In this document: piece after piece, positions 1 through 64,000 of the stretch | How positions within the stretch are numbered: the first letter of the stretch is position 1 | Layout: the number at the start of each line of letters is the position of its first letter | Assembly: GCA_040756655.1 (NCBI GenBank) | Contig: JBFLYN010000010.1 | Coordinates: 1,068 to 65,067 of the forward strand | DNA length: 64,000 nt | Source of the DNA: Bacillota bacterium | GTDB taxonomy: Bacteria > Bacillota > Sulfobacillia > UBA8153 | Direction: 5' to 3' | Position numbers and translations under genes: made by a program | The notes under the pieces: model-generated | The model's database searches: none | Seen by the model: the letters and a program-made list of their open reading frames with translations, nothing else | What the model was told of the DNA's origin: nothing

Positions 1-35
1 TCGCGAGAGAGAACATTAGCCTGGACAAGATTACG

Positions 36-368
36 GTGTCCGAAGCCTGGGTTCGCGAGTTGAGAGCCATCGGAAAGGACATCTACATGGTTACCGTCTT
101 GGGCAACGATACTAAGTTCATGGTGACTATCGAGGTTTCCAGCCGTAAGGTACTCAACGCAGAAGAGTTTGAGGCCCTCGTCAAGGAAGACACCGAGAAG
201 ACACCCGCGGATGCTGTATACACCCTCTCACTGCCTGCTACCAGCGACGGCGACGAGGTTACCACTATGGCCCCGGCCCGGGACCTGCGGGCGGCTTACG
301 TAGCAGGAGTAGCGCTGGTTCTGCTGGGACTGGGGACGGTTCACATGAAGATCCGCAAGCGAGTGTAG
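36..368 (+). CDS. hypothetical protein with C-terminal transmembrane helix (reading frame stays open upstream to the window edge, so it may be the 3' part of a longer gene)
   Basis: ORF in track; hydrophobic C-terminus AYVAGVALVLLGLGTV; no stop codon in frame between position 3 and 36. Confidence 0.3.
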   Translation: MSEAWVRELRAIGKDIYMVTVLGNDTKFMVTIEVSSRKVLNAEEFEALVKEDTEKTPADAVYTLSLPATSDGDEVTTMAPARDLRAAYVAGVALVLLGLGTVHMKIRKRV

Positions 369-566
369 TATGCTGAGTCCCCAGGGGACAGGGGAGAGCC
401 CGGGCGTGGCAGCTGGGCTCTTTCTCCTTTGGGGGCGGCACAGTTACGGGGCGGGGTTCCCTTGGTTCATTTTCCCTTTGAGAGACGGTTGTGGTATAAT
501 CACGAGAGCAGGCTCGCCCGATTTAGGCTGGGCTGAACATCAAGCATAAGGTGGTGGTGGTTTGCC

Positions 567-1097
567 TTGCGTTATCTGGCCCGCTGGTTTTGCCCACATG
601 AATACCTGTCCTCGCCCCAGGAAGTCGATTTTCAGAGCCTAAGATCCCGGGGAGTCCGCGGACTCATCGTCGACCTGGACAACACCCTGGTCCACTGGAA
701 CCAGTACGTGGCGGGCCCGGAACTGCAGTTATGGTTCGAACAAGCCCGGGCGGCGGATCTGGCAGTGTGCATCCTTAGCAACAACCACCACGTGCAGCGC
801 ATTGCCGGCTTTGCCCATAGCCTGGAAGCGGATTTCCTGGCCCGGGCCGGTAAGCCCAGGCGTCGGCCGTTCAAGGCGGCCATGGACCTGATGGGCACAA
901 CCCCGGAAACCACCGCGGTCATCGGCGACCAGGTGTTCACTGACGTGCTAGGGGGGCGGAGGTCCGGGCTATACACCATCCTGGTACGACCCCGGAGTGA
1001 GCGGGAGTTCGTGGGAACCCGCTGCATGCGGGTCATCGAGCGTCACATCCTCAGGTACCTGGTGAAGGTCGGACTAGTGACGGCGCCCCGGCCGTAA
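567..1097 (+). CDS. YqeG-family HAD-IIIA phosphatase
   Basis: HAD motif I LIVDLDNTLV, motif IV GDQVFTDV; size ~176 aa typical of the YqeG family. Confidence 0.6.
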   Translation: MRYLARWFCPHEYLSSPQEVDFQSLRSRGVRGLIVDLDNTLVHWNQYVAGPELQLWFEQARAADLAVCILSNNHHVQRIAGFAHSLEADFLARAGKPRRRPFKAAMDLMGTTPETTAVIGDQVFTDVLGGRRSGLYTILVRPRSEREFVGTRCMRVIERHILRYLVKVGLVTAPRP

Positions 1098-1189
1098 CCC
1101 CGCCAGCACCCTCGCACACCCCCCGCATGCCCGTAAGCTACCCAAAACCTGTACAAGAAACTACAGGAGTTGCCACTTTATGACAGAAT

Positions 1190-2563
1190 ATGACATGGCA
1201 TGTAAGATATGATGAAGACCGGGTTACCGACCACGCTTACTCCCTTGTCAGTAATTGGTCCTTCATGCAGAAGGCGTTCACTACGATAGAACGGGTAGGT
1301 GCAGATGTCGCGTCAATCCTGGGCGGAAAGGGAGACGGCGGCCGCTTTCGCGACCGCGGGGCACACCCGGTGAGCCAGTCCAAGTGTACGGTAGACCTGA
1401 AGAGCATCGATAGCATCCTCAAAGAGACGGTGGCTGCTGTCCGGCAGTCTCGCGAGCAGATGTACGAGGTTGCGGAGCTGGCTCGGAACGAGTGCCTGAT
1501 GTTGGAGCGGGAGTTTCTGCAAGCCCAAGAGGAGGTTCACCAGGAGATCGTCCGGGTTGAGGAACTGGAAAAGGCCGACCGCCGGGCACGCGACCAGCTG
1601 GTGTCGGTGAGCCGGCAGTACCGGAAGCGGACGCACGCAGAGATCCAGGCGGCATATGAGGGTGCGCGGCAGGTGCATGCGCAACTAGAAGTGGCGCGGG
1701 AACGCGAACGCCATCTCCGCAAGCGCCGGGACGAACTGGCCAGAAGACTCAAGAACATGCGGGCCATGGCGGAGCGGGCCGAGGGCCTGGTTTCCCGGGT
1801 GGGAGTGGTCATGGAGTACCTAAGCGGCGACCTGGAGCACCTGAGCGGAAGAATCAGTGAATATCACCGTCAGCAGGAGGTGGGCTTCAGCATCATCCGG
1901 GCGCAGGAGGAAGAGAGACTCCGGGTGGCCCGGGAGATCCATGATGGGCCCGCGCAGACCTTAGCGGGAGTGGTGCTGAAACTCGACGTGTGCCAGAGGC
2001 TTCTTCAACGTGACCCTGAACGGCTGGCGCCAGAGCTGCGAGCCATTTCCGAGGCGGCCAGGCTTAGCTTGCAGGATGTTCGGAAGACCATCTTCAACCT
2101 TAGGCCCATGGCACTGGACGAGCTGGGGCTGGCAGCGGCCCTGCGGTCGTACGTGAGTTCCTACCGGGAACACACCGGCGTGGAGGTAGCGTTGTCGGTG
2201 GTAGGCCAGGACGAGAGGTTGCCTTTGCCGGTGGAAATCGCGCTGTTCCGCCTGGTCCAGGAGTCACTCTCCAACGTTGCCAAGCATGCTGGAACAGACC
2301 GGGCGGCAGTAGCGTTGGTCTTCGAACCCAACGGGATCACAGTCACTGTCCGGGACCACGGAAGGGGATTTCACGTGGACCCGGTGTGGCAGGGAGAGCA
2401 GGGCAACGCGTTTGGCATCATCGGCATGCGCGAGCGGGTCCAGATGCTGCGCGGTACCCTCAACATCACCTCAGCTCCGGGACAAGGTACCCTGGTCACC
2501 TGTGTTCTCCCACTGGAGGCTGGGGAGGGGGAGTCTAATGGCTCTAAGAGTGTTGATCGCTGA
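1190..2563 (+). CDS. degS: sensor histidine kinase DegS (cytoplasmic HisKA_3/HATPase kinase); start may be the internal ATG at 1265
   Basis: Collinear similarity to B. subtilis DegS across coiled-coil N-domain, H-box EERLRVAREIHDGPAQTL, LRPMALDELGL, ATP-binding GxGxG region; followed by overlapping degU. Confidence 0.8.
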   Translation: MTWHVRYDEDRVTDHAYSLVSNWSFMQKAFTTIERVGADVASILGGKGDGGRFRDRGAHPVSQSKCTVDLKSIDSILKETVAAVRQSREQMYEVAELARNECLMLEREFLQAQEEVHQEIVRVEELEKADRRARDQLVSVSRQYRKRTHAEIQAAYEGARQVHAQLEVARERERHLRKRRDELARRLKNMRAMAERAEGLVSRVGVVMEYLSGDLEHLSGRISEYHRQQEVGFSIIRAQEEERLRVAREIHDGPAQTLAGVVLKLDVCQRLLQRDPERLAPELRAISEAARLSLQDVRKTIFNLRPMALDELGLAAALRSYVSSYREHTGVEVALSVVGQDERLPLPVEIALFRLVQESLSNVAKHAGTDRAAVALVFEPNGITVTVRDHGRGFHVDPVWQGEQGNAFGIIGMRERVQMLRGTLNITSAPGQGTLVTCVLPLEAGEGESNGSKSVDR

Positions 2564-3212
2564 CGATCATGCCCTGCTCAGGCAGGGAGTCAGACAAGTG
2601 CTGGAACTAGAGGATGACATCGAGGTCGTGGGAGAGGCTGCCGGAGGACACCAAGCCATCGACCTTCAGCGTTCTCTCCGACCGGACGTGGTCATCCTTG
2701 ATATCTCCATGCCTGACCTGAACGGGGTCGAGGCGGCCGCGGCCATAAAGAGGCACGACCCGGATGTGGGTATAGTCATCCTGACCATTCACAGCGATGA
2801 CCCCTACGTCTTTGCCGCAGTGCAGGCCGGCGTGGCGGCATACGTGCTCAAGGACGTCAGGCCGGAGTTGCTGGTGCGGGCGGTGAGGGAGGCTGCAGCC
2901 GGTAGGTCGTACCTCAATCCCAGCGTGGCACACCAGCTTATGCGGGAATATGCTCGCCTGGCCACAGGGGGTGGGCGGACGCCCATGGCCGAACTGACCG
3001 GTCGCGAGACCGAGGTCTTGTCGCTAGTGGCCGCGGGCATGACCAATAGCCAGATCGCTCGTACGCTGTTTATAAGTGAAAAGACCGTCAAGAACCATCT
3101 TTCCCGGGTTTTCGAGAAACTAGGAGTATCGGACCGGACCAACGCTGCCCTGCTGGCGGTTCGGCATGGGCTCTCCTCGCCCCGGGTGAGGCAAGGGTCC
3201 TACGTCCCCTAG
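2538..3212 (+). CDS. degU: response regulator DegU (REC + LuxR/NarL HTH)
   Basis: Internal ATG at 2538 preceded by GGAGG-rich RBS; receiver motif LRVLIADDH...D; C-terminal LuxR HTH ETEVLSLVAAGMTNSQIARTLFISEKTVKNHLSRVFEKLGV; overlaps degS end as in Bacillus. Confidence 0.85.
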   Translation: MALRVLIADDHALLRQGVRQVLELEDDIEVVGEAAGGHQAIDLQRSLRPDVVILDISMPDLNGVEAAAAIKRHDPDVGIVILTIHSDDPYVFAAVQAGVAAYVLKDVRPELLVRAVREAAAGRSYLNPSVAHQLMREYARLATGGGRTPMAELTGRETEVLSLVAAGMTNSQIARTLFISEKTVKNHLSRVFEKLGVSDRTNAALLAVRHGLSSPRVRQGSYVP

Positions 3213-3351
3213 GACCCGCGTCGGATGACCCGGTATCCCATAAACTGATAGGATGGACATGCATACGCGATACGCGACCTGGGTGCTTCATACCCGCGTC
3301 GCGCGCGGAACCGGCGTCACGCACCACCCCCCGGGCGGCCGCCGGAACATG

Positions 3352-3380
3352 CCCGGGAGCAGGCTCCCGGGCTTCTTTTC
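3352..3380 (+). terminator. rho-independent terminator after degU
   Basis: GC hairpin cccgggagc-ag-gctcccggg followed by cttctttt. Confidence 0.5.
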
Positions 3381-3424
3381 GTGGCGGTCGCTGGTATACA
3401 GTGCTATAATGTGGGCGGGGGGGA

Positions 3425-5428
3425 GTGGTGTTGGCGCTGGTGCGCACGGCTTGCCCGCTGAACTGCTACGATACCTGCACTATGCTGTTGACGGTAAGAG
3501 ACGGCCGGGTAGTGGAAGTAAGGGGCGACCCGGACCATCCCGTCACGGCGGGGTTTGTGTGTCCCAAGGCCAGCGCCCAGCTGGAGCGCCACTATTCGTC
3601 CTCTCGCATCCTGCACCCTATGCTCCGGACGACCGGGGGGTGGCGGCGAATCTCTTGGCGGGAAGCCCTGGATATGCTGGCCGGCCACCTGGAACGGGCA
3701 CGTCGCGCCGGCCCCCACACCATCCTCCACTACCACGACCACGGGTCCAGCGGGCTGCTGAAGTCCCTCAGCCGGCGGTTCTTTAACGCCCTGGGCGGGG
3801 TTACTGAAGCCACGGGCAGCCTGTGCTGGGCGGCCGGTGTGGCCGCCCAGCGGTACGACTTCGGGCACCATCTTGCCCACGACCCCTCCGATCTTGTGCA
3901 TTCCCGCCTTATCATCCTGTGGGGCCGGAATCCAGTGCACACCAACATACACCTGGTTCCCTTCTTGCGACGGGCTCGCCACGCCCGCGTTGTGCTCATC
4001 GACCCGGGCTATTCGGCCAGCGCCGCTCTGGCCCATCAGCACCTGAAGCCGCGCCCCGGCACCGACGGGGCCTTGGCCCTGGCCTTGGCCGCCGAGATCA
4101 TCCGGCATGACCGGGCCGACCTGGATTTCCTGACTTCTTGTTGTCTTGGCTACGACCGGTTTCAGGAAGCTGCGCTGTCTTGGACCCCGGAGCGCGCCGG
4201 GACCGTGACCGGTGTGGACCCAGAGTCCATCGCCAGCTTGGCCCGGGGGTACGCAGGAGGACCGTCGGCTATCATCCTCGGCTACGGCATGCAACGGTAC
4301 AGCAACTCCGGGCAAACCGTACGGGCCATCGATGGCCTGGGGGCCGTGGCCGGGCAGCTGGGTCGGCCGGGCGGCGGGGTCAACTATGCCAACGGCTGGG
4401 CCGAGTTGACGCTGACTTCGCTTACCGGCCGGGAACTCCGGAAGCACCGGCAGGAGGGCATCCCCCGGGCGGCCCTGGCCGATGAGCTCTTGGGCGCCGC
4501 GGGCCGGGATATGCGCATGCTTGTAGTGACCGGCGCCAACCCGGTCAACCAGCTACCCGACGCTTCCCGTACCAGGCGTGCCCTGGCGACCATCCCCTTC
4601 AAGGTCGTCATGGACCTGCGCTGGAGTGAGACTGCCCAGGAGGCAGACTTGGTGCTACCTGCCGCTTCCTGGCTTGAACAGGAGGACCTGTTCGCCAGCT
4701 CCTGGCACAAGTACCTGACTTACGCCGAGCAGGTCGTGGCCCCCCGCGGAGAAGCCCGCAGCGAACCACAGGTGTTCTCCGAACTAGCCTGTATGCTGGA
4801 TCTGCCTGGTGACTGGCAGAGACAGGCGGGCGACTGGATCCAACTGGCATTGGAGCCCCTGGGCCTGGATGCCGCCGGTCTGAGGGGGAGCTGGTTTGCA
4901 AATCCCGCTGCACAGGATGTGCCGTGGAGCGACCGCTTGTTCATGACACCCAGTGGCCGGTTTGAGTTTGTGTCCGGGCTGGCGGTGAGCGAGGGGGCAC
5001 CGGCAGCCGCCGCTTACCGGGAGCCCGCAGAGGCGGGCTTGGGCTCAACCTGGGCCCCAACCTACCCGTTTTTCTTCTTGTCGCCGCGTCATCGAAATCA
5101 CACTCACTCGCAGTTTTACTCGAACATGCTGAGCGTAGACGGATTTCCCTCGGTGTTCCTGCACCCGTCAGCCCTGGCCCGGCTACGCATTAACCCCGGT
5201 GAGGTGGTGATTGTGTCGTCGCCCCGGGGATCGCTGCAAGGACGGGCACAGGCCCGGGCGGGGCAACGAGAGGACGTGGTCGTGGTTTATGAAGGCGGCT
5301 CAGTGCTTACCGGTGCTGGTGCCAACCTCCTGACCCCGCAGGGGTTAACAGACCTGGGCCTGGGGGCCAGGTTTTATGACTGCCGTTGCCGGGTGGACCG
5401 GGCCGTGGAGGAAGTGGCAGCTGGCTGA
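3425..5428 (+). CDS. molybdopterin (Mo-bisPGD) oxidoreductase family protein, substrate unknown
   Basis: N-terminal 4Fe-4S Mo-bisPGD motif CPLNCYDTC...C; 667 aa with molybdopterin oxidoreductase and C-terminal beta-barrel region; TGnTATAAT-like promoter (gtgcTATAAT) just upstream. Confidence 0.7.
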   Translation: MVLALVRTACPLNCYDTCTMLLTVRDGRVVEVRGDPDHPVTAGFVCPKASAQLERHYSSSRILHPMLRTTGGWRRISWREALDMLAGHLERARRAGPHTILHYHDHGSSGLLKSLSRRFFNALGGVTEATGSLCWAAGVAAQRYDFGHHLAHDPSDLVHSRLIILWGRNPVHTNIHLVPFLRRARHARVVLIDPGYSASAALAHQHLKPRPGTDGALALALAAEIIRHDRADLDFLTSCCLGYDRFQEAALSWTPERAGTVTGVDPESIASLARGYAGGPSAIILGYGMQRYSNSGQTVRAIDGLGAVAGQLGRPGGGVNYANGWAELTLTSLTGRELRKHRQEGIPRAALADELLGAAGRDMRMLVVTGANPVNQLPDASRTRRALATIPFKVVMDLRWSETAQEADLVLPAASWLEQEDLFASSWHKYLTYAEQVVAPRGEARSEPQVFSELACMLDLPGDWQRQAGDWIQLALEPLGLDAAGLRGSWFANPAAQDVPWSDRLFMTPSGRFEFVSGLAVSEGAPAAAAYREPAEAGLGSTWAPTYPFFFLSPRHRNHTHSQFYSNMLSVDGFPSVFLHPSALARLRINPGEVVIVSSPRGSLQGRAQARAGQREDVVVVYEGGSVLTGAGANLLTPQGLTDLGLGARFYDCRCRVDRAVEEVAAG

Positions 5429-5507
5429 TCTGAACTCACTAAACTAATGAGGTAGGGAGAGGACGGAACTGTTTGCTACCCATCTGGAATGTGGTGCCTG
5501 TGGCCAG

Positions 5508-6668
5508 GTGTACCCGGCCGGGCGGCCCGCCAATGTGTGTGGTGCCTGTGGCCTGCCCCTCCTGGTCCGCTACGACCTGGAGGCGGTGAGACGGTGCCTG
5601 AACCGAGAGGGGCTAGCAGGGCGGCCTGCCACCATGTGGCGTTACTCGGAACTGCTTCCCCTGCCCACCGGCTGCCCGCCGGTAACCCTGGGTGAGGGCA
5701 TGACGCCCATGTTAGAACTACCCGAACTGGGGCGCCGGCTGGGCTGCGTGGGGCTGGTCATCAAGGACGAGGGACTGTGCCCAACGGGCTCCTTCAAATC
5801 CCGGGGAGCAGCGGTCGGGGTATCCATGGCCAAGGCCCTGGGTATAACTCACATCGCCATGCCCACGGCGGGCAATGCCGGGGGGGCGTGGGCGGCCTAC
5901 TGTGCCCGGGCCGGGATCAAGCTCACCGTCGTCATGCCCGAGGATGCACCGGTTTTGACTATGCAAGAGTGCGTGGTCTACGGTGCCCACACCTACCTGG
6001 TGAAAGGGTTGATTTCCGACGCCGGCAAGATCGTCGGGCGGGCCGTGGCCCGCCACGGCTGGTTCGACGCGTCTACTCTCAAGGAACCCTACCGCATTGA
6101 GGGCAAAAAGACCATGGGCCTGGAGATTTTCGAGCAACTGGGGTGGCGGGTTCCTTCGACCATCATCTATCCTACCGGTGGGGGTGTGGGTCTGATCGGG
6201 ATCTGGAAGGCCGTGCAAGAACTGCAGTCTTTGGGCTGGCTGGAAAGAGGTCGTTTCCCTAGACTAGTGGCGGTGCAGGCCGAAGGGTGCGCTCCCATCG
6301 TCCGCGCCTACCAGGAGGGAGCCCGGGTCTCCCAGTTCTGGCACGGCGCCAGCACAGTGGCAGCAGGACTGCGTGTGCCCAAGGCACTGGGCGATTTCCT
6401 GGTTTTGCGGGCTCTAGCCGACACGGGCGGTACGGCCGTGGCTGTTTCGGATGGAGAGATCGAGCGGGTTCGGGCCGTGGCCGCCCGGTACGGCATGTAC
6501 GTGTGCCCGGAAGGCGCGGCCGGACTGGCTGCCATCCCTGCCCTGCGGGCCAGTGGCTGGTTGGAAGCCGACGAGGAAGTAGTGGTCCTCAACACCGGCA
6601 GTGGGCTTAAGTACCCGGGCGCGGGCCGCCCCAACCTGCCTGTGCTGGAAGTGAACGCCGAGATCTAG
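5508..6668 (+). CDS. thrC: threonine synthase-like PLP enzyme with N-terminal zinc ribbon; true start probably upstream (non-ATG, after RBS GGTAGGGAGAGGA at 5450-5462)
   Basis: PLP-lysine motif PTGSFKSRG, glycine-rich PLP loop, ThrC-type fold; upstream in-frame sequence encodes LECGACGQVY...CGAC zinc ribbon typical of archaeal/Thermotoga-type ThrC. Confidence 0.6.
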   Translation: MYPAGRPANVCGACGLPLLVRYDLEAVRRCLNREGLAGRPATMWRYSELLPLPTGCPPVTLGEGMTPMLELPELGRRLGCVGLVIKDEGLCPTGSFKSRGAAVGVSMAKALGITHIAMPTAGNAGGAWAAYCARAGIKLTVVMPEDAPVLTMQECVVYGAHTYLVKGLISDAGKIVGRAVARHGWFDASTLKEPYRIEGKKTMGLEIFEQLGWRVPSTIIYPTGGGVGLIGIWKAVQELQSLGWLERGRFPRLVAVQAEGCAPIVRAYQEGARVSQFWHGASTVAAGLRVPKALGDFLVLRALADTGGTAVAVSDGEIERVRAVAARYGMYVCPEGAAGLAAIPALRASGWLEADEEVVVLNTGSGLKYPGAGRPNLPVLEVNAEI

Positions 6669-6730
6669 ACACACCCTGGACTCCCCGCTGAAGAGGCCAC
6701 CGCCAGTTCTGGGCATACTGGAGCACGGAG

Positions 6731-7597
6731 GTGGCCTTGGTGTTGGTTAGATCACGTTTGGGTCACTGGTGGTCTCTGGGCACCGGTGTGGTGCTGGTGG
6801 CCGGGTCGGTGCTGGTGGGGCTGGAAATCATACGCCTGTACTGGGTAGTCGCGGCGCTGGGGGTGTGGGCGGCCGTGGGATACTTCTTGGACCGGGTGTT
6901 CTTCTACAGCCTGGCAGGCACCGTCCATGAGGTGCTCCTGCGCGACCTTCTCAAGGCTTCAGCCTGGTACCGCAAGGCCGTGGACTCTGGGTCCAGCGAA
7001 CCCCTCACCCAAGCCAGACTCGGCCATTATTCCCTGGTAGAAGGTGACCATGTTGAGGCCATGAGGCTCCTGGAAGAAGCGCTGATGCGTGCCCCGCGCC
7101 ATGTCCCGGCCCGGTTGGACCTGGCCTTGACCTATACCAAGCTGGGCAAGCAGGCCGAAGCACTTGAACAGGCCGGGCGCGCCCTGGCTATCCGGCCTTC
7201 TTCCTATGAAGCCTGGGCCGTGCTGGGCATGGTCCGGAAGCTCTTGGGCGACCTCCAGGGGGCACGCGTAGCTACCGCGCGCGCCCTGGAGCTCAACGAT
7301 GATCTGGCACTGGCACATAGCAACATGGGCGAAATCTTGTATCTCCTGGGCGTCCATGAAGAAGCCAAGCGCCACCTGCAGCGAGCGGTGACGTTGGCCC
7401 CGGATGTACCTGATGGGCACTACTGGCTGGGCGCCATCTACTTGGACGAGAACAATATTCCCCGGGCCCGGGAGGAGCTGGTAGAGGCCCTAAACCGCCA
7501 CATCCAGCAGGATTACCTGTCCAACGTGACCCGGCAGATGATCCTGGAGAAGCTGGCCCAGGTGTCGGGACCTCAGTCGGTCAGGACAAAGGCATAG
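6731..7597 (+). CDS. membrane-anchored TPR-repeat protein
   Basis: Two N-terminal TM helices followed by several TPR-like repeats (A/L/Y spacing, AWAVLGMVRKLLGDLQGA...). Confidence 0.5.
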   Translation: MALVLVRSRLGHWWSLGTGVVLVAGSVLVGLEIIRLYWVVAALGVWAAVGYFLDRVFFYSLAGTVHEVLLRDLLKASAWYRKAVDSGSSEPLTQARLGHYSLVEGDHVEAMRLLEEALMRAPRHVPARLDLALTYTKLGKQAEALEQAGRALAIRPSSYEAWAVLGMVRKLLGDLQGARVATARALELNDDLALAHSNMGEILYLLGVHEEAKRHLQRAVTLAPDVPDGHYWLGAIYLDENNIPRAREELVEALNRHIQQDYLSNVTRQMILEKLAQVSGPQSVRTKA

Positions 7598-9165
7598 TCC
7601 TCCCGGGCGTCCGCAAGTAGCCAGAAGGTCAGCGCAATCGAACGCTCTCTTCCCGGCGCCACGGCGGTGATCTCAACCAGCTGCAACCCCGGGTCCAGGC
7701 CTGGTGGCAGCAACCGCGACCCGCTCCACAGCTCTGGGCCCGCCACCAGTTCCAACAGCTCGCCATCAGAAAACCGGGCGAACACCCGGTTGACTATGGG
7801 CCAGGCCACGGCCTCTATTACCAGGCGCTGGCCGGGATAGCAAGTACCCGGGTAGAGCCACCCCATTAAGCCCAGGTCCCCGGCCACCTGGAACGCCAAG
7901 AGCGCGCCCCGGCTGGCTCCCGACGGAAAGTCCGCCTGTACCTTTATGGTGTAGGTGCCATCAGGCCAAGCTGGTGGCACCGGGTACGGGGCGAACCACT
8001 CGAGCCCACCACCGGTAGGCTGCCTTGCCAACTCCCCCTCAAGCTCTCCGTTGTTCCACCTGACTTGCCAAGCCGGGGTGCTGGTGTACACGTAGAGCGC
8101 CAGGTTTGAACCCGGCTGCGCCACTGCCGGCAGGACATGGCCCCATACCCGGTAATCTACGATATAGACAGGCTGCATCACCGACCAGTGAACCATGCCG
8201 TTCCGATCTGTCACCCAGCCCCGGGCGAAGTACAGACCGGACGGGAGAAGCCTACCCGACGCCTGGGTGCCATCCCACAGCACGCTGGCAGGCGGGGGAC
8301 CGGGTGTGGCCGGGATCGGGTTGAAGGTCCGGAGCACAGCGCCCCGGCTGTCGGTGATGGCCAGGTTCCAAGTGGTGACGTTGCGGTTCTTCAGGACATC
8401 CAGGTAGATCTCGACCAGATCGTCTATGCCGTCGCCGTCCGGGGAGAAAGCCGGAGGGACGACTCTCAGCAGCAAGACGCAGGACCGGTAAATGATGGTC
8501 ACGGCTTCGGCCCGGGTCATCAACTGCTGGGGGCGGAGGGTTCCGTCCTCGTAGCCCTGGACGATCCCCAGCCGGGCGGCGGCGGCCATGGCCGGCCTGG
8601 CGTGAGGCGAGACTGCGTGATGGTCGGGAAACATGTAGAGGGCCAAGGCCACCTCAGCCGGCGAGAGGGCCGATGCGTAGGGCTCAAGGCCCAGTCCCAA
8701 AATGAGCTGAGACACGGCGACCTCCCGGGTCAAGTGGTTTTCCGGTCCGAAGAACTGCTCGCCGGCAGGCAGTATTCCCCGGTGATAGGCTGCCGAGATA
8801 TGCCCGAAGGCAGGCTTGGTGGCATTGATGGTCAGACCCGTGGGCACATCCAGGTAGGGGACAGGCCATGATACCGGGTTGAGGCGAAAAGCCTTGGCCA
8901 GCAGCACGGCATATTCGGCCCTCGTCATCTGGCGGTTGGGCCAAAAGAGCGTATAGGCTCCATCCAAGAACACCCAGCCATCGGTGACCCCCTCTTCCCA
9001 CATGACCCACACGTAAGGGCGGGACCAATGGCCACCCAGGTCAGCGTACCAGGGCTCATGGGCCTGGGTGGGGCTGGAAAGCCCCAAAACCAGGCAGGTC
9101 GCCACTAACCACAACAGGGCCGACCAGCGCGCGGTGTGTTTCACGGGGCAGGCCTTCCTTTCCAT
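7573..9165 (-). CDS. secreted S-layer-homology (SLH) domain surface protein with Ig-like (FlgD/Big-like) domain
   Basis: Start reassigned to the internal Met at 9165, giving a signal peptide MERKACPVKHTARWSALLWLVATCLVLGLSSPTQA|HE; SLH motifs MTRAEYAVLLAKAF and MTRAEAVTII; PDGDGIDD calcium-binding/Ig-like motif. Confidence 0.65.
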   Translation of the reverse strand: MERKACPVKHTARWSALLWLVATCLVLGLSSPTQAHEPWYADLGGHWSRPYVWVMWEEGVTDGWVFLDGAYTLFWPNRQMTRAEYAVLLAKAFRLNPVSWPVPYLDVPTGLTINATKPAFGHISAAYHRGILPAGEQFFGPENHLTREVAVSQLILGLGLEPYASALSPAEVALALYMFPDHHAVSPHARPAMAAAARLGIVQGYEDGTLRPQQLMTRAEAVTIIYRSCVLLLRVVPPAFSPDGDGIDDLVEIYLDVLKNRNVTTWNLAITDSRGAVLRTFNPIPATPGPPPASVLWDGTQASGRLLPSGLYFARGWVTDRNGMVHWSVMQPVYIVDYRVWGHVLPAVAQPGSNLALYVYTSTPAWQVRWNNGELEGELARQPTGGGLEWFAPYPVPPAWPDGTYTIKVQADFPSGASRGALLAFQVAGDLGLMGWLYPGTCYPGQRLVIEAVAWPIVNRVFARFSDGELLELVAGPELWSGSRLLPPGLDPGLQLVEITAVAPGRERSIALTFWLLADAREDYAFVLTD

Positions 9166-9628
9166 AGGCCACTCGGCGCTCCGGGAGATGTGGTTCGACT
9201 CGACCATGTCCCGGTCCTTCCAAATTATGGTTTGGCGCGGGCCCCACAATCGCTGGTAGGCCCGGTGATAGGGCGAAACCTGTCGAGAAAAACCCTTTGA
9301 CACGTGTCATACAGGGGCATAAAATGACGGTGTCAGACCAAATTCTGGCAGGAACGGCAGAAGCAGGAAGGACGGCGGGGAAGTTTGTGGGCAGTCTTCA
9401 CCTTGCTGGTACTGGTGCACCGGGAGGGAGGTGAACTACCAGGGACAGGCGCGTGCGGGAAGGCGCCCAAGTCCCAGGTGGCCCTGGCGCAGCTCCACTC
9501 ACGGGTGAGTCTGCCTGCCTGAACCCAAAAAATTCAATAGCCACCGGCGCCCTCGCACTCGCCGTTCTTCCCTGGTTCTGCTGCCCTGGCCATCCGGTCT
9601 AGATTACCAACTGCCAAGGGGTGAGCTC

Positions 9629-10279
9629 GTGGCCCGACTGCGTGAGTATCGCCACCTGCTTTTGGCCCTAGGACTGGCGCTGGTTGCGGGACTCAATGTG
9701 TACAGCTATCTTGCAGACCTCCAGTTGAGTGGCCCAGTGGTGGTCACCGCGGCCAACATCGAAGCTGGGAGTGTGTTGACCCCGGCCATGGTCAGGACTA
9801 GCTACGTGCACCCCGAAGCTATCCACCCTTTGGCTTTTAGGGACCGCCAGGCCGCCGTGGGTCGGGTGGCCCTGGTGCCCATGGTGGCGGGGGAACAGGT
9901 GCTGGTAGCCAAGACTTCAGCGGATCCAACCTACCGGGGACTGGGTGCCCGCATCCCGCCTGAACTGCGAGCGGTCTACGTGCCTGCCACCGGTTTTCGG
10001 GGACTGGCTGGTGCCCTGGTCCCGGGTGAACGAGTGGACGTGGTTTACGTCAGCTCGGACTTGCGGCTGGGGGTGGCGAATGCCGTAACGGTGGTCTGGG
10101 GGGCCATGGTACTGGATGTCAGGGACGAGCGTGGCGGCAGGTATGATGGGACCAGGGACAGCTCTCCTGGGGGCCTGATCCTGCTGGTGACCCCGGTGGA
10201 AGCGGAAAAACTGGCGTTTTGCCTCAAAACTGGTTCCTTGTTTGTGAGCCTGGCGCCGCTGGCCAGTAGCCCGCCTTGA
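9629..10279 (+). CDS. cpaB: Flp pilus assembly protein CpaB/RcpC
   Basis: N-terminal TM helix, SAF-like domain, conserved C-terminal RcpC region; first gene of the tad cluster. Confidence 0.75.
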   Translation: MARLREYRHLLLALGLALVAGLNVYSYLADLQLSGPVVVTAANIEAGSVLTPAMVRTSYVHPEAIHPLAFRDRQAAVGRVALVPMVAGEQVLVAKTSADPTYRGLGARIPPELRAVYVPATGFRGLAGALVPGERVDVVYVSSDLRLGVANAVTVVWGAMVLDVRDERGGRYDGTRDSSPGGLILLVTPVEAEKLAFCLKTGSLFVSLAPLASSPP

Positions 10280-10332
10280 GCGGAGCAATAGGCCAGGCAC
10301 GCCCAGGATAAAGTTGCCCGGCGAAGGGTGGA

Positions 10333-11478
10333 ATGGCTGTGGGGCGGCTGACCCTCAAGCCTGCAAGGGACGGAGCATCATCTGCATCAGCTGTGCGCGC
10401 AGTGGCCGTGGGGGCCGGGCTCAACCTGGTCGAACTCCGGGTCGCGCACCCAGAATATGCCTTCGTTGCACACTTGGCCGACCCGGCGCTCTTGGACGCC
10501 TTCATCCTGGACTGTCGCCCGGAGGCAGTAGTCATGGGGGCGGATCTCCGGGACAGGATGGACCTCATAGCCAGGCGCCACCCGGGTGTCAAACTGGTGC
10601 AGGCAAGGACCCTGGAACCGGCGCGCCCCCAGTCCGGGCCGGAGGTCCAGTCGACCCCGTCCTGCCCGGGGGGGATACCCCTGCCCCAGCAACTGGTGGT
10701 GGTCTGGAGTCCCAAGGGAGGAGTAGGGAAGACCTTCGTGGTGGCCAACGTGGCCACGGCCGTGGCGCGCAGGAGCCGCTTTGGCGTGGCTTTGCTGGAC
10801 TTGGACCTTCACTCGGCCGACAGCGGAGTGTACCTGGATCTTCTGGAAGGGCCTGGCATCGTCGATATCTTGCCCTACCTCTCGGAACTGAGGCCCGAGC
10901 ACCTCGAAAACTACATGGTTCGCCACCCGCGGTCAGGTCTACTGGTCTTGCTGGGGCCGGCCCGACCGGAATTGGCCGATTTCGTCCGGCTAGAACACGT
11001 GCTGAAAATCGTGGAACTGGCTAGGAGACGGTTTGGTTTCGTGTTTGTGGACCTACCGCCCCACGCGGGCGAGGAGACGGTATACGAGTGCATGGAGCAG
11101 GCCAGCCGGATCCTGGTAGTGACCACCCAGGATGCAGCATCCCTGCGCCAGACCCGGCTGACGCTGGAGGTAATGCAGAAGCTGAAGATTGACGTGCCCA
11201 ATTGCGTGTGGGTCATACTCAACCGCCTTCATGCCGGTGCTCCCATACCTCCAGAGCGCGTGGAGGACTTCCTCGGTCACCCGGTGGCTGCCCGCTTGGA
11301 GGAGGACCGGCGGGCAGTAGAGCAGTCCCAGTTCGAAGGAAGACCCCTTGTGGAGACCGGCCGAAACCAGCGTCTAAGCGGGGCGCTGGACGCCCTGGCC
11401 CAGAGGCTTTGCCCCGGTGGGCCGGTCGACGGGCACGGCTGCCGGGGAGGCATAAAAGCTCTATTTCGGAAGGGTTGA
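10333..11478 (+). CDS. cpaE: Flp pilus assembly ATPase CpaE/TadZ (ParA/MinD-type, degenerate N-terminal receiver domain)
   Basis: Deviant Walker A KGGVGKT; N-terminal REC-like domain lacking a canonical phospho-acceptor context; synteny cpaB-cpaE-cpaF. Confidence 0.75.
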   Translation: MAVGRLTLKPARDGASSASAVRAVAVGAGLNLVELRVAHPEYAFVAHLADPALLDAFILDCRPEAVVMGADLRDRMDLIARRHPGVKLVQARTLEPARPQSGPEVQSTPSCPGGIPLPQQLVVVWSPKGGVGKTFVVANVATAVARRSRFGVALLDLDLHSADSGVYLDLLEGPGIVDILPYLSELRPEHLENYMVRHPRSGLLVLLGPARPELADFVRLEHVLKIVELARRRFGFVFVDLPPHAGEETVYECMEQASRILVVTTQDAASLRQTRLTLEVMQKLKIDVPNCVWVILNRLHAGAPIPPERVEDFLGHPVAARLEEDRRAVEQSQFEGRPLVETGRNQRLSGALDALAQRLCPGGPVDGHGCRGGIKALFRKG

Positions 11479-11484
11479 GGCCAC

Positions 11485-12783
11485 TTGTCATTGCTAGAGA
11501 GGCTCGAAAAGCACCGGGCCGGACACGCGGCGGCCGGTCCAGCATCGGTCGAGGAGATCGTGAGCCGGGTGCGGGACCGAGTGCTGGAATCTCATGCCAG
11601 TACCGTGTTCAAAGCCCGCGGCGAAGCGGGTAAGCGTGCGCAGCTTTTGACGCTGGTGACCCAGCTCCTGGTCAGCGACGGCTTGAGCCTGCCCAGGCTA
11701 TCGCGAGAGGCCCTCGCTGAGCATGTAGTCCAGGAACTGGTGGGTTACGGTCCCATCGACTCCCTGGTTTCCGATGGCCAGGTCAGTGAGATCATGGTCA
11801 ACGGTCCGGGCGAGGTGTACATAGAGCGTGATGGCCGGCTATTACGGACGGCAGTGGCCTTCGACAGTGAAGAACAGCTGACCGACCTGATAGTGCGCAT
11901 GGTGGCACCCCTGGGCCGCCGCGTCGACCGGTCTGCTCCGTACGTTGACGCCCGCCTCCCGGATGGTTCCAGGATTAACGCGGTGCTGCCCCCACTGTCC
12001 CTTAACGGGCCGGTGCTCACCATCAGGAAGTTCCCGCAACGGCTGACCAATTTGGCCGACTTGGTCCACCTGGGGTCGCTCAGCGTTGAGATGGCAGCAT
12101 TTCTCGAAAAAATGGTGCACTGCCGGGCCAACATGGTTATGTCCGGTGGTACGTCTTCCGGGAAGACCACTACCCTCAACGTCATATGCCTTCTGGTACC
12201 GTCGGACGAGCGTCTCATAACCATTGAGGATTCTGCCGAACTCCGGCTGGTGGGCCGTCACGTGGTCAGTCTCGAGACCCGCCCGGCCAACATGGAGGGA
12301 AAAGGGGCGGTAGAACTCAGGGACCTGGTGCGAAATGCCCTGCGCATGCGTCCCGACCGGTTGGTGATCGGTGAAGTACGGGGACCCGAGGCCTTTGACC
12401 TGGTCCAGAGCATGAATACCGGGCATCCTGGCTCGTTGACCACGGTCCATGCCAACAGTTGCCGCGATGCCCTCAAGCGTCTAGAGGGCATGGTGCTGAT
12501 GGCCGGGAGCGGCTTGCCGCTGGCAGTGGTCCGGCAGCATCTGGCCGCCGCCATTGATGTGATCGTCCATCACAGCCGGGTACCGGGAGGTGGACGCAGG
12601 GTTACCGAAATCGCCGTGATGGAAAGGTCTGATGACGGGGACCTGAGCCTTACGTGTGTCTACCGGGATCTGACATGGGGAAGGTCGTCCCGGCCTGAGT
12701 TTGTGGCTGACAGTGCGCTTCCCCCATGGATGCATGGGTGGATGGAGGGAAGGGATGCCGGGACCGGTACCGGTCCGCCATGA
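11485..12783 (+). CDS. cpaF: Tad secretion ATPase CpaF/TadA (type II/IV secretion NTPase)
   Basis: Walker A GGTSSGKTT, Walker B and His-box regions of the VirB11/CpaF family. Confidence 0.85.
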   Translation: MSLLERLEKHRAGHAAAGPASVEEIVSRVRDRVLESHASTVFKARGEAGKRAQLLTLVTQLLVSDGLSLPRLSREALAEHVVQELVGYGPIDSLVSDGQVSEIMVNGPGEVYIERDGRLLRTAVAFDSEEQLTDLIVRMVAPLGRRVDRSAPYVDARLPDGSRINAVLPPLSLNGPVLTIRKFPQRLTNLADLVHLGSLSVEMAAFLEKMVHCRANMVMSGGTSSGKTTTLNVICLLVPSDERLITIEDSAELRLVGRHVVSLETRPANMEGKGAVELRDLVRNALRMRPDRLVIGEVRGPEAFDLVQSMNTGHPGSLTTVHANSCRDALKRLEGMVLMAGSGLPLAVVRQHLAAAIDVIVHHSRVPGGGRRVTEIAVMERSDDGDLSLTCVYRDLTWGRSSRPEFVADSALPPWMHGWMEGRDAGTGTGPP

Positions 12784-13619
12784 GACTCCTGCTGATTGCC
12801 TCCTGTGTATCGGGGGTGGTGCTGGTTATTGCCGCGGCAACCTTGCCGCTTTCCCTGAGATGGCGGGGCCGCCTTCTGCGTCTAAGGGGCGGTGAGGCTG
12901 GCAGGAGCCGGACGGGCACCCATACGCAGGACAGGGCAAAGCTGGCGCTGGCCATGGGCGGGGGCTTAGTCGGACTGTGGGTGACCAACCATCCCTGGGG
13001 ACTGCCGGTGGGCGCCGGAACCGGGTACGTGCTGTCCCGGCTCCGGATGACCGCCAGGAACCGCAAGGCCCGCGGGCATTGCCGACAGCAGGCGGAATAC
13101 CTGTGCCTTTCAGTCGCCAACAGCCTGCGGGCGGGCCAGAGTCTCCCCGAAGCCCTGGCTACCGCTGCCCACCGTGTCGGGCCGCCACTGGCGCCCGCCG
13201 TGCTAGCGGCCATTGGCCGTCACCAGGCTGGCGTCCCACTGCTTGACGCGTTTGCCGAGCTAGCCTCCCGGCCTACAGGGTCGGGATTGGGTCACGTGGC
13301 CGAAGTCCTGTCCATCCACCAGGAAGCTGGTGGAGAGTTACCGCTGCTGCTCACCCTGGCTGCCGGGACTCTCCGTGAACGCCGGCTACTTCAAAAGGAA
13401 GTCGAAGCCCGTACGGTGGAAGCGCGGCTAAGCGCCCGCATTTTGGCGGGCATCCCGGTACTGGTTACCTTCTATCTGGCGAAATGGCAGCCAGCGAGCC
13501 TTGTTCCGCTGGTTATGTACCCTGCAGGAAGGGCAGCCCTGGCACTAGCCATTGGCTTGTGGTTGACGGGTCTGGTGGTTACATCGTACTTGGTGGGAGG
13601 GGAGGAGAGCTGGGAGTGA
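12780..13619 (+). CDS. tadB: Tad inner-membrane platform protein TadB (T2SSF domain)
   Basis: ATGA overlap with cpaF stop; polytopic membrane protein with GspF-like domain; position in cluster. Confidence 0.7.
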   Translation: MRLLLIASCVSGVVLVIAAATLPLSLRWRGRLLRLRGGEAGRSRTGTHTQDRAKLALAMGGGLVGLWVTNHPWGLPVGAGTGYVLSRLRMTARNRKARGHCRQQAEYLCLSVANSLRAGQSLPEALATAAHRVGPPLAPAVLAAIGRHQAGVPLLDAFAELASRPTGSGLGHVAEVLSIHQEAGGELPLLLTLAAGTLRERRLLQKEVEARTVEARLSARILAGIPVLVTFYLAKWQPASLVPLVMYPAGRAALALAIGLWLTGLVVTSYLVGGEESWE

Positions 13620-14452
13620 AAGCCGGCCTGGCCGCCGCTTGCACCGGTCTGGCCATCTTCGTGATGGTGGACGGGGTTTTTGCCAGGAAGTACCGGCGCT
13701 GGACTGCGCTTGTGGGCACTCGCGCCGACTCCTGCGGAAGGCTCCTCGAGGTCCTGGCCGACCTACCGTACCCGGCTGGGTGTGGTGATTTGCCGGGCAG
13801 GTTGCGCCTGGCAGGAAGGCCGTGTTTCACGAAAGCTGCGTGGGTCAGGCGCCGGCTGGGTTCACTGGCCCTGGGAGGATCGATACTGCTTGTGCTGTTT
13901 TTGGTCTGCCCGGCCCTGCTGCCTGCTCCCGCAGCCTTTTGCGTTGCCGCCATGTCTTACTGGTGGCCCGACCTGTGGCTGGCCAGGGAGTGCCGCGTGC
14001 GTCGGCGGAAGGTCCAAACCGCTTTTCCGGGTTTTCTTGATCTCATGGCCACGTGCGCCAATGCTGGCCACAGCCTTTACACGTCTCTGCTGACCGTGGC
14101 TCCCCGCGTGTCCGGACCTCTGGGAGAGATCTTCAGGGAGGTGTGTCAGCAACTGGAGTCCGGCCGGAGGTTGTGGGCGGCACTGGAGTATGCCCGGGGC
14201 AACGCCGGGCTTGCAGAAGTAGATACCTTTGTCACCGCCATGGCGGAGGCCGACGCCCTGGGGGCGCCCATAGCAGAGACCCTGAGAAACCTGGCGTCGC
14301 TGGCCCGTACCCAGCGCCGGTACGCCCTGGAGGCCGCGGCTGCCACCCTGCCTCTTAAACTCAGTATATGCACTATTGTCTTCTTCTTGCCCCCGGTCTT
14401 CGTGCTCCTAGTAGTACCTAACTTGATGGCCTTTCTGATCAGTGCCTGGTAG
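13616..14452 (+). CDS. tadC: Tad inner-membrane platform protein TadC (T2SSF domain)
   Basis: GTGA overlap with tadB stop preceded by GGGAGGGGAGGAG RBS; GspF-like membrane protein. Confidence 0.7.
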   Translation: MKAGLAAACTGLAIFVMVDGVFARKYRRWTALVGTRADSCGRLLEVLADLPYPAGCGDLPGRLRLAGRPCFTKAAWVRRRLGSLALGGSILLVLFLVCPALLPAPAAFCVAAMSYWWPDLWLARECRVRRRKVQTAFPGFLDLMATCANAGHSLYTSLLTVAPRVSGPLGEIFREVCQQLESGRRLWAALEYARGNAGLAEVDTFVTAMAEADALGAPIAETLRNLASLARTQRRYALEAAAATLPLKLSICTIVFFLPPVFVLLVVPNLMAFLISAW

Positions 14453-14467
14453 AAAGGAGAAAGACTT

Positions 14468-14644
14468 ATGATGCTGTTTTTCAAGGTGAAGCTCGGTTCG
14501 CGCAGGGGAGCAACCACAGCTGAGTATGCGCTGATCCTTGCCTTGGTCGTAGTAGTTCTCATTACCACCTTGAATAGCTTGGGCTCTGTGCTCAATGAGA
14601 AGCTGAGGTTGATCATCGACCAGCTCACCCAGGTCGGGGGTTAG
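14468..14644 (+). CDS. flp: Flp/Fap family type IVb prepilin (58 aa), absent from the ORF track because it is under 60 aa
   Basis: RBS GAAAGGAGAAAG 6 nt upstream of ATG; Flp motif G/ATTAEYALILALVVVV (prepilin-peptidase site G|ATTAEY plus hydrophobic helix); follows tadC and precedes tadE. Confidence 0.7.
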   Translation: MMLFFKVKLGSRRGATTAEYALILALVVVVLITTLNSLGSVLNEKLRLIIDQLTQVGG

Positions 14645-14647
14645 GAG

Positions 14648-15058
14648 TTGACCGAACTGGGAAGAGCTGGTGATCGCCGTGGCACCGTGGCAGTGGAATT
14701 CGCCCTGGTTTCCACGTTGCTGCTGTTCCTTCTGTTCATCATCATAGACCTGGGGTTAGCTCTCCACGTACGCCTGGTGCTGGGTGCTGCAGCCCGCGAG
14801 GGTGCCCGGCAGGCGGCGGTGGACGGCGGTGCATCCGCCCGTGCCATGCAGCGAGTGCTGGACTACTTGTATATGGCGGGTATTGGGCCCGAGGACGCGG
14901 AGATCAGTTTCATGCCCGCGGCCGCCTCCTACGGCACACCCGTGACGGTTACTGTCAGCTATCACTACCGGTTCACTGTGCCTTTAGTCCAGGCGGTGCT
15001 GGGACCGCTGGTACACCTTCAAGGCACGGCCGTAACCCGTAGTGAAAGGCTACGATGA
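14648..15058 (+). CDS. tadE: TadE-like pseudopilin
   Basis: N-terminal TadE motif GTVAVEFALVSTLLLFLLFIIIDLG. Confidence 0.65.
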   Translation: MTELGRAGDRRGTVAVEFALVSTLLLFLLFIIIDLGLALHVRLVLGAAAREGARQAAVDGGASARAMQRVLDYLYMAGIGPEDAEISFMPAAASYGTPVTVTVSYHYRFTVPLVQAVLGPLVHLQGTAVTRSERLR

Positions 15059-15537
15059 GTAGCCACAGACGCGGGGCTGTGGCCGCGATGGTCATACTGC
15101 TCCTACCAGCGTTCACCGCATTGCTGGCGCTGGTGGCGGATCTTGGGTTAGTGCTCCACGCCAGGGCGGCGCTCAGGGCATCCGCTGACCTCGCGGCCCT
15201 GGCCGGAGTACAGGAACTGGACCTGGAAGCCCTGGCTCAAGGGGAGCCCAGGTTACTGCCGGACGTGGCGATGACAGTGGCAAACACCTACGCCCGGGCC
15301 AATATCAGCAAGCAACTGGGGAATGCGGCAGGGCAGGTTCTCCAGGTGAAGGTGGATGTGTACAACGCCAGTGCCCGTGAGCCCTTGGTTCACGACCGCA
15401 CTGGACGGTTGCTGGAGGCACCCACCGTGTGTGTGCGACTGACCCTGCCCCTGCGGTTGGTCTTGGCCACCCGCATCATGGGGCGGTCTGAGTACCGCGT
15501 GGAAGCCCATGCCGATGCGGCAGTTGTCCGGAGGTAG
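15055..15537 (+). CDS. TadG/TadE-like pseudopilin (Tad_N domain)
   Basis: ATGA overlap with the preceding gene; N-terminal RGAVAAMVILLLPAFTALLALVADLG hydrophobic pilin-like segment. Confidence 0.5.
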   Translation: MSSHRRGAVAAMVILLLPAFTALLALVADLGLVLHARAALRASADLAALAGVQELDLEALAQGEPRLLPDVAMTVANTYARANISKQLGNAAGQVLQVKVDVYNASAREPLVHDRTGRLLEAPTVCVRLTLPLRLVLATRIMGRSEYRVEAHADAAVVRR

Positions 15538-15657
15538 GCCGGGGAGGAGGGTGGGAGATCAGTCCCGCCCTCAACTCATGGGTGGTCCAGGGTGGACTCC
15601 CAGGCCTAGTCAAAGAGTGCCGGTGAAAGGGTCGAGGGGCGCAGCGCAACTTCCCTT

Positions 15658-16380
15658 TCAGCTGTTGGCCGGGTTGGGCGCGTTGGAGACGTTCAAGTCG
15701 ACTACCAGGCAAGTGCCTCCCTGTCGCACGTGGACGTTGCCTGCGTACTGCTGGAGTGGGAATCCGGCATGGGGTTCCCGGGCAAGGTCGGGCGGACAGG
15801 GGTTGCCGCAGCTGGACGGACCGCAGTTGGGTAGAGTTGGGCAACGCCCGGAGCTACAGGTCCACCTGGCCAGCCAGATTGCCCCGGAAAAGCCGGCGTT
15901 GCGGAGGTCCCGGGCCGGGATCAGATTGCAGTAGACGGCCCCCCAGTATGGGGAGTTCTGGTCCAGGTGCCTCGTCCAAGCCAGGGCGTATTCGATCATC
16001 TGAGGCGGGAGGCTGTTGCCGCCTTCAACGTCCAGGAACATGGCGGTACCGGCCACCAGGCCAACATCGCGTGCGTAGGTTATGGCCGTCCGGGCGTCGC
16101 TTTCCCCGGAGGATGCTGCGGCGCCGGGTTTTTCCAGGCCCCGGCTGGCCGCCGGCTGTAGACCGCAATATATCGGGGTGACCCCGTAACCCAGCCGCCT
16201 TAGATGGTTGTAGGCCGGTCCGGTCCAGGTGGAGCTTTGATGCGACCCCGGGCGCTTACGGCCCAGGTAGGTAGGTCCACCTAGGTAAAACCCGACCCAG
16301 GAAAAGACCCCGCCATTCCGGAAGTCCGCCACGGCATTATCTCCTGGGTAATTCATAATATCAAACCCGTGGTAGCCCAT
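15658..16380 (-). CDS. DUF1906 (Rv2525c-like glycoside-hydrolase-like) domain protein, possible cell-wall hydrolase
   Basis: Convergent to the tad operon; motif pattern GFDxxxYPG...VGFYLGG...MFLDVE...ARW resembles the DUF1906 fold; assignment from memory of the family and not verified. Confidence 0.4.
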   Translation of the reverse strand: MGYHGFDIMNYPGDNAVADFRNGGVFSWVGFYLGGPTYLGRKRPGSHQSSTWTGPAYNHLRRLGYGVTPIYCGLQPAASRGLEKPGAAASSGESDARTAITYARDVGLVAGTAMFLDVEGGNSLPPQMIEYALAWTRHLDQNSPYWGAVYCNLIPARDLRNAGFSGAIWLARWTCSSGRCPTLPNCGPSSCGNPCPPDLAREPHAGFPLQQYAGNVHVRQGGTCLVVDLNVSNAPNPANS

Positions 16381-16624
16381 GCTGTACCTCCCGGGCTGAG
16401 ACTCTGACTGCGCATCTTCACATTATGCCCATCAGGGAGCGGTTGTGAACGGTTCCAGGCAACGCCGTGTGGCAGGAGTTCGCGTGGCCCCGGTCTGACC
16501 GGGTAGCGGCAAAGAGCACAAAGACGAAGTAGCGAGAGCAAGGCGGCTTTGGGGGGCAACGAAACCATGGGCCTCAAAAGGGTCATAGTAGTCAGAAGAC
16601 CGGGCCATAACTTGAGGAGACGGG

Positions 16625-17398
16625 TCAGATGACCCGTCTCCTGCTGGACAGTTTCTGGGCGAAGTCAGGATCATTCAGAAACGAATTCTCTGGATGGTCC
16701 CGGCAAATCCGTAGCGTCTTAATGGTGGTGCCATCAATATCCACGGTGTCCCGGGCCAGTCGTCCACCATCTAAGAGCTGCTGCAAAGCCTGGCGGGTCA
16801 TGCTTCTCGGCAGGGCGCGATAGTGCTTCAGGGTGGAGGAGAAGGTGATGACCTTCCCCTGGTCTTCGCCTACGGCCATAAAACTCAAAAGGCGGTGGAG
16901 ATCGCCAGGATCGATGGCCGCCGGTATGGTGCTAAGCTCCTCCACGTGACTGGCCACTGCCCGGAGCTGGTGATTGATGCCGCCTTCCACGCCCATCACG
17001 ATTACTCTTTTGCCGTGACGGATACGTAATCTGGCCACAACTCCGCTGAAGTGGCCGTCGCCAGCAGCAACTACGAAGGTGTCGACATCCGGGTAATCGA
17101 ACAGCACCTGGTAGATGTCGTCAAGCATGGCAAAGTCGGTGAACTGCTTCCAGCCGTCCTCGCGCCTTTGCGACGGGACATCCACCACATCGAGGGTGGC
17201 CGCACGTAACTCCTCTTTGAGGTCGGCAATAATCGGCTCGCGGAAATCGCCGAAACATTTGGCGTGAACCACTTGACCGAACCGGGCTGCTGTGGTAACG
17301 AGATCCTCCGGGACAATTTGGCATCCTAGATTTCGCATACCCTTGGCAAGGTTTTCGATGTCCACAAAAAGTGCGACTTTGGCAGACTTGAGATCCAT
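16625..17398 (-). CDS. NYN-domain (LabA-like) protein with C-terminal OST-HTH/LOTUS domain
   Basis: N-terminal VALFVDIENL NYN nuclease-like motif with acidic residues; C-terminal RNA-binding OST-HTH-like region. Confidence 0.65.
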   Translation of the reverse strand: MDLKSAKVALFVDIENLAKGMRNLGCQIVPEDLVTTAARFGQVVHAKCFGDFREPIIADLKEELRAATLDVVDVPSQRREDGWKQFTDFAMLDDIYQVLFDYPDVDTFVVAAGDGHFSGVVARLRIRHGKRVIVMGVEGGINHQLRAVASHVEELSTIPAAIDPGDLHRLLSFMAVGEDQGKVITFSSTLKHYRALPRSMTRQALQQLLDGGRLARDTVDIDGTTIKTLRICRDHPENSFLNDPDFAQKLSSRRRVI

Positions 17399-17587
17399 GG
17401 ATCACCTGCTTTCTCCGGCGCCTGACATTTTATCAACCTGTTGCTCTTTAAAGATTATACACCTCGACTGTACATGGGTAAAGGCGGGCGCGCCACAGCA
17501 TGGAAAGAACTTTTTCTGGCGCCGGGGGAGGAATTGCGGTTCGCGGTCAAGAATAAAATCAACGACCAAGCAACTTAATACATCGGA

Positions 17588-17790
17588 TGAGGATGACGGG
17601 AGAGACCCGGTTCGTCGGGCGCCGAAGGAGCAAGGGAATACCGAAACTCTCAGGTACCAACACTGTCATCTGACGGATCTCTGGAGAGTCCTGGCTTCAC
17701 AGGACACCAAAGGGGTAACTCGCCTGGGAATCAGCGGGAAATCTCTCAGGTAAAAGGACAGGGGAGAGCAGTGCCGGCTTGCCGGCTTCT
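17588..17790 (+). promoter_or_regulatory. tandem glycine riboswitch (two aptamers) plus expression-platform hairpin, leader of the gcv operon
   Basis: Aptamer 1 GGGAGAGACC...GCCGAAGGAGCAA...CTCAGGTACC..ACAG; aptamer 2 CTCTGGAGAGTCC...CACCAAAGGGGTAA...CTCAGGTAAAAGGACAGG (near-exact consensus); hairpin gccggcttgccggc then ttctc; immediately upstream of gcvT. Confidence 0.8.
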
Positions 17791-17865
17791 CACTCTGTCC
17801 TTATCATTTCCCAGGCCGGCGCGAACTCTACTAGCAGTGGCCTGGTCAAGAAGGAGGTGAAAAGA

Positions 17866-18972
17866 GTGGACAATCTAAAGCGAACCCCGCTCTACGCCAC
17901 GCACCTCAAGTACGGCGGAAAGATCATCGACTTCGCTGGCTGGGCGCTTCCGGTCCAGTTTACCAGCATCATCGAAGAACATCACGCGGTGCGCAAGACT
18001 GCCGGCCTGTTTGATGTGTCCGACATGGGAGAGCTTACGGTGGAGGGGCCAGAGAGCCTGGCGCTACTGCAACTGGCGCTCACCAACGACATCAGCCAGG
18101 GTTACACGGGTAAGGTGATCTATTCCCCCATGTGTAACGAGCAGGGCGGAGTGGTGGACGATCTCCTGGTATACTGCCTGGGGCCCCAGCGCTACCTGCT
18201 GGTGATCAACGCGGGTAACATTGAGAAAGACTTCAACTGGGTAGCGGGCCTGGCCAAACGTTTCGGCCAAGTGACCGTCAAGAACGTGTCGTCAGAAGTG
18301 GCGGAGGTGGCACTGCAGGGACCCAATTCCCAGCCCATCCTCGCCAAGCTCACCGCTTTCGACTTGGCGGGCATTCGGTACTATCACGCGGCTGAGAATA
18401 TCGATGTAGGCGGTGTCACCTGCATGGTTTCGCGCACCGGGTATACCGGAGAGGATGGTTTCGAACTGTACTGCGAACCGGACCGGGCCGCCGAGCTTTG
18501 GGACCTGATTATGGAAGCTGGCGACGAATTCGGACTGGTGCCCGCGGGACTTGGTTGCCGTGACACCCTGCGGTTCGAGGCCTCCATGCCCCTGTACGGC
18601 CAAGAACTCGACGACCAACGCGGCCCGCTAGAGGCCGGGCTGGGCAAGTTCGTGGCTTTTGGCAAGGGCGACTTCGTCGGACGCGAGGCCTTACTGCGCC
18701 AGCGTGAACAAGGTCCATCCCTACGCTTGGTAGGTTTCGAGATGTTGGGCAGGGGAATCCCGCGCACCGGCTATCCCTTACATGCCGGCGGGCAGAGGAC
18801 AGGCTACGTCACCACTGGTTCCTACGCTCCTAGCCTTGACAAGAACCTGGGACTCGGGTTCGTGGCACCCGATTACCGCAAGCCGGGCACAGAGATCGAA
18901 GTGGAGATACGCGGCAGGAACATACCGGCACGCGTGGTCAGGACCCCGTTCTACCGAAGGGAGGGTAAGTAA
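17866..18972 (+). CDS. gcvT: glycine cleavage system T protein (aminomethyltransferase)
   Basis: Start GTG at 17866 after AAGGAGGTGA RBS; conserved N-terminus KRTPLYATHLKYGGKIIDFAGWALPVQF. Confidence 0.9.
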   Translation: MDNLKRTPLYATHLKYGGKIIDFAGWALPVQFTSIIEEHHAVRKTAGLFDVSDMGELTVEGPESLALLQLALTNDISQGYTGKVIYSPMCNEQGGVVDDLLVYCLGPQRYLLVINAGNIEKDFNWVAGLAKRFGQVTVKNVSSEVAEVALQGPNSQPILAKLTAFDLAGIRYYHAAENIDVGGVTCMVSRTGYTGEDGFELYCEPDRAAELWDLIMEAGDEFGLVPAGLGCRDTLRFEASMPLYGQELDDQRGPLEAGLGKFVAFGKGDFVGREALLRQREQGPSLRLVGFEMLGRGIPRTGYPLHAGGQRTGYVTTGSYAPSLDKNLGLGFVAPDYRKPGTEIEVEIRGRNIPARVVRTPFYRREGK

Positions 18973-19362
18973 ATGACGTATCCGATGGAGTTCAAGTACA
19001 CCAAGGATCACGAGTACATCAATGTCCAGGGCAGCGAAGCCTACGTGGGCTTGTCCAACTACGCTCAGGACCAGCTGGGTGACATCGTGTTTGTGGAATT
19101 GCCCGAGGTGGGCCGGGTCATCAAGCAGGGTGAAGTGTTTGGAGTGGTGGAGTCGGTCAAGGCCGTCTCCGATTGCTACGCTCCAGCTGGCGGCACTGTG
19201 GTGCGGGTGAACGAACGACTCTTGGACGAACCTGATCTGATCAACAAGGATCCCCACGGCGAGGGCTGGATGATGGTGATCGAGCTGGCAGACCCGTCCG
19301 AACTAGACGAGCTCATGGATATCAATGCCTACCGGAGACTGCTGGAAGAGGTTGGTCACTGA
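18973..19362 (+). CDS. gcvH: glycine cleavage system H protein (lipoyl carrier)
   Basis: Lipoyl-lysine motif ESVKAVSD; 129 aa. Confidence 0.9.
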   Translation: MTYPMEFKYTKDHEYINVQGSEAYVGLSNYAQDQLGDIVFVELPEVGRVIKQGEVFGVVESVKAVSDCYAPAGGTVVRVNERLLDEPDLINKDPHGEGWMMVIELADPSELDELMDINAYRRLLEEVGH

Positions 19363-20705
19363 TGAACTTCATCCCCAACACCGAACGGGACCGCCAGCGG
19401 ATGCTGGAGGCCATTGGGATCAGGTCAATCGAGGAGCTGTTTGAGGACATTCCCGATATCGTGCGGCTAAAGCGGGAACTTGACCTCCCCCGGGCCATGA
19501 GCGAATCCGAGCTTTACTCGCACATGGTCGGCCTAGCCGGCGCCAACAGCAGCTTCCATGAGTATGTGTCATTCCTGGGTGCGGGAGCCTATGACCACTA
19601 CATCCCGGCCGTGGTCCAGCATGTGCTGGGCCGGTCCGAATTCTACACTGCCTACACCCCGTACCAGCCTGAAGTAAGCCAGGCAGTGCTCCAGTCCATC
19701 TATGAGTACCAGACCATGATCTGCGAACTTACCGGCATGGATGTGTCCAACGCTTCCATGTACGACGGAGCCACGGCCATGGCCGAGGCAGCCATGATCG
19801 CCTGCGGCCAGACCCGCCGCAAGAAGATCGTGGTGGCCCGTTCGGTGCACCCCGAGTACCGGGCGGTTATCCATACCTACGCCCGGGGCGCTGACCTGGA
19901 AGTGGTCGAGGTTGACTTCCAGAAAGACAGCGGTCAGGTATGCGGTTCAGGGCTGGCCGGCCAAGTGCCAGGAGCCGGCTGCGTGCTGGTGCAGCAGCCC
20001 AACTTCTTCGGTTGCATCGAGGATGTCCAGAGCATAGGGAATCTGGCTCGCCAGCATGGAGCGCTATTCGTGGTGGCCGTGGACCCGCTGTCCCTGGGGG
20101 TCCTGCGCCCGCCTGCCAGCTATGGCGCTGACATGGTGGTAGGCGAAGGGCAGCCGCTGGGAGTCCCCATGTCGTTTGGCGGGCCATACCTGGGCTTCTT
20201 TGCCGTGACCGAGAAACTGATGAGGCGCATCCCCGGCCGGGTGGTAGGCGCCACCGTGGATGTGAGGGGCCAGCGCGGCTTCGTGCTTACCCTGCAGACC
20301 CGGGAGCAGCACATCCGGAGAGAGAAGGCCACGTCCAACATCTGCTCCAACGAAGCGCTCTGCGCGCTGGCCGCCACGGTATACCTGTCGTGGCTGGGCA
20401 AGGAGGGTATCCAGGACTTGGCGCGCCACTGCCTGCAGAAAGCCGCCTATGCCAGGGACCGCATCACTTCTCTGGACGGGTACCAGCGGGCTTTCAGTGC
20501 TCCCCACTTCAAGGAATTCGCCGTGCGCTGCCAGGTGGGAACTGGCCGCGTCCTGGACGAACTACTCAAGAAAAAGATCATCGCCGGGTACCCCTTGGGC
20601 CGGGACTACCCGGAGCTGGACGATGTCCTGCTCATCTCCGTGACTGAGAAGCGCAGTCGCGGCCAGATCGACGCACTGGTGAGCGGATTGGAGGGATTGG
20701 CATGA
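19362..20705 (+). CDS. gcvPA: glycine dehydrogenase (decarboxylating) subunit 1
   Basis: Family similarity; split P-protein arrangement typical of Firmicutes. Confidence 0.9.
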
Positions 20706-22159
20706 AAAGGCTAGAGCCTCTGATCTTCGAGCTGAGCTCCCCGGGGCGGCGCGCATATTCCCTTCCCGCGCTGGACGTTCCAGAGCAGGACTTGGGTCAG
20801 TTGCTGCCCGCCGGTGAACTCCGACAGGTACCGGCAGAACTGCCTGAAGTCAGCGAAGTTGACGTGGTGCGCCACTTCACACGGCTTTCCCAGCTGAACC
20901 ACGGGGTTGACATCGGGTTTTACCCGCTGGGTTCGTGCACCATGAAGTATAACCCTAAGATCAACGAGGTCGTGGCCGGGCTGCCGGGCTTTGCCAACCT
21001 GCACCCCTATGTTCCTGAATCCATGGCCCAGGGCGCGCTACAGCTGCTGTACGAGATCGAACAGTACTTGTGCGAAATCGGTGGTATGGCCCGGGCCACG
21101 TTGCAGCCCGCGGCCGGAGCCCACGGCGAACTCACGGGCCTGCTTATCATCAAGGCCTACCACCAGGCCCGGGGAGAGCGCCGGACCAAGGTCATCATCC
21201 CTGACTCGGCCCACGGCACCAACCCGGCATCAGCAGTGATGGTGGGCATGGAGACGGTGGAGGTCAAATCGGACCACCGGGGCGGTGTGGACGTGGAGGT
21301 CCTCAGGCGAGTCATGGACGAGTCTGTGTCCTGCCTCATGCTCACCAACCCCAACACGTTGGGCCTGTTTGATGAGAACATCCATGTCATCGCTGACATA
21401 GTGCACCAAAAGGGCGGGCTCCTTTACTACGACGGGGCTAACGCCAACGCCATCATGGGCTATGCGCGGCCGGGCGACACCGGCTTCGACGTGGTACACT
21501 TCAACCTGCACAAGACCTTCGCCACGCCCCACGGTGGTGGCGGCCCGGGCTCCGGTCCCGTGGGGGTGCGGGAGGACCTGGTGAAGTACCTACCGGTACC
21601 ACTGGTGGATTTTGACGGCCAGCGCTACCTCCTAAACTACGATCTTCCTGATACCATCGGCCGGGTGAAGCTGTACTACGGGAATTTCAGCACTATCATC
21701 AAGGCTTATGCCTATATCCGGGCCATGGGTCCAGACGGGCTCAAGAAGGTCAGCGAAAACGCCGTGCTCAACGCCAACTACCTCATGCGGAAACTCCTAG
21801 AGCATTACGACCTACCCTACGACCGGCACTGCAAACACGAGTTCGTGGTAAAGCCCGGGCGGATCAAGGAGAAAACCGGCGTCAGGACGCTGGACATCTC
21901 CAAGCGCCTCCTGGACTACGGGGTCCATCCTCCCACCAACTACTTCCCGCTCATCGTGGAGGAAGCCCTGATGATCGAACCCACGGAGACCGAGTCCATC
22001 GAGACCCTGGACTACTTTGTGGAAACCATGAACCAGATCGCCCGCGAAGCCTACGCCGATCCCGAGCGGGTGAAGACTGCCCCCCACACCACCGTGGTCG
22101 GCCGCCTGGACGAGGCCACCGCGGCGCGGCGCCCTGTGGTCCGATGGAAGAAAGAATAG
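20702..22159 (+). CDS. gcvPB: glycine dehydrogenase (decarboxylating) subunit 2 (PLP-binding)
   Basis: PLP region [16 protein letters not shown]; ATGA overlap with gcvPA. Confidence 0.9.
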
Positions 22160-23082
22160 AGAAACTGGAAAGCGGGTCCGGCCACGGCCGGACCCGCCCC
22201 CAGTCAGGGGTGGAAGAGAGAATCGACGAACTGCTCGACCGGGCCTGGACGGAGCGCATGGCTCACCACAGTCCCACCCTGGTGGCGGCGGTCCCGAACC
22301 GCACGTTGCCGGTCACGGTCACGGGTGCCGGTTGCGGGCTGGCGTGCCTCCACTGCCGGGGTCATTATCTCAGGACCATGCTCCCCAAGGAACGGGCCAT
22401 CGCAACCTACCACGAACGGGGCTTCACCAGCTGCTTGATCAGCGGCGGGTGTGACGTCCAAGGACAGGTGCCCCTGGGGTCCCACCTGGGGTTTCTACAG
22501 GAGATGAAACGGAACGGCGCCCGGCTCAACCTACATGTGGGGTTGGCCGGCCCGGACACGGCGCGCCAGCTGGCCGGGTTGGCCGACAGCATTTCCCTGG
22601 ATTTCGTGGGCGATGACGAGACAGTCCGAGAGGTCTACGGCCTGGACCGCCCGGCCGGGGATTACGTGGAAACCTACCGCGAGTTTGCCAAGTTTCTCCC
22701 GGTATACCCCCACGTTTGCATCGGGCTTCGCGGCGGCAAGATCAGCGGCGAATACCGGGCGCTAGAGCAACTCGCCGGCCTACAAGCACCGGTAGCGGTG
22801 TTCCTGGTGCTCATACCCACCCGGGGCACGCCCTACGAGCACGTATCTCCTCCCAGCCTGGAGGAAGTCTCCCGGGTCCTGGCCACGGCCCGGGTGATGA
22901 TGCCCCGTGCCAGCCTGTACCTGGGGTGCATGAGACCCGGGGGCACCTACCGGAAGGAACTGGACCAGTTGGCGGTAAGGTCCGGGGTACAGAAGATCGT
23001 ACAGCCTGCCCGTGCTGCCCTGGAGCTAGCCACCCGGCTGGGGTTGGCTGTCCACCGGCAGGAGGAGTGTTGTGTGCTATGA
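22144..23082 (+). CDS. radical SAM protein, LipS-like (candidate lipoyl synthase component)
   Basis: CX3CX2C motif CGLACLHC; immediately downstream of gcvPB and upstream of a second radical SAM gene and an LplA-family ligase. Confidence 0.5.
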
Positions 23083-24065
23083 ACAGGGTAATCCGGCTTT
23101 CGGCCGGCACGGCTGCTGTGGCTGGCCTGGCCCGGGCGCGCCTGGACGAGGTGCCCACTACCGCCTACGTCCTGGCCGGCGACAAATGCACCGCAAGCTG
23201 TGGGTTCTGCCCCCAGTCCCGGTGCGCAGAGAGTCGCCCCGGCTTTCTGTCCCGGGTGAGCTGGCCTGCGTTCACAGTGGATCAGGCGGTGCCGGCACTG
23301 GCCCAGGCTGCCGCTGCCGGGCGGTTTCGCCGGGTGTGCGTCCAGCTGGTGCAGGGTGGGGATGGGGCCAGTGCCTGCTTGGAACTGATCAGGGCGCTGC
23401 GTGCCCGGGTCGAAGTACCCGTGGCCGTGTCCGCAGCACCGCTAAGTGAGGACTGTGTTCTGGCTTGGCTGGAGGCTGGAGCCGACCGGGTGGGGCTACC
23501 CCTGGATGCAGCGTGCGAGCGGGTATATGCCCGGGTCAAACAAGCTTCGTGGTCCCGGGCGCTGGCAGTGGTGGAGGCGGCCGCCGGGAGATTTCCCGGG
23601 CAAGTCAGCACCCACCTCATAGTGGGGCTGGGAGAGACCGAGGAAGAGGCCGTGGGCTTTTTAGGACACATGGCGGGTTACGGGGTGACAGTGGGGTTGT
23701 TCGCCTTCACGCCGGTACGGGGGACACCCCTGGAGGACCAGTCCCCGCCGCCGGTGGATGTGTACCGGCGCGTGCAAGTGGCCCGCTTTCTCCTGGACAG
23801 GAAAGTGCCCGGGGTCAAGTTTGCGTTTTTGGAAGGACGCCTGGCCGGTTGGGGTCTTTCCGGCTCAGTTCTCAAGCAGTTATTAGCGGATGGCGAGGCC
23901 TTCAGGACCACCGGATGTGCAGACTGCAACCGGCCGTACTATAACGAGCGGCCCGGGGGGGTAGTGTTCAACTATCCCCGGCCCTTGCGGCCCGTGGAAA
24001 TACGCGCGTGCATCCGGGCGGCACTGGGCCAGGATGCCCGGGAGGGGGCTGACATTTGCTGCTAA
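23079..24065 (+). CDS. radical SAM protein, LipS-like (second component)
   Basis: Internal ATG at 23079 forming an ATGA overlap with the previous gene; CX3CX2C motif CTASCGFC; additional C-terminal Cys cluster CADCNRPYY...CIRAAL. Confidence 0.5.
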   Translation: MNRVIRLSAGTAAVAGLARARLDEVPTTAYVLAGDKCTASCGFCPQSRCAESRPGFLSRVSWPAFTVDQAVPALAQAAAAGRFRRVCVQLVQGGDGASACLELIRALRARVEVPVAVSAAPLSEDCVLAWLEAGADRVGLPLDAACERVYARVKQASWSRALAVVEAAAGRFPGQVSTHLIVGLGETEEEAVGFLGHMAGYGVTVGLFAFTPVRGTPLEDQSPPPVDVYRRVQVARFLLDRKVPGVKFAFLEGRLAGWGLSGSVLKQLLADGEAFRTTGCADCNRPYYNERPGGVVFNYPRPLRPVEIRACIRAALGQDAREGADICC

Positions 24066-24862
24066 AGGGAAGCCGGTGGCGGCTTATGGACACCGGGCCG
24101 GCTGGCGGGGCCTGGAACATGGCCGTGGATGAAGCCCTCCTGGCCGCACAGTCACCCGGCGCCAGCCCGGTGCTGAGGTTTTACAGCTGGGTGCCTCCCG
24201 CAGTGTCGCTGGGATATTTCCAGGTACCTGGGAAGGAAATCGATTTTGGTGGTCTTGGGAAAATCGGGGCCACGTGGGTGCGGCGTGCCACCGGCGGGCG
24301 GGCGGTACTACACGATGATGAAGTGACCTACGCTGTGGTCATCCGGGAGGAGCTCTTGCCGGGCACGGTCATCGAGACCTACCGGGTGTTGAGCGAGGCG
24401 CTTGTGGCCGGGCTGCGAGCCCTGGGCGTCCCGGCCACGGTGATACCCCACAGCGAAGTGGACCGCCGGGGCGGTGCTTCCGCCGCCTGCTTTGATGCCC
24501 CGTCGTGGTACGAGGTGGTATCTGACGGGAGAAAACTGGTGGGCTCGGCCCAGGTCCGGAGAAACGGGGCCATATTGCAGCACGGGTCCATCCCCCTGAG
24601 TTTCGACGTGGACCGGCTGCTGAGCACCCTGCGCGTGGGGTCGGGGCCGTCCCGGGAGCGGGTAGCCCGGGTTCTAAGAGCCAAAGCTGCCGGCCTTGCC
24701 GAGGTACTGGGACAACGTCCTTCACCCGAGGCAGTGCGCGAAGCCATCGTGTCAGGGTTCGAGTCGGTGCTGGGGGTGACCTTTGTGGCTTCCGGGCTTA
24801 CCCCGCAGGAAAATGAGGCTGCCAGGCTGCTGGCGGCGGGCAAATACTCGCAGGAGGTATGA
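24056..24862 (+). CDS. lipoate-protein ligase / octanoyltransferase family protein (LplA/LipM-like catalytic domain only)
   Basis: BPL_LplA_LipB fold: WRLMDTG...AWNMAVDEALL...catalytic K in RKLVGSAQVRRNGAILQHGS; about 268 aa with no C-terminal accessory domain. Confidence 0.7.
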   Translation: MLLKGSRWRLMDTGPAGGAWNMAVDEALLAAQSPGASPVLRFYSWVPPAVSLGYFQVPGKEIDFGGLGKIGATWVRRATGGRAVLHDDEVTYAVVIREELLPGTVIETYRVLSEALVAGLRALGVPATVIPHSEVDRRGGASAACFDAPSWYEVVSDGRKLVGSAQVRRNGAILQHGSIPLSFDVDRLLSTLRVGSGPSRERVARVLRAKAAGLAEVLGQRPSPEAVREAIVSGFESVLGVTFVASGLTPQENEAARLLAAGKYSQEV

Positions 24863-24865
24863 AGT

Positions 24866-26263
24866 ATGTACCATGTGGTTATCATCGGCAGCGGCCCCGG
24901 CGGGTACGTAGCTGCCCTCAAGGCCGCCCAGCTGGGAGCCAAGGTGGCAGTGGTGGAATCCGCCCGGCTGGGAGGGACCTGCCTGAACCGGGGATGTATC
25001 CCCACCAAGGCACTGGTGAAGTCGGCCACCGCCTATGTAGAGGCCCAGCACCTGGCCAATTTCGGGGTGAGAACCGGTCCAGTGGAACTGGACCTTCCCG
25101 GGGTCATGGCCCACAAGGAGCGCACGGTGGCCCAGCTGGTGGGCGGTGTGGAGAAGCTCTTGTCAGCTGCGGGAGTCAGCCTGTTCAGGGGCCGGGGACA
25201 GATCGTGGCGCCGGGCCGGGTGCGGGTGACGGGTGCTGACGGCGAACAGGAACTAGAGACCAAGAACATCATCATCGCCACCGGCTCCAAGCCCCAGCTG
25301 CCGCCTGTGGACCAGGAGAGTCTTGAGCACACCATCTCCAGCGACGATGCGCTGGCCCTGCCCCGGGTGCCTGAGAGCATGATCGTCATCGGCGGCGGGG
25401 TGCTGGGCGTGGAGTTTGCGTGCATCTGGAACGCCTTCGGGACGCGCGTGGAAATGGTGAAGCGCTCACCTCTGATCCTGCCCCCGGTCGACGAGGAGAT
25501 CTCGCGCCGGCTCATGACTCTTCTTCGCAGAAAGCAAGTCAAGGTCAACAGCGGGATCTACATCAAGGAGATCGTGGATACCGGCGGGGGGAAGCGTCTA
25601 TCCGGGGACACCAAGGACGGCGGGAAGGTTAGCTTCGAGGCGGAACTAGTGCTGGTGGCCATGGGCCGGGTGCCAGACTTTGGCGGTCTGGACCTGGATG
25701 CCCTGGGCATTGCCCATGACAAAAACGGCATCAAGACCGATGGGCACATGCAGACCAACGTGCCCGGCATTTACGCCATCGGCGACGTGGTAGGCCGTAC
25801 CTACCTGGCCCCGGTGGCATCGGCCGAGGGGATTGTAGCCGTAGAGCACTTGATGGGACACGCCCGGGAGATGGACTACTCGGTCATCCCCAACTGCGTG
25901 TTTTCCATACCCGAAGTGGCGGGCGTTGGACTCAAAGAGTCGGAAGCCCGGGAGAAAGGCTACGATGTCAAAGTGTCCAAGTTCCCATTTTCGGCCAATG
26001 GAAGAGCAGTGGCCATGGGCGAGACCGAGGGCCTGGTAAAGCTGGTCGCCGACGACGCCACCGGAAGGATCCTTGGGATGCACATTATGGGACCCCACGC
26101 CGACGACCTGATCCACGAAGGAGCTATGGCGCTGGCCATGGGAGCCACCGGCAGGCAAGTGGCCGACATGATCCATGCCCATCCTACCTTGTGTGAGACC
26201 ATCATGGAGGCTGCCCATGGCCTGGTGGGGCAACCCTTGCACCTGGCCAGGATGGGGCGCTGA
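24866..26263 (+). CDS. lpdA: dihydrolipoyl dehydrogenase (E3 / L-protein of glycine cleavage)
   Basis: FAD motif GSGPGGYVAALKAAQLG, redox disulfide GGTCLNRGCIPTK, NAD motif, C-terminal HAHPT. Confidence 0.85.
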   Translation: MYHVVIIGSGPGGYVAALKAAQLGAKVAVVESARLGGTCLNRGCIPTKALVKSATAYVEAQHLANFGVRTGPVELDLPGVMAHKERTVAQLVGGVEKLLSAAGVSLFRGRGQIVAPGRVRVTGADGEQELETKNIIIATGSKPQLPPVDQESLEHTISSDDALALPRVPESMIVIGGGVLGVEFACIWNAFGTRVEMVKRSPLILPPVDEEISRRLMTLLRRKQVKVNSGIYIKEIVDTGGGKRLSGDTKDGGKVSFEAELVLVAMGRVPDFGGLDLDALGIAHDKNGIKTDGHMQTNVPGIYAIGDVVGRTYLAPVASAEGIVAVEHLMGHAREMDYSVIPNCVFSIPEVAGVGLKESEAREKGYDVKVSKFPFSANGRAVAMGETEGLVKLVADDATGRILGMHIMGPHADDLIHEGAMALAMGATGRQVADMIHAHPTLCETIMEAAHGLVGQPLHLARMGR

Positions 26264-26544
26264 ACAGGGACCTTAACTAGCCGTCGACACCAGGGGACCC
26301 CTGGCGACAGGACGCTCCCGTGCCCGGAGGACTCTAGTCTAAAGGCTAAAGGCCGCGTATGGACCATCCGGTCCCCCGGTTTGGTAGACCGGTACCTTTG
26401 AGAGGCGAAGCGGGCCGGCCGGAGTTGCCGCCGGACGGTGGCGAAGACTGGCTACGGATCGGGGCTGTCCCTACGGTGAGCGACATTTTTCACTTCCCGC
26501 TCCTGGGTATAATGGATGCATGGACTCCAAACCTGGGAGAGGGG

Positions 26545-26805
26545 ATGATGATCATCGGCTGGCGGCGGCTTGATACGAGCAAAGAAGGTACCACCGATTC
26601 CAGCGGGTACAGTGTTGTGGTGGTACAAGCGCGGAACGATTTACGCAAGGATAAGCTGGTGGTCGCCATGGAAGAGGGGGGCCGGGTGCGCATACCCCAT
26701 GAGATGTACGAGCGGATCGGGAGCGGGCCGGGTGGCTCTGTCCAGATGCGCAGGTGCGGGAGTACCGTGGTGATAGAGCGCGTACCGGACCGGGCAGTTA
26801 GGTAA
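26545..26805 (+). CDS. AbrB/MazE/SpoVT-family swapped-hairpin DNA-binding protein (domain at C-terminus)
   Basis: Own promoter (TGGGTATAAT at 26505-26513) and RBS GGGAGAGGGG; C-terminal GGRVRIPHEMYERIGSGPGGSVQMRRCGSTVVIERV matches the AbrB-type looped-hinge. Confidence 0.45.
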   Translation: MMIIGWRRLDTSKEGTTDSSGYSVVVVQARNDLRKDKLVVAMEEGGRVRIPHEMYERIGSGPGGSVQMRRCGSTVVIERVPDRAVR

Positions 26806-27270
26806 TAAAGCTAAGGGCGACGCGGCGGGCCGGTACCTTCCGGCCCGCTTTGACATGCGCCCTAAGTCAGGTAGTTGCGAGCACGTGTGGAACGTGGTCC
26901 CCCATAGACCTGCCAGGCGCGAGGGCAATCGCAGCCGGCAAACGCCCAGGCACGAAAAGCGCCCTTCGAACCAGCACCACTACCCAGGGTCATGTCGAAA
27001 AGGTCTTTAGGGCCTCCACCAACCACTTGGAAGTGCACGACCGTTGGCAGCCAGGTACGATGAGTCGCTGGGCTTCACCCGGGGCCCTCCAGACCTGCCC
27101 CGGGAATCTGCGGCAGTGGCCCGGCGTTGACCGCCAGAACCGGGCGTAGAGCCGGAACCTGCTCGCGCCGGGACCTCGGGGTGGGGCTTGAACTGCGCCC
27201 GGGGTAAGGCCTGTTCAAAGCCGGATGATTATGGTAAGATCGAAGGCGAGATTCGGCGCCCGGAAGAGGA

Positions 27271-28359
27271 GTGACACTGGCCTTGTCTAGAACTCAGACG
27301 CTTCGGGAACGGATGGCCCGGGAAGGTGTGAACGCACTTCTAGTCACCAGGCCCGAAAACCGCCTGTACTTGAGCGGGTTTAGCGGTTCCGCAGGCGCGT
27401 TGCTGGTCTTCCCCGATGCGGCATACCTCCTGACCGACTTTCGCTATCTCGAACAGGCCCAGGAGCAGTCTCCCGACTTCACCGTGGTCAAGGCCGACCG
27501 GGAGTATCACGGCACCGTCTCCGAGCTCATGGGCAAGCATGCTGCCACCACTCTTGGCTTTGAGAAAGACCACGTCACCTTCGGCATGTACCAGATGTTC
27601 AAGGACAAGCTGCCAGGCGTAGAACTGGTGGGAGTCTCCGGCTGGGTCGAGCAGTTGAGGAGAGTGAAGGACCCAGGGGAGATCGAGAAGATAGCCCGGG
27701 CCCAGTCCCTGGTGGACCAGGGATTCGGACAGCTGCTGGAGTGGATGGCCGCAGGCATGAGCGAAGAAGAGGTGGCCCTGGAGCTGGAGTGTATGCTCAG
27801 ACGCCTGGGAGCCCGGCGCATGGCATTCGAGATCATCGTAGTCTCCGGCCCGCGCGCGTCCTTGCCTCATGGGCAACCTACCGGTAGGCGACTGGGTGCA
27901 GGCGACCTGGTTACCATCGACGTGGGCGTTACCCTGGACGGGTACTGCTGCGACATGACCAGGACGGTAGTGGTGGGAGCAGCCGGCGCTGAAGAGCAAC
28001 GCATCTACAATGTAGTTTTGAGGGCCCAGGAGGCGGCGCTGGAGGCCATCAAACCGGGCCTTACCGGGGTGCAAGTGGATGCCGTCGCCCGGGACATCAT
28101 AGGTCAGGCCGGTCTGGGCGAGCGATTCGGTCATGGGCTGGGCCACGGCGTGGGTCTGGCGGTCCACGAGGGCCCTGGGCTTTCTCCTCTGGCCCCCGCT
28201 GATGTGGTGCTGGAAGCAGGGAATGTGGTCACCGTGGAGCCGGGCGTGTACATCCCCGGCTGGGGCGGCGTTCGCATCGAGGACCTGGTGGTGGTCACCG
28301 CGGGTGGGTGTCGAAACCTCACCGCCAGTCCCAAGCACCTGATTGCTGTAAGGGCATAA
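27271..28359 (+). CDS. pepP: Xaa-Pro aminopeptidase / M24 family peptidase (YqhT-like)
   Basis: M24 metal ligands (D...D...H...E...E pattern, [13 protein letters not shown]), creatinase N-domain; synteny with efp. Confidence 0.85.
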
Positions 28360-28438
28360 TGGCAAGCTCTGGTATATCCCCAGTTCACCACGGGCAGGCT
28401 ACCTGCGAGGAGCGGCCGGACGAGGAGGAAGGAAGACC

Positions 28439-28996
28439 TTGATTTCCACCAACGATTTCCGCACTGGTGTAACCATTGAGATTGACGGCGAAGTTTTCAG
28501 CGTCGTGGAATTCCAGCACGTCAAGCCGGGCAAGGGGTCAGCCTTTGTCAGGACCCGTCTGAAGAACGTCAGGACGGGAGCCGTGTTGGACCGCACCTTT
28601 CCGGCAGGCGAGAAGCTCCCCAGGGCTCACCTGGAACGGCGGGAGGTCCAGTTTCTTTACAGCTCTGAGGGCCATTACACTTTTATGGACATGGAGACCT
28701 ATGATCAGATCGCCCTCTCCAAGGAGCAGGTGGGCAACGCTGTCAACTACCTTGTCGATAACATGACCGTTTGGGTGCTCGTGTACCAGGGTAAGTACAT
28801 CGACCTGGAACTGCCCAACTCCGTAGAGCTCACGGTGGTGGAGACGGATCCCGGTCTGCGAGGCGACACTGCCACGGGAGGCGCCAAGCCGGCCCGGCTG
28901 GAGACCGGGGCCACAGTACGGGTGCCTCTGTTTGTAAACATCGGGGACCGGATCCGGGTTGATACGCGGACGGGCAGCTATATCGAACGTGCCTGA
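28439..28996 (+). CDS. efp: translation elongation factor P
   Basis: TTG start, N-terminus [14 protein letters not shown], conserved KPGKG loop. Confidence 0.9.
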
Positions 28997-29088
28997 CGCA
29001 TAGAGACAAGCATCACAGGTTATGTTACTGTCCGGGTTGCCGACCTATACTGGTTAGATCATTTTAGCCTACGAGGAGGAGATTCTCG

Positions 29089-29490
29089 GTGGACGACCTC
29101 AAGGAGAGAGCGGCCTACATACGGGGCCTGGCGGAGGGTCTGAAGATCGGCGATGATACCAAGGAAGGCAGAGTGCTGGGCGAAGTCATCTCCCTCTTAT
29201 CCCAAATAGCCGAGGAGATTGACCTAATTCACATCAACCAGGCCGAGATGGAAGAGTACATGGTGAGCCTGGATGAGGACTTGTCTGACCTGGAAAGCGA
29301 TGTTTACGAGGACGAGGATTTCCTGGAGATGACGTGCCCCCACTGCCACGAGGAGCTGTGCTTTGACCCGGACTTGCTGGATGACGACGAGGTGGACACC
29401 CTGCTCTGCCCGGCATGCGGCGAGACTATCTACGGGGACGAGGAGTGGGATGAAGAAAGCGGCCAGGACGAAGACGGGGACCAGGGATAG
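29089..29490 (+). CDS. highly acidic protein with C-terminal zinc ribbon (CxxC...CxxC), function unknown
   Basis: CPHCHEEL...CPACGETIYGDEEWDEE; located between efp and spoIIIAA where B. subtilis carries yqhV. Confidence 0.4.
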   Translation: MDDLKERAAYIRGLAEGLKIGDDTKEGRVLGEVISLLSQIAEEIDLIHINQAEMEEYMVSLDEDLSDLESDVYEDEDFLEMTCPHCHEELCFDPDLLDDDEVDTLLCPACGETIYGDEEWDEESGQDEDGDQG

Positions 29491-29588
29491 ACGCTAGTAG
29501 GTAACAACCGGGTTGGCATAAAATGGTGACCGGACAAATATCTCTAGATATGTCCGGTCCTTGTCTTTCCCAGGGGAGGTTTCTGGCT

Positions 29589-30581
29589 GTGGGCGACCCG
29601 GCCTGGCTCGGTTCCATCCAACGGGATGTGCTGCCGGTGCTGGCCCCTCCGGTGCGCCGGGCGGTGGAAAGCTGGCTATCCACCGGCTCTCGGGCAGCAG
29701 TGGCTGGTCTTGAGGAACTGCGTCTTAGGCAGGAACGGCCGCTGGTGGCGGTCACCTGCGTGGGCGATATCATGCTGGATGCCAGCGGGCGCCGGGTGGG
29801 AGACCCGGGTGACGCGTTCTGTCCCTCCGCCACGGACGTGCAGGTAACCCTGCAACTGATGACCGGGTATTCTCTATATACCCGGGAGGAAGAGCTGCGC
29901 AGCCTGTTCTTGACCCTGTCCGGCGGCCACCGGGTGGGGTTGGCCGGCCGGACCCTGGTGGAAGGCGACCGCATTCGTGCTCTCCAGCACGTGGCTGCCC
30001 TGAGTATCCGGTTGGCCAGGGCGGTTACCGGGTGTGCCACCGGGCTCATCTCGTCCCTGGTGGTCGACCACATCCTGGGGAGTACCTTGGTGCTCTCACC
30101 ACCAGGGGCGGGCAAGACCACCTTGCTCCGGGACCTGGCGCGGCTGGCCAGCAACGGGTTACCGCCCATCCTCCGGTCCAGCCGGGTGGGGATAGTGGAC
30201 GAGCGGTCGGAACTGGCCGCTTGCTTGAATGGTGTGCCCCAGCTGGACGTAGGTTTCAACACTGACGTACTGGACGGGTGCCCTAAGGCCCAGGGCATAG
30301 CCTTGATGCTCAGGTGCCTTAACCCCCAGCTCATCGTCACCGACGAAGTGGGTAGACCCGAGGATGGCCGGGCCATTCTCGATGCCATCAACGCGGGAGT
30401 GCGAGTGCTAGTGAGCGCCCACGGGCGCGACTTGGAAGACATCGCCCGCCGCCCTGCGTTCAAGGAACTGCTCGAGCACGTACCTTTTGACCGGTTTGTA
30501 GTGATGTCCCGCCGGAGAGGGCCCGGCACCGTGGAGCGGGTCACCGCCCGCACCGAGCTAAAATCCAGGGCGGGGAGGTAG
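29589..30581 (+). CDS. spoIIIAA: stage III sporulation protein AA (AAA+ ATPase)
   Basis: Walker A PPGAGKTTLLRDLAR; start placed at the GTG preceded by GGGGAGG RBS (the ATG at 29523 lacks an RBS and abuts a CATAAAAT -10-like element); first gene of the spoIIIA operon. Confidence 0.75.
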   Translation: MGDPAWLGSIQRDVLPVLAPPVRRAVESWLSTGSRAAVAGLEELRLRQERPLVAVTCVGDIMLDASGRRVGDPGDAFCPSATDVQVTLQLMTGYSLYTREEELRSLFLTLSGGHRVGLAGRTLVEGDRIRALQHVAALSIRLARAVTGCATGLISSLVVDHILGSTLVLSPPGAGKTTLLRDLARLASNGLPPILRSSRVGIVDERSELAACLNGVPQLDVGFNTDVLDGCPKAQGIALMLRCLNPQLIVTDEVGRPEDGRAILDAINAGVRVLVSAHGRDLEDIARRPAFKELLEHVPFDRFVVMSRRRGPGTVERVTARTELKSRAGR

Positions 30582-30585
30582 TAGA

Positions 30586-31110
30586 TTGCTCCTTCTCAAA
30601 CTGGCCGGGGCCGTGTTGGTTGTAGGGGCCGGAGCTGCCCTGGGGCATGCAGTCTCCCAGCGCTACCGGCAGCGCCCCCGGGAGTTACAGCAATTCCAGC
30701 GTGCCCTGGAGCTTCTGGTTACCGAGATCTCCTATGCTGTAAGCCCACTGCCTCACGCCCTGGGCCGCGCGGGTGTCGGCACTACCTACCCGGTACGGGA
30801 GGTGTTCAGCGGCGCTGCCTCGCGGTTGGCCAGCGGCGGGCTGGTCACGGCTGGAGACGGCTGGACAGCGGCGTTGGACGCAGCGACCCCGGCTCTCTCG
30901 CTAAACGCGGCCGACCTGGAGATCATCCGCAGCCTGGGAGCGGTGTTCTCCATGCCCGGTGCGAGAGAGCAGGTGCGGCACCTGGAGCTGGCCTGCCGGC
31001 GGCTGGCCCAGCACGAATCCGCGGCCCGGGCCGATGAGTCCAGATACGCCCGGCTGGCTTTACAGCTGGGGGTGCTGGGGGCGCTGGCCCTGACCATCGT
31101 GCTTCTCTAG
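30586..31110 (+). CDS. spoIIIAB: stage III sporulation protein AB
   Basis: Size, single N-terminal TM, operon position. Confidence 0.7.
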   Translation: MLLLKLAGAVLVVGAGAALGHAVSQRYRQRPRELQQFQRALELLVTEISYAVSPLPHALGRAGVGTTYPVREVFSGAASRLASGGLVTAGDGWTAALDAATPALSLNAADLEIIRSLGAVFSMPGAREQVRHLELACRRLAQHESAARADESRYARLALQLGVLGALALTIVLL

Positions 31111-31127
31111 AGACAGGGGGAAAGGTC

Positions 31128-31325
31128 GTGAACATCAACCTCATCTTCCAAATCGCCGGAGTTGCCATCATCGTGTCGGCGCTGCACACCATGCTGAAGA
31201 TGGCGGGGAAAGAAGACTTCGCCTGGCTCTTGACCCTGGCCGGCATCGTCTTGGTGCTCACCATGGTGATCCGGGTCATCAGCGACTTTATGGATGCCGT
31301 AAAGACCATGTTCAACCTTTACTGA
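31128..31325 (+). CDS. spoIIIAC: stage III sporulation protein AC
   Basis: 65-aa two-TM protein; conserved MLKMAGKEDFAWLLTLAG region; operon position. Confidence 0.8.
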   Translation: MNINLIFQIAGVAIIVSALHTMLKMAGKEDFAWLLTLAGIVLVLTMVIRVISDFMDAVKTMFNLY

Positions 31326-31336
31326 CCCCGTGAGGT

Positions 31337-31729
31337 ATGCCCATGGAAATCGTGCAGATCGTTGCCTTCGGACTGGTGGCCGTGGCCATGCTGGCGCTTT
31401 TGCGGCAGCAGCGCCCGGAGTTTGCCGTACACCTTGCACTGGTGGCGGGAGTGGCCATCTTCCTGTTCCTCGTCCCCAAGCTCTTCCTCATCCTGGACTT
31501 GCTGGTGGACCTAGGGCAGCGAGCAGGCGTCAACCCGGTCTACATCGGCAGCATCCTGAAGATCCTGGGCATTGCTTACATCGCGGATTTCGGCGGCCAG
31601 ATCAGCCGCGATGCCGGCGAAAACGCTATCGCATCCCGTATCGAACTGGGCGGGAAGCTGCTCATTCTGTTACTGGCGCTGCCCATCGTCCGGGGGATAT
31701 TGGACATGGTTGCTCGATTGCTGGGGTGA
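31337..31729 (+). CDS. spoIIIAD: stage III sporulation protein AD
   Basis: 130-aa polytopic membrane protein; conserved GIAYIADFGGQISRDAGE region. Confidence 0.8.
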   Translation: MPMEIVQIVAFGLVAVAMLALLRQQRPEFAVHLALVAGVAIFLFLVPKLFLILDLLVDLGQRAGVNPVYIGSILKILGIAYIADFGGQISRDAGENAIASRIELGGKLLILLLALPIVRGILDMVARLLG

Positions 31730-31733
31730 GATT

Positions 31734-32882
31734 GTGAGGAACCTGCAAGGTGTGATCGTGATGGCCGTTTTGATCCTGTTGCTGGTGCCGGCCGCTAGCG
31801 CCGCGCCTGAACTAACCGGGCGCCTGGACGATCTGGACCTGCGGGCGGTGGAAGACTTCATGGCCGAACTCCAACGGGAGACCCGGGGATTTGCTCCGGT
31901 ACTGGACTGGCGGAACATGCTGGGCTCTCTCTTTACCCGTGGCCAGCCGCTGGATTACGGCGAACTGGGCTGGGGCATCGCCAGGTATTTCGCTGGTGAA
32001 CTTTGGCACAATTCTCGCCTGCTGGCGCAGCTTCTGGTGCTGGTGGTCACCTGTGCCCTCCTGGAGAACCTGCATTCGGCCCTGGCTGCCGATGGTGCCG
32101 GTCGGGTGGCGTATATTGCCTGCTACCTGGCGTTGGCGGCCATTGCCCTGGCTTCTTTCACCACCGCCATGGGACTGGCCCGCAGTGTCATCGAGCGCCT
32201 GACCCTGTTCATGAAAGCGCTGCTTCCCACCATGATCGCCTTACTGGCCAGCTCTGGGGCTCCGACCAGTGCCGCCCTGTTGCACCCGGTAGTGCTCACC
32301 CTGGTCTACGTCGTGTCCATGGTGGTATCGGACATCGTCTTCCCTCTGATTTATGCCACGGCCGTCCTGGACCTGGTAGGACACCTCTCGGACCGGTTCA
32401 AGATCAGTGGCATGGTCGACCTACTCAGGCAAGTTTCCCTGGGTGTGCTGGGTGTCACCCTTACCTTGTTCATCGGGGTCATGGCCGTGCAGCGCGTGGC
32501 GGGAGGCGTGGCCGACAGCGTCACGTTGCGGGCAGCCAAGTACGTGACGTCTACCTTTGTGCCGCTGGTAGGCAAGATTTTCGCCGACACCGTGGAGATG
32601 GTCTATGCCAGCTCATCTGCCTTACGCTCGGTCATGGGGGTGGCCGGGGCGGTGGTGATTTTCACCATGGTGGCCTTCCCGGTGGCCAAGATCGTGGCCC
32701 TGGTCTTGGTCTACCGGTTGGCCTCAGCTCTTGCCCAGCCCGTGGGAGGCAGCGCTGTAGCCGCTTGCCTGAGGAGCATCGCCGGTTCACTGGTGATGGC
32801 GGCGGTGGCCGTGGCCGCGGTGGCGGTCATGTTCATCATCGGCCTGGCCGTGATGGCCACGGCGTCCCGGCCGATCTTGTGA
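31734..32882 (+). CDS. spoIIIAE: stage III sporulation protein AE
   Basis: Signal peptide then polytopic membrane protein of about 380 aa; start taken after the spoIIIAD stop (the ORF-track N-terminus is an artefactual extension overlapping spoIIIAD). Confidence 0.75.
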   Translation: MRNLQGVIVMAVLILLLVPAASAAPELTGRLDDLDLRAVEDFMAELQRETRGFAPVLDWRNMLGSLFTRGQPLDYGELGWGIARYFAGELWHNSRLLAQLLVLVVTCALLENLHSALAADGAGRVAYIACYLALAAIALASFTTAMGLARSVIERLTLFMKALLPTMIALLASSGAPTSAALLHPVVLTLVYVVSMVVSDIVFPLIYATAVLDLVGHLSDRFKISGMVDLLRQVSLGVLGVTLTLFIGVMAVQRVAGGVADSVTLRAAKYVTSTFVPLVGKIFADTVEMVYASSSALRSVMGVAGAVVIFTMVAFPVAKIVALVLVYRLASALAQPVGGSAVAACLRSIAGSLVMAAVAVAAVAVMFIIGLAVMATASRPIL

Positions 32883-32895
32883 GGGGGCATGTAAC

Positions 32896-33381
32896 GTGGA
32901 TGCCATCTACCAGTGGGCCCGCACCGTGGCCATGGTGGTGCTGTTTGCCGCCATGGTGGAGCTGCTGTCCCCATCAGAAGCCATGGCCCGGTACCTGCGC
33001 CTGGTGCTTGGGCTGGTGGTGGTGCTGGCGGTGATGAGCCCGGCTTTGACCTTCCTTGACCGGCAGTGGGGCCCGGACCGGCTCCTGACCCTAATGCCAG
33101 CAGCCGCAGCTGCCGAGGTGGCCCGCACCGTCGAGACCAGCCTCACCCGTCAGGCCGAGGTGCTGGTAGGGAGCGTGGATGGGCTAAGCCACGTGCAGTG
33201 CCGGGTAGACCTGGGCCCGGACCTGAGACCTGTGCGGATCAGCGTGCGGGCGGACGCTGCCGTAGCGGATTTGGCGGGTACCGCGCGGGCCATTGCCGCC
33301 ACTCTCGCAGCCTATCACGGAATTTCCGAGCACCAGGTGGAAGTGAACTTGGCCCCGGCCCGGGGCCGGGACGGGAGGTAG
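32896..33381 (+). CDS. spoIIIAF: stage III sporulation protein AF
   Basis: Two N-terminal TM helices plus soluble domain; operon position. Confidence 0.7.
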   Translation: MDAIYQWARTVAMVVLFAAMVELLSPSEAMARYLRLVLGLVVVLAVMSPALTFLDRQWGPDRLLTLMPAAAAAEVARTVETSLTRQAEVLVGSVDGLSHVQCRVDLGPDLRPVRISVRADAAVADLAGTARAIAATLAAYHGISEHQVEVNLAPARGRDGR

Positions 33382-33387
33382 AACCAG

Positions 33388-33975
33388 ATGATGATGGGAG
33401 AGAGCTCTGGCTTTCCCCGCAGGTGGGACCGGCGCACTGTGAGACTGGCACTTCTGGTCGCGCTGGGAGTGGTCCTGCTGCTGGTGAGTTCCTGGCCGGT
33501 CCGCCGGCCCGCCCCGGCCGTGCCGCCCGTGAGCAGCCAGGCCGAACCGGGCACCGTCCACGAACTGCTCCTGTACCAACAGGCTCTCAGCCGGGAACTG
33601 GAATCCATCCTATCCCTGGTCCAAGGAGCCGGGCTAGTGCGGGTGCAGGTTACCCTGGCGGAATCGCCCCAGAACCAGCTGGCCACCAACAGCGCGACTA
33701 CGACCAGGCAAACCGAGGAGGGAGGCGGTGGCGGCACTCACCGCCAGGTGCAGGAAAGCACACAGGACCACCGCCCGGTGATGACCAGGAGCAGCAGCGG
33801 CCTGGAAGCCCCGGTGGTCACCGGCGTTCACGCTCCGGCCATCAAAGGCGTACTGGTAGTGGCAGAGGGTGGGGCCAATTCGCGGGTGCGGGCGGAGTTG
33901 ACCAGGGCCGTGTCTACCTTGTTGTCGTTACCCACCAACCGGGTAAAAGTACTTCCCATGAAGGCTGGTGATTGA
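33388..33975 (+). CDS. spoIIIAG: stage III sporulation protein AG (YscJ/FliF-like ring-forming protein)
   Basis: N-terminal TM, low-complexity linker, conserved C-terminal ring domain VTGVHAPAIKGVLVVAEGG...RAELTRAVSTLLSL. Confidence 0.75.
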   Translation: MMMGESSGFPRRWDRRTVRLALLVALGVVLLLVSSWPVRRPAPAVPPVSSQAEPGTVHELLLYQQALSRELESILSLVQGAGLVRVQVTLAESPQNQLATNSATTTRQTEEGGGGGTHRQVQESTQDHRPVMTRSSSGLEAPVVTGVHAPAIKGVLVVAEGGANSRVRAELTRAVSTLLSLPTNRVKVLPMKAGD

Positions 33976-34513
33976 CGTGTTTAGAACCTTCAACTGGAAA
34001 CGTGGCGGCGCCTTCCGCCTCCTCCTGTTCATGCTGGTAGTGTCCGGGATCCTGTTTTACGTCGCCTCCCGGCGTCCTGTGGACCAGAGCCGTGAGGACC
34101 CCGGCGTGATTACCATCCGGCCCATCGGGCCAGCCATTAGCCTGCCAGCAACTTCGCCCATCACCGAGTTTTTCGTGGACTACCGCCTGGAGAGGGACAG
34201 CACCCGCCAGCACCAGCTGGACCTGCTCCGAGAGATGATCGATAACCCCAACACCGATGAAAGCTCTAAAAAAGAAGCCAGCCGCAGGCTCCTGAGGATC
34301 GTGGACAACATCGGCCGGGAGCTGGAGATCGAAGGTCTGATCCGGGCCAAAGGGTATGAAGACGCGCTGGTCTTCCTCAACGACACCAGCGCCACCGTGG
34401 TGGTGAAGACGCCCCAGTTGGCAGCCGCGGATGTGTCGCGCATCGCGGATATCGTCATCCGTAACACCGGCCTAAAGCAGGACGCCATCAGTATCCTGTC
34501 TTTGCCCTACTAG
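33968..34513 (+). CDS. spoIIIAH: stage III sporulation protein AH
   Basis: N-terminal TM plus YscJ-like domain; GTG start overlapping the spoIIIAG stop; last gene of the operon. Confidence 0.7.
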   Translation: MIDVFRTFNWKRGGAFRLLLFMLVVSGILFYVASRRPVDQSREDPGVITIRPIGPAISLPATSPITEFFVDYRLERDSTRQHQLDLLREMIDNPNTDESSKKEASRRLLRIVDNIGRELEIEGLIRAKGYEDALVFLNDTSATVVVKTPQLAAADVSRIADIVIRNTGLKQDAISILSLPY

Positions 34514-35222
34514 AGATGGGAGCCAGCTGGCCGGTAGTCCGGGCAGGCATGCCCTTCCCTTGCCGTGCGGGAAACCGGGCCTGGTGACCCGGTGGGGAAG
34601 GCCGGGGCCCGGCGTCCAGCCTGGAGCCCAGGACCCAGAGCAGCCGGCGGTGTAGCGCACGCACCCGTGGGATGACCAGCCCGGAGGTACACGCAATACC
34701 GGCCGGATAGCCAAACCACTACCCCCCCGGGGTCAAGTGGCGGTAGGCCACGGGCCAGCGGTTCGACACTCTCCTTCCTCTCCCCGTAACCCGTTATCAG
34801 CCAAACCCCCGTGCGAGCAGGAGGCACCGGCATGCCGGACTCCCAGCGGTGCCGGCCGGGCCTTGCTCCGGGCAGGATTCCACCGCTGACTCTTTTTTTC
34901 CTGCCCGGCATCTCTTAAGGGTTTCTGGCCGAGTAGGTCACAAGATCACCACATTCTGCTGCTATACTGCAAGTTGCAGGATGCCGGCGACTGGAGTGCT
35001 GACCCGCTGGACAGGACCACCCAGAGAGCCCCGGTTTCTTCCATTATAGAGTGGAGGTCAGGACCATGCCCTGGCTATGCCAACCGGGCCGGTGCCGAGT
35101 CTGACTTCCCTCCCCGGTCTGCGTGGAGCTGGGTCTAAAGGCATGGGAGGGCGCGACCGCGGGTGCCGGAAACCCGGGGCAGCGGGCAGCCAGGGTGTCG
35201 GCGGAGTGGAGCGTGAGCGTGA

Positions 35223-36140
35223 ATGATCACGTCTAGAGGATACCGGCCCGGGGACGAAGACGGCATTGTCGCTCTTCTGAACCTGGTCTTTGGAGAAAAC
35301 CGCTCGGTCGAGTGGTGGAAATGGTACTACCTCCAGAATCCGGCCGGGGCCGCTGTTGCCCGGGTGGCCGTGGCGGACGACCAGATCGTGGGGTTCCGGG
35401 CAATGGTGCCCTATTACGTGGGCAGCGGGATGGAGCGGGTACTGGCATGCCAGGCCACTGATGCTGCCACCCATCCTGGTTACCGCAAAAGAGGCATCTT
35501 TCGTATTCTCACCAGCGAGGCCATTGAAGAAGCCAAGGCCCGGGGCTGGAGCTTCGTGTTCAGCTTCCCCAACACCCGCTCCTATCCACTGAACGCCAGG
35601 TATGGCTGGAGGCCAGTGGGCAGACCCCGCACCCACTTCCGGTGGCTGTCCGGTGCCGGTAGCATCGCCCGTAGCGGCCTTGACCAGTTCAGCTCCTTGG
35701 GTACCGGGTTCGAAGCACACTGCCAAAGGCCAGGACCGGCCGGGATGGCCCGGGTCTGCAAAGACGCCAGCTACCTTGACTGGAGGTACCTAAAGCACCC
35801 GGACCGGACCTACCGAGTGCTAGGTGCCGGGCTGGGAGGGGACGTGGAAGCCTACGCTGTGGTGCGCATGGACCGGGCCAGGCTACCGCGAGCCTACCTC
35901 TTGGAGTTTTCCCCAGGACAGCTGCCGCCCGCCCACTTCCTGTCCCGGATCGTAAGCTACCTGGCAGCGCACCGGGTCCGGCTCCTGGCTGCCTGGGATG
36001 GCACCATCCCAGGCGGCAACATGCTGGGTCTAGGATTCCTGCCCCATCCTTGGCGGTCAGGTATCCTTGCCGTGCGCGGGCTGAATGCTTTGCCTCCCAG
36101 CGCAATGGGGGTAACCATGGGAGATACGGACTATGCTTGA
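35223..36140 (+). CDS. GNAT-family acyl-CoA N-acyltransferase (two-domain, about 305 aa)
   Basis: GNAT motif A region HPGYRKRGIFRILTSEAIEEAKARG; preceded by GGAGTGGAG RBS. Confidence 0.55.
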   Translation: MITSRGYRPGDEDGIVALLNLVFGENRSVEWWKWYYLQNPAGAAVARVAVADDQIVGFRAMVPYYVGSGMERVLACQATDAATHPGYRKRGIFRILTSEAIEEAKARGWSFVFSFPNTRSYPLNARYGWRPVGRPRTHFRWLSGAGSIARSGLDQFSSLGTGFEAHCQRPGPAGMARVCKDASYLDWRYLKHPDRTYRVLGAGLGGDVEAYAVVRMDRARLPRAYLLEFSPGQLPPAHFLSRIVSYLAAHRVRLLAAWDGTIPGGNMLGLGFLPHPWRSGILAVRGLNALPPSAMGVTMGDTDYA

Positions 36141-36993
36141 CGTTTTGAAAGCGGAAGGAGCGACAGTGCGCACCATCCTCAAGAGGGTGGCGGCCGCGGT
36201 CATGCCCTCCCGTCCCCGGGCCGGCACTCCCATCCTGGCCTATCATTCGATTCACCCCACCCATCCCCTGGCGGTGAAACCACGGGAGTTTCGCTTACAG
36301 GTCGAGTGGCTGGTGAGCCATTACCGGGTAGTTCCTCTCTGTGAATACCTAAAGAGAAAGCGCGCCGGGACCCTGGAGGCCGGTACGGCCGCGGTGACTT
36401 TCGACGACGGGTACCAGGACAACTACACCCAAGCCTACCCGGTGCTCAAGGAGTTCGAGTGTCCGGCCACGCTGTTCGTGCCTACCCGCTTTGTGGAATG
36501 TGCCGGCGCACTGGGCGCCGAGCTGGGCCTTTTCCAAGGTCTTGAGCCCTTGACGTGGGATCAAATGCTCAAGATGAGTGACCTGGTGGAGATCGGGGCG
36601 CATACCCACTCCCATGTCCAGCTCTCCCGGGTGTCCTTGGATATTCTCGAGAGGGAACTCATTGCCAACCTGGAAGTGGTGTACCGCCGCATCAACCGGG
36701 TGCCCAGGTTCTTCTCCTACCCGTGGGGGCAGCGCCAGGATCTCGCCGCCGGTGGCGAGGCGTTGCTGCGGCGCTTCTTTGATGGTGCCGTGACTACATT
36801 GTTCGGCGCGGATAACCGTGCCCACCGGATCAGTCCTTTCCGTCTCAGGCGCGTCATGGTGGGTCCTGACGATGACCTAGCGGTGTTCGCCGCCAAGGCT
36901 TCCGGGGGACTCGACCGGGTAGTGGCGTTTCGAGATATCTTGACCCGGCTACACGGCGGGTGCGAGCAGCGCAATCACCGAATCCACGTGTAA
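36133..36993 (+). CDS. polysaccharide deacetylase (NodB homology domain)
   Basis: NodB motifs TFDDGY and HTHSH..L; ATGA-type overlap with the upstream GNAT gene. Confidence 0.75.
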   Translation: MLDVLKAEGATVRTILKRVAAAVMPSRPRAGTPILAYHSIHPTHPLAVKPREFRLQVEWLVSHYRVVPLCEYLKRKRAGTLEAGTAAVTFDDGYQDNYTQAYPVLKEFECPATLFVPTRFVECAGALGAELGLFQGLEPLTWDQMLKMSDLVEIGAHTHSHVQLSRVSLDILERELIANLEVVYRRINRVPRFFSYPWGQRQDLAAGGEALLRRFFDGAVTTLFGADNRAHRISPFRLRRVMVGPDDDLAVFAAKASGGLDRVVAFRDILTRLHGGCEQRNHRIHV

Positions 36994-37468
36994 GCAAGGT
37001 GGGTGCTGCCGCAGCGCCATTCAACCAGTGGCCATACGCTGACTGCGTGGCGTTCACCTACGGACCCCGGCCACGGGCAGGTACGCCGTGATCGCCGCCA
37101 TCGCTCACGCCCACACCCTCGCCAAGGCCAGGGCGGAACCGCCCCATTTCCCCACGCTTGCAGGTAGGTCGCGTCCGGCCCGTACCGGCAGGAACTTACG
37201 TCCAACGGTCTGGATGTCGCAGCCCCAGTGCGGGTCGGGGGGCCAAGCCGACTGGACTTCTGCTTCCGCCGTAAACCAGGACCTGTTCCGCCCGGGTTTT
37301 AGGCGCTGTGACGGGCCATACCGCCTCAATGCACGATGGGCACACATCTGCCGGCTCTGAGGCAACTACATGATGGCCATGCTCATGACTGGACTATGCC
37401 GTCGCGCTTCCTTACCGGAAGTGCCCGGCAAGGTCCAGGCGGGCGCCAGCTCTTGGCCAGCGCCGGGT

Positions 37469-37501
37469 TTCCTTGCCAACGGAGAGGGCTTTTCGTATAA
37501 T
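37469..37501 (+). promoter_or_regulatory. putative sigma-A promoter of the asp23 operon
   Basis: TTGCCA - 17 nt - TATAAT, 35 nt upstream of asp23. Confidence 0.4.
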
Positions 37502-37536
37502 AGACGTGACTGTAATCGAGGGATGGTGAACTCGCC

Positions 37537-37929
37537 ATGCAGCGGCCAGAGTCCCGGCCCTTTAACGACCTGGAAGAGATGAGCAGCGTCAAGATTGCCG
37601 ACGAGGTAGTGGCGGTCATAGCCGGAGTGGCGGCCTCCGAAGTGGGCGGCGTGGTCGGCATGTCCGGTGGCCTGGTGGGCGACATCGGCGAGATGCTAGG
37701 CAAGCGGAACCTCTCCAAAGGGGTCAAGGTCCTAGTCGGGGACAAGGAAACGGCCATTGATCTTTACATAATAGTCCAATACGGGGCCTGCATTCCCGAC
37801 GTAGCCCACAAAGTGCAACAGAACGTCAAGAGTGCCGTGGAGGTCATGACTGGCCTGCGGGTAGTGGAAGTCAACATCCACGTCCAGGGCGTCGCTTTCC
37901 CGGCCGAAGAGAGGGAGGATGCCAGGTGA
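37537..37929 (+). CDS. asp23: Asp23/Gls24-family alkaline shock protein
   Basis: Family-typical IADEVVAVIAGVAASEVGGVVGM...VEVNIHVQGV. Confidence 0.85.
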   Translation: MQRPESRPFNDLEEMSSVKIADEVVAVIAGVAASEVGGVVGMSGGLVGDIGEMLGKRNLSKGVKVLVGDKETAIDLYIIVQYGACIPDVAHKVQQNVKSAVEVMTGLRVVEVNIHVQGVAFPAEEREDAR

Positions 37930-38459
37930 CAGTTTACGACCGCATGCTATTAGCCGTTTTCAGCCTGGCCATCGCCTTTTTATCTGTCATGGGCTTTCTG
38001 GCCACCCTGGGCATGACATGGTCATTGGGATGGGTAGCCACGCTCATGGAAAGACCGGTGCTGCTGACGCTGGTGAACCTATTCTTCCTTGGTGCGAGCC
38101 TTAGGTTCCTGTACCTGGGCCTGAGGCGCCGTTACACCGGCGGGACGCTGGTGTACCCCGGTGCGGCCGGCGAGATCCGCGTAGCACTGTCCGCCGTGGA
38201 AAACCTGGTGCGCAAGGTCGCTGCCGGTGTGGCCGGAGTCCGAGACATCAAGGCCGAGGTAGAAAGGACCCGGGATGCCAAACTGCGCATCCTGGTACGG
38301 GCCACGGTGAGCCCGGACGCCAACATCCCCGAAGTATCTAACCAGCTCCACCGGGTCATATCCGGTTACGTCAAGGATGTGGTGGGTGTGACCGTGGAGG
38401 AGATCCGTATTTACGTGGTGAACATCGCCGACGGTCCCAGGCGGGGGCGGGTGGAGTAA
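37926..38459 (+). CDS. amaP: alkaline shock response membrane anchor protein AmaP-like
   Basis: Two N-terminal TM helices plus soluble domain; immediately downstream of asp23. Confidence 0.6.
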   Translation: MTVYDRMLLAVFSLAIAFLSVMGFLATLGMTWSLGWVATLMERPVLLTLVNLFFLGASLRFLYLGLRRRYTGGTLVYPGAAGEIRVALSAVENLVRKVAAGVAGVRDIKAEVERTRDAKLRILVRATVSPDANIPEVSNQLHRVISGYVKDVVGVTVEEIRIYVVNIADGPRRGRVE

Positions 38460-38460
38460 C

Positions 38461-38721
38461 ATGGATGATCAGGATAACTCCGGTCTTCCCCGAGGGTGGC
38501 TTCTGGTCGCCGAGGTCATGACCCGTCACCGGGGCAAGCTCACCGGGTCACTGCTGGGGCTGGTGTTGGCGGTGATGATCATGAGGGTCGGGCCCTGGTG
38601 GACCGGGTTCATCGCCTTGAGTGTCTACGTTGGCTACCGACTGGGCAAACAAGTAGATGATGAGAAAGAAACCCTTTTTGAGATCATCGAGAAATACCTG
38701 CCCCCCGGAGGCAGCCGGTAG
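38461..38721 (+). CDS. DUF2273 small membrane protein
   Basis: 86 aa, two TM helices; third gene of the asp23 module as in many Firmicutes. Confidence 0.5.
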   Translation: MDDQDNSGLPRGWLLVAEVMTRHRGKLTGSLLGLVLAVMIMRVGPWWTGFIALSVYVGYRLGKQVDDEKETLFEIIEKYLPPGGSR

Positions 38722-38744
38722 GCAGGGGAAACAGGAGCCAAAGG

Positions 38745-39155
38745 ATGCGGAGGAGACTCGCCCGGGAGGTCGCGCTCAAGACCCTGTTCCAGGTTGACAC
38801 CGGTGCGCAACCTTTCGCTTCAGCCTTGGCATTTGCCTTGGAGCCGGACCTAGACGTTTCCGTCAGGGAATTTGCCGAAAAACTTGCCAGGGGAGTGCTG
38901 GATACGCTACCCCGGCTGGATGCAGTCATAGGTGAGCACTCATCGGGCTGGAGCCTAAAACGCATGGCCATCGTGGACAGGAACATCCTGCGGATTGGGT
39001 GTTATGAGCTTTTGCATGTAGAGGGCCAGCCTCCGGGGGTGGCCATCAACGAGGCGGTGGAGCTGGCCAAGAAGTTTGGGAGTGCGGAAACCCCCAAGTT
39101 CGTAAATGGGGTGCTGGGTGCCATAGCCAGGCAGGCCGAGGTCAAGGTGGACTAG
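38745..39155 (+). CDS. nusB: transcription antitermination factor NusB
   Basis: N-terminus RRLAREVALKTLFQVD; 136 aa. Confidence 0.9.
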   Translation: MRRRLAREVALKTLFQVDTGAQPFASALAFALEPDLDVSVREFAEKLARGVLDTLPRLDAVIGEHSSGWSLKRMAIVDRNILRIGCYELLHVEGQPPGVAINEAVELAKKFGSAETPKFVNGVLGAIARQAEVKVD

Positions 39156-39274
39156 ATCGGCTGCCTTTCGGCTTTCTTGCAGGAGGATATGCAGACCGGG
39201 CGGCGAAGATCAAAGGGTTGTAGTGTTATATACGAGCCGCTGGCTAGCTAGGAGGAGGCGAACGAGGAAGAGGC

Positions 39275-40111
39275 ATGTACAAGATTACTACCAAGCAGGT
39301 GTTGACCCCAGTCACCAAGCTTATGACGGTGGAGGCGCCCCTGGTTGCCCGCAAGGCCGAACCAGGGCAATTTGTGATCGTGCGGGTCTCCGGCTCCGGT
39401 GAGAGGATCCCCCTGACCATCGCGGACTTCGACCGGGGGGCCGGCACCATTACCCTGGTGTTCCAAGAAGTGGGCTACACCACCCGGCTCTTGGGTACCA
39501 AGGAAGAGGGCGATTCCATCCTGGACGTGGTGGGCCCGCTGGGCGTGCCCGCCGAACTCATGAGCCAGGGTCGGGTGGTCTGCGTGGGCGGCGGCGTGGG
39601 CGTGGCTCCCGTATATCCCAAGGCCAAGGCGCTGCACGAGGCGGGCGTAGAGGTCATATCCATCATCGGTGCCCGTTCCTACGATCTTCTCATCATGGAA
39701 GACATGATGAGGGCGGTGAGCCGGCAGCTCTACGTATGTACTGACGATGGCAGTTTCGGTTATCACGGGTTCGTTTCCGGAAAACTCCAGGAGCTTCTGG
39801 CCAGCGGCGAGCAGTTTGACGAAGTCATCGCCGTCGGCCCGCTTCCCATGATGCGGGCTACCGTGGAGGTCACGCGACCACTGGGGATCAAGACCCTGGT
39901 GAGCCTCAACCCCATCATGGTAGATGGCACCGGTATGTGCGGCGCCTGTCGGGTGACGGTGGGCGGCAAGACCAAGTTTTGCTGTGTGGACGGTCCTATG
40001 TTCGACGGTCACCAGGTGGATTTTGCCGAGGCCATACGGAGGAGCCAGATGTACCTGGAAGAAGAAAAGACTGCCCTGCACCGGTGTGGTTGTCAGGGAG
40101 GTGATGCATAA
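39275..40111 (+). CDS. nfnA: NfnA/SudB/PyrK-like FAD-NAD(P) oxidoreductase subunit with C-terminal [2Fe-2S]
   Basis: PyrK-like ferredoxin reductase fold; C-terminal CGACRVTVGGKTKFCCVDGP cluster motif. Confidence 0.7.
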   Translation: MYKITTKQVLTPVTKLMTVEAPLVARKAEPGQFVIVRVSGSGERIPLTIADFDRGAGTITLVFQEVGYTTRLLGTKEEGDSILDVVGPLGVPAELMSQGRVVCVGGGVGVAPVYPKAKALHEAGVEVISIIGARSYDLLIMEDMMRAVSRQLYVCTDDGSFGYHGFVSGKLQELLASGEQFDEVIAVGPLPMMRATVEVTRPLGIKTLVSLNPIMVDGTGMCGACRVTVGGKTKFCCVDGPMFDGHQVDFAEAIRRSQMYLEEEKTALHRCGCQGGDA

Positions 40112-41505
40112 TGGCCGAGCGTCAAGGCAGAGTTAAGATGCCCGCCCAACCGGCCTCTGAGCGGGTGCGGAATTTCAACGAGGTGAACTTGGGGTTCGAT
40201 GCGGAACTGGCCAGGCAAGAGGCCTTAAGGTGTATCCAGTGCAAAAAGCCCCTTTGTATCCAGGGCTGCCCGGTCAGAGTGAAGATACCCGAGTTCATCC
40301 AGCTGATCGTGGATGGCGACTTCATGGGTGCGGCCCGCACCATCAAAGAAACCAATAACCTGCCGGCCATCTGCGGGCGGGTGTGCCCCCAAGAAGAGCA
40401 GTGCGAGAAAGTGTGCATTCTCGGCAAGCGGTTCGAGCCGGTGGCCATCGGCCGCCTGGAGCGGTTCGCCGCCGACTGGGAACTGAGACAGGGCGTGGAA
40501 CCGCCCCGGTTGCCGGAGCGGCGTCCCGGGAAGGTAGCGGTGGTTGGCGCCGGGCCCGCCGGGCTTACTTGCGCGGGTGACCTCGCCCTCAGGGGATATG
40601 AAGTGACCATCTTCGAGGCACTGCATGCCCCGGGCGGGGTGCTCATTTACGGCATCCCGGAATTCAGGCTCCCCAAGGCCATCGTCAAGGCAGAGGTGGA
40701 CTACGTACTCAGCCTGGGCGTGAAGCTGGAGACCAACGTGATCATCGGGCGTACTCTCACAGTCGACGATCTGTTCCTGGAAGGGTATGATGCAGTCTTT
40801 TTGGGCACCGGGGCTGGCTTGCCCAAGTTCATGAATATCCCCGGGGAAAACCTAAACGGGGTCTACTCCGCCAACGAATGGTTGACCCGTACCAATCTCA
40901 TGAAGGCCTACCAGTTCCCGGAATGGGATACTCCCGTACGGGCGGGCCAACGGGTGGCCGTGGTGGGAGGCGGGAACGTGGCTATGGACGCCGTGCGCTG
41001 TGCTCTTCGCCTGGGGGCTGAGGAAGCTACCATCGTGTACCGCCGGTCCCGCCAGGAGATGCCGGCCCGGGCCGAGGAAGTGGACCATGCCGAGCACGAG
41101 GGCGTGCAGTTCAAGTTCCTGTGCAACCCCACCCGCATCCTGGGCAACGACCGGGGATGGGTCACGGGCATAGAGTGTATTCGCATGGAACTGGGCGAGC
41201 CCGATGCTTCCGGGCGCCGCCGGCCCGTGGAAGTCCAGGGGTCCGAGTTCGTGCTGGACGTGGACACGGTGGTGATGGCTCTGGGGACCAACCCCAACCC
41301 CATAGTGGTGCAGACCACTCCTGGGCTTACTGCCCACCGCTGGGGTGGGCTGGTGGTGGATGAGGCCGGGCTCACCTCCAAGGAGGCAGTGTGGGCAGGC
41401 GGTGACGCAGTCACCGGCTCGGCCACGGTCATCCTGGCCATGGGCGCCGGCAAGACCGCGGCAGAGGCCATAATGAAATACCTGGAGGGCAAGTACCAGG
41501 CTTAG
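40111..41505 (+). CDS. nfnB: NfnB / glutamate-synthase-small-chain-like NADPH-dependent oxidoreductase
   Basis: Two 4Fe-4S motifs ([15 protein letters not shown]; [15 protein letters not shown]) plus two Rossmann GxGxxG motifs ([20 protein letters not shown]). Confidence 0.75.
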
Positions 41506-41557
41506 CGTAGAAGGGGCAGGCGGCCAGCCTGCCCCTACATACAAAGGAGGACGGAAC

Positions 41558-42403
41558 ATGACGGCCCAGATCATCGATGGCAAAGCAACAGCGCGGAGCC
41601 TGGAGAAGGAACTGGCCCAGGAAGTCCAGGCACTCCAGGCCGAAAAGGGCGTAACACCGGGACTGGCTGTCATCCTGGTGGGTGACGACCCGGCGTCCCG
41701 GACTTACGTCAACAACAAGGAGCGGGCATGCAAGCGGGTGGGCATTTATTCCGAGGTCCACCGCCTTCCCGGGGACACATCCCAGGAGGAAGTGCTGGCC
41801 CTGATCGAAAGGCTGAACCAGGACCCGGCCATTCACGGCATCTTGGTGCAGCTGCCGCTGCCCGGGCACATCAGCGACAAGGCATGCATCCATGCTATCC
41901 GGCCCGAAAAGGACGTGGACGGTTTCCACCCCATCAGTGCCGGCAACCTGCTTATCGGGGACAAGGGCTTTGTGCCGTGCACTCCCCACGGCATCTTGGT
42001 GCTGCTGGACCGCTTGGGCGTTGATCTCAAGGGGAAACACGCCGTGGTAGTGGGCCGCTCTAACATCGTGGGCAAGCCCGTTTCCCTGCTTTTGCTCTCC
42101 CGCCACGCCACGGTGACCATCTGCCATTCCCGCACTCCTGACCTTGGGTTCCACACCCGTCAGGCCGACGTACTAGTGGTGGCGGTGGGCCGGGCCGAGA
42201 TGGTCACCGGTGACATGGTCCGTCCTGGTGCCGTGGTCATCGACGTGGGTGTAAACCAGGTGGGTGACAAGCTGGTGGGGGATGTGCACTTTGACAGCGC
42301 CAAGGAAGTGGCCAGTGCCATCACTCCAGTGCCGGGCGGCGTGGGCCCCATGACCATTGTGATGCTCATGAAAAACACCATCCAGGCGGCCAGATGGTCC
42401 TAA
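41558..42403 (+). CDS. folD: bifunctional methylenetetrahydrofolate dehydrogenase / methenyl-THF cyclohydrolase
   Basis: Conserved IIDGKA...GILVQLPLP...[12 protein letters not shown]. Confidence 0.9.
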
Positions 42404-43671
42404 CCCGGCAAGTTTTCAGTGTCAGCCAGCTGACGCAGTTCATCAAGGACTTGCTGTGGAACGAACCTGTGCTCCGGGAGGTAGCGGTGCGCGGGGAGAT
42501 CTCCAATTTTAAGCGCCACACCTCCGGTCACCTGTATTTTACCTTGAAAGACCAGTCATCTTCATTGCGCTCGGTGATGTTCAGGTCCCACGCGGCCAGC
42601 CTGGCCTTTAGACCCCACGATGGGCTGAAGGTAATAGCCGCCGGCCACATCACCGTGTACGAGCGGGACGGCGCCTACCAACTGTACGTGCGGAGCCTAG
42701 AGCCTGACGGCTTGGGCTCCCTTTACCTGGCGCTGGAACAGCTCAAGAAGAAACTCGAGCAAGAAGGGTTGTTCGATCCCGGGCGCAAGCGTGCCCTTCC
42801 CCGGCTGCCCCGTCGGGTGGGGGTGGTTACCTCGCTGCAGGGGGCGGCAGTGCGCGATATCATTACCGTCTCGCGTCGGCGGTTTCCCAACCTACCCCTG
42901 GTCATCGTCGACGTAGCGGTCCAGGGAGCCGAGGCTCCCGAGCGCATCTGCCAGGGGCTGGAACTGGTAGCCCGGGTGCCGGAAGTGGACGTGGTTATCG
43001 TGGGCCGGGGCGGGGGAAGCGTGGAGGAGCTCTGGGCGTTCAACGACGAGACCGTGGTGCGGGCGGTGGCGGCCTGCCCGGTGCCGGTGGTGTCGGCGGT
43101 AGGGCACGAGACCGACTTTACCCTGGCCGATTTCGCCGCCGACGTACGGGCCCCCACACCGTCCGCCGCCGCCGAACTGGTGGTACCAGACCGGGCGGTG
43201 CTGGAACGCAGCATTGAACAGGCGGCCGGGCGCCTGAGGCTGGCGCTGGTGCGCCGCACCGAGCTGGCCCGGGCCCGCTGGAAACGGGCTGTGGACAGCC
43301 CGGCCATGAGGAGACCCCAGGACCGCTTGCACCAGCTGGAGCAGCGCGTGGACGAACTCACCCGCAGGCTGGGAGTGGCTGCCGCCCGGCGTGTGGAGCA
43401 GGCCCGGGGCCGCAGCGAGCGGCTTTCGGCCCGGTTGGACGCCTTGAGCCCGCTGGCCGTCCTGGCCCGGGGGTATAGTGTTTGTCTTGACTCCACCGGG
43501 GCCGTGATCAGGAGTATCGGTCACGTGGTCGCTGGCGAGGAACTGGAGGTGCTGGTGGCCGATGGTTCCATCGGCGCTGCCGTCACCGGGACCCGGGCGC
43601 GGCCGGCGGAGAGAGGAGAGGGTCATGGAACCACAAACACAAGCGTTGACCCAGGAAAAGCCGAGCTTTGA
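42394..43671 (+). CDS. xseA: exodeoxyribonuclease VII large subunit
   Basis: OB-fold N-terminus [12 protein letters not shown]...[20 protein letters not shown]; catalytic core. Confidence 0.9.
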
Positions 43672-43888
43672 GACCAACCTGCAGCGACTGGAGGAGGTTG
43701 TCAAGCTGCTGGAAAGCGGAGACCTTTCGCTAGAACGCGCGTTAACCCTGTTCCAGGAAGGCATCACGCTGGCCCGGACCCTCAGCGGGCAGTTAGATGC
43801 AGCCGAAGCCCGCATCGACCAGGCGCTCAAGGGGGCCGGCGGGGAACCAGTGCTGGTCCCGGTGGTCCAGCGGAGCGACGGCGAGTGA
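43625..43888 (+). CDS. xseB: exodeoxyribonuclease VII small subunit
   Basis: Internal ATG at 43625; [32 protein letters not shown] signature. Confidence 0.85.
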   Translation: MEPQTQALTQEKPSFETNLQRLEEVVKLLESGDLSLERALTLFQEGITLARTLSGQLDAAEARIDQALKGAGGEPVLVPVVQRSDGE

Positions 43889-44721
43889 GGGGCGGAGAGT
43901 TTTCTGCATTCCACGCCCGGGCCGTGGCCGCTGTCCAAGCCGGGGTCGCCCGCTACCTGGGAGCCTGCGCGCCGGCACCCCGGCTCTGGGAGGCCATGCG
44001 TTATGCCGGGCAGGGCGGGAAACTCCTCCGGCCGGTGATGGTACTGGCGGCGGTGGCTGACAGCGGCGGAGACCTGGAGGGTGCCGTGCCCCTGGCCTGC
44101 GCCGCCGAGTTTGTACATGCCTATTCGCTAGTCCACGATGACCTGCCGCCCATGGATAATGACGACCAGCGGCGTGGTCGCCCATCCTGCCACCGCCAGT
44201 TTGACCAGGCCACGGCCATCCTGGCAGGTGACGCCCTGCTGGCCCTGGCCTTCGAGGTCGGGCTGTCGGCCCGGCCGGCGCGGCGGGCCCGGGCTGCCGT
44301 CCAGGTGCTGGCGCGCGCGGCCGGACCCTTTGGCATCTGTGCCGGGCAGTCCATGGACTTGGGGCTGGAAGGAACCGCGCAGGACCCGGCCGCATTTGAG
44401 CAGTGCTACTACCTGAAAACCGGTTCTCTGTTTGCGGGCTCAGCCGTGGCCGGCGCGTTGCTGGGGACCGGCGTCAATGCTCCGGTCAAGGCACTAACCG
44501 GCTTTGGACGAGAGTTCGGCCTTGGTTTCCAGCTCTATGATGATATCTTTGACCAAGCACCGGGCGCACCCGGTACCTTGCTCCGCTGGTGGTCACCCCA
44601 AAAGGCACAGGAGCGGGCCAGGGCGGCCATGGAGCGGGCCCGCGCGCACTTGCCCCGCGGGTATGTAAGGTTGAAAGAACTGGCGTATTACGTTGAAGGG
44701 TTGATGGCGAAAGACCAGTAG
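43885..44721 (+). CDS. ispA: farnesyl diphosphate synthase (polyprenyl synthetase)
   Basis: FARM LVHDDLPPMDNDDQRRG and SARM FQLYDDIFD motifs. Confidence 0.85.
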   Translation: MRGGEFSAFHARAVAAVQAGVARYLGACAPAPRLWEAMRYAGQGGKLLRPVMVLAAVADSGGDLEGAVPLACAAEFVHAYSLVHDDLPPMDNDDQRRGRPSCHRQFDQATAILAGDALLALAFEVGLSARPARRARAAVQVLARAAGPFGICAGQSMDLGLEGTAQDPAAFEQCYYLKTGSLFAGSAVAGALLGTGVNAPVKALTGFGREFGLGFQLYDDIFDQAPGAPGTLLRWWSPQKAQERARAAMERARAHLPRGYVRLKELAYYVEGLMAKDQ

Positions 44722-44775
44722 TTGCCTGGACCGGCCTGCCAACGACGTTTTGCGTTAGACTCGCCCAATTAACCT

Positions 44776-44805
44776 TTGAAGTCCCCGCGGTCTTCTTGAT
44801 ATAAT
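44776..44805 (+). promoter_or_regulatory. sigma-A-type promoter (TTGAAG - 18 nt - TGATATAAT) driving the noncoding region downstream of ispA
   Basis: Near-consensus -35 and extended -10 read directly from the sequence. Confidence 0.45.
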
Positions 44806-44811
44806 CTTGTT

Positions 44812-45440
44812 TGAACTGTCCGGTTCTGGTGGGGCGCAGTATCCTAGTTGGACCCATTCTCTCTGAAGACGGGGCTAAAAATCCGTCACGGGCACATCGA
44901 TGAAGCTCCTGGTGCTGGCTGGCAACGCCCAGTTGCGGGCTGGTGCTGGGAGTCAAGGAAGACGGGGCGATCCGCAATGGCATGCGGGCGAGTACCCTGC
45001 TTCCGCGGAGGCCCAAGTGCGTGAGGCTTGCCACCGTGGGCACGTTCTTACGGCTTGGAGTTGAAACCTGCATGCGGTGCCGATACTATGGGAGGGCGCT
45101 GGGTGCAGTGTAGCCTGCCTTGAGTGGCTGGGAAGGATGGAGCTCTGGAGCATGCTGGCCGCGGCCGTGGCTGGAATGCTCTTCCGAAATCACAGCTGCA
45201 AAAAAGGCTAAGGAGAGGGCAGGGCCAGGGAGGAAAGCTCCTAGGCTGTTCGGACGAGGGTTGGCGGGGATTAAAGTGTGGCCTGAGTGGCAATCCAGTA
45301 CCGCACGCGGCAACGCTGCGGGGCCGGGTTAAAGGGAAACCGCCGTTCCGGTAACGGGCGGTCACCGGCTGGGAAAGCATGCTGGACCTAAGCCGCAGCA
45401 TTTACCCGTCAGCCTGTCCCCACCAGTTCACCGGCATCAC
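44812..45440 (+). ncRNA. ole: candidate OLE (ornate large extremophilic) RNA
   Basis: About 630 nt with no coherent ORF on either strand (only overlapping short GC-artefact ORFs); strong promoter; located exactly between ispA and dxs and followed by a small polytopic membrane protein, the characteristic genomic context of OLE RNA; does not match RNase P, tmRNA, SRP, T-box or cobalamin motifs. Confidence 0.6.
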
Positions 45441-45469
45441 CTACAAAAAAGAGGAAAGGAACGGCCAAG

Positions 45470-46024
45470 TTGCGAAATCACAGACTGCGGGGGCGGCGGC
45501 CCGGCTGGTTCAACGGTCTCCAGCTGGGCTTTATGGCATTTGTGGCTGCTTTCGTAGTGGCGCTGCCAGCCCAGGCCGCCATGGGCCACCTGGCCGTGGC
45601 GCCAGCCCTGGTGGTTCTCCTGATCATTACCCTGACCGGCATTTTCTTTGACATGGTGGGTGTGGCCACGGCCGCTGCCGATGAGATTCCTTTCCACGCC
45701 CGGGCCTCCAAGCGTGTAAGGGGGGCCAGGCAAAGCCTCTGGCTCGTGCGCAACGCCGACCGGGTGGCGGCTTTTGCCAACGACGTGGTGGGCGATATTG
45801 CTGGAACCATCAGCGGGGCCGCCGTTGCGGCGTTGACCTTTCGGCTGGCCGCAGGCATTGCCGGTGGTGTAGACCGCACCCTCAGCATCGCTGGAGTGGC
45901 GTTGGTGGCCGGGTTGACGGTAGGCGGCAAGGCCGCCGGCAAGGGTTATGCCATCGCCCATGCCAACGATATTGTCGCCCGTACCGGTCGTTTTATGGCA
46001 CTATGGCAGAGGAAGGCGAAGTGA
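45470..46024 (+). CDS. oapA: OLE-associated membrane protein OapA-like (small polytopic membrane protein)
   Basis: TTG start after AGAGGAAAGGAACGG RBS; 184 aa with four predicted TM helices; lies between the candidate OLE RNA and dxs. Confidence 0.5.
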   Translation: MRNHRLRGRRPGWFNGLQLGFMAFVAAFVVALPAQAAMGHLAVAPALVVLLIITLTGIFFDMVGVATAAADEIPFHARASKRVRGARQSLWLVRNADRVAAFANDVVGDIAGTISGAAVAALTFRLAAGIAGGVDRTLSIAGVALVAGLTVGGKAAGKGYAIAHANDIVARTGRFMALWQRKAK

Positions 46025-47941
46025 GTGGCCAAGCTCTTGGACACGGTGAATGGACCAGAGGACCTAAGACGCCTCGACCTAGTGCAGCTGGGCCGTCTGG
46101 CCCGGGAATTGCGGGAGGAGATCGTCTCCACCGTGTCCATGACCGGGGGACACCTGGCCGCCAGCCTTGGGGCAGTGGAACTCACCGTGGCGTTGCATAC
46201 CGTCTTTTCCAGCCCGCGTGACCGGATCGTGTGGGATGTAGGCCACCAGGCCTATGCTCACAAACTCCTCACCGGGCGTCGCCACCGGTTTCACACCCTC
46301 AGGCAGGCCGGGGGCATAAGCGGTTTTCCCCGTCGCCACGAAAGCATCCACGACCATTTTAACGCTGGCCACGCCAGTACTTCCATTTCAGCAGCGCTGG
46401 GTTTTGCCGTGGCCCGGGACCTGTCCGGCGCCCGGCACCACGTGGTGGCCGTCATCGGGGATGGGGCGCTCACCGGTGGCCTGGCCTTTGAGGGGTTGAA
46501 CAACGCCGGGCTCATGAAGACCAACCTCATCGTGGTCATCAACGATAACGAGATGTCCATCTCCTCCAATGTAGGAGCACTTTCTTCGTATCTATCACGC
46601 ATCCGCTCCGCCCCGGCCTACTACCGTGTCAAGAGCGATGTTCAGCAAGCGCTCTCCCGCATCCCCTACGTAGGGAAAACTGTGAGCGAAGCCGCCACTC
46701 GGGTCAAGGACAGTGTGCGCAACCTTGTGGTCCCGGGCGCGCTCTTTGAAGAGCTGGGGTTTACCTACCTTGGCCCCATCGATGGTCACGACATCGGGAG
46801 CCTGCAGGACGTGCTGAGAGGTGCGGCGCGCATCCGGGGCCCGGTGGTGGTCCATGCCATCACCCGCAAGGGAAAGGGATACCCGCCCGCGGAAAGGGAC
46901 CCGGACGCTTTTCACGGGCCCGGGCCATTTGACCGGGACACCGGAGTTCTCAAGCCCAATCACACCCCTTCGTTTTCCCAGGTCTTTGGATCGACGCTGG
47001 TGCGACTGGCCCGGGAGGACCGGCGCATCGTGGCCATCACCGCCGCCATGCCCGGAGGTACCGGGCTTTCGGAGTTCGCCCGGGAGTTCCCAGGTCGCTT
47101 TTTCGACGTGGGCATTGCCGAGCAGCACGCCGTGACCTTCGCCGCCGGGTTGGCGGCTTCAGGTCTCAAGCCGGTGGTGGCCATCTACTCCACGTTTCTC
47201 CAGCGTGCGTACGACCAGCTGGTCCACGACGTATGCCTCCAGGACCTAGGCGTGGTGCTGGCCATCGACCGGGCCGGTATCGTGGGCGAGGACGGCGAAA
47301 CCCACCAGGGCCAGTTCGACCTGGCCTTCCTCCGTCACATCCCTAACCTGACGGTGATGGCCCCCGCCGACGAGCACGAGCTCGAAGACATGCTTGCCAC
47401 TGCCGTCACCCTGGCGGGCCCCAGCGCGGTTCGCTACCCGCGCGGTGCGGTTTGCCGGACCGCTCGCAGCCGGCCGGCGGGTCCCTTGACGCCGGGGGTG
47501 GGACGAGTCCTGCGCCAGGGCCGGCACGTGGCACTGGTGGCTGTGGGGAACCTGGTCCAGGTTGCCCTCGGGGCAGCCGAACTCCTCCTGACCTCGGGCA
47601 TCGACGCCACGGTAGCGGACGCCCGGTTTGTGACCCCCCTTGACCACCGACTCCTGAGGAGTCTGGCCGCCCGCCATCCCTACCTGGTCACACTGGAAGA
47701 GAATACCATAGAAGGGGGCTTCGGGTCGGCGGTGCTGGAAAGCCTGGCCGGAGCGGGTACCAATTGCCAGGTGACGCTGGTGGGAATTCCACGCCGCTTC
47801 ATAGAACACGGTGCGCCCGGCCACATCCGCCGGGTGCACGGGTTGGACGCAGAGGGAATAGCCGGCCGGGTACTGGCCCTCGTCCGTGGGACCCGGGACC
47901 TGGTAAGCGCAAGCGGGACCGGGCGGGGTATGCAGGAGTGA
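46025..47941 (+). CDS. dxs: 1-deoxy-D-xylulose-5-phosphate synthase
   Basis: TPP motif GDGALTGG...NDN, transketolase-like domains; 638 aa. Confidence 0.9.
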   Translation: MAKLLDTVNGPEDLRRLDLVQLGRLARELREEIVSTVSMTGGHLAASLGAVELTVALHTVFSSPRDRIVWDVGHQAYAHKLLTGRRHRFHTLRQAGGISGFPRRHESIHDHFNAGHASTSISAALGFAVARDLSGARHHVVAVIGDGALTGGLAFEGLNNAGLMKTNLIVVINDNEMSISSNVGALSSYLSRIRSAPAYYRVKSDVQQALSRIPYVGKTVSEAATRVKDSVRNLVVPGALFEELGFTYLGPIDGHDIGSLQDVLRGAARIRGPVVVHAITRKGKGYPPAERDPDAFHGPGPFDRDTGVLKPNHTPSFSQVFGSTLVRLAREDRRIVAITAAMPGGTGLSEFAREFPGRFFDVGIAEQHAVTFAAGLAASGLKPVVAIYSTFLQRAYDQLVHDVCLQDLGVVLAIDRAGIVGEDGETHQGQFDLAFLRHIPNLTVMAPADEHELEDMLATAVTLAGPSAVRYPRGAVCRTARSRPAGPLTPGVGRVLRQGRHVALVAVGNLVQVALGAAELLLTSGIDATVADARFVTPLDHRLLRSLAARHPYLVTLEENTIEGGFGSAVLESLAGAGTNCQVTLVGIPRRFIEHGAPGHIRRVHGLDAEGIAGRVLALVRGTRDLVSASGTGRGMQE

Positions 47942-48762
47942 AGGTCCGGCTGGACCTACTGCTGGTGGAGCGTGGCCTGGCGGCCACCCGCAGCCTGGCC
48001 CAGGCGCTGGTCATGGCCGGCCAGGTGCTGGTGGGCGGAGAGCCGGTTACCAAGGCGGGCGCCAGGTTCGCTCCCGACGTGGACATCCAGGTGCTGGCGG
48101 CGTCCCAGCCGTACGTCAGCCGGGGCGGGGCAAAACTCCAGGGAGCCCTGGTCGATTTCGAGGTGCAGGTGCATGACCGGGTGTGCCTGGACGTGGGAGC
48201 TTCCACTGGAGGTTTTACCGACTGCCTGCTCCAGCACGGTGCCCGGCGGGTGTATGCTGTGGACGTGGGCTACGGCCAGCTGGCGTGGAAACTCAGGCAA
48301 GACCCCCGCGTGGTGGTGCTGGAGCGCACCAACGCCCGTCATCTTGGGCTTGCCCAGCTGGGAGAGCCAGTGGGTCTGGCCACCGTAGACGTGGCTTTCA
48401 TATCGCTGGAACTGATCTGGCCGGCTCTTTTCGGTGTAATGGAGCCTGGAGCCGATGCCCTGTGCCTGGTCAAGCCCCAATTCGAGGCTGGACGCTCCCA
48501 GGTAGGCAAGCGCGGTGTGGTCAAAGACCCGGCCGTACACCGCCAGGTGTTGGAACGGTTGGTAGACGCCGCACCCCGGGCGGGCTTCAGCATCCGGGGC
48601 CTGGCTTTTTCCCGGCTGCGGGGACCTGAAGGCAACCTGGAGTTCTGGCTCTGGTTACAGGCAGGTCGGTGGCCACAGGCGCCCGTCGAACCAGGGCAGG
48701 TGGTAAGTGAAGCCCACCGGTGGCACCGGGAGGAACGATGGGCGTTTCCGGAGAAGTCTTAG
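47938..48762 (+). CDS. tlyA: TlyA-family rRNA 2'-O-methyltransferase (S4 domain + FtsJ-like MTase)
   Basis: GTG start overlapping the dxs stop (GTGA); S4 domain RLDLLLVERGLAATRSLAQALVMAG; SAM motif CLDVGASTGGFTD. Confidence 0.8.
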   Translation: MKVRLDLLLVERGLAATRSLAQALVMAGQVLVGGEPVTKAGARFAPDVDIQVLAASQPYVSRGGAKLQGALVDFEVQVHDRVCLDVGASTGGFTDCLLQHGARRVYAVDVGYGQLAWKLRQDPRVVVLERTNARHLGLAQLGEPVGLATVDVAFISLELIWPALFGVMEPGADALCLVKPQFEAGRSQVGKRGVVKDPAVHRQVLERLVDAAPRAGFSIRGLAFSRLRGPEGNLEFWLWLQAGRWPQAPVEPGQVVSEAHRWHREERWAFPEKS

Positions 48763-49651
48763 CCTGGCATCAAGCCCGGAAGGTGGACCAAAACTGATAG
48801 GGATCTACCCCAACCTGGACAAGCCCCAAGCTCTACAGCAGACGGTGGAACTAGCCGCCTGGCTGACCCGGCACGGGTACGACTGGGTAGTGAGCCCGGA
48901 GGTGGCAAGTGCCATGGGGGCCCCAGACCGGGGCGCACCAGTGGAATCCTGGACCCCGGGCGTAAACCTCGTGCTGGTGCTGGGTGGCGACGGTACCTTG
49001 CTAAATGCTGCTCGCCGTTTGCGGGGTAGCGTCCCGCTCTTGGGAGTGAATCTAGGTCACCTGGGCTTCCTCACCGAGCTGGAGCTGCCTGAGCTATACG
49101 ACGAACTGCCCGGGTTTCTCCAAGGACACTGCCAGGTGGATGCGCGCCTCATGATAGAAGCCTCGGTAGTCCGGTCCGGCGACGCAGCGGCTCACCTCAT
49201 CGCTCTCAACGAATTCGTCATTGCCAAGGGGCCTTTTGCCCGCCTCATGCGACTCGAAGTCCGGGTAAACCAAAACTACGTGGACACCTACCATGCCGAC
49301 GGTCTCATCGTGGCCACCCCCACTGGTTCCACCGCCTACTCGCTGTCGGCTGGTGGTCCCCTGGTCAGTCCGGGACTGGATGCGCTGGTGATTACCCCCA
49401 TATGCCCCCACACGCTGTACAGCCGGTCCATGGTCGTCGCGCCCGAGGAGACCATCACCGTGTGCTTGCCCGGGGCCCAGCCGGGCACGGTACTCACCGC
49501 CGACGGGCAGTCCGGCTTCCACCTGGCAGAAGGAGACCGCATCAGTGTGCAGCTTATCTCTGAGCGGGTCCGGCTGTTGCGCCGCCCGGGCTGGTCCTTT
49601 TACGAAGTCCTCCGGCGAAAATTGCGTGAGAACAGCCAGCCGGAAACGTGA
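48707..49651 (+). CDS. nadK: NAD kinase (start uncertain; the ATG at 48707 overlaps tlyA by 56 nt)
   Basis: GGDGT motif LVLVLGGDGTLL; NE/D short motif; conserved C-terminal domain. Confidence 0.8.
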   Translation: MKPTGGTGRNDGRFRRSLSLASSPEGGPKLIGIYPNLDKPQALQQTVELAAWLTRHGYDWVVSPEVASAMGAPDRGAPVESWTPGVNLVLVLGGDGTLLNAARRLRGSVPLLGVNLGHLGFLTELELPELYDELPGFLQGHCQVDARLMIEASVVRSGDAAAHLIALNEFVIAKGPFARLMRLEVRVNQNYVDTYHADGLIVATPTGSTAYSLSAGGPLVSPGLDALVITPICPHTLYSRSMVVAPEETITVCLPGAQPGTVLTADGQSGFHLAEGDRISVQLISERVRLLRRPGWSFYEVLRRKLRENSQPET

Positions 49652-49742
49652 TTTCTTGCACATTTGGTTATTACTGGCAGGGAAAATGGCAGACCGCGGC
49701 GTAATACTGTGCATAATGTCGAAAACCCTTGGAGGTGGAGAG

Positions 49743-50195
49743 ATGAAAGCCCGGCGGCAGGTGAAGATCCTGGAGATCATCCGGCATCATGTCGTCGAAA
49801 CGCAGGAAGAGCTGGCCAGGCACCTGCGCAGTGAGGGGCTCGACGTGACCCAGGCTACCGTTTCCCGGGACATCAAGGACTTAAACCTGGTGAAGCGTCC
49901 CACCGGCGACGGTCGCTACCGCTACTCGGTCCCGGATGATCACCAGGGCATCGGTGCTTCCGCCAAACTCAAGCGGCTCTTTGCCGACTGCTGCCTGGGC
50001 GTGGATTTTAGCGAGAACATCATCATGATCAAGACCCTTTCGGGCACCGCACCCGGTGTAGGTGAGGCGGTGGACACACTAAGAATGCCCGAGATCATCG
50101 GGTGCGTGGCCGGGGACAACACCGTGCTGGTGGTGATCCGCTCCAAGACCACCGTCCAGGACGTGGTAGAGAAGCTCAGAACGCTCATGCGCTGA
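49743..50195 (+). CDS. argR: arginine repressor
   Basis: Internal ATG with GGAGGTGGAGAG RBS; winged-helix N-terminus ELARHLRSEGLDVTQATVSRDIKDL; C-terminal oligomerisation domain GDNTVLVV. Confidence 0.85.
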   Translation: MKARRQVKILEIIRHHVVETQEELARHLRSEGLDVTQATVSRDIKDLNLVKRPTGDGRYRYSVPDDHQGIGASAKLKRLFADCCLGVDFSENIIMIKTLSGTAPGVGEAVDTLRMPEIIGCVAGDNTVLVVIRSKTTVQDVVEKLRTLMR

Positions 50196-50214
50196 TCCGG
50201 GGGGACGGGGAGTC

Positions 50215-51924
50215 TTGCTCCAGGCGCTTCACATCGAGAAACTGGCTCTCATCGACAAAGCCGAGCTGGTCTTTGGCCCGGGACTTAACGTGCTGACCGG
50301 AGAGACCGGGGCCGGCAAGTCCATGATCATCGACGCGGTAAACGTGGTACTGGGAGGACGCGCCTCCCTGGAGTTGGTGCGCACGGGAGCCGATTCCGCC
50401 CTGGTGGAAGCTATGTTTGATGTACCTGCTTGTGAGGCTGCCCGGCTGGCCCTGGACCAGCTGGGACTGCCCCGGGCCGAGAGCCTGGTGTTAAGCCGCG
50501 AAGTCCACCGCAGCGGGCGGCCGGTGGCCCGGGTAAACGGGCGCCTGGCCACCGTGGGGATGCTGCGGGAACTGGCCCAGCACCTGGTGGACATGCACGG
50601 CCAGCACGAGCACCAGTCGCTGCTCAAGCCCAGCGCCCAGCTGCAGGCCCTGGATGCGTCCGGAGGACCGGAGCTCCTGGCGGCAAGGGCTGCGTACCAG
50701 GAGCACTACCACCGCCTAAGGCAACTGGACGAGAGGTTACGGGAAGTGGCCGGGGATGCCCGGGACCGGGCCCGGCGTCTTGACCTTCTCCGCTACGAGG
50801 TGGATGAACTGGACCGGGCCGCCCTGCGCCCCGGTGAAGACCACGAACTAGCGCAAAAGCAGCGCCTTTTGGTAAATCGCGCCCGCTTGGCCGAGTCCGC
50901 GGCCGGGGCACTGGAACTCCTCTACGGCGACCAGCGGGCCGTGGCCGACCTTCTCGGTTCGGCCCGGGCGATGCTGAGCGCCGGCGGGCGCATCGACCCG
51001 GCCCTGGCGCGGCTGGCCAACAGTGTGGAGCAGTTGGGTTACCAGGTAGAGGAGATCGTCGAGGACCTGAGGCACTATAGCCGGGGGCTGGAGTTCGATC
51101 CGGGGGCGGCCCAGGAAGTGGAAGCACGGCTGGACCTACTGGCGCGGCTAAAGCGCAAGTATGGAGACAGCGTCGACGACATGCTCGCCTACCGGGAACG
51201 GGCGCTGGCCGAGCTGGTGCGCCTGGAGGGCGCCGAGGAATTGGCCGAACAGATCGAGAAGGAGCGGTCGGCTGCCAGTCGCCTGGCTGCCCGGGCCGCC
51301 CAGGAGCTCAGCCTCTTGCGCCGGCGTGCAGCCAGTGTTCTGGACCGTCAGTTGGAGGACGAGCTGGCAGAAGTGGGCATGGCAGGCACGCGGTTTGCCA
51401 CCTCCTTTGGGTACCAGGAGTACCCGGACGGCTTGGAAGTGGACGGCCGCTGCCTGGCGGCCGGGCCGTCGGGCACGGACCAAGTCGAGTTCACCATCTC
51501 GCCCAACCCCGGTGAGCCGCTACGCAGCCTGGCCAAGATCGCCTCCGGTGGGGAGCTGTCCCGTATTATGCTGGCCTTGCGGACCATCCTGGCCCGGGCC
51601 GACCAGGTGCCTACTCTCATTTTTGACGAAATCGACGCTGGTGTAGGTGGACGCACCGCTGGCGTGGTGGCGGAGAAACTTGCCCGGCTGGGCGCCAGCC
51701 GGCAGGTGCTGTGCGTTACCCATCTTGCTCACATTGCCGCCCGGGCCGACCGTCACTTGCTGGTACAAAAACACGTGGAAGGCCAGCGGACGTCCACCAG
51801 CGTGGCGGCGCTCACCGAAGCAGAGCGTCCGGCTGAACTGGCCCGCATGCTAGGGGTGGAATACACCGGTGCTGGAGCCGAACATGCCCGTGAACTCCTA
51901 GCGCGCAGCCGTCAAGTTATGTAG
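50215..51924 (+). CDS. recN: DNA repair protein RecN
   Basis: Walker A GETGAGKS, long coiled-coil, C-terminal ABC signature ASGGELSRIMLAL. Confidence 0.9.
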   Translation: MLQALHIEKLALIDKAELVFGPGLNVLTGETGAGKSMIIDAVNVVLGGRASLELVRTGADSALVEAMFDVPACEAARLALDQLGLPRAESLVLSREVHRSGRPVARVNGRLATVGMLRELAQHLVDMHGQHEHQSLLKPSAQLQALDASGGPELLAARAAYQEHYHRLRQLDERLREVAGDARDRARRLDLLRYEVDELDRAALRPGEDHELAQKQRLLVNRARLAESAAGALELLYGDQRAVADLLGSARAMLSAGGRIDPALARLANSVEQLGYQVEEIVEDLRHYSRGLEFDPGAAQEVEARLDLLARLKRKYGDSVDDMLAYRERALAELVRLEGAEELAEQIEKERSAASRLAARAAQELSLLRRRAASVLDRQLEDELAEVGMAGTRFATSFGYQEYPDGLEVDGRCLAAGPSGTDQVEFTISPNPGEPLRSLAKIASGGELSRIMLALRTILARADQVPTLIFDEIDAGVGGRTAGVVAEKLARLGASRQVLCVTHLAHIAARADRHLLVQKHVEGQRTSTSVAALTEAERPAELARMLGVEYTGAGAEHARELLARSRQVM

Positions 51925-51939
51925 CATGGCGACTCAGGG

Positions 51940-51965
51940 CGGGGCTGTGCCCCGTTTTATATTTT
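51940..51965 (+). terminator. rho-independent terminator after recN
   Basis: cggggc-tgt-gccccg hairpin followed by ttttatatttt. Confidence 0.55.
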
Positions 51966-52112
51966 ATGCAGGGAATTTCTTGATGACCGGCTGACAGGAC
52001 GACCTGAACATGCCAGGTCTTTTATGTTAATGCGGCAGGATACGCCCGGTGTTGCACGGGCAATTTAAACCCGGAGGTGAAAGCAACAAGACAACAAAAG
52101 GAGGACATCTGG

Positions 52113-53441
52113 TTGACGGACGAACGCAGGCTCAAGCGCAAGCTGGCCGGCCTCGTACTTGCGACCATCGTCATTGCCATCACCACCAGCGTGCCCTTTC
52201 GCACACTGGTAAGCTTGCCGGATGCCATACGGATCTCTTCTGGCCAAGAGCACGTGTTCGGCCTGGACCTGCCGCTGGTTAGAGCCCACTGTGACCAGCA
52301 AGGATTTTTGGCCACTGAAGGCTGGCCGCTGGTGATCAAACCAGCGGCCGCAGGGCAATATACCGTGGAGTTTAGGTTGTTTGGGCTGATCCCGTTGCGG
52401 CGGGTGGCCGTGGAAGTGGTGCCACCCATCTACGTGGTGCCGGGTGGTCATTCCATCGGGGTGCTCTTGCATTCTCACGGCGTCATCGTCAGCAGCGTGT
52501 CGACGGTCACCGACCAGCAGGGCCGCGTGTTCCGTCCCGCCAAGGATGCCGGTCTGGTTGCGGGAGACTTGATCCTGTTGGTAGATGGGCAGCCCGTGCG
52601 CAGCGATGAGCAGCTGGCCGAACTAGTGCACCGGGCCGGAGTCGCCCGGGGCGCTGTAGAACTGGAAGTGCAAAAGCGCGACGGGCGGGTTATCAGGCGT
52701 ACGGTTACACCTGTGCGGTGTGGTACCACCGATCGCTTCCGGATAGGCATCTGGGTGCGCGACACTGCGGCCGGAGTCGGGACACTGACGTTTTACGAAC
52801 CAGAGAGCGGCCTGTTTGCAGCACTGGGGCATGTGGTCACCGACCATGACACGGGACAGCCCGTGAACATCGTGGCCGGGCGGGTGGTACGGTCCACGGT
52901 CACCGGCGTGGAAGCGGGAAGGCGGGGACACCCTGGCGAGATCATCGGAGCCTTCGTAGAAGAGACTGATTTGATGGGCTCCATCGTGAAAAACAGCCAG
53001 GTGGGGATCGTGGGCATGCTCGATACACCTATTAGCAACCCGTACTTCCCAAAACCTATACCAGTAGCCATGAGCCGGGAGGTCAGGACCGGGCCTGTAG
53101 AGATTCTCACGGTAGTAGAGGGCCGGAACATCAAGAAATTCTCGGCAGAAATCGTGGAAATTCGACGCGATCCCCTACCTTACGGCAGGCTGGTCATCAG
53201 AGTGACCGACGAAGAGCTCATAAAGCGTACCGGGGGCATCGTGCAGGGCATGAGCGGCAGCCCAATGGTGCAAGACGGGAAACTGGTGGGAGCAGTCACC
53301 CACGTGTTGGTGAGCGATCCCACGCGGGGGTACGGTGTAAGCGCGGAGTGGATGGTCATAGAAGCCGGCTTGGACAAAATAATGCGACGGGTCGGAGCCC
53401 TGGGGTCTCCGGCCCTGTTGTTATCGAAACTTGTTGTGTGA
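52113..53441 (+). CDS. spoIVB: SpoIVB peptidase (S55, PDZ domain), sporulation signalling protease
   Basis: TTG start after AAAGGAGGACATCTGG RBS; PDZ region and catalytic Ser context QGMSGSPMVQDGKLVGAVTHV. Confidence 0.85.
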   Translation: MTDERRLKRKLAGLVLATIVIAITTSVPFRTLVSLPDAIRISSGQEHVFGLDLPLVRAHCDQQGFLATEGWPLVIKPAAAGQYTVEFRLFGLIPLRRVAVEVVPPIYVVPGGHSIGVLLHSHGVIVSSVSTVTDQQGRVFRPAKDAGLVAGDLILLVDGQPVRSDEQLAELVHRAGVARGAVELEVQKRDGRVIRRTVTPVRCGTTDRFRIGIWVRDTAAGVGTLTFYEPESGLFAALGHVVTDHDTGQPVNIVAGRVVRSTVTGVEAGRRGHPGEIIGAFVEETDLMGSIVKNSQVGIVGMLDTPISNPYFPKPIPVAMSREVRTGPVEILTVVEGRNIKKFSAEIVEIRRDPLPYGRLVIRVTDEELIKRTGGIVQGMSGSPMVQDGKLVGAVTHVLVSDPTRGYGVSAEWMVIEAGLDKIMRRVGALGSPALLLSKLVV

Positions 53442-53523
53442 TTTGCTCTACCACCAAGAAGGATAGGTTCTCTTGTACAGCGAATGATTTTGGGCACATC
53501 TGGAAACGAAAGGGGCAATCTCG

Positions 53524-54276
53524 ATGTCCATTCGAGTCATGATAGCTGATGACAACCGGGAGTTTTGCAGCATTCTCAACCAGTACATTAGCAGCCAGCC
53601 GGACCTTGAAGTTGCGGCGGTGGCCCACAACGGCACCGAGGCACTCGAGATCCTGGACAAGGCCCAACCCGACGTGATGCTCCTGGATATCATCATGCCG
53701 CACCTGGATGGCATCGGCGTGTTGGAACGACTGAACCAAAGAGATAGGCGCCCCAAGGTGGTGATGCTCACGGCTTTTGGCCAGGAGACTATTACCCAGA
53801 GAGTGGTGGGGATGGGCGCTGACTACTATATTCTCAAACCCTTTGACCTCGAAGTGCTGGCCAACCGCATCCGGCAGCTTTGCAACCAACCTGCGGTGGC
53901 CAAGCCCCGGGTAGTCAAGGCCCGCAGCCTGGACCTGGATGTGACTCACCTCATACATGAGATCGGTATCCCCGCTCACATCAAAGGCTATCTTTACCTG
54001 AGGGAAGCCATCCTGATGGTAGTAGCACGGTACGATTTGCTGTCTGCAGTCACCAAGGAACTCTATCCTTCCATTGCCGCCAAGTACCAGACAACCCCCA
54101 GCCGCGTGGAGCGGGCCATTCGCCATGCCATAGAAGTCGCCTGGAACCGCGGAAGCCTGGAGGTCATCAACAGCCTCTTTGGGCATACCGTCAGCCAGGA
54201 GCGGGGCAAACCCACCAACTCCGAGTTCATAGCCATGGTGGCCGACAAGCTGCGCATGGAATCCCGGGCCAGCTAG
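53524..54276 (+). CDS. spo0A: sporulation master regulator Spo0A
   Basis: Receiver domain [14 protein letters not shown]...D; Spo0A-specific C-terminal 0A-box-binding domain ([27 protein letters not shown]). Confidence 0.9.
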
Positions 54277-54338
54277 GCCAGTTTTTCTGCATAGCTGCAA
54301 GAAGGCCCCTCCATACTACGTGATGGAGGGGAATTGCT

Positions 54339-55460
54339 TTGCCCATCGTGGGACGGGTGCGCAAGGACAGCCGTACCAAGCGGCTCATCTCCCGCTTGTT
54401 CCCGGGGGACATTGCCCTTTTGGATCACGAAGACCTGGATGAAGTTGCCGCCCGGGAACTGGTCTCGCGCCGGGTGGCAGCCGTGTTGAACGTAAAGTCC
54501 TCCCTGACGTGCCGCTACCCCAATCCCGGCCCCCAGGTGCTCCTGGACGCCGGCATCCCCCAGATCGACCAGCTGGGCCCAGAGCTCCTGGAACGCCTGG
54601 CCGACGGCGACCGGGTGAGCATCAACCGGGGTCAAGTCATCAAGTCCGGCCAGGTCATCGCCAGGGGTCGCCGGTTGAACCCCAGGATAGTCCAGGAAGC
54701 CATGATGCAAAGCCGTGCCAACCTCACGGCGGAACTCGAAAGTTTCCTGGAAAACACCCTGGAGCATGCGTGGAAAGAAAGGGCGCTAATCCTCGGGGGG
54801 ATGGACATTCCGGACGGTATTGGTAGCTTCCGCCACCGCCATGCACTGGTGGTGGTGAGGGGGCAAAACTACCGGGAAGACCTGGCCATGATCCGTCCTT
54901 ACGTCGGCGAGATGCGCCCGGTGCTGGTGGGAGTGGACGGCGGCGCCGACGCGCTTCTGGAAGTCGGCCTGGTGCCCGAATACATCGTGGGCGACATGGA
55001 CAGTGTCAGCGACCGGGCACTCCGGTCGGGCGCCTGCCTCGTGGTGCATGCCTACCCGGACGGCCGGGCACCGGCCAGATCTCGCCTGCAGGAACTCGGC
55101 TTGGATCACCTGGTAGTGGCGGCCCCGGGTACCAGCGAGGACGTGGCCTTGATGATCTGCTATGAGCGGGAAGCTGAACTCATCGTGGCCGTGGGCACCC
55201 ACTCCAATATCGTGGACTTTTTGGAGAAGGGGCGCCCGGGCATGGCCAGCACTTTCCTGGTCCGCCTCAAGGTGGGTTCCATCCTAGTGGATGCCCGGGG
55301 TATCAACCGCCTGTACCGGGGGCGCTTGCGTGCTCGCTATTTTCTGGAAGTGCTGGCTGCCAGCCTGGTCCCGGCGGCGGTGGTGGCCAGTATAGGCGCT
55401 CCATCGCGCAACTTGATGAGGTTGGTATTCCTCAGGCTGCGGCTATGGCTGGGCCTGTGA
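54339..55460 (+). CDS. SteA-like protein (thiamine-pyrophosphokinase-like domain, putative cytokinetic-ring-associated)
   Basis: N-terminal GRVRKDSRTKRLISRLFPGDIALLDHEDLDEVAARELV...YPNPGPQVLLDAGIP resembles the actinobacterial SteA family as recalled; C-terminal TM segment. Confidence 0.5.
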   Translation: MPIVGRVRKDSRTKRLISRLFPGDIALLDHEDLDEVAARELVSRRVAAVLNVKSSLTCRYPNPGPQVLLDAGIPQIDQLGPELLERLADGDRVSINRGQVIKSGQVIARGRRLNPRIVQEAMMQSRANLTAELESFLENTLEHAWKERALILGGMDIPDGIGSFRHRHALVVVRGQNYREDLAMIRPYVGEMRPVLVGVDGGADALLEVGLVPEYIVGDMDSVSDRALRSGACLVVHAYPDGRAPARSRLQELGLDHLVVAAPGTSEDVALMICYEREAELIVAVGTHSNIVDFLEKGRPGMASTFLVRLKVGSILVDARGINRLYRGRLRARYFLEVLAASLVPAAVVASIGAPSRNLMRLVFLRLRLWLGL

Positions 55461-55479
55461 GTCGGGAGGTGAAAATCCG

Positions 55480-56271
55480 GTGTTCGACCTGAGGCACTTT
55501 GTGGTAGCCCTGGCGGCAGTCTTCTTATCCCTGGGCCTGGGGTTGTTCATCGGGGCCAACCTCCCGCCCGAAGAAGGGCTGGCCGCCCGCCAGGAAGCGC
55601 TCATCAGCAAGCTGGAGGCCGAGTTTGCCACCTTGCGCGCGGAAAATCGTTACCTCAATACCAGGCTCACTACCCTCCAAGAGCTGGACGAAGCCAACCG
55701 GGCACTGGAGGAGGCCTTGGCCGCCCTGCTCCTGGAGGGGCAGCTGGGAGGGCTCCGCGTGGTCGTGGTACAAACATCCCAGGATGCCCCGGCCGCCAGC
55801 GCCGTCCGCACGCTTGAACTGGCCGGGGCGGATGTGGCGTGGCTGCGACCTCCCTTCGCGTCGCCTCCGGCAGGAGATCTCCTGGCCCGGGCGGTGCTGG
55901 CCCGGTCACCGGAACTGGCTGGCCTGGAGCTGGTGAGCGGGGGGCTGGATCACCCGGTGGACGCGGTGGTGGTGGCCGGGGGAGCCAGTCGCCAGGGCCG
56001 CCTGTACACGGCCGACGTGGAGCTTCCTCTCATCACCACCCTGGTTGACGCCGGGCTCTCGGTAGTCGGCGTCCAGCAATACGATGCCTGGCAGTCGTCT
56101 CTCCCCGCTTTCCGGGAACGGCAACTGGCTACCGTAAGCCACGTGGACCGGCTGCCCGGTCAACTGGCCCTCGTCTACTTGCTCTGCAGTCCAAACCACC
56201 ACGGCGCATTCGGCCTGGGCGCTTTTGAGACCATCTGGCCCGAGCTTTCCTTCCTGCGGGTAACGCCGTGA
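55480..56271 (+). CDS. membrane-anchored coiled-coil protein, possible SteA partner / copper-transporter-like family
   Basis: N-terminal TM helix, coiled-coil segment, proline-rich region; immediately follows the steA-like gene. Confidence 0.3.
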   Translation: MFDLRHFVVALAAVFLSLGLGLFIGANLPPEEGLAARQEALISKLEAEFATLRAENRYLNTRLTTLQELDEANRALEEALAALLLEGQLGGLRVVVVQTSQDAPAASAVRTLELAGADVAWLRPPFASPPAGDLLARAVLARSPELAGLELVSGGLDHPVDAVVVAGGASRQGRLYTADVELPLITTLVDAGLSVVGVQQYDAWQSSLPAFRERQLATVSHVDRLPGQLALVYLLCSPNHHGAFGLGAFETIWPELSFLRVTP

Positions 56272-56927
56272 GGCCGGCGGTCTCCATTATCGTGCCGGCG
56301 CGGGACGAAGCCCGCCGGCTGGACCAGACGCTCCGTGCCCTGCAGGGGTTGGGAGAGATCATCGTGGTGGACGACTGTTCCCGGGATGACACCGCCGAGG
56401 TGGCCCGGGCGCTGGGTGCCACGGTGATCGCGCGGCAGGATCGCCCCGGGAAAGGACGGGCACTCCAGGCGGGGTTGGGCGAGGCTAGTGGAGAGGTAGT
56501 AGCCTTCGTCGACGCCGACCTGGGAGACTGCGCCGGCGAGATCGTCCGGCTGGTGGACACGGTGACCAGCGGCCACTGCGACCTGGCGGTGGCGAAAGTT
56601 AGGACTACCGGCCGGGGAGGGCTGGGGACGGTGGTAGGCCTAACCCGGTGGTTGTTGAGGCGGATGGGGGTCCCACCGGTGACCAATCCCCTATCCGGGC
56701 AAAGGGCGGTTACCCGCCGGGCGCTGCCTTCTCTCCTCCCGCTGTCGCCCGGGTGGGGCGCGGAAGCGGCCATGCTGGTAGATGGCCACCGGGCGGGCCT
56801 AGTGATCCGAGAGGTGCCCACGAGCATGGTGCACCGGGGGACCGGGTGGGGGTGGCGGGGCATTACGCACCGGGCGTACCAGTGCCGGGATATCCTGGTG
56901 GCCCTGGCCGCCCGGGTGCGCCCGTGA
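56268..56927 (+). CDS. glycosyltransferase family 2 (Dpm1/GpgS-like, soluble)
   Basis: GT-A motifs SIIVPARDE...DDCSRDDT...FVDADL. Confidence 0.65.
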   Translation: MRPAVSIIVPARDEARRLDQTLRALQGLGEIIVVDDCSRDDTAEVARALGATVIARQDRPGKGRALQAGLGEASGEVVAFVDADLGDCAGEIVRLVDTVTSGHCDLAVAKVRTTGRGGLGTVVGLTRWLLRRMGVPPVTNPLSGQRAVTRRALPSLLPLSPGWGAEAAMLVDGHRAGLVIREVPTSMVHRGTGWGWRGITHRAYQCRDILVALAARVRP

Positions 56928-57715
56928 CTGCGGCTGCGTTCTCGTTGGTCATCACCGCCCTCATCCTGCCCACTTTCATTCGCCTGACTTCCCATGTCCG
57001 CCTGGCCCGGGTTAACTTCACCGGGCGCACCCTGCCGTCTGGCACTGGACTGGCCGTGGTGATGGGCGCCGGAACTGGAACGTTGCTGGCCACCCTGGCG
57101 GGCGACTACTGCCCGGACCTGGCCCTGGCGCTCTTGGTGGTGCTGGCCGGGTTCGGCCTTGTGGGCCTGGTGGACGACGTGGCCGGGGAGGTGGGTATCA
57201 AGGGGTGGAAGGGGCATCTGCGGAGCCTCCTGGAGGAGGCACGCCTGACCACCGGGGGGCTTAAGGTTCTGTTTGGAGTGGTGGTCGCCCTAACCGTAGC
57301 CGTGTTTGTGGGAGGCAACCGGCTGGATGTGGGCATCAACGCCGGGCTCATGGCAGTGGGTGCGGCCACTCTCAACCAGCTGGATACCAAGCCGGCCCGG
57401 GCTGTCGCTGGTTTTTTGGCCTTTACCGCCTTGGCTGCCCTGGCGGGCGGTACCGCTGTGCTACGGGCGGCTGCCCCGGTGGTGGGAGCCGTGCTGGCCT
57501 ACCTGCCCTACGACGCCGGGGCCCGGGCCATGCTGGGAGACAGCGGCTCCAACCCACTGGGGGCGGCACTGGGACTGGCGCTGGTCCGGTTGCCGCTGCC
57601 AGTTCGCGTGGCGGCCCTGGCCATACTGGTGGTCCTGCACGTGGCCGGCGAAGTGACGTCCCTCGACCGCCTTCTCGCCGCCGGAGCGCCGGGCAGGGAA
57701 GGTGGGCAGGGATAG
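56924..57715 (+). CDS. glycosyltransferase family 4 (MraY/WecA-like) polytopic membrane protein, short form
   Basis: GTGA overlap with the GT2 gene; polyprenyl-phosphate sugar-1-P transferase motif LVGLVDDVAG; multiple TM helices. Confidence 0.5.
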   Translation: MTAAAFSLVITALILPTFIRLTSHVRLARVNFTGRTLPSGTGLAVVMGAGTGTLLATLAGDYCPDLALALLVVLAGFGLVGLVDDVAGEVGIKGWKGHLRSLLEEARLTTGGLKVLFGVVVALTVAVFVGGNRLDVGINAGLMAVGAATLNQLDTKPARAVAGFLAFTALAALAGGTAVLRAAAPVVGAVLAYLPYDAGARAMLGDSGSNPLGAALGLALVRLPLPVRVAALAILVVLHVAGEVTSLDRLLAAGAPGREGGQG

Positions 57716-57742
57716 CGAAGAGTACGGGCAGGAGGGATCCTC

Positions 57743-59464
57743 ATGCCCGTCAGGCGGGAGCGGGAACTGGAAGTCATCCTCAACTCCACCCACGATGGGA
57801 TGATCGCGGTGGATGCCGCCGGGATCATCACCCTTTTCAACGCCGCCGCCGAACGCCTCATTGGGGTCACCCGCGACCAGGCGCTGGGGAGGCCGGCTTC
57901 TGAGGTAATCCCCAACACCCGCTTGTACGAGGTGCTGCGTACTGGTGAGCCCGAACTCAACCGCCAGCAGGACATGGGGAATGTCACTATCATCACCAAC
58001 CGGGTGCCCGTGCGAGACGAAGCGGGTCAGGTGGTAGGTGCGGTCGCCGTGTTCAGGGACATTACGGAAGTGCGCAGCCTGGCCGAACAGATCACCAACC
58101 TAACCCAAGTGCAGTCGCTATTGGAGTCCATCATCAACTCCACCCAGGATGCCATCTCCGTGGTGGACGCCCACGGGAACGGGCTGCTCATCAACCCGGC
58201 TTACACCCGCATAACCGGACTGACCGAGGCCGACGTCATCGGCAAGCCCGCCACGGTGGATATTGCCGAGGGTGAAAGCATGCACCTGCAGGTCTTGCGC
58301 ACCCGGCGGCCGGTGCGGGGTGTGCCCATGAAAGTGGGTCCCCGCCGCCGCGAAGTAGTGGTCAATGTGGCCCCCATTATGGTGGCCGGGGAGCTCAAGG
58401 GCTCGGTGGGGGTCATTCACGACGTCTCGGAGATCACCCGCCTTTCTGAGGAACTAGAGCGGGTCAAGCGGCTGGTCAGAAGGCTGGAGGCCAAGTACAC
58501 GTTCGACGAGGTTGTGGCCGTAAGCCAGGTCATGCGGACCGCCGTGGAACAGGCGCGGCGGGCGGCTGAAACCCCGGTCACCGTGCTCTTACGGGGAGAA
58601 AGCGGCACTGGCAAGGAGTTGTTCGCCCACGCCATCCACAACGCCAGCCGGCGGGCCGGGGGCCCACTGGTGCGGGTAAATTGCGCCGCCCTCTCCGAGT
58701 CATTGCTGGAAAGCCAGCTTTTTGGTTACGTGGAGGGCGCCTTTACCGGGGCCCGGCGTGGTGGGCGGCGCGGGTTGTTTGAAGAGGCCGCCGGGGGCAC
58801 GATCTTCCTGGACGAAGTGGGGCTCATGAATCTCAACCTCCAGACCAAGCTATTGCGGGTGCTCCAGGAACGCGAGGTAGTACGCGTGGGCGATACCCAG
58901 CCTTTGCCAGTGGACGTGCGTGTCATCGCCGCCACCAACACCCAGCTGGAACGAGCCGTGGCCGCCGGGGAGTTCCGGGAAGATCTGTACTACCGCCTCA
59001 ACGTGGTTCCCATCTTCATCCCACCCTTGCGCCAGCGACGTGAGGATCTCCCGCTGCTGGCCCACCACCTGATCCGCAAGCTCAACCAGGAGTACGGGCG
59101 GAACGTGGAAAGCCTTTCCCCTCAGGCGCTCCAGAATCTTCTGGCCTACCACTGGCCGGGCAACGTGCGCGAGCTCGAGAATGTCCTGGGCCGGGCCATG
59201 ATCAACATGACCTACTGCCAGGACTGCCTGGAGGCCGGCCATCTACCTCCCCTGGAAAGCCCCGGGGGCCAGGGCGAGCCCCGGGGCAGGCCTCCTGGGG
59301 TAGTGACCCTGGAGCGGGCAGTGGAGGATGCGGAGCGGCAGGCGGTAACGGCTGCCCTGTCCGCAGCCGGGGGCAACAAGGCCCTGGCCGCACGCTTGCT
59401 GGGCATCGCCCCCCGCACCCTGTACTACAAGCTGGAACGCTTGGGCCTGATGCGACCGTCCTGA
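57743..59464 (+). CDS. bkdR: sigma-54-dependent transcriptional activator with two PAS domains (BkdR-like)
   Basis: AAA+ sigma-54 interaction domain [15 protein letters not shown] with GAFTGA-like loop (here [10 protein letters not shown]) and ESQLFGY; C-terminal Fis-type HTH; two N-terminal PAS domains; followed by a -24/-12 promoter. Confidence 0.8.
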
Positions 59465-59602
59465 TCCCTGCAATTGGTTGCCTGCAAGAAGATGCAGAGC
59501 CGCGCAGAAACGTGCAGGCGAGGCGAGGGCACCTCCCGGAGGGAGGCGCCCTTTTTCGCGCCGGTGCTGGTGGACTTCCAAGCCAGGACCGCAGGAAAGT
59601 CC

Positions 59603-59618
59603 CGGCATGACTCTTGCT
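59603..59618 (+). promoter_or_regulatory. sigma-54 (-24/-12) promoter
   Basis: cGGCATGactcTTGCTa matches TGGCAC-N5-TTGCW; 44 nt upstream of the leucine dehydrogenase start; downstream of a sigma-54 activator. Confidence 0.65.
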
Positions 59619-59661
59619 ACAGGCAGAGTGAGTAGCAAGGCGAGGAGGAGGTGGGCCGGTT

Positions 59662-60741
59662 TTGAGTATCTTTGACCGGATGGAGCGCGATGGCCACGAG
59701 CAGCTGGTCTTCTGCCGGGACAGGTCCACGCGGCTTAGGATGATCATAGGCATCCACGACACCACCCTGGGCCCGGCCCTGGGCGGGTGCCGGATGTGGC
59801 CTTACCAAACTGAAGAGGAAGCCATAGTGGATGTCCTGAGGCTCTCCCGGGGGATGACCTTCAAGTCGGCCGCATCGGGCCAGGACTACGGTGGGGGCAA
59901 AGCCGTGGTCTGGGGCGACCCCGCCCACGACAAGAGCGAAGCGTTATTCCGTGCCCTGGGGCAGTTCGTTGCCAGCCTCCAGGGTCGTTTCATTACTGGC
60001 ACCGACGTGGGCACCACAGCCTGGGATTTCGTCTGGGCTCGCCAGGAGACTGAGCACTTGGTGGCGCTGCCTGAGGCTTTTGGGGGCAGCGGGGACTCGT
60101 CGGTCACCACCGCCTTCGGGGTGTGGAAGGGGATCAAGGCTTGTGCCAAGGAGGCATACGGCGACGACAGGTTGGAGGGTCGCACCGTGGCCATTCAGGG
60201 CGTGGGCAAGGTGGGCTATCACCTGGCACGCTACCTCCACGAAGACGGTGCCGGCCTCATAGTGTGCGATCTTGACCCCCGGCGGGCCAATCGGGCCGCC
60301 GCAGAATTCGGAGCCCGTGTGGTGCACCCAGACGAGGTTATGGCCGTATCCTGCGATGTCTTTTCTCCCAATGCCCTGGGTGCGGTGCTTGACGACCACA
60401 CCATCCCCCGTTTGCGATGCCAGATCGTGGCCGGGTCGGCCAACAACCAGCTGGCCGACGCGCACCGCCACTCCGCCATGCTGGATGCCCGGGGTATACT
60501 CTACGCCCCGGATTACGTGATCAACGCCGGAGGTCTTATCCAGGTATGCGACGAGCTGCTCGGGTTCGACCGCGACCGGGCCATGCGCCGGACTGCCGCT
60601 ATTTATGACCTTTTGCTGACCATCTTTGCCATTGCTCGCCAGCGAGGGATCTGTACGGACCGGGCTGCCGGCATCATGGTGGAAGAACGCCTGGAGCTTA
60701 TGGGGAAGCTCAAGCGCATGGACCTAGCCCGAGGATGGTGA
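59662..60741 (+). CDS. leucine (branched-chain amino acid) dehydrogenase, copy 1
   Basis: Glu/Leu/Phe/Val dehydrogenase family: active-site K in GGGKAVVWGDP; NAD Rossmann GVGKVGYHLARYL. Confidence 0.85.
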   Translation: MSIFDRMERDGHEQLVFCRDRSTRLRMIIGIHDTTLGPALGGCRMWPYQTEEEAIVDVLRLSRGMTFKSAASGQDYGGGKAVVWGDPAHDKSEALFRALGQFVASLQGRFITGTDVGTTAWDFVWARQETEHLVALPEAFGGSGDSSVTTAFGVWKGIKACAKEAYGDDRLEGRTVAIQGVGKVGYHLARYLHEDGAGLIVCDLDPRRANRAAAEFGARVVHPDEVMAVSCDVFSPNALGAVLDDHTIPRLRCQIVAGSANNQLADAHRHSAMLDARGILYAPDYVINAGGLIQVCDELLGFDRDRAMRRTAAIYDLLLTIFAIARQRGICTDRAAGIMVEERLELMGKLKRMDLARGW

Positions 60742-60751
60742 ACTGCTGACC

Positions 60752-61804
60752 ATGCTGATCCTGGTGATCAACCCCGGCTCGGCCAGTACCAAGGTGGCCC
60801 TCTACCGACGGGACCAGTGCCTGGCCCGGGAAACTCTTTTCCATAGCGAGGAGGAACTGGCGGCGGGTTCGCAGCTGGACGCGCGGGGCCGGGCGGTGAG
60901 GGCCTTTCTGGCGGCCAGCGGCACGCCGCTCTCCCGGGTGACGGCCATCGCGGCCCGGGGTGGGCTGCTGGGGCCAGTAAGAGGCGGAACCTACCGGGTC
61001 AACGGCGCCATGTTGGAGGACCTGGCGGCGGCCCGGCGTGGTCACCACGCCAGCAACCTGGGAGGTCTTATAGCCGCGGAACTGGCCAGGGAAGCGCACT
61101 GCCCGGCCTACGTGGTGGACCCGGTTTCCGTGGACGAACTGGAGCCATGGGCCCGGGTCAGCGGGTGGAAGGAGCTGGAACGGCAAAGCCTGTTCCATGC
61201 CCTGAACTCCCGGGCCGTGGCCCGGTGCGCCGCCCGGGAACTGGGCAAGAGCTACGGTGAGGTCAACCTGATCGTAGCCCACCTGGGCAGCGGCATCTCG
61301 GTGAGCGCCCACCGGCGGGGCCGGGTAGTGGATGTGGCCAACCCCAACGACGAAGGACCTTTTTCCACCGAGCGTTCGGGCGGCCTTCCCGCCCGGCAGG
61401 TGATCGCCCTGGCACTGGCAGGCAGCGAGGAGAATTGCGAGTTCACCACCCGGGGCGGCCTGTACGGGTACCTGGGAACCCGGGACGCCACGGAAGTGGA
61501 AAAGCGCATCCGGGCGGGCGACGGGTATGCGGCGCTAGTGTACCGAGCGCTGGCCTACCAGGTGGCCCGGGAGATCGGTGCCATGGCCGCAGTGCTTTTT
61601 GGTCAAGTGGACGCAGTGGTGCTCACTGGAGGCCTGGCCTGGTCCGAACTGCTTACCACGCATATTGTCAATCAGATTGGCTTCATGGCGCTGATATTGC
61701 GCTATCCCGGCGAAAATGAGATGGAAGCGTTGGCCCTGGGTGTAGTGCGGGTGCTGGAGGGCGAGGAGGAACCCGGGATATACGGCGCTGGCCCGGCCGA
61801 CTAG
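60752..61804 (+). CDS. buk: butyrate (branched-chain acyl) kinase, copy 1
   Basis: ASKHA N-terminus MLILVINPGSASTKVALY. Confidence 0.85.
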   Translation: MLILVINPGSASTKVALYRRDQCLARETLFHSEEELAAGSQLDARGRAVRAFLAASGTPLSRVTAIAARGGLLGPVRGGTYRVNGAMLEDLAAARRGHHASNLGGLIAAELAREAHCPAYVVDPVSVDELEPWARVSGWKELERQSLFHALNSRAVARCAARELGKSYGEVNLIVAHLGSGISVSAHRRGRVVDVANPNDEGPFSTERSGGLPARQVIALALAGSEENCEFTTRGGLYGYLGTRDATEVEKRIRAGDGYAALVYRALAYQVAREIGAMAAVLFGQVDAVVLTGGLAWSELLTTHIVNQIGFMALILRYPGENEMEALALGVVRVLEGEEEPGIYGAGPAD

Positions 61805-61818
61805 AGAGGAGCCCAGAC

Positions 61819-62745
61819 ATGATCAGGACTTTCGATGAACTGCTCAACGTGGTGCAGAAGCGGCAACCAGACCGGGTGGCCATTGCGGCGGCCGGGGATG
61901 TGGAGGCCCTGGAGGCTCTGAAGGAAGCGTCAGATTCGGGCCTGGCCACCGGCATTCTCATTGGTGATCCTGGCGAGATCGGGAGGTGCGCCGACCTGGT
62001 GGGCCTGGATCTTTCCGACCAGGAACTGGTGTCCGAACGGGACCCGGAAGCCGCCGCCCGGCTGGCGGTGCAGGCAGTGCGCAGCGGCCAGGCCAACGTG
62101 CTCATGAAAGGCCGGCTGCAGACTGCCGACCTTCTACGCGCGGCCCTCGACCGGGAGCGGGGACTGCGTACGGGCCGGCCCCTGAGCCACGTCGCAGTCA
62201 TGGAACTCAAAGATGAACATCGGCTCATCCTGGTCACCGATGGGGGAGTGAACATAGCCCCGGACGTGGCCAGGAAAGCGCAGATCATCGACAATGCCGT
62301 GGTGGTGGCCCACAAGCTGGGGATGACCCTGCCGCGGGTCGCGGTGCTGGCGGCCGTGGAAGTCATCAACCCGGAGATGCCGGCTACCATCGACGCGGCC
62401 ATGCTGGCCAAAATGGCCGACCGCCGGCAGATACGCAACGCCATCGTAGACGGCCCCTTGGCCCTGGACGTGGCCATCTCCAGGGAGGCGGCAGAACACA
62501 AAGGGCTCACCAGCCCGGTGGGCGGGCAGGCGGACATCCTGGTGGCTCCCAACATCGAGGCTGGAAACATACTGGTCAAATCCCTGCAGTATTTTGCCGG
62601 TGCCACCATGGCGGGCGTGGTGGTGGGAGCGCAGGTGCCCATAGTGGTGCTGTCCCGGGCAGACCGGGCCGAGAGCAAGCTTCTGTCTATAGCGTTGGCC
62701 AAGTACCTCGTGGAACCCAATGACGGTCTTACGGGAAGGGGGTAG
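61819..62745 (+). CDS. ptb: phosphate butyryltransferase / phosphotransacylase
   Basis: Pta/Ptb family similarity; sits between the two kinase/dehydrogenase units. Confidence 0.85.
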   Translation: MIRTFDELLNVVQKRQPDRVAIAAAGDVEALEALKEASDSGLATGILIGDPGEIGRCADLVGLDLSDQELVSERDPEAAARLAVQAVRSGQANVLMKGRLQTADLLRAALDRERGLRTGRPLSHVAVMELKDEHRLILVTDGGVNIAPDVARKAQIIDNAVVVAHKLGMTLPRVAVLAAVEVINPEMPATIDAAMLAKMADRRQIRNAIVDGPLALDVAISREAAEHKGLTSPVGGQADILVAPNIEAGNILVKSLQYFAGATMAGVVVGAQVPIVVLSRADRAESKLLSIALAKYLVEPNDGLTGRG

Positions 62746-62749
62746 CAGC

Positions 62750-63820
62750 ATGGAGATCTTCAAGCTCATGGAGGAGCATGGGCACGAACAGCTGGTGTTT
62801 TGCCGTGACCGGGTCTCGGGATTGAGGGCCATCATCGGCATCCACGACACCACCTTGGGCCCGGGCCTGGGAGGGACCCGCATGTGGCCGTACCCGAGCG
62901 AAGAGGAAGCCATCGTTGATGTGCTCAGGCTGTCGGAAGGTATGACCTACAAGAATGCCGCCATGGGGCTGAATTTCGGCGGCGGCAAGGCCGTGATCAT
63001 CGGGGATGCCCGCAAGGACAAAAGCGAGGTGCTGTTTAGGGCCTTTGGGAAGTTCGTGCAGAGCCTGGGCGGCCGGTACATCACTGCCGAGGACGTGGGC
63101 ATCAGCGCATCAGACATGACCATCGTGCGGGCCGAGACCCGCCACGTGGCCGGGTTGCCCGAGACCAGCGGGGACCCATCGCCCGCCACGGCATTTGGGG
63201 TGTACCGAGGCATGAAGGCATGTGCCCTCCAGGTGTTTGGCTCCGAGAGTCTCAAAGGCAAGGTCGTGGCCCTGCAGGGCATGGGGCATGTCGGGAGTTG
63301 TCTGGCCCAGCACCTCCACGACGAAGGTGCCCGGCTGATAGTCAGCGATATCTACCCGGACCGGCTGGAAGTTGCGAAAAAGCAGTTTGAGGCCCAGGTT
63401 GTGGAACCCGATGCCATCTACGATGTGGAGTGCGACATCTTCTCTCCCAACGCCTTGGGGTCAGTAGTGAATGACCATACCATAGACCGCCTTAGATGCA
63501 GAATCGTAGCCGGCGCTGCCAACAACCAGCTGGCCACGCCCCACCATGGCCGGCTCTTATCTGAGCGAGGGATCCTTTATGCACCTGACTTTGTGATCAA
63601 TGGCGGCGGGGTCACCAATGTGGCCGACGAGTTCGGCCCAGGTGGGTATAACCGGACTCGTGCCTACGCGCGCATCTCCCAGATCTACGACAAAGTCCTG
63701 GAGGTGTTGAGCATCAGCCAGCGTGACGGGATCTACCCCCACGAAGCCGCTCATGTCCTGGCCCAGGAAAGGCTGGCCACCATGGGCCAGCTGAAAAGGA
63801 TGCACCTACCAAGATCCTGA
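62750..63820 (+). CDS. leucine (branched-chain amino acid) dehydrogenase, copy 2 (paralog)
   Basis: Same family as 59662-60741 (MEIFKLMEEHGHEQLVFCRD..., GGGKAVIIGD); start at the internal ATG with GGGAAGGGGGTAG RBS. Confidence 0.85.
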   Translation: MEIFKLMEEHGHEQLVFCRDRVSGLRAIIGIHDTTLGPGLGGTRMWPYPSEEEAIVDVLRLSEGMTYKNAAMGLNFGGGKAVIIGDARKDKSEVLFRAFGKFVQSLGGRYITAEDVGISASDMTIVRAETRHVAGLPETSGDPSPATAFGVYRGMKACALQVFGSESLKGKVVALQGMGHVGSCLAQHLHDEGARLIVSDIYPDRLEVAKKQFEAQVVEPDAIYDVECDIFSPNALGSVVNDHTIDRLRCRIVAGAANNQLATPHHGRLLSERGILYAPDFVINGGGVTNVADEFGPGGYNRTRAYARISQIYDKVLEVLSISQRDGIYPHEAAHVLAQERLATMGQLKRMHLPRS

Positions 63821-63837
63821 CGGAAGGAAGGTTGCCC

Positions 63838-64000
63838 GTGTCCCAAAAAGACCAGGTGGTGCTGGTGATCAACCCCGGTTCCACCAGCACCAAGCTGGCT
63901 CTGTGCACTCGTACCGCAACCGTGCTGGCGACAAAAGTGGAGCACCCAACCGCCCAGCTGCAGTCGTTTCCCACGGTGGCATCGCAATTTTCGTGGCGGC
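63838..64000 (+). CDS. butyrate kinase, copy 2 (5' fragment, continues beyond the window)
   Basis: GTG start; N-terminus QVVLVINPGSTSTKLAL parallels copy 1. Confidence 0.7.
   Translation, partial: MSQKDQVVLVINPGSTSTKLALCTRTATVLATKVEHPTAQLQSFPTVASQFSWR

Follow-up and report, generated by a model that had tools for sequence, protein, structure and literature searches.

The LipS1/LipS2 lipoyl synthase of T. kodakarensis is reportedly formed by TK2109 and TK2248. LipS2 acts first, at C8, and LipS1 follows at C6, on an H-protein-type peptide substrate; in addition, mutagenesis has defined the auxiliary-cluster residues of both proteins (Neti 2022, PMC9585515). In the accessible portion of Tanabe 2023 (PMC10332631), LipM is reported alongside LipS1/S2, and octanoylation by a transferase is inferred. 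Here we describe a bacterial locus of this kind, found in a window of 64 kb, which is the whole stretch of DNA that was analysed. The host is an uncultured spore-forming Bacillota bacterium.

Organization of the gcv operon and its leader

Eight genes, all on the forward strand, are tightly packed 3' of a tandem glycine riboswitch in the order gcvT-gcvH-gcvPA-gcvPB-lipS1-lipS2-lipM-lpdA (Table 1), with successive intergenic spacings of 0, -1, -4, -16, -4, -10 and +3 nt. A preliminary description had noticed two coupled radical-SAM genes behind gcvPB, both with CX3CX2C motifs and both followed by a single-domain ligase-family gene and a dihydrolipoyl dehydrogenase gene, and all of this is upheld by the present analysis. 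The gcvPB and lipS1 frames overlap by 16 nt, and those of lipS1 and lipS2 overlap in an ATGA. The motifs are CGLACLHC in LipS1 (residues 64-71) and CTASCGFC in LipS2 (residues 37-44), and in a six-frame scan of the window these were the only CX3CX2C matches inside called genes; the two remaining matches, one at 41409 (-) and one at 51557 (+), fall in reading frames that are antisense to the called genes or shifted relative to them. No terminator was found 3' of lpdA by a simple scan; shuffled versions of 26255-26365 fold at least as well as the native sequence.

Table 1. Features of the operon and its leader (positions in the window)
Feature	Product or size	Position	Strand	Evidence or remark
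Glycine riboswitch aptamer 1		17587..17675	+	Rfam RF00504, 66.3 bits
Glycine riboswitch aptamer 2		17674..17771	+	RF00504, 44.8 bits when searched alone
Predicted expression-platform hairpin		17754..17802	+	5' arm overlaps 3' end of aptamer 2
gcvT	Aminomethyltransferase, 368 aa	17866..18972	+	ORF; start GTG 17866
gcvH	H protein	18973..19362	+	TIGR00527, 161.8 bits, cut-off 115.85
gcvPA	Glycine dehydrogenase subunit 1	19362..20705	+	ORF
gcvPB	Glycine dehydrogenase subunit 2	20702..22159	+	ORF
lipS1	LipS1, 312 aa	22144..23082	+	NCBIfam equivalog NF053742
Perfect GC-rich hairpin	11 bp	22172..22197	+	Codons 10-18 of lipS1
lipS2	LipS2, 328 aa	23079..24065	+	NCBIfam equivalog NF053743
lipM	Putative LipM-type octanoyltransferase, 268 aa	24056..24862	+	Start TTG 24056; overlaps lipS2 by 10 nt
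lpdA	Dihydrolipoyl dehydrogenase (L protein)	24866..26263	+	TIGR01350, 529.1 bits, cut-off 408.8

The tandem riboswitch recognized earlier at the head of the operon is confirmed as two adjoining aptamers upstream of gcvT, both above the RF00504 gathering score of 32. Meanwhile, the two-aptamer model RF03166 gave 92 bits over 17583-17765, which is under its gathering score of 110. The RNA of 17745-17870 is predicted to fold at -51.6 kcal/mol (z -2.4). The platform hairpin is terminator-like, yet its U tract is weak.

The gcvT gene was named from its place upstream of gcvH and from GCV_T Pfam matches of its positional counterpart in related loci; likewise, gcvPA was named by position and GDC-P matches, and gcvPB by position and GDC-P and GcvP2_C matches, of the corresponding genes in these loci. 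A gcvT start at 17779 was replaced by the GTG, which has the Shine-Dalgarno sequence GAAGGAGGTG upstream and gives the N-terminus VDNLKRTPLY. In GcvH, Lys63 within ESVKAVSD is the predicted lipoyl-lysine, and the peptide ESVKAASD, which is a LipS substrate (Neti 2022, PMC9585515), is one residue off this sequence.

The block from gcvT to lipM is kept in relatives at only about 50% identity. The gcvT-to-lipM order was found in four related loci whose sequence extends upstream of the genes (L016, L021, L022 and L023), and in all four a glycine riboswitch lies before gcvT; the two partial loci (L018 and L001) show the same order; lpdA adjoins lipM in most of the related loci. Scanning reference genomes with a single protein yielded one close relative (UBA994) and distant, irrelevant matches in Polyangiaceae. 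Most of the listed homologues bear generic names or none, and the NCBI record labels LipS1 of the window simply as 'radical SAM protein'. Kyrpidia and Moorella likewise have gcvH linked to lipM-like genes; the short ORFs that separate gcvPB from lipM in Moorella were considered as LipS remnants and rejected, as they have no similarity.

The hairpin at the gcvPB-lipS1 junction begins 13 nt past the gcvPB stop codon and 28 nt into the lipS1 coding sequence. It has a predicted fold of -33.4 kcal/mol (z -4.8) and is the sole such hairpin in the window. The segment is missing from the relative L001, and the LipS1 residues 11-20 that it encodes have pLDDT <50. Because no Shine-Dalgarno sequence is visible for lipS1 and the strong hairpin lies in the coding sequence, the expression level of lipS1 is uncertain. 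GTG 22210, 3' of the hairpin, was discarded as the lipS1 start, the single usable start in L001 being the overlapping ATG.

Identity of the two radical-SAM proteins

The two radical-SAM proteins had been read as a lipoyl synthase of the LipS1/LipS2 type, to be checked by HMM comparison with TK2109 and TK2248, and the comparison bears this reading out. LipS1 scored 279.5 bits (cut-off 230) and covers positions 4-268 of the 268 of its curated model, and LipS2 scored 328.9 bits (cut-off 270) and covers all 292 positions (1-292). The T. kodakarensis sequences were taken from the SI of Neti 2022, with reading errors corrected against the printed DNA. The pairing with them is reciprocal and the cross-matches are insignificant: LipS1 shares 38% identity with TK2109 (E 1e-57; E 3e-4 against TK2248), and LipS2 shares 34% with TK2248 (E 3e-60).

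Moreover, every ligand defined by mutagenesis is kept. In LipS1, the radical-SAM cysteines C64, C68 and C71 and the auxiliary-cluster ligands C262, C309, C310 and H190 (C230, C276, C277 and H159 in T. kodakarensis) are invariant in an alignment of 38 sequences. In LipS2, the corresponding residues are C37, C41 and C44 together with C87, C280 and C283 (C85, C276 and C279 in T. kodakarensis), all invariant in a five-sequence alignment (A3) that includes TK2248.

A possible objection is that the pair is unrelated to lipoate and represents some other BioB-like family (for instance biotin synthase, HydE or PylB). The AF2 model of LipS1 (pLDDT 93.5) indeed has a BioB-like fold, Foldseek ranks biotin synthases and HydE highest among the solved structures (TM about 0.67), and there is a weak match to the BATS domain. 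However, the literature leads one to expect a BioB-like fold for LipS proteins, and BioB is the nearest solved fold because the PDB copy searched contains no LipS structure. The BioB, PylB and HmdB models all fall far under their cut-offs (for BioB, TIGR00433, 21.8 and 47.7 bits against 225), whereas each protein exceeds the cut-off of its LipS model; the pattern of auxiliary ligands is LipS-specific, and in the related loci the pair always lies between gcvPB and the lipM-type gene. At the family level, the proteins thus do not group with biotin synthase or the pyruvate-formate-lyase activases, the outcome that the preliminary description had set against its own reading. Judging from the family-model scores, the BioB-like identity appears to be effectively refuted, and we consider it exceedingly improbable. 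LipS2 was also rejected as a LipA (28.5 against 310 bits for TIGR00510, and 27.2 against 203 bits for PRK05481), and the CX4CX5C and RSSY motifs of LipA occur in neither LipS1 nor LipS2.

The LipM-type partner and the supply of lipoyl groups

A ligase-family partner gene is present behind lipS2, as previously claimed, but its product is probably a LipM-type octanoyltransferase and not an ATP-dependent ligase, since it shares 43% identity with B. subtilis LipM over its full length (E 3e-77, residues 3-267). LplA-B_cat is the only Pfam domain (2.7e-35), and no LplB or C-terminal domain was detected. The TTG is the most likely start, as initiation at ATG 24086 would drop the conserved WRL motif of the N-terminus; the NCBI annotation also has 268 aa. 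C145 and K160 align with C150 and K165 of B. subtilis LipM and are invariant in 16 sequences. In B. subtilis LipM, C150 is reportedly the active-site cysteine and K165 the neighbouring lysine (Christensen & Cronan 2010; UniProt). Our literature search found no citable statement on Cys150 of LipM, and one preprint assigns C150 for LipL only. HAMAP MF_02118 serves as the LipM criterion in the accessible portion of Tanabe 2023 (PMC10332631).

Alternatively, the lipM product could be the LplA-type subunit of an ATP-dependent ligase that attaches free octanoate or lipoate with an LplB from elsewhere, after the model of archaeal LplAB or of the bacterial sLpl(AB) LipS1/S2 pathway. Its best match among solved structures is subunit 1 of T. 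acidophilum LplA (E 5.7e-26), there are weak matches to NCBIfam LplA_large and LplAB, and LplA and LipM have repeatedly been interconverted, as far as the consulted part of Tanabe 2023 (PMC10332631) reports. Yet B. subtilis LipM is far closer by E value, the Cys/Lys pair of LipM is invariant, and an invariant CFDAPSWYE...GRK motif of the lipM product is absent from T. acidophilum LplA. The NCBIfam/TIGR ligase models remain under their cut-offs (88.3 against 480, 78.8 against 550 and 57.5 against 280 bits), and no LplB-like gene was found in the operon of the window or in the six related loci. We therefore regard the LplA-type subunit as quite improbable. Octanoyl transfer rather than ligation is nevertheless no more than probable, because LipM is a close relative of the catalytic subunit of two-part ligases and functional switches between the two have occurred several times, according to the same portion of that study (Tanabe 2023, PMC10332631). 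A LipM-type partner would imply a probable de novo route that starts from octanoyl-ACP, as opposed to one of the sLpl(AB) salvage type.

The absence of a classical LipA had also been claimed, and it holds for the 64-kb window, where no radical-SAM ORF contains CX4CX5C or RSSY. A tblastn search of the window with an approximate E. coli LipA query gave lipS2 as its sole match, a weak one, and the window showed no lipL either. A canonical lipA might lie elsewhere in the genome, with LipS1/S2 of the operon as a glycine-induced accessory dedicated to GcvH. S4 Table of Tanabe 2023 (PMC10332631) gives 106 Firmicutes species that have both LipS1 and LipS2; LipA is present as well in 42 of them, and the sequence analysed is 64 kb of the genome. 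Against this stand the other 64 species of that table, which are without LipA, and the window, which contains no lipA. We regard such a second synthase as possible but less likely than not. It bears on the essentiality of lipS1 and lipS2, not on the identity of the genes.

The combined evidence makes it highly probable that one operon, activated by glycine through the tandem riboswitch, encodes both the glycine cleavage system and the enzymes that furnish the H protein of this system with its lipoyl arm. This reading is carried by the family membership of each protein, by conserved catalytic residues and by an operon architecture that recurs in relatives; the embedding of lipoyl-synthesis genes in the operon of the H protein that needs them, as described before, is seen in gcvH and lipS1-lipS2-lipM forming one unit. 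The chemistry, the step order, the source of the octanoyl group and the response of the riboswitch are inferred from studies of the enzymes of T. kodakarensis and B. subtilis. LipM would transfer the octanoyl group from octanoyl-ACP to Lys63 of GcvH through a thioester on Cys145, without ATP. LipS2 would then insert sulfur at C8 by using SAM and its sacrificial auxiliary [4Fe-4S] cluster, and LipS1, acting second, would insert sulfur at C6 and complete lipoyl-GcvH, while LpdA would reoxidise the cofactor during catalysis.

A further-reaching proposal, which we think rather unlikely, is that the genome is without lipA and that LipM, LipS2 and LipS1 are its only lipoyl builders, transcribed solely from the riboswitch-controlled gcv operon, so that glycine gates the lipoyl supply via GcvH. 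If so, every lipoyl enzyme would be affected, including a probable branched-chain 2-oxoacid dehydrogenase just outside the window, and the gcvPB-lipS1 hairpin would set the ratio of structural to maturation enzymes.

Comparison with known lipoylation systems

The pathway itself is already known (Jin 2020, Neti 2022, Tanabe 2023), and the window is a clear but ordinary further example that leaves the knowledge of lipoate biosynthesis unchanged. The only new point, a modest one, is that the embedding in a glycine-controlled operon is conserved. It provides a clean bacterial case in which operon structure and a riboswitch link a two-protein lipoyl synthase to one defined substrate, an ordinary H protein; the locus may be well suited to testing LipS1/LipS2 specificity and LipM-LipS cooperation, and the annotation of the clade can be improved.

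As in T. kodakarensis, LipS1 and LipS2 are two separate radical-SAM proteins with matching CX3CX2C motifs, and they share with the archaeal proteins the C-terminal ECC and GCMRP of LipS1 and the R-x-C-x-Q and GCxxCNRPYYNERP of LipS2. In contrast to T. kodakarensis, the system is bacterial, its lipS1 and lipS2 are adjacent, overlapping and inside a gcv operon, a LipM-type transferase probably takes the place of the LplA-LplB ligase as partner, and its LipS1 is longer by about 40 residues at the N-terminus. The sLpl(AB)-LipS1/S2 pathway of sulfur oxidisers, as outlined in the accessible portion of Tanabe 2023 (PMC10332631), has the same synthase and an adjoining gene for the acyl-loading enzyme. 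However, the window system is without genes for the sLpl(AB) ligase, lipT, LbpA and sHdr, its target is an ordinary GcvH, and its acyl loader is LipM-like. The enzyme set is exactly the LipM and LipS1/S2 combination of the same study and the same phylum, S4 Table of which gives 41 Firmicutes species with LipS1/S2 and 'LipM & no Lpl'; in its main text, as far as consulted, we found no description of the arrangement in a gcv operon with a glycine riboswitch. Finally, the LipM/LipA/LipL relay of B. subtilis resembles the window system in its GcvH-centred LipM-type transferase and in the linkage of gcvH to a lipM-like gene, whereas sulfur insertion, performed by LipA in B. subtilis, would here be the task of LipS2 and LipS1.

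Gene order and regulation of the gcv operon

ORF calling, followed by correction of two start codons, yields a compact plus-strand row of eight genes between 17.5 and 26.3 kb, with successive intergenic spacings of 0, -1, -4, -16, -4, -10 and +3 nt. As the preliminary description had proposed, gcvPB is followed by two radical-SAM genes with CX3CX2C motifs, a ligase-family gene and lpdA; the first two, lipS1 and lipS2, are joined by an ATGA overlap. The glycine riboswitch upstream of gcvT, also described there, is indeed tandem, since both aptamers exceed the Rfam gathering score of 32. A predicted hairpin, which shares its 5' arm with the end of aptamer 2, appears to form the expression platform.

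Coordinates of the operon and of other features of the window
Feature	Position	Strand	Basis or content
Tad/Flp-type pilus gene cluster	9629-15537	+	RcpC/CpaB, ParA-like ATPase, T2SSE ATPase, T2SSF, TadE, TadG-like
Glycine aptamer 1	17587-17675		Rfam, 66.3 bits
Glycine aptamer 2	17674-17771		Rfam, 44.8 bits, stretch searched alone
Predicted hairpin	17754-17802		5' arm common to aptamer 2 end; weak U tract
gcvT	17866-18972	+	ORF, start corrected
gcvH	18973-19362	+	ORF
gcvPA	19362-20705	+	ORF
gcvPB	20702-22159	+	ORF
lipS1, first radical-SAM gene	22144-23082	+	CGLACLHC at residues 64-71
GC-rich hairpin	22172-22197	+	perfect 11 bp, -33 kcal/mol, z -4.8
lipS2, second radical-SAM gene	23079-24065	+	CTASCGFC at residues 37-44
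ligase-family gene, lipM-type	24056-24862	+	start corrected to TTG 24056
lpdA	24866-26263	+	lipoamide dehydrogenase equivalog passed
148-aa ORF	26359-26805	+	no Pfam match
Two-subunit gene pair	39275-41505	+	FAD/NAD-binding subunit with DHODB-type Fe-S domain; GltD-like Fer4_20/Pyr_redox_2 subunit
Polyprenyl synthetase gene	43885-44721
OLE RNA, full-length	44815-45436	+	436 bits
Small membrane-protein ORF, then dxs	45470-47941
ORF from crude ORF picking	53356-54339	-	no Pfam match, low GC3
Gene series opened by sigma-54 activator	57743-63820	+	activator with PAS domains; Leu/Val-type dehydrogenase, butyrate-kinase-like, phosphotransbutyrylase and second dehydrogenase genes

The GC-rich hairpin, unique in the window, lies 13 nt past the gcvPB stop, within codons 10-18 of lipS1. 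The segment holding it is absent from the closest relative (UBA994) and is predicted to be disordered in the protein; MEERIEKL and VEERIDEL lie on the two sides of the hairpin, like a short duplication. By stabilising the RNA or by attenuation, this element may set the gcv genes apart from the maturation genes. In addition, no recognisable Shine-Dalgarno sequence was found upstream of the lipS1 ATG (22124-22146), while the other seven genes of the operon have one, and the lipS1 start sits 16 nt within gcvPB, suggesting that translation of lipS1 is weak and coupled.

Around the operon, the pilus cluster lies upstream, and the 148-aa ORF begins 95 nt past lpdA; the latter was also called on an identical Logan contig and was not seen 3' of lpdA in the other related loci. 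Further downstream, the pair followed by folD resembles an NfnAB-type ferredoxin:NADP oxidoreductase.

LipS1, LipS2 and the LipM-type protein

Pfam gave only a weak BATS match for the lipS1 product and a generic Radical_SAM domain for the lipS2 product. The identity of the pair is settled by curated NCBIfam equivalog models, which both proteins passed with nearly the entire model covered: NF053742 for LipS1 (279.5 bits, cut-off 230) and NF053743 for LipS2 (328.9 bits, cut-off 270). A grouping with biotin synthase, which would have spoken against the LipS1/LipS2 assignment, was not observed, as the BioB model reached only 21.8 and 47.7 bits (cut-off 225); the LipA model (28.5 bits, cut-off 310) and the PylB and HmdB models likewise stayed far under their cut-offs. 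Biotin synthases, together with HydE, are the closest solved folds to the AlphaFold model of LipS1 (TM about 0.67; pLDDT 93.5, confident save for ~25 N-terminal residues), and LipA is far more distant. No LipS structure was present in the PDB copy searched, and the BioB-like predicted fold agrees with how LipS proteins are described in the literature.

The assignment to LipS1 and LipS2 also holds in comparison with the characterised enzymes of T. kodakarensis, whose sequences were taken from the supplement of Neti 2022 (PMC9585515), with obvious reading errors mended against the printed DNA; the rebuilt Tk LipS1 has its cysteines exactly at the published positions. The lipS1 product matches TK2109 (38% identity, E 1e-57) and the lipS2 product matches TK2248 (34% identity, E 3e-60), both reciprocally, and the cross-comparisons (LipS1 with TK2248, LipS2 with TK2109) are insignificant. 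Mutagenesis showed that Tk LipS1 requires C230, C276, C277 and H159, and Tk LipS2 requires C85, C276 and C279 (Neti 2022, PMC9585515). The aligned residues are C262, C309, C310 and H190 in the window LipS1, invariant with the CX3CX2C cysteines across the LipS1 alignment (n=38), and C87, C280 and C283 in the window LipS2.

The ligase-family gene had been labelled LplA-like. Membership in this family stands, with the catalytic LplA-B_cat as the sole Pfam domain, and the nearest solved structure belongs to the two-part T. acidophilum ligase, namely its catalytic subunit (E 5.7e-26). A ligase function is unlikely, and all NCBIfam ligase cut-offs were missed (88 against 480, 79 against 550 and 58 against 280 bits). 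A LipM reference was found with a B. subtilis LipM query against the protein database, which returned proteins named octanoyltransferase LipM of Bacillus subtilis at 99-100% identity; one such protein (P0123) is 43% identical to the window protein over the full length (E 3e-77). C145 and K160 of the window protein align with LipM Cys150 and Lys165, which we take to be the cysteine that forms the acyl thioester and the lysine that partners it, roles reportedly given by Christensen and Cronan in 2010 and in UniProt. Both residues fall within a CFDAPSWYE...GRK block. All 16 aligned sequences, ranging from the window's clade to Bacillus, share this block without variation, and it is absent from the T. 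acidophilum ligase. From these alignments the gene is read as a LipM-type octanoyltransferase. Since LipM and the catalytic subunits of LplA have changed into one another several times (Tanabe 2023, PMC10332631), we infer its ATP-independent activity rather than take it as given. The conserved N-terminal WRL motif falls 5' of ATG 24086 in the alignment and would be lost with that start, so TTG 24056, preceded by GGGAGGGGG, is favoured; the NCBI annotation starts the gene there too.

Proposed route of lipoylation

Glycine acting on the tandem riboswitch should permit read-through into the operon. LipM would then move octanoate from octanoyl-ACP to Lys63 of GcvH, after which LipS2 would thiolate C8 and LipS1 next C6, each reaction spending SAM and the sulfur of the enzyme's own auxiliary cluster. 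This order was demonstrated for the archaeal enzymes, with the peptide ESVKAASD as LipS substrate (Neti 2022, PMC9585515); the sequence around GcvH Lys63, ESVKAVSD, is one residue off. LpdA would serve as the L protein; since it passed the lipoamide dehydrogenase equivalog, it is distinct from the LipT reductase found in sulfur-oxidiser clusters. No radical-SAM ORF within the 64 kb has CX4CX5C or RSSY, and no lipA, lipB, lipL, lplB or E2 was found among the Pfam-scanned genes of the window; the absence of a classical LipA stands for this window only.

Near the window end, the gene series opened by the sigma-54 activator resembles the start of the B. subtilis bkd operon, and just past the end there may be genes for a lipoyl-dependent branched-chain 2-oxoacid dehydrogenase. 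If present, it would need a route, perhaps LipL, from lipoyl-GcvH.

Relatives and comparison with known systems

The order gcvT-H-PA-PB-lipS1-lipS2-lipM is repeated in loci whose proteins are 41-57% identical to those of the window. lpdA and glyA lie immediately 3' of lipM in L016 and L022, two serine dehydratase genes and then lpdA follow in L023, and no lpdA was found near lipM in L021. The order is the same in L018 and in UBA994, which is the closest reference genome, on contigs truncated upstream of the operon. A glycine riboswitch precedes gcvT in all four loci with upstream sequence; three of these yielded a second aptamer. Meanwhile, Moorella thermoacetica carries gcv and a lipM-like gene without lipS genes, and Kyrpidia tusciae has a gcvH-lipM pair, indicating that the lipM-gcvH linkage is the older and wider feature. 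In M. thermoacetica, two small ORFs of 102 and 85 aa without Pfam matches (7420-7963 of locus L019) separate gcvPB from the lipM-like gene, at the site of lipS1/lipS2 in the window's clade; these have no similarity to LipS1 or LipS2.

The surroundings of the OLE (ornate large extremophilic) RNA resemble what we take to be the usual ispA-OLE-oapA-dxs neighbourhood, and this RNA, together with the sporulation genes spoIIIA and spoIVB, fits an anaerobic, spore-forming member of the Bacillota. The minus-strand ORF lies between spoIVB and the gene that follows; the true gene there is probably on the plus strand, the expected neighbour after spoIVB being spo0A.

LipS1/LipS2 were reportedly discovered in T. 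kodakarensis by Jin in 2020. They have since been characterised biochemically (Neti 2022, PMC9585515) and shown to be functional in bacteria, where co-occurrence of lipS1/lipS2 with lipM in place of a ligase is explicit (Tanabe 2023, PMC10332631). In S4 Table of the latter, LipS1 and LipS2 occur together in 106 Firmicutes species, of which 42 also have LipA and 41 are scored 'LipM & no Lpl', so the set of LipM and LipS1/LipS2 is already known in this phylum. NCBI likewise has curated models for the LipS1/LipS2 enzyme set. In the NCBI 'Bacillota bacterium' MAG from which the window comes, the LipS1 entry is named just 'radical SAM protein'. Tanabe 2023 (PMC10332631) names glycine cleavage in the introduction only, and no description was found there of lipS genes lying downstream of gcvPB and upstream of lpdA behind such a riboswitch. 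What is added to the known systems is modest, a point of regulation and synteny: the conserved embedding of these genes, with gcvPB on one side, lpdA on the other and a glycine riboswitch in control.

Follow-up and report, generated by a model that had tools for sequence, protein, structure and literature searches.

We analysed a 64-kb stretch of DNA (hereafter, the window) from an uncultured Bacillota MAG, whose spo0A, spoIVB and spoIIIAC sporulation genes lie inside the same window. Between the end of ispA at 44721 and the start of the next real coding sequence at 45470 there is a gap of 748 nt, and the coding sequence that follows it, AB1445_06105, encodes a 184-aa protein that the public record labels 'hypothetical protein'. 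The identical protein is found in an NCBI 'Bacillota bacterium' MAG, and the sequence is present in run SRR29635773 as well. The dxs gene starts at 46025, immediately after the stop codon of this gene. The features of the locus, in order along the window, are:

43885 to 44721, plus strand: ispA (farnesyl diphosphate synthase family; polyprenyl synthetase), by PF00348 at 138 bits
44776 to 44805, plus strand: proximal sigma-A-like ole promoter from a consensus scan, with a -35 element TTGAAG (44776-44781), an 18-nt spacer and an extended -10 element TGATATAAT (44797-44805)
44815 to 45436, plus strand: OLE (ornate, large, extremophilic) RNA of the full-length type, 622 nt, 61.9% GC, by RF01071
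44826 to 44834, plus strand: 5' strand of the P1 closing helix, CUGGUGGGG, perfect reverse complement of 45418-45426
44890 to 44905, plus strand: invariant block GGGCACAUCGAUGAAG of the P4a / J4a-5 region, preceding P5, from the alignment and the Rfam consensus
45301 to 45321, plus strand: P13 hairpin with bulge C45306 and GNRA tetraloop GCAA (45310-45313), projected from the Rfam alignment
45342 to 45362, plus strand: P14.1 hairpin with GNRA tetraloop GUAA (45351-45354), projected from the Rfam alignment
45418 to 45426, plus strand: 3' strand of the P1 closing helix, CCCCACCAG, pairing with 44826-44834
45450 to 45461, plus strand: purine-rich ribosome-binding region AGAGGAAAGGAA, read from the sequence, preceding the TTG start codon of oapA
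45470 to 46024, plus strand: oapA, encoding a 184-aa, four-TM CNNM-like membrane protein, by synteny, motifs and fold
45701 to 45763, plus strand: basic linker of OapA, predicted cytoplasmic (residues 78-98)
45782 to 45796, plus strand: DxxxD motif of OapA (D105-D109)
46025 to 47941, plus strand: dxs (1-deoxy-D-xylulose-5-phosphate synthase), by TIGR00204 at 826 bits

The Rfam OLE model (RF01071, gathering score 50) matched the gap at 44815-45436 with 436.4 bits (E = 7.7e-125), covering model positions 1-616 of 616 without truncation. An earlier, sequence-only reading had proposed an OLE RNA here and had seen no hallmarks of RNase P, tmRNA, SRP, T-box or cobalamin riboswitches; the model match bears out the first point, and the second agrees with our finding that no Rfam family other than OLE reached threshold in this region. 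Relative to the 616-position model, deletions amount to just 1, 1, 5, 4, 1 and 1 nt, placing the copy in the full-length type rather than with OLE variants 1 and 2, in which P7-P9 are shortened or missing (PMC11332333), while small insertions, one of 4 nt (about 45037-45040) and one of 11 nt (about 45084-45094), occupy hairpin loops that are variable in the model.

The conserved multi-stem architecture anticipated for such an RNA was recovered. When the consensus structure was projected from the Rfam alignment, standard pairs were present at 93.5% (144/154) of the testable consensus pairs, with two-sided changes accounting for 37 of these, and 92% (229/249) of the highly conserved (upper-case consensus) positions were identical. 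For comparison we assembled at least 120 OLE loci, chosen by an OLE motif; Halalkalibacterium (Bacillus) halodurans and Clostridium acetobutylicum are not among the loci listed. In a MAFFT alignment of 58 OLE RNAs, in which long invariant sequence blocks are visible between the stems, the consensus pairs were 85.6% paired, as opposed to 40-46% with the partners slid, and double changes occurred at 117 of the 154 pairs, a level reached in 0/500 shuffles. Low covariation scores were confined to hypervariable P9-type stems, which are poorly aligned by MAFFT. The nearest OLE RNA is about 71% identical (57 compared, among the loci listed), and the minimum free energy of the OLE region is -293.8 kcal/mol (z = -3.0). 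A small hairpin at about 45248-45257 is reduced to a minimal form; as copied from the model, the hairpin at about 45250-45257 is sterically impossible, with a zero-length loop, and its real form is likely a 3-bp stem with a GGAC loop.

Pairing of the 5' and 3' ends, P1, belongs to the published OLE model and is left unpaired in the Rfam model. In the window P1 is a perfect 9-bp helix that was also recovered by the single-sequence minimum free energy fold. Projected directly onto the MAFFT alignment, the window P1 pairs were 50% paired, no better than shuffles, whereas the family P1, in a register one alignment column from the window row, reached 82.8% pairing and a covariation score of 0.46. 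The missing signal at the direct columns thus reflects an alignment offset of the window row (a slide of -1), not absence of the helix.

The sequence-only reading had also described about 720 nt without a coherent ORF. The gap is in fact 748 nt and does contain mechanical minus-strand ORFs, at 44486-45073 (195 aa) and 45048-45401 (117 aa), but the substance of the claim stands, as we found no real coding gene in it. If one of these ORFs, or one using a rare start, were a real protein gene, the RNA match would be incidental. A Pfam search with both long ORFs matched no family, the 195-aa ORF lies antisense over the 3' end of ispA, and a codon-position GC screen of the window selected neither; the sole gap ORF to pass it (45086-45313, minus strand, 75 aa) scored 0.17, barely over the threshold of 0.15, where typical real genes score 0.4-0.7. 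The minus-strand gap ORFs are spurious, as is common in a genome of 63% GC. Furthermore, the RNA model accounts for the region base by base (E = 8e-125), and coding constraint would not yield the compensatory base-pair changes seen across 58 genomes, leaving a protein gene in the gap a practically negligible prospect.

An OLE RNA might also persist as a decaying or non-functional relic, and rare defective ole genes, in genomes without oapA, are mentioned in the literature. The score of 436 bits is the lowest of nine OLE RNAs scored (the other eight scored 439-509). Of the consensus pairs, 10 are non-standard, most of which fall in the variable P7 stem, and the sequence departs from the consensus at 20 conserved positions. 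However, most of the mismatches fall in stems that differ from one family member to another, the match is full-length without truncation, and the great majority of conserved nucleotides (92%) and pairs (93.5%) are kept. P1 is perfect, the promoter is intact, and the adjacent oapA is intact with every invariant residue. Moreover, the 37 compensatory changes indicate continued selection for the OLE structure, and we consider a relic extremely unlikely.

Upstream of the RNA, the sigma-A promoter that had been proposed from the sequence withstood closer inspection, with 10/12 consensus matches for TTGAAG-18-TATAAT with a TG extension and a position typical of the family. Two promoter-like sites occurred in the scanned region, against 0.5 expected, and a promoter-like site was present at the equivalent position in 81/119 of the other OLE loci listed, against about 18 expected from shuffles. 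The predicted transcription start, near 44811-44813, lies 2-4 nt ahead of the Rfam match. The proximal ole promoter of H. halodurans is active, with 5' ends lying close to where P1 begins (PMC3413148). The site at 44776-44805 is thus probably active as the main ole promoter here.

At the 3' side, the Rfam match ends only 33 nt short of the TTG codon with which oapA begins, and no terminator-like site was found on the plus strand between OLE and oapA. The distance from the end of P1 to oapA is 43 nt, where the median for 45 other loci (among the loci listed) is 42 nt, and a terminator-like hairpin between ole and oapA was present in 6/45 and absent in 39/45 of these, such that the family as a rule has closely spaced ole and oapA genes with no terminator in between. 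Since no terminator precedes oapA, the primary transcript probably extends further, into oapA and dxs; the transcript of roughly 630 nt predicted earlier is plausible as the mature RNA, but not as the likely extent of the primary one.

Such an arrangement could also be read as that of an element acting solely in cis here, a structured 5' leader that controls oapA-dxs in the manner of a riboswitch or attenuator and takes no part in a stable trans-acting RNP. The lack of a terminator, the 33 nt between the Rfam match and the TTG start, and the terminator-free tight linkage in 39/45 loci listed would all fit this. In H. halodurans, however, OLE is a single, very stable species with a half-life of about 3 h, which binds OapA, OapB and OapC and rescues phenotypes also when supplied from a distal locus (PMC3413148, PMC9723947), and the corresponding protein-binding determinants are conserved in the window OLE. 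In addition, two of the comparison loci (L009 and L023) have a full-length OLE without downstream oapA, implying that OLE is not simply an oapA leader. We therefore regard a purely cis-acting leader as very unlikely.

The predicted protein-binding elements of this OLE RNA can be placed individually. The block at 44890-44905 was invariant in 58/58 aligned OLE RNAs and is upper case in the Rfam consensus, an invariance that is partly circular because the loci were selected with that motif. In published work the P4a / J4a-5 region contributes one palindrome bound by OapA together with half of the k-turn that OapC binds (PMC9723947, PMC12265935), and by analogy the block is predicted to provide both here. 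P13 (helix 19) was 95.8% paired, with 7/8 pairs covarying, and P14.1 (helix 21) was 90.3% paired. The primary OapB-binding determinants are the GNRA loop and single-nucleotide bulge of P13, and the P14.1 GNRA hairpin is a weak second OapB site (PMC7936274), so that P13 and P14.1 are the predicted OapB sites of the window RNA. Among the scanned ORFs of the window (about two-thirds of its ORFs), no OapB, OapC or bS21 was found; OapB is an SBB/KOW protein and OapC (ybxF) belongs to the L7Ae family.

We next turn to the protein encoded directly downstream. An OapA homologue was located directly 3' of OLE, on the same strand, in 94/96 comparison loci (among the loci listed). In tblastn searches these OLE-adjacent homologues lay 572-984 nt past the OLE motif and matched the window protein with E values of 1e-15 to 1e-40 at 32-54% identity. 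The window OapA is 66-72% identical to metagenomic relatives and 38-51% identical to homologues from Thermaerobacter, Symbiobacteriaceae, Moorella and Paenibacillus. The four transmembrane segments claimed for it by the sequence-only reading were supported by both the AF2 model (helices 13-40, 43-69, 96-129 and 134-163; pLDDT 85.9) and a Kyte-Doolittle profile, in which four hydrophobic segments are present, the last two moderate (1.5-1.6).

Together with its position, the hallmarks of the protein support the suggested identity as OapA. Its DxxxD motif reads D105-V-V-G-D109, with both aspartates and G108 invariant in 51 homologues, and DxxxD is conserved in 94 OLE-linked proteins (among the loci listed). 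Residues 70-98 contain 7 K/R, within a conserved AAKKxxGARQAIWLVRNADR block in the family consensus, and this basic face is probably cytoplasmic. The gene is intact and carries every invariant residue of the family. No model recognised the protein in the NCBIfam search and the Pfam CNNM (PF01595) match was sub-threshold, and the family assignment thus comes from synteny, motifs and fold; the predicted fold is CorB/CorC-like, with archaeal CorB (7M1U) a top structural match. One published criterion for OapA is that it lacks a proline strongly conserved among genuine CNNM domains. PDB sequence and profile searches with OapA gave no CNNM alignment that locates this proline column, and the OapA family has an invariant proline of its own, P74. 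The protein agreed with the published OapA criteria wherever these were assessed. With neither H. halodurans nor C. acetobutylicum among the loci, the link to OapA runs through the OLE-adjacent family and the published criteria rather than through direct alignment with the H. halodurans protein.

The wider neighbourhood is likewise that of OLE. The gene order xseA-xseB-ispA-OLE-oapA-dxs-tlyA-nadK-argR-recN is the classical OLE neighbourhood, in keeping with the ispA-ncRNA-membrane protein-dxs context from which OLE had initially been suspected. An IspA homologue was found at most 2 kb upstream of OLE in 69/91 loci, and Dxs after oapA in 60/76 OLE loci (both among the loci listed); the window ispA itself scored 202 bits against NF045485 (FPPsyn), under that model's cutoff. 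Combined with the results above, we conclude that the gap between ispA and dxs is an ole-oapA locus that holds a full-length OLE RNA and, 33 nt further on, the gene for OapA, its obligate membrane partner, with a probability of about 97%.

OLE has been characterised in H. halodurans, and cryo-EM structures have been obtained from C. acetobutylicum and C. botulinum. The window RNA shares with the OLE RNAs of these three species its length class, covarying stems, invariant blocks and P1 closure. As in characterised OLE systems, it has a proximal promoter, oapA immediately downstream, ispA and dxs as neighbours, and a Bacillota host with sporulation genes; its differences are at the sequence level only and touch no defining feature. 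The protein, in turn, matches OapA in its position and strand relative to ole, its size (about 180-200 aa), four TM helices, DxxxD motif and basic linker, and it resembles H. halodurans OapA in having weak CNNM similarity and 7M1U CorB as top structural match (PMC11332333). [quoted passage not shown] OapA thus resembles the CNNM membrane module but lies outside the MpfA family. Other large, highly structured ncRNAs (GOLLD, ROOL, HEARO and raiA) gave no model match to the window RNA, and they occur in other gene contexts without an OapA partner. OLE, GOLLD and ROOL form homo-oligomers (PMC12286853).

The locus is therefore a textbook OLE-OapA copy, a further member of a thoroughly described class and not a new kind of element. 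The sequence-only reading had expected a high-GC copy to be a useful source of covariation, and this expectation was too strong. The GC content of the window OLE (61.9%) exceeds the sample median of 49%, but OLE RNAs of similar GC content were already present among the loci listed, namely L006 (66.3%), S. thermophilum (62.1%) and four others (60.6-61.0%), and we rejected high GC as a special feature of this copy. Given these RNAs, and the roughly 2,800 OLE representatives described so far (PMC11332333), it is no special covariation resource.

How the particle may work in this host can be sketched from studies in H. halodurans and from the cryo-EM structures of Clostridium OLE (PMC3413148, PMC12265935, PMC12286853). 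On the evidence of its flanking signals, ole would be transcribed mainly from its own sigma-A-type promoter at 44776-44805, probably with additional read-through from ispA, and transcription would pass onward into oapA and dxs. The stable product would be about 610 nt long, with the P1 helix (44826-44834 / 45418-45426) marking its two ends; for H. halodurans and Clostridium, OLE has been described as an abundant and stable transcript of some 600 nt that dimerises and localises to the membrane (PMC3413148, PMC12286853). According to Block et al. 2011 (cited in PMC12265935), OapA binds the RNA cooperatively and directs it to the membrane. By analogy, the folded OLE would dimerise and be bound by OapA dimers at, possibly across, the cytoplasmic membrane (PMC3413148, PMC12265935, PMC12286853), with OapB on the P13 GNRA hairpin and OapC on the k-turn next to P5, provided that the host has these two proteins. 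Such a particle may aid tolerance of short-chain alcohols, cold, excess Mg2+ and poor carbon sources, most likely by modulating CNNM-like divalent-cation transport by OapA, with OLE replacing the cytoplasmic CBS and CorC regulatory domains, which are present in MpfA/CorB proteins and absent from OapA. That OLE stands in for these regulatory domains is the working hypothesis of the field.

A further proposal, which we consider unlikely, is that in this lineage, and perhaps generally, ole and oapA form one obligate transcription unit and that the RNP assembles co-transcriptionally and co-translationally: while still being made, OapA would capture the OLE part of its own message and carry it to or into the membrane, and processing would free the mature RNA afterwards. 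The basis cited for a single unit is the lack of a terminator, the 33-43 nt spacer and the RNA's own promoter.

The practical gain from these results is annotation, both of a 748-nt gap that had appeared empty and of AB1445_06105 as OapA; to the known full-length OLE-OapA pairs the locus adds one from an uncultured Bacillota MAG, and little beyond this. As a fairly divergent yet fully canonical GC-rich copy, it modestly enriches the covariation data for the family. OLE is among the most intriguing bacterial ncRNAs and may be an integral-membrane RNA, and a GC-rich copy could be a candidate for structural work. Coming from a lineage without a close cultured relative, this copy might conceivably provide a better-behaved specimen for resolving OLE domain 2 and the OapA complex.

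We found that the layout described in the sequence-only reading holds on the forward strand, with ispA, an ORF-poor gap, a 184-aa protein and dxs in succession, and that the gap from ispA to the 184-aa ORF measures 748 nt:

Ending at 44721, forward strand: ispA (polyprenyl synthetase PF00348, 138 bits)
44776-44805, forward strand: sigma-A-like promoter of ole (TTGAAG, 18 nt, TATAAT with a TG extension; 10/12 matches)
44890-44905, forward strand: invariant block GGGCACAUCGAUGAAG, intact, preceding stem P5
45301-45321, forward strand: P13 hairpin, bulge C45306, loop GCAA (Rfam-projected structure)
45342-45362, forward strand: P14.1 hairpin, loop GUAA (Rfam-projected structure)
45470-46024, forward strand: 184-aa ORF (oapA), TTG start, the next real coding sequence after ispA
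Starting at 46025, forward strand: dxs (TIGR00204, 826 bits), abutting the stop codon of the 184-aa ORF

The minus strand of the gap contains mechanical ORFs of 195 and 117 aa; neither has a Pfam match, both are a chance product expected at the 63.3% GC of the genome, and a hidden protein gene in the gap is excluded for practical purposes.

We searched the window in full with every one of the 4,227 Rfam families and obtained two matches that passed threshold, one of them OLE (RF01071) at 44815-45436 (+; 436.4 bits, gathering score 50, E 7.7e-125), which spans model positions 1-616 of 616 untruncated and supports the earlier proposal of an OLE RNA. Since large deletions are absent, we class this RNA as 'full-length' in the scheme of Fernando and Breaker (PMC11332333), as opposed to their variants 1 and 2. 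We transcribed the RF01071 alignment, confirmed its exact agreement with the window sequence, and counted its 159 consensus pairs, 154 of which are testable. Standard pairs occur at 144/154 (97 consensus-identical, 10 with one-sided and 37 with two-sided changes), the 10 non-standard pairs fall mainly in a variable P7-type stem, and the sequence agrees with the consensus at 229/249 highly conserved positions. The P1 helix is part of the published model and unpaired in the Rfam model; its 5' and 3' strands, CUGGUGGGG (44826-44834) and CCCCACCAG (45418-45426), are perfectly complementary, and it was recovered in the single-sequence minimum-free-energy fold (-293.8 kcal/mol, z = -3.0).

A genome collection was scanned with the conserved OLE motif, yielding at least 120 loci from many Bacillota lineages, and 57 complete OLE RNAs from these were aligned with the window RNA using MAFFT (n=58). 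The Rfam structure projected on this alignment gave standard pairs in 85.6% of cells, compared with 40-46% in a control with 3' partners slid by 1-3 columns. Two-sided changes were present at 117/154 pairs, and none of 500 shuffles attained any observed covariation measure; helices were weak only in the hypervariable P9-type stems, where MAFFT alignment fails. The family helix equivalent to P1, offset one alignment column from the window register, showed 82.8% pairing and a covariation score of 0.46. The conserved fold expected by the sequence-only reading is thus borne out by the pairing, the recovered P1 and the family covariation. The nearest sampled OLE is ~71% identical to that of the window, whose GC (61.9%) is the highest among the 58 aligned, higher values being found at comparison locus L006 (66.3%) and in Symbiobacterium thermophilum (62.1%), with four more loci at 60.6-61.0%.

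Two OLE-motif loci lie on contigs binned as 'Fibrobacter sp.' (L068, JAAZFC010000135.1) and 'Deltaproteobacteria bacterium' (L085, JBLMYQ010000034.1). Because both have the customary Bacillota-type neighbours ispA, oapA and dxs, mis-binning or horizontal transfer is likely; Fernando and Breaker remarked likewise on 24 non-Bacillota OLE matches (PMC11332333).

The 184-aa protein matches no NCBIfam model, and its identical NCBI entry reads 'MAG: hypothetical protein AB1445_06105 [Bacillota bacterium]'. Many of its 2,388 homologues are labelled 'CNNM transmembrane domain' or 'CorB'. Unnamed metagenomic proteins share 66-72% identity with it and those of named genera 38-51%, leaving it with no close named relative. 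Measured by published explicit criteria for OapA (PMC11332333, PMC12265935), it is the OapA that had been proposed, in its position, DxxxD motif (D105-V-V-G-D109), four hydrophobic helices and basic linker (seven K/R in residues 70-98). D105, G108, D109, D61, P74, K154 and K158 are invariant across 51 homologues. The AlphaFold model (pLDDT 85.9, pTM 0.76) predicts long helices at 13-40, 43-69, 96-129 and 134-163, the same four segments as hydropathy, together with two short helices in the linker and a C-terminal amphipathic helix. By tblastn, a homologue lies on the same strand 572-984 nt past the OLE motif in 94/96 listed loci with enough downstream sequence. MpfA and CorB carry CBS and CorC domains, whereas OapA lacks both and its Pfam CNNM (DUF21) match (residues 49-180) is sub-threshold (19.3 bits, cutoff 28.4), so membership in the MpfA/CorB family proper was rejected. 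A further published criterion is that OapA lacks the proline conserved in CNNM domains; sequence-level PDB searches yielded no CNNM alignment in which to place that residue.

Another OLE-binding protein, OapB, has as published determinants two GNRA loops, on P13 and P14.1, and a one-nucleotide bulge in the P13 hairpin (PMC7936274), while the GGGCACAUCGAUGAAG region contributes to the OapC k-turn and sits in the P4a region holding one mapped OapA site (PMC9723947, PMC12265935). The corresponding window features are consistent with a canonical ribonucleoprotein, with these as putative protein-binding sites.

Upstream of ispA lie asp23, an Asp23-like gene, DUF2273, nusB, an NfnAB-like oxidoreductase pair, folD, xseA and xseB, and downstream of dxs lie tlyA, NAD kinase, argR, recN, spoIVB and spo0A. 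Among comparison loci listed, an IspA homologue occurs within 2 kb upstream of OLE in 69/91, and Dxs follows oapA in 60/76, with TlyA directly after in 14/16 of the rest; the window neighbourhood is the classical one for OLE. The two-gene oxidoreductase pair (39275-41505, +; nusB/folD interval) is inserted in an otherwise classical nusB-folD-xseAB cluster; its subunits are PyrK-like (DHODB Fe-S and NAD-binding domains) and GltD-like (Fer4_20 and Pyr_redox_2), resembling NfnAB or sulfide dehydrogenase of anaerobes. The window also carries spoIVB, spo0A, spoIIIAC and a sigma-54-dependent PAS-domain activator (52077-54276, 57743-59464, 31128-31325), and its sporulation genes indicate an endospore-forming Bacillota host, agreeing with the reported correlation of OLE with sporulation proteins. 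A glycine riboswitch aptamer (RF00504, 17587-17675, +, 66.3 bits, above threshold) lies immediately upstream of gcvT-gcvH-gcvPA-gcvPB (17779-22159); a single aptamer (singlet type) was detected, and the glycine-GGAnGA model (RF03166, 17583-17765, +) scored 92 bits, under its gathering score of 110.

The promoter called earlier was found at exactly 44776-44805, and from the end of its -10 it is 21 nt to P1 and 10 nt to the first Rfam-match position. By position the call is well supported, since 81/119 comparison loci listed have a sigma-A-like site within 80 nt 5' of P1 (shuffles give ~18) and these cluster within ~15 nt of the window position; it is presumably active, and in B. halodurans activity was seen for the promoter lying just 5' of ole, with a >100-fold effect (PMC3413148). 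The B. halodurans RNA has 5' ends near the P1 start, is very stable and is ethanol-induced (PMC3413148). P1 ends 43 nt before oapA (median 42 nt in 45 other loci), and no terminator-like site was found on the forward strand from promoter to dxs. Most likely, ole is co-transcribed with oapA and a stable P1-bounded RNA then accumulates. As promoters 5' of P1 are commonplace and the short spacer mostly lacks a terminator-like hairpin (absent in 39/45 other loci, present in 6/45), the data suggest that ole and oapA generally form one promoter-proximal transcription unit.

A decaying relic would fit the bit score, the lowest of nine OLE RNAs scored (436, the other eight 439-509), but is unlikely given the compensatory changes, perfect P1, promoter and intact oapA. 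That OLE acts purely in cis as a leader is also unlikely, in view of family biology and of full-length OLE genes without downstream oapA in an Ammoniphilus sp. MAG (L009:4542-5173, -, 499.7 bits) and an unclassified Bacillota MAG (L023:1838-2470, -, 468.1 bits). In both, no oapA homologue lies between OLE and dxs, which follows directly, and L009 has a terminator-like hairpin directly 3' of OLE; these genomes either encode oapA at another site or are rare OLE-without-OapA cases, which the literature mentions.

The window thus contains a canonical ole-oapA pair with structural and sequence determinants intact, and the RF01071 match, covariation, OapA features and neighbourhood uphold the original interpretation. 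OLE was first described in 2006. About 2,800 representatives have been catalogued (PMC11332333), and this RNA is a further member of that described class, detected by a standard database. Judging from position and family, transcription would start at the proximal promoter and read through into oapA and dxs, with P1 bounding the mature RNA. In other species, experiments indicate that OLE dimerises, that OapA dimers bind it, that it localises to the membrane, with P3 possibly across the bilayer, and that it helps cells tolerate alcohols, cold, Mg2+ and poor carbon sources (PMC3413148, PMC10898510, PMC12265935, PMC12286853). As a working hypothesis, OLE may take the regulatory part for the CNNM-like OapA that in MpfA falls to the CBS and CorC domains.
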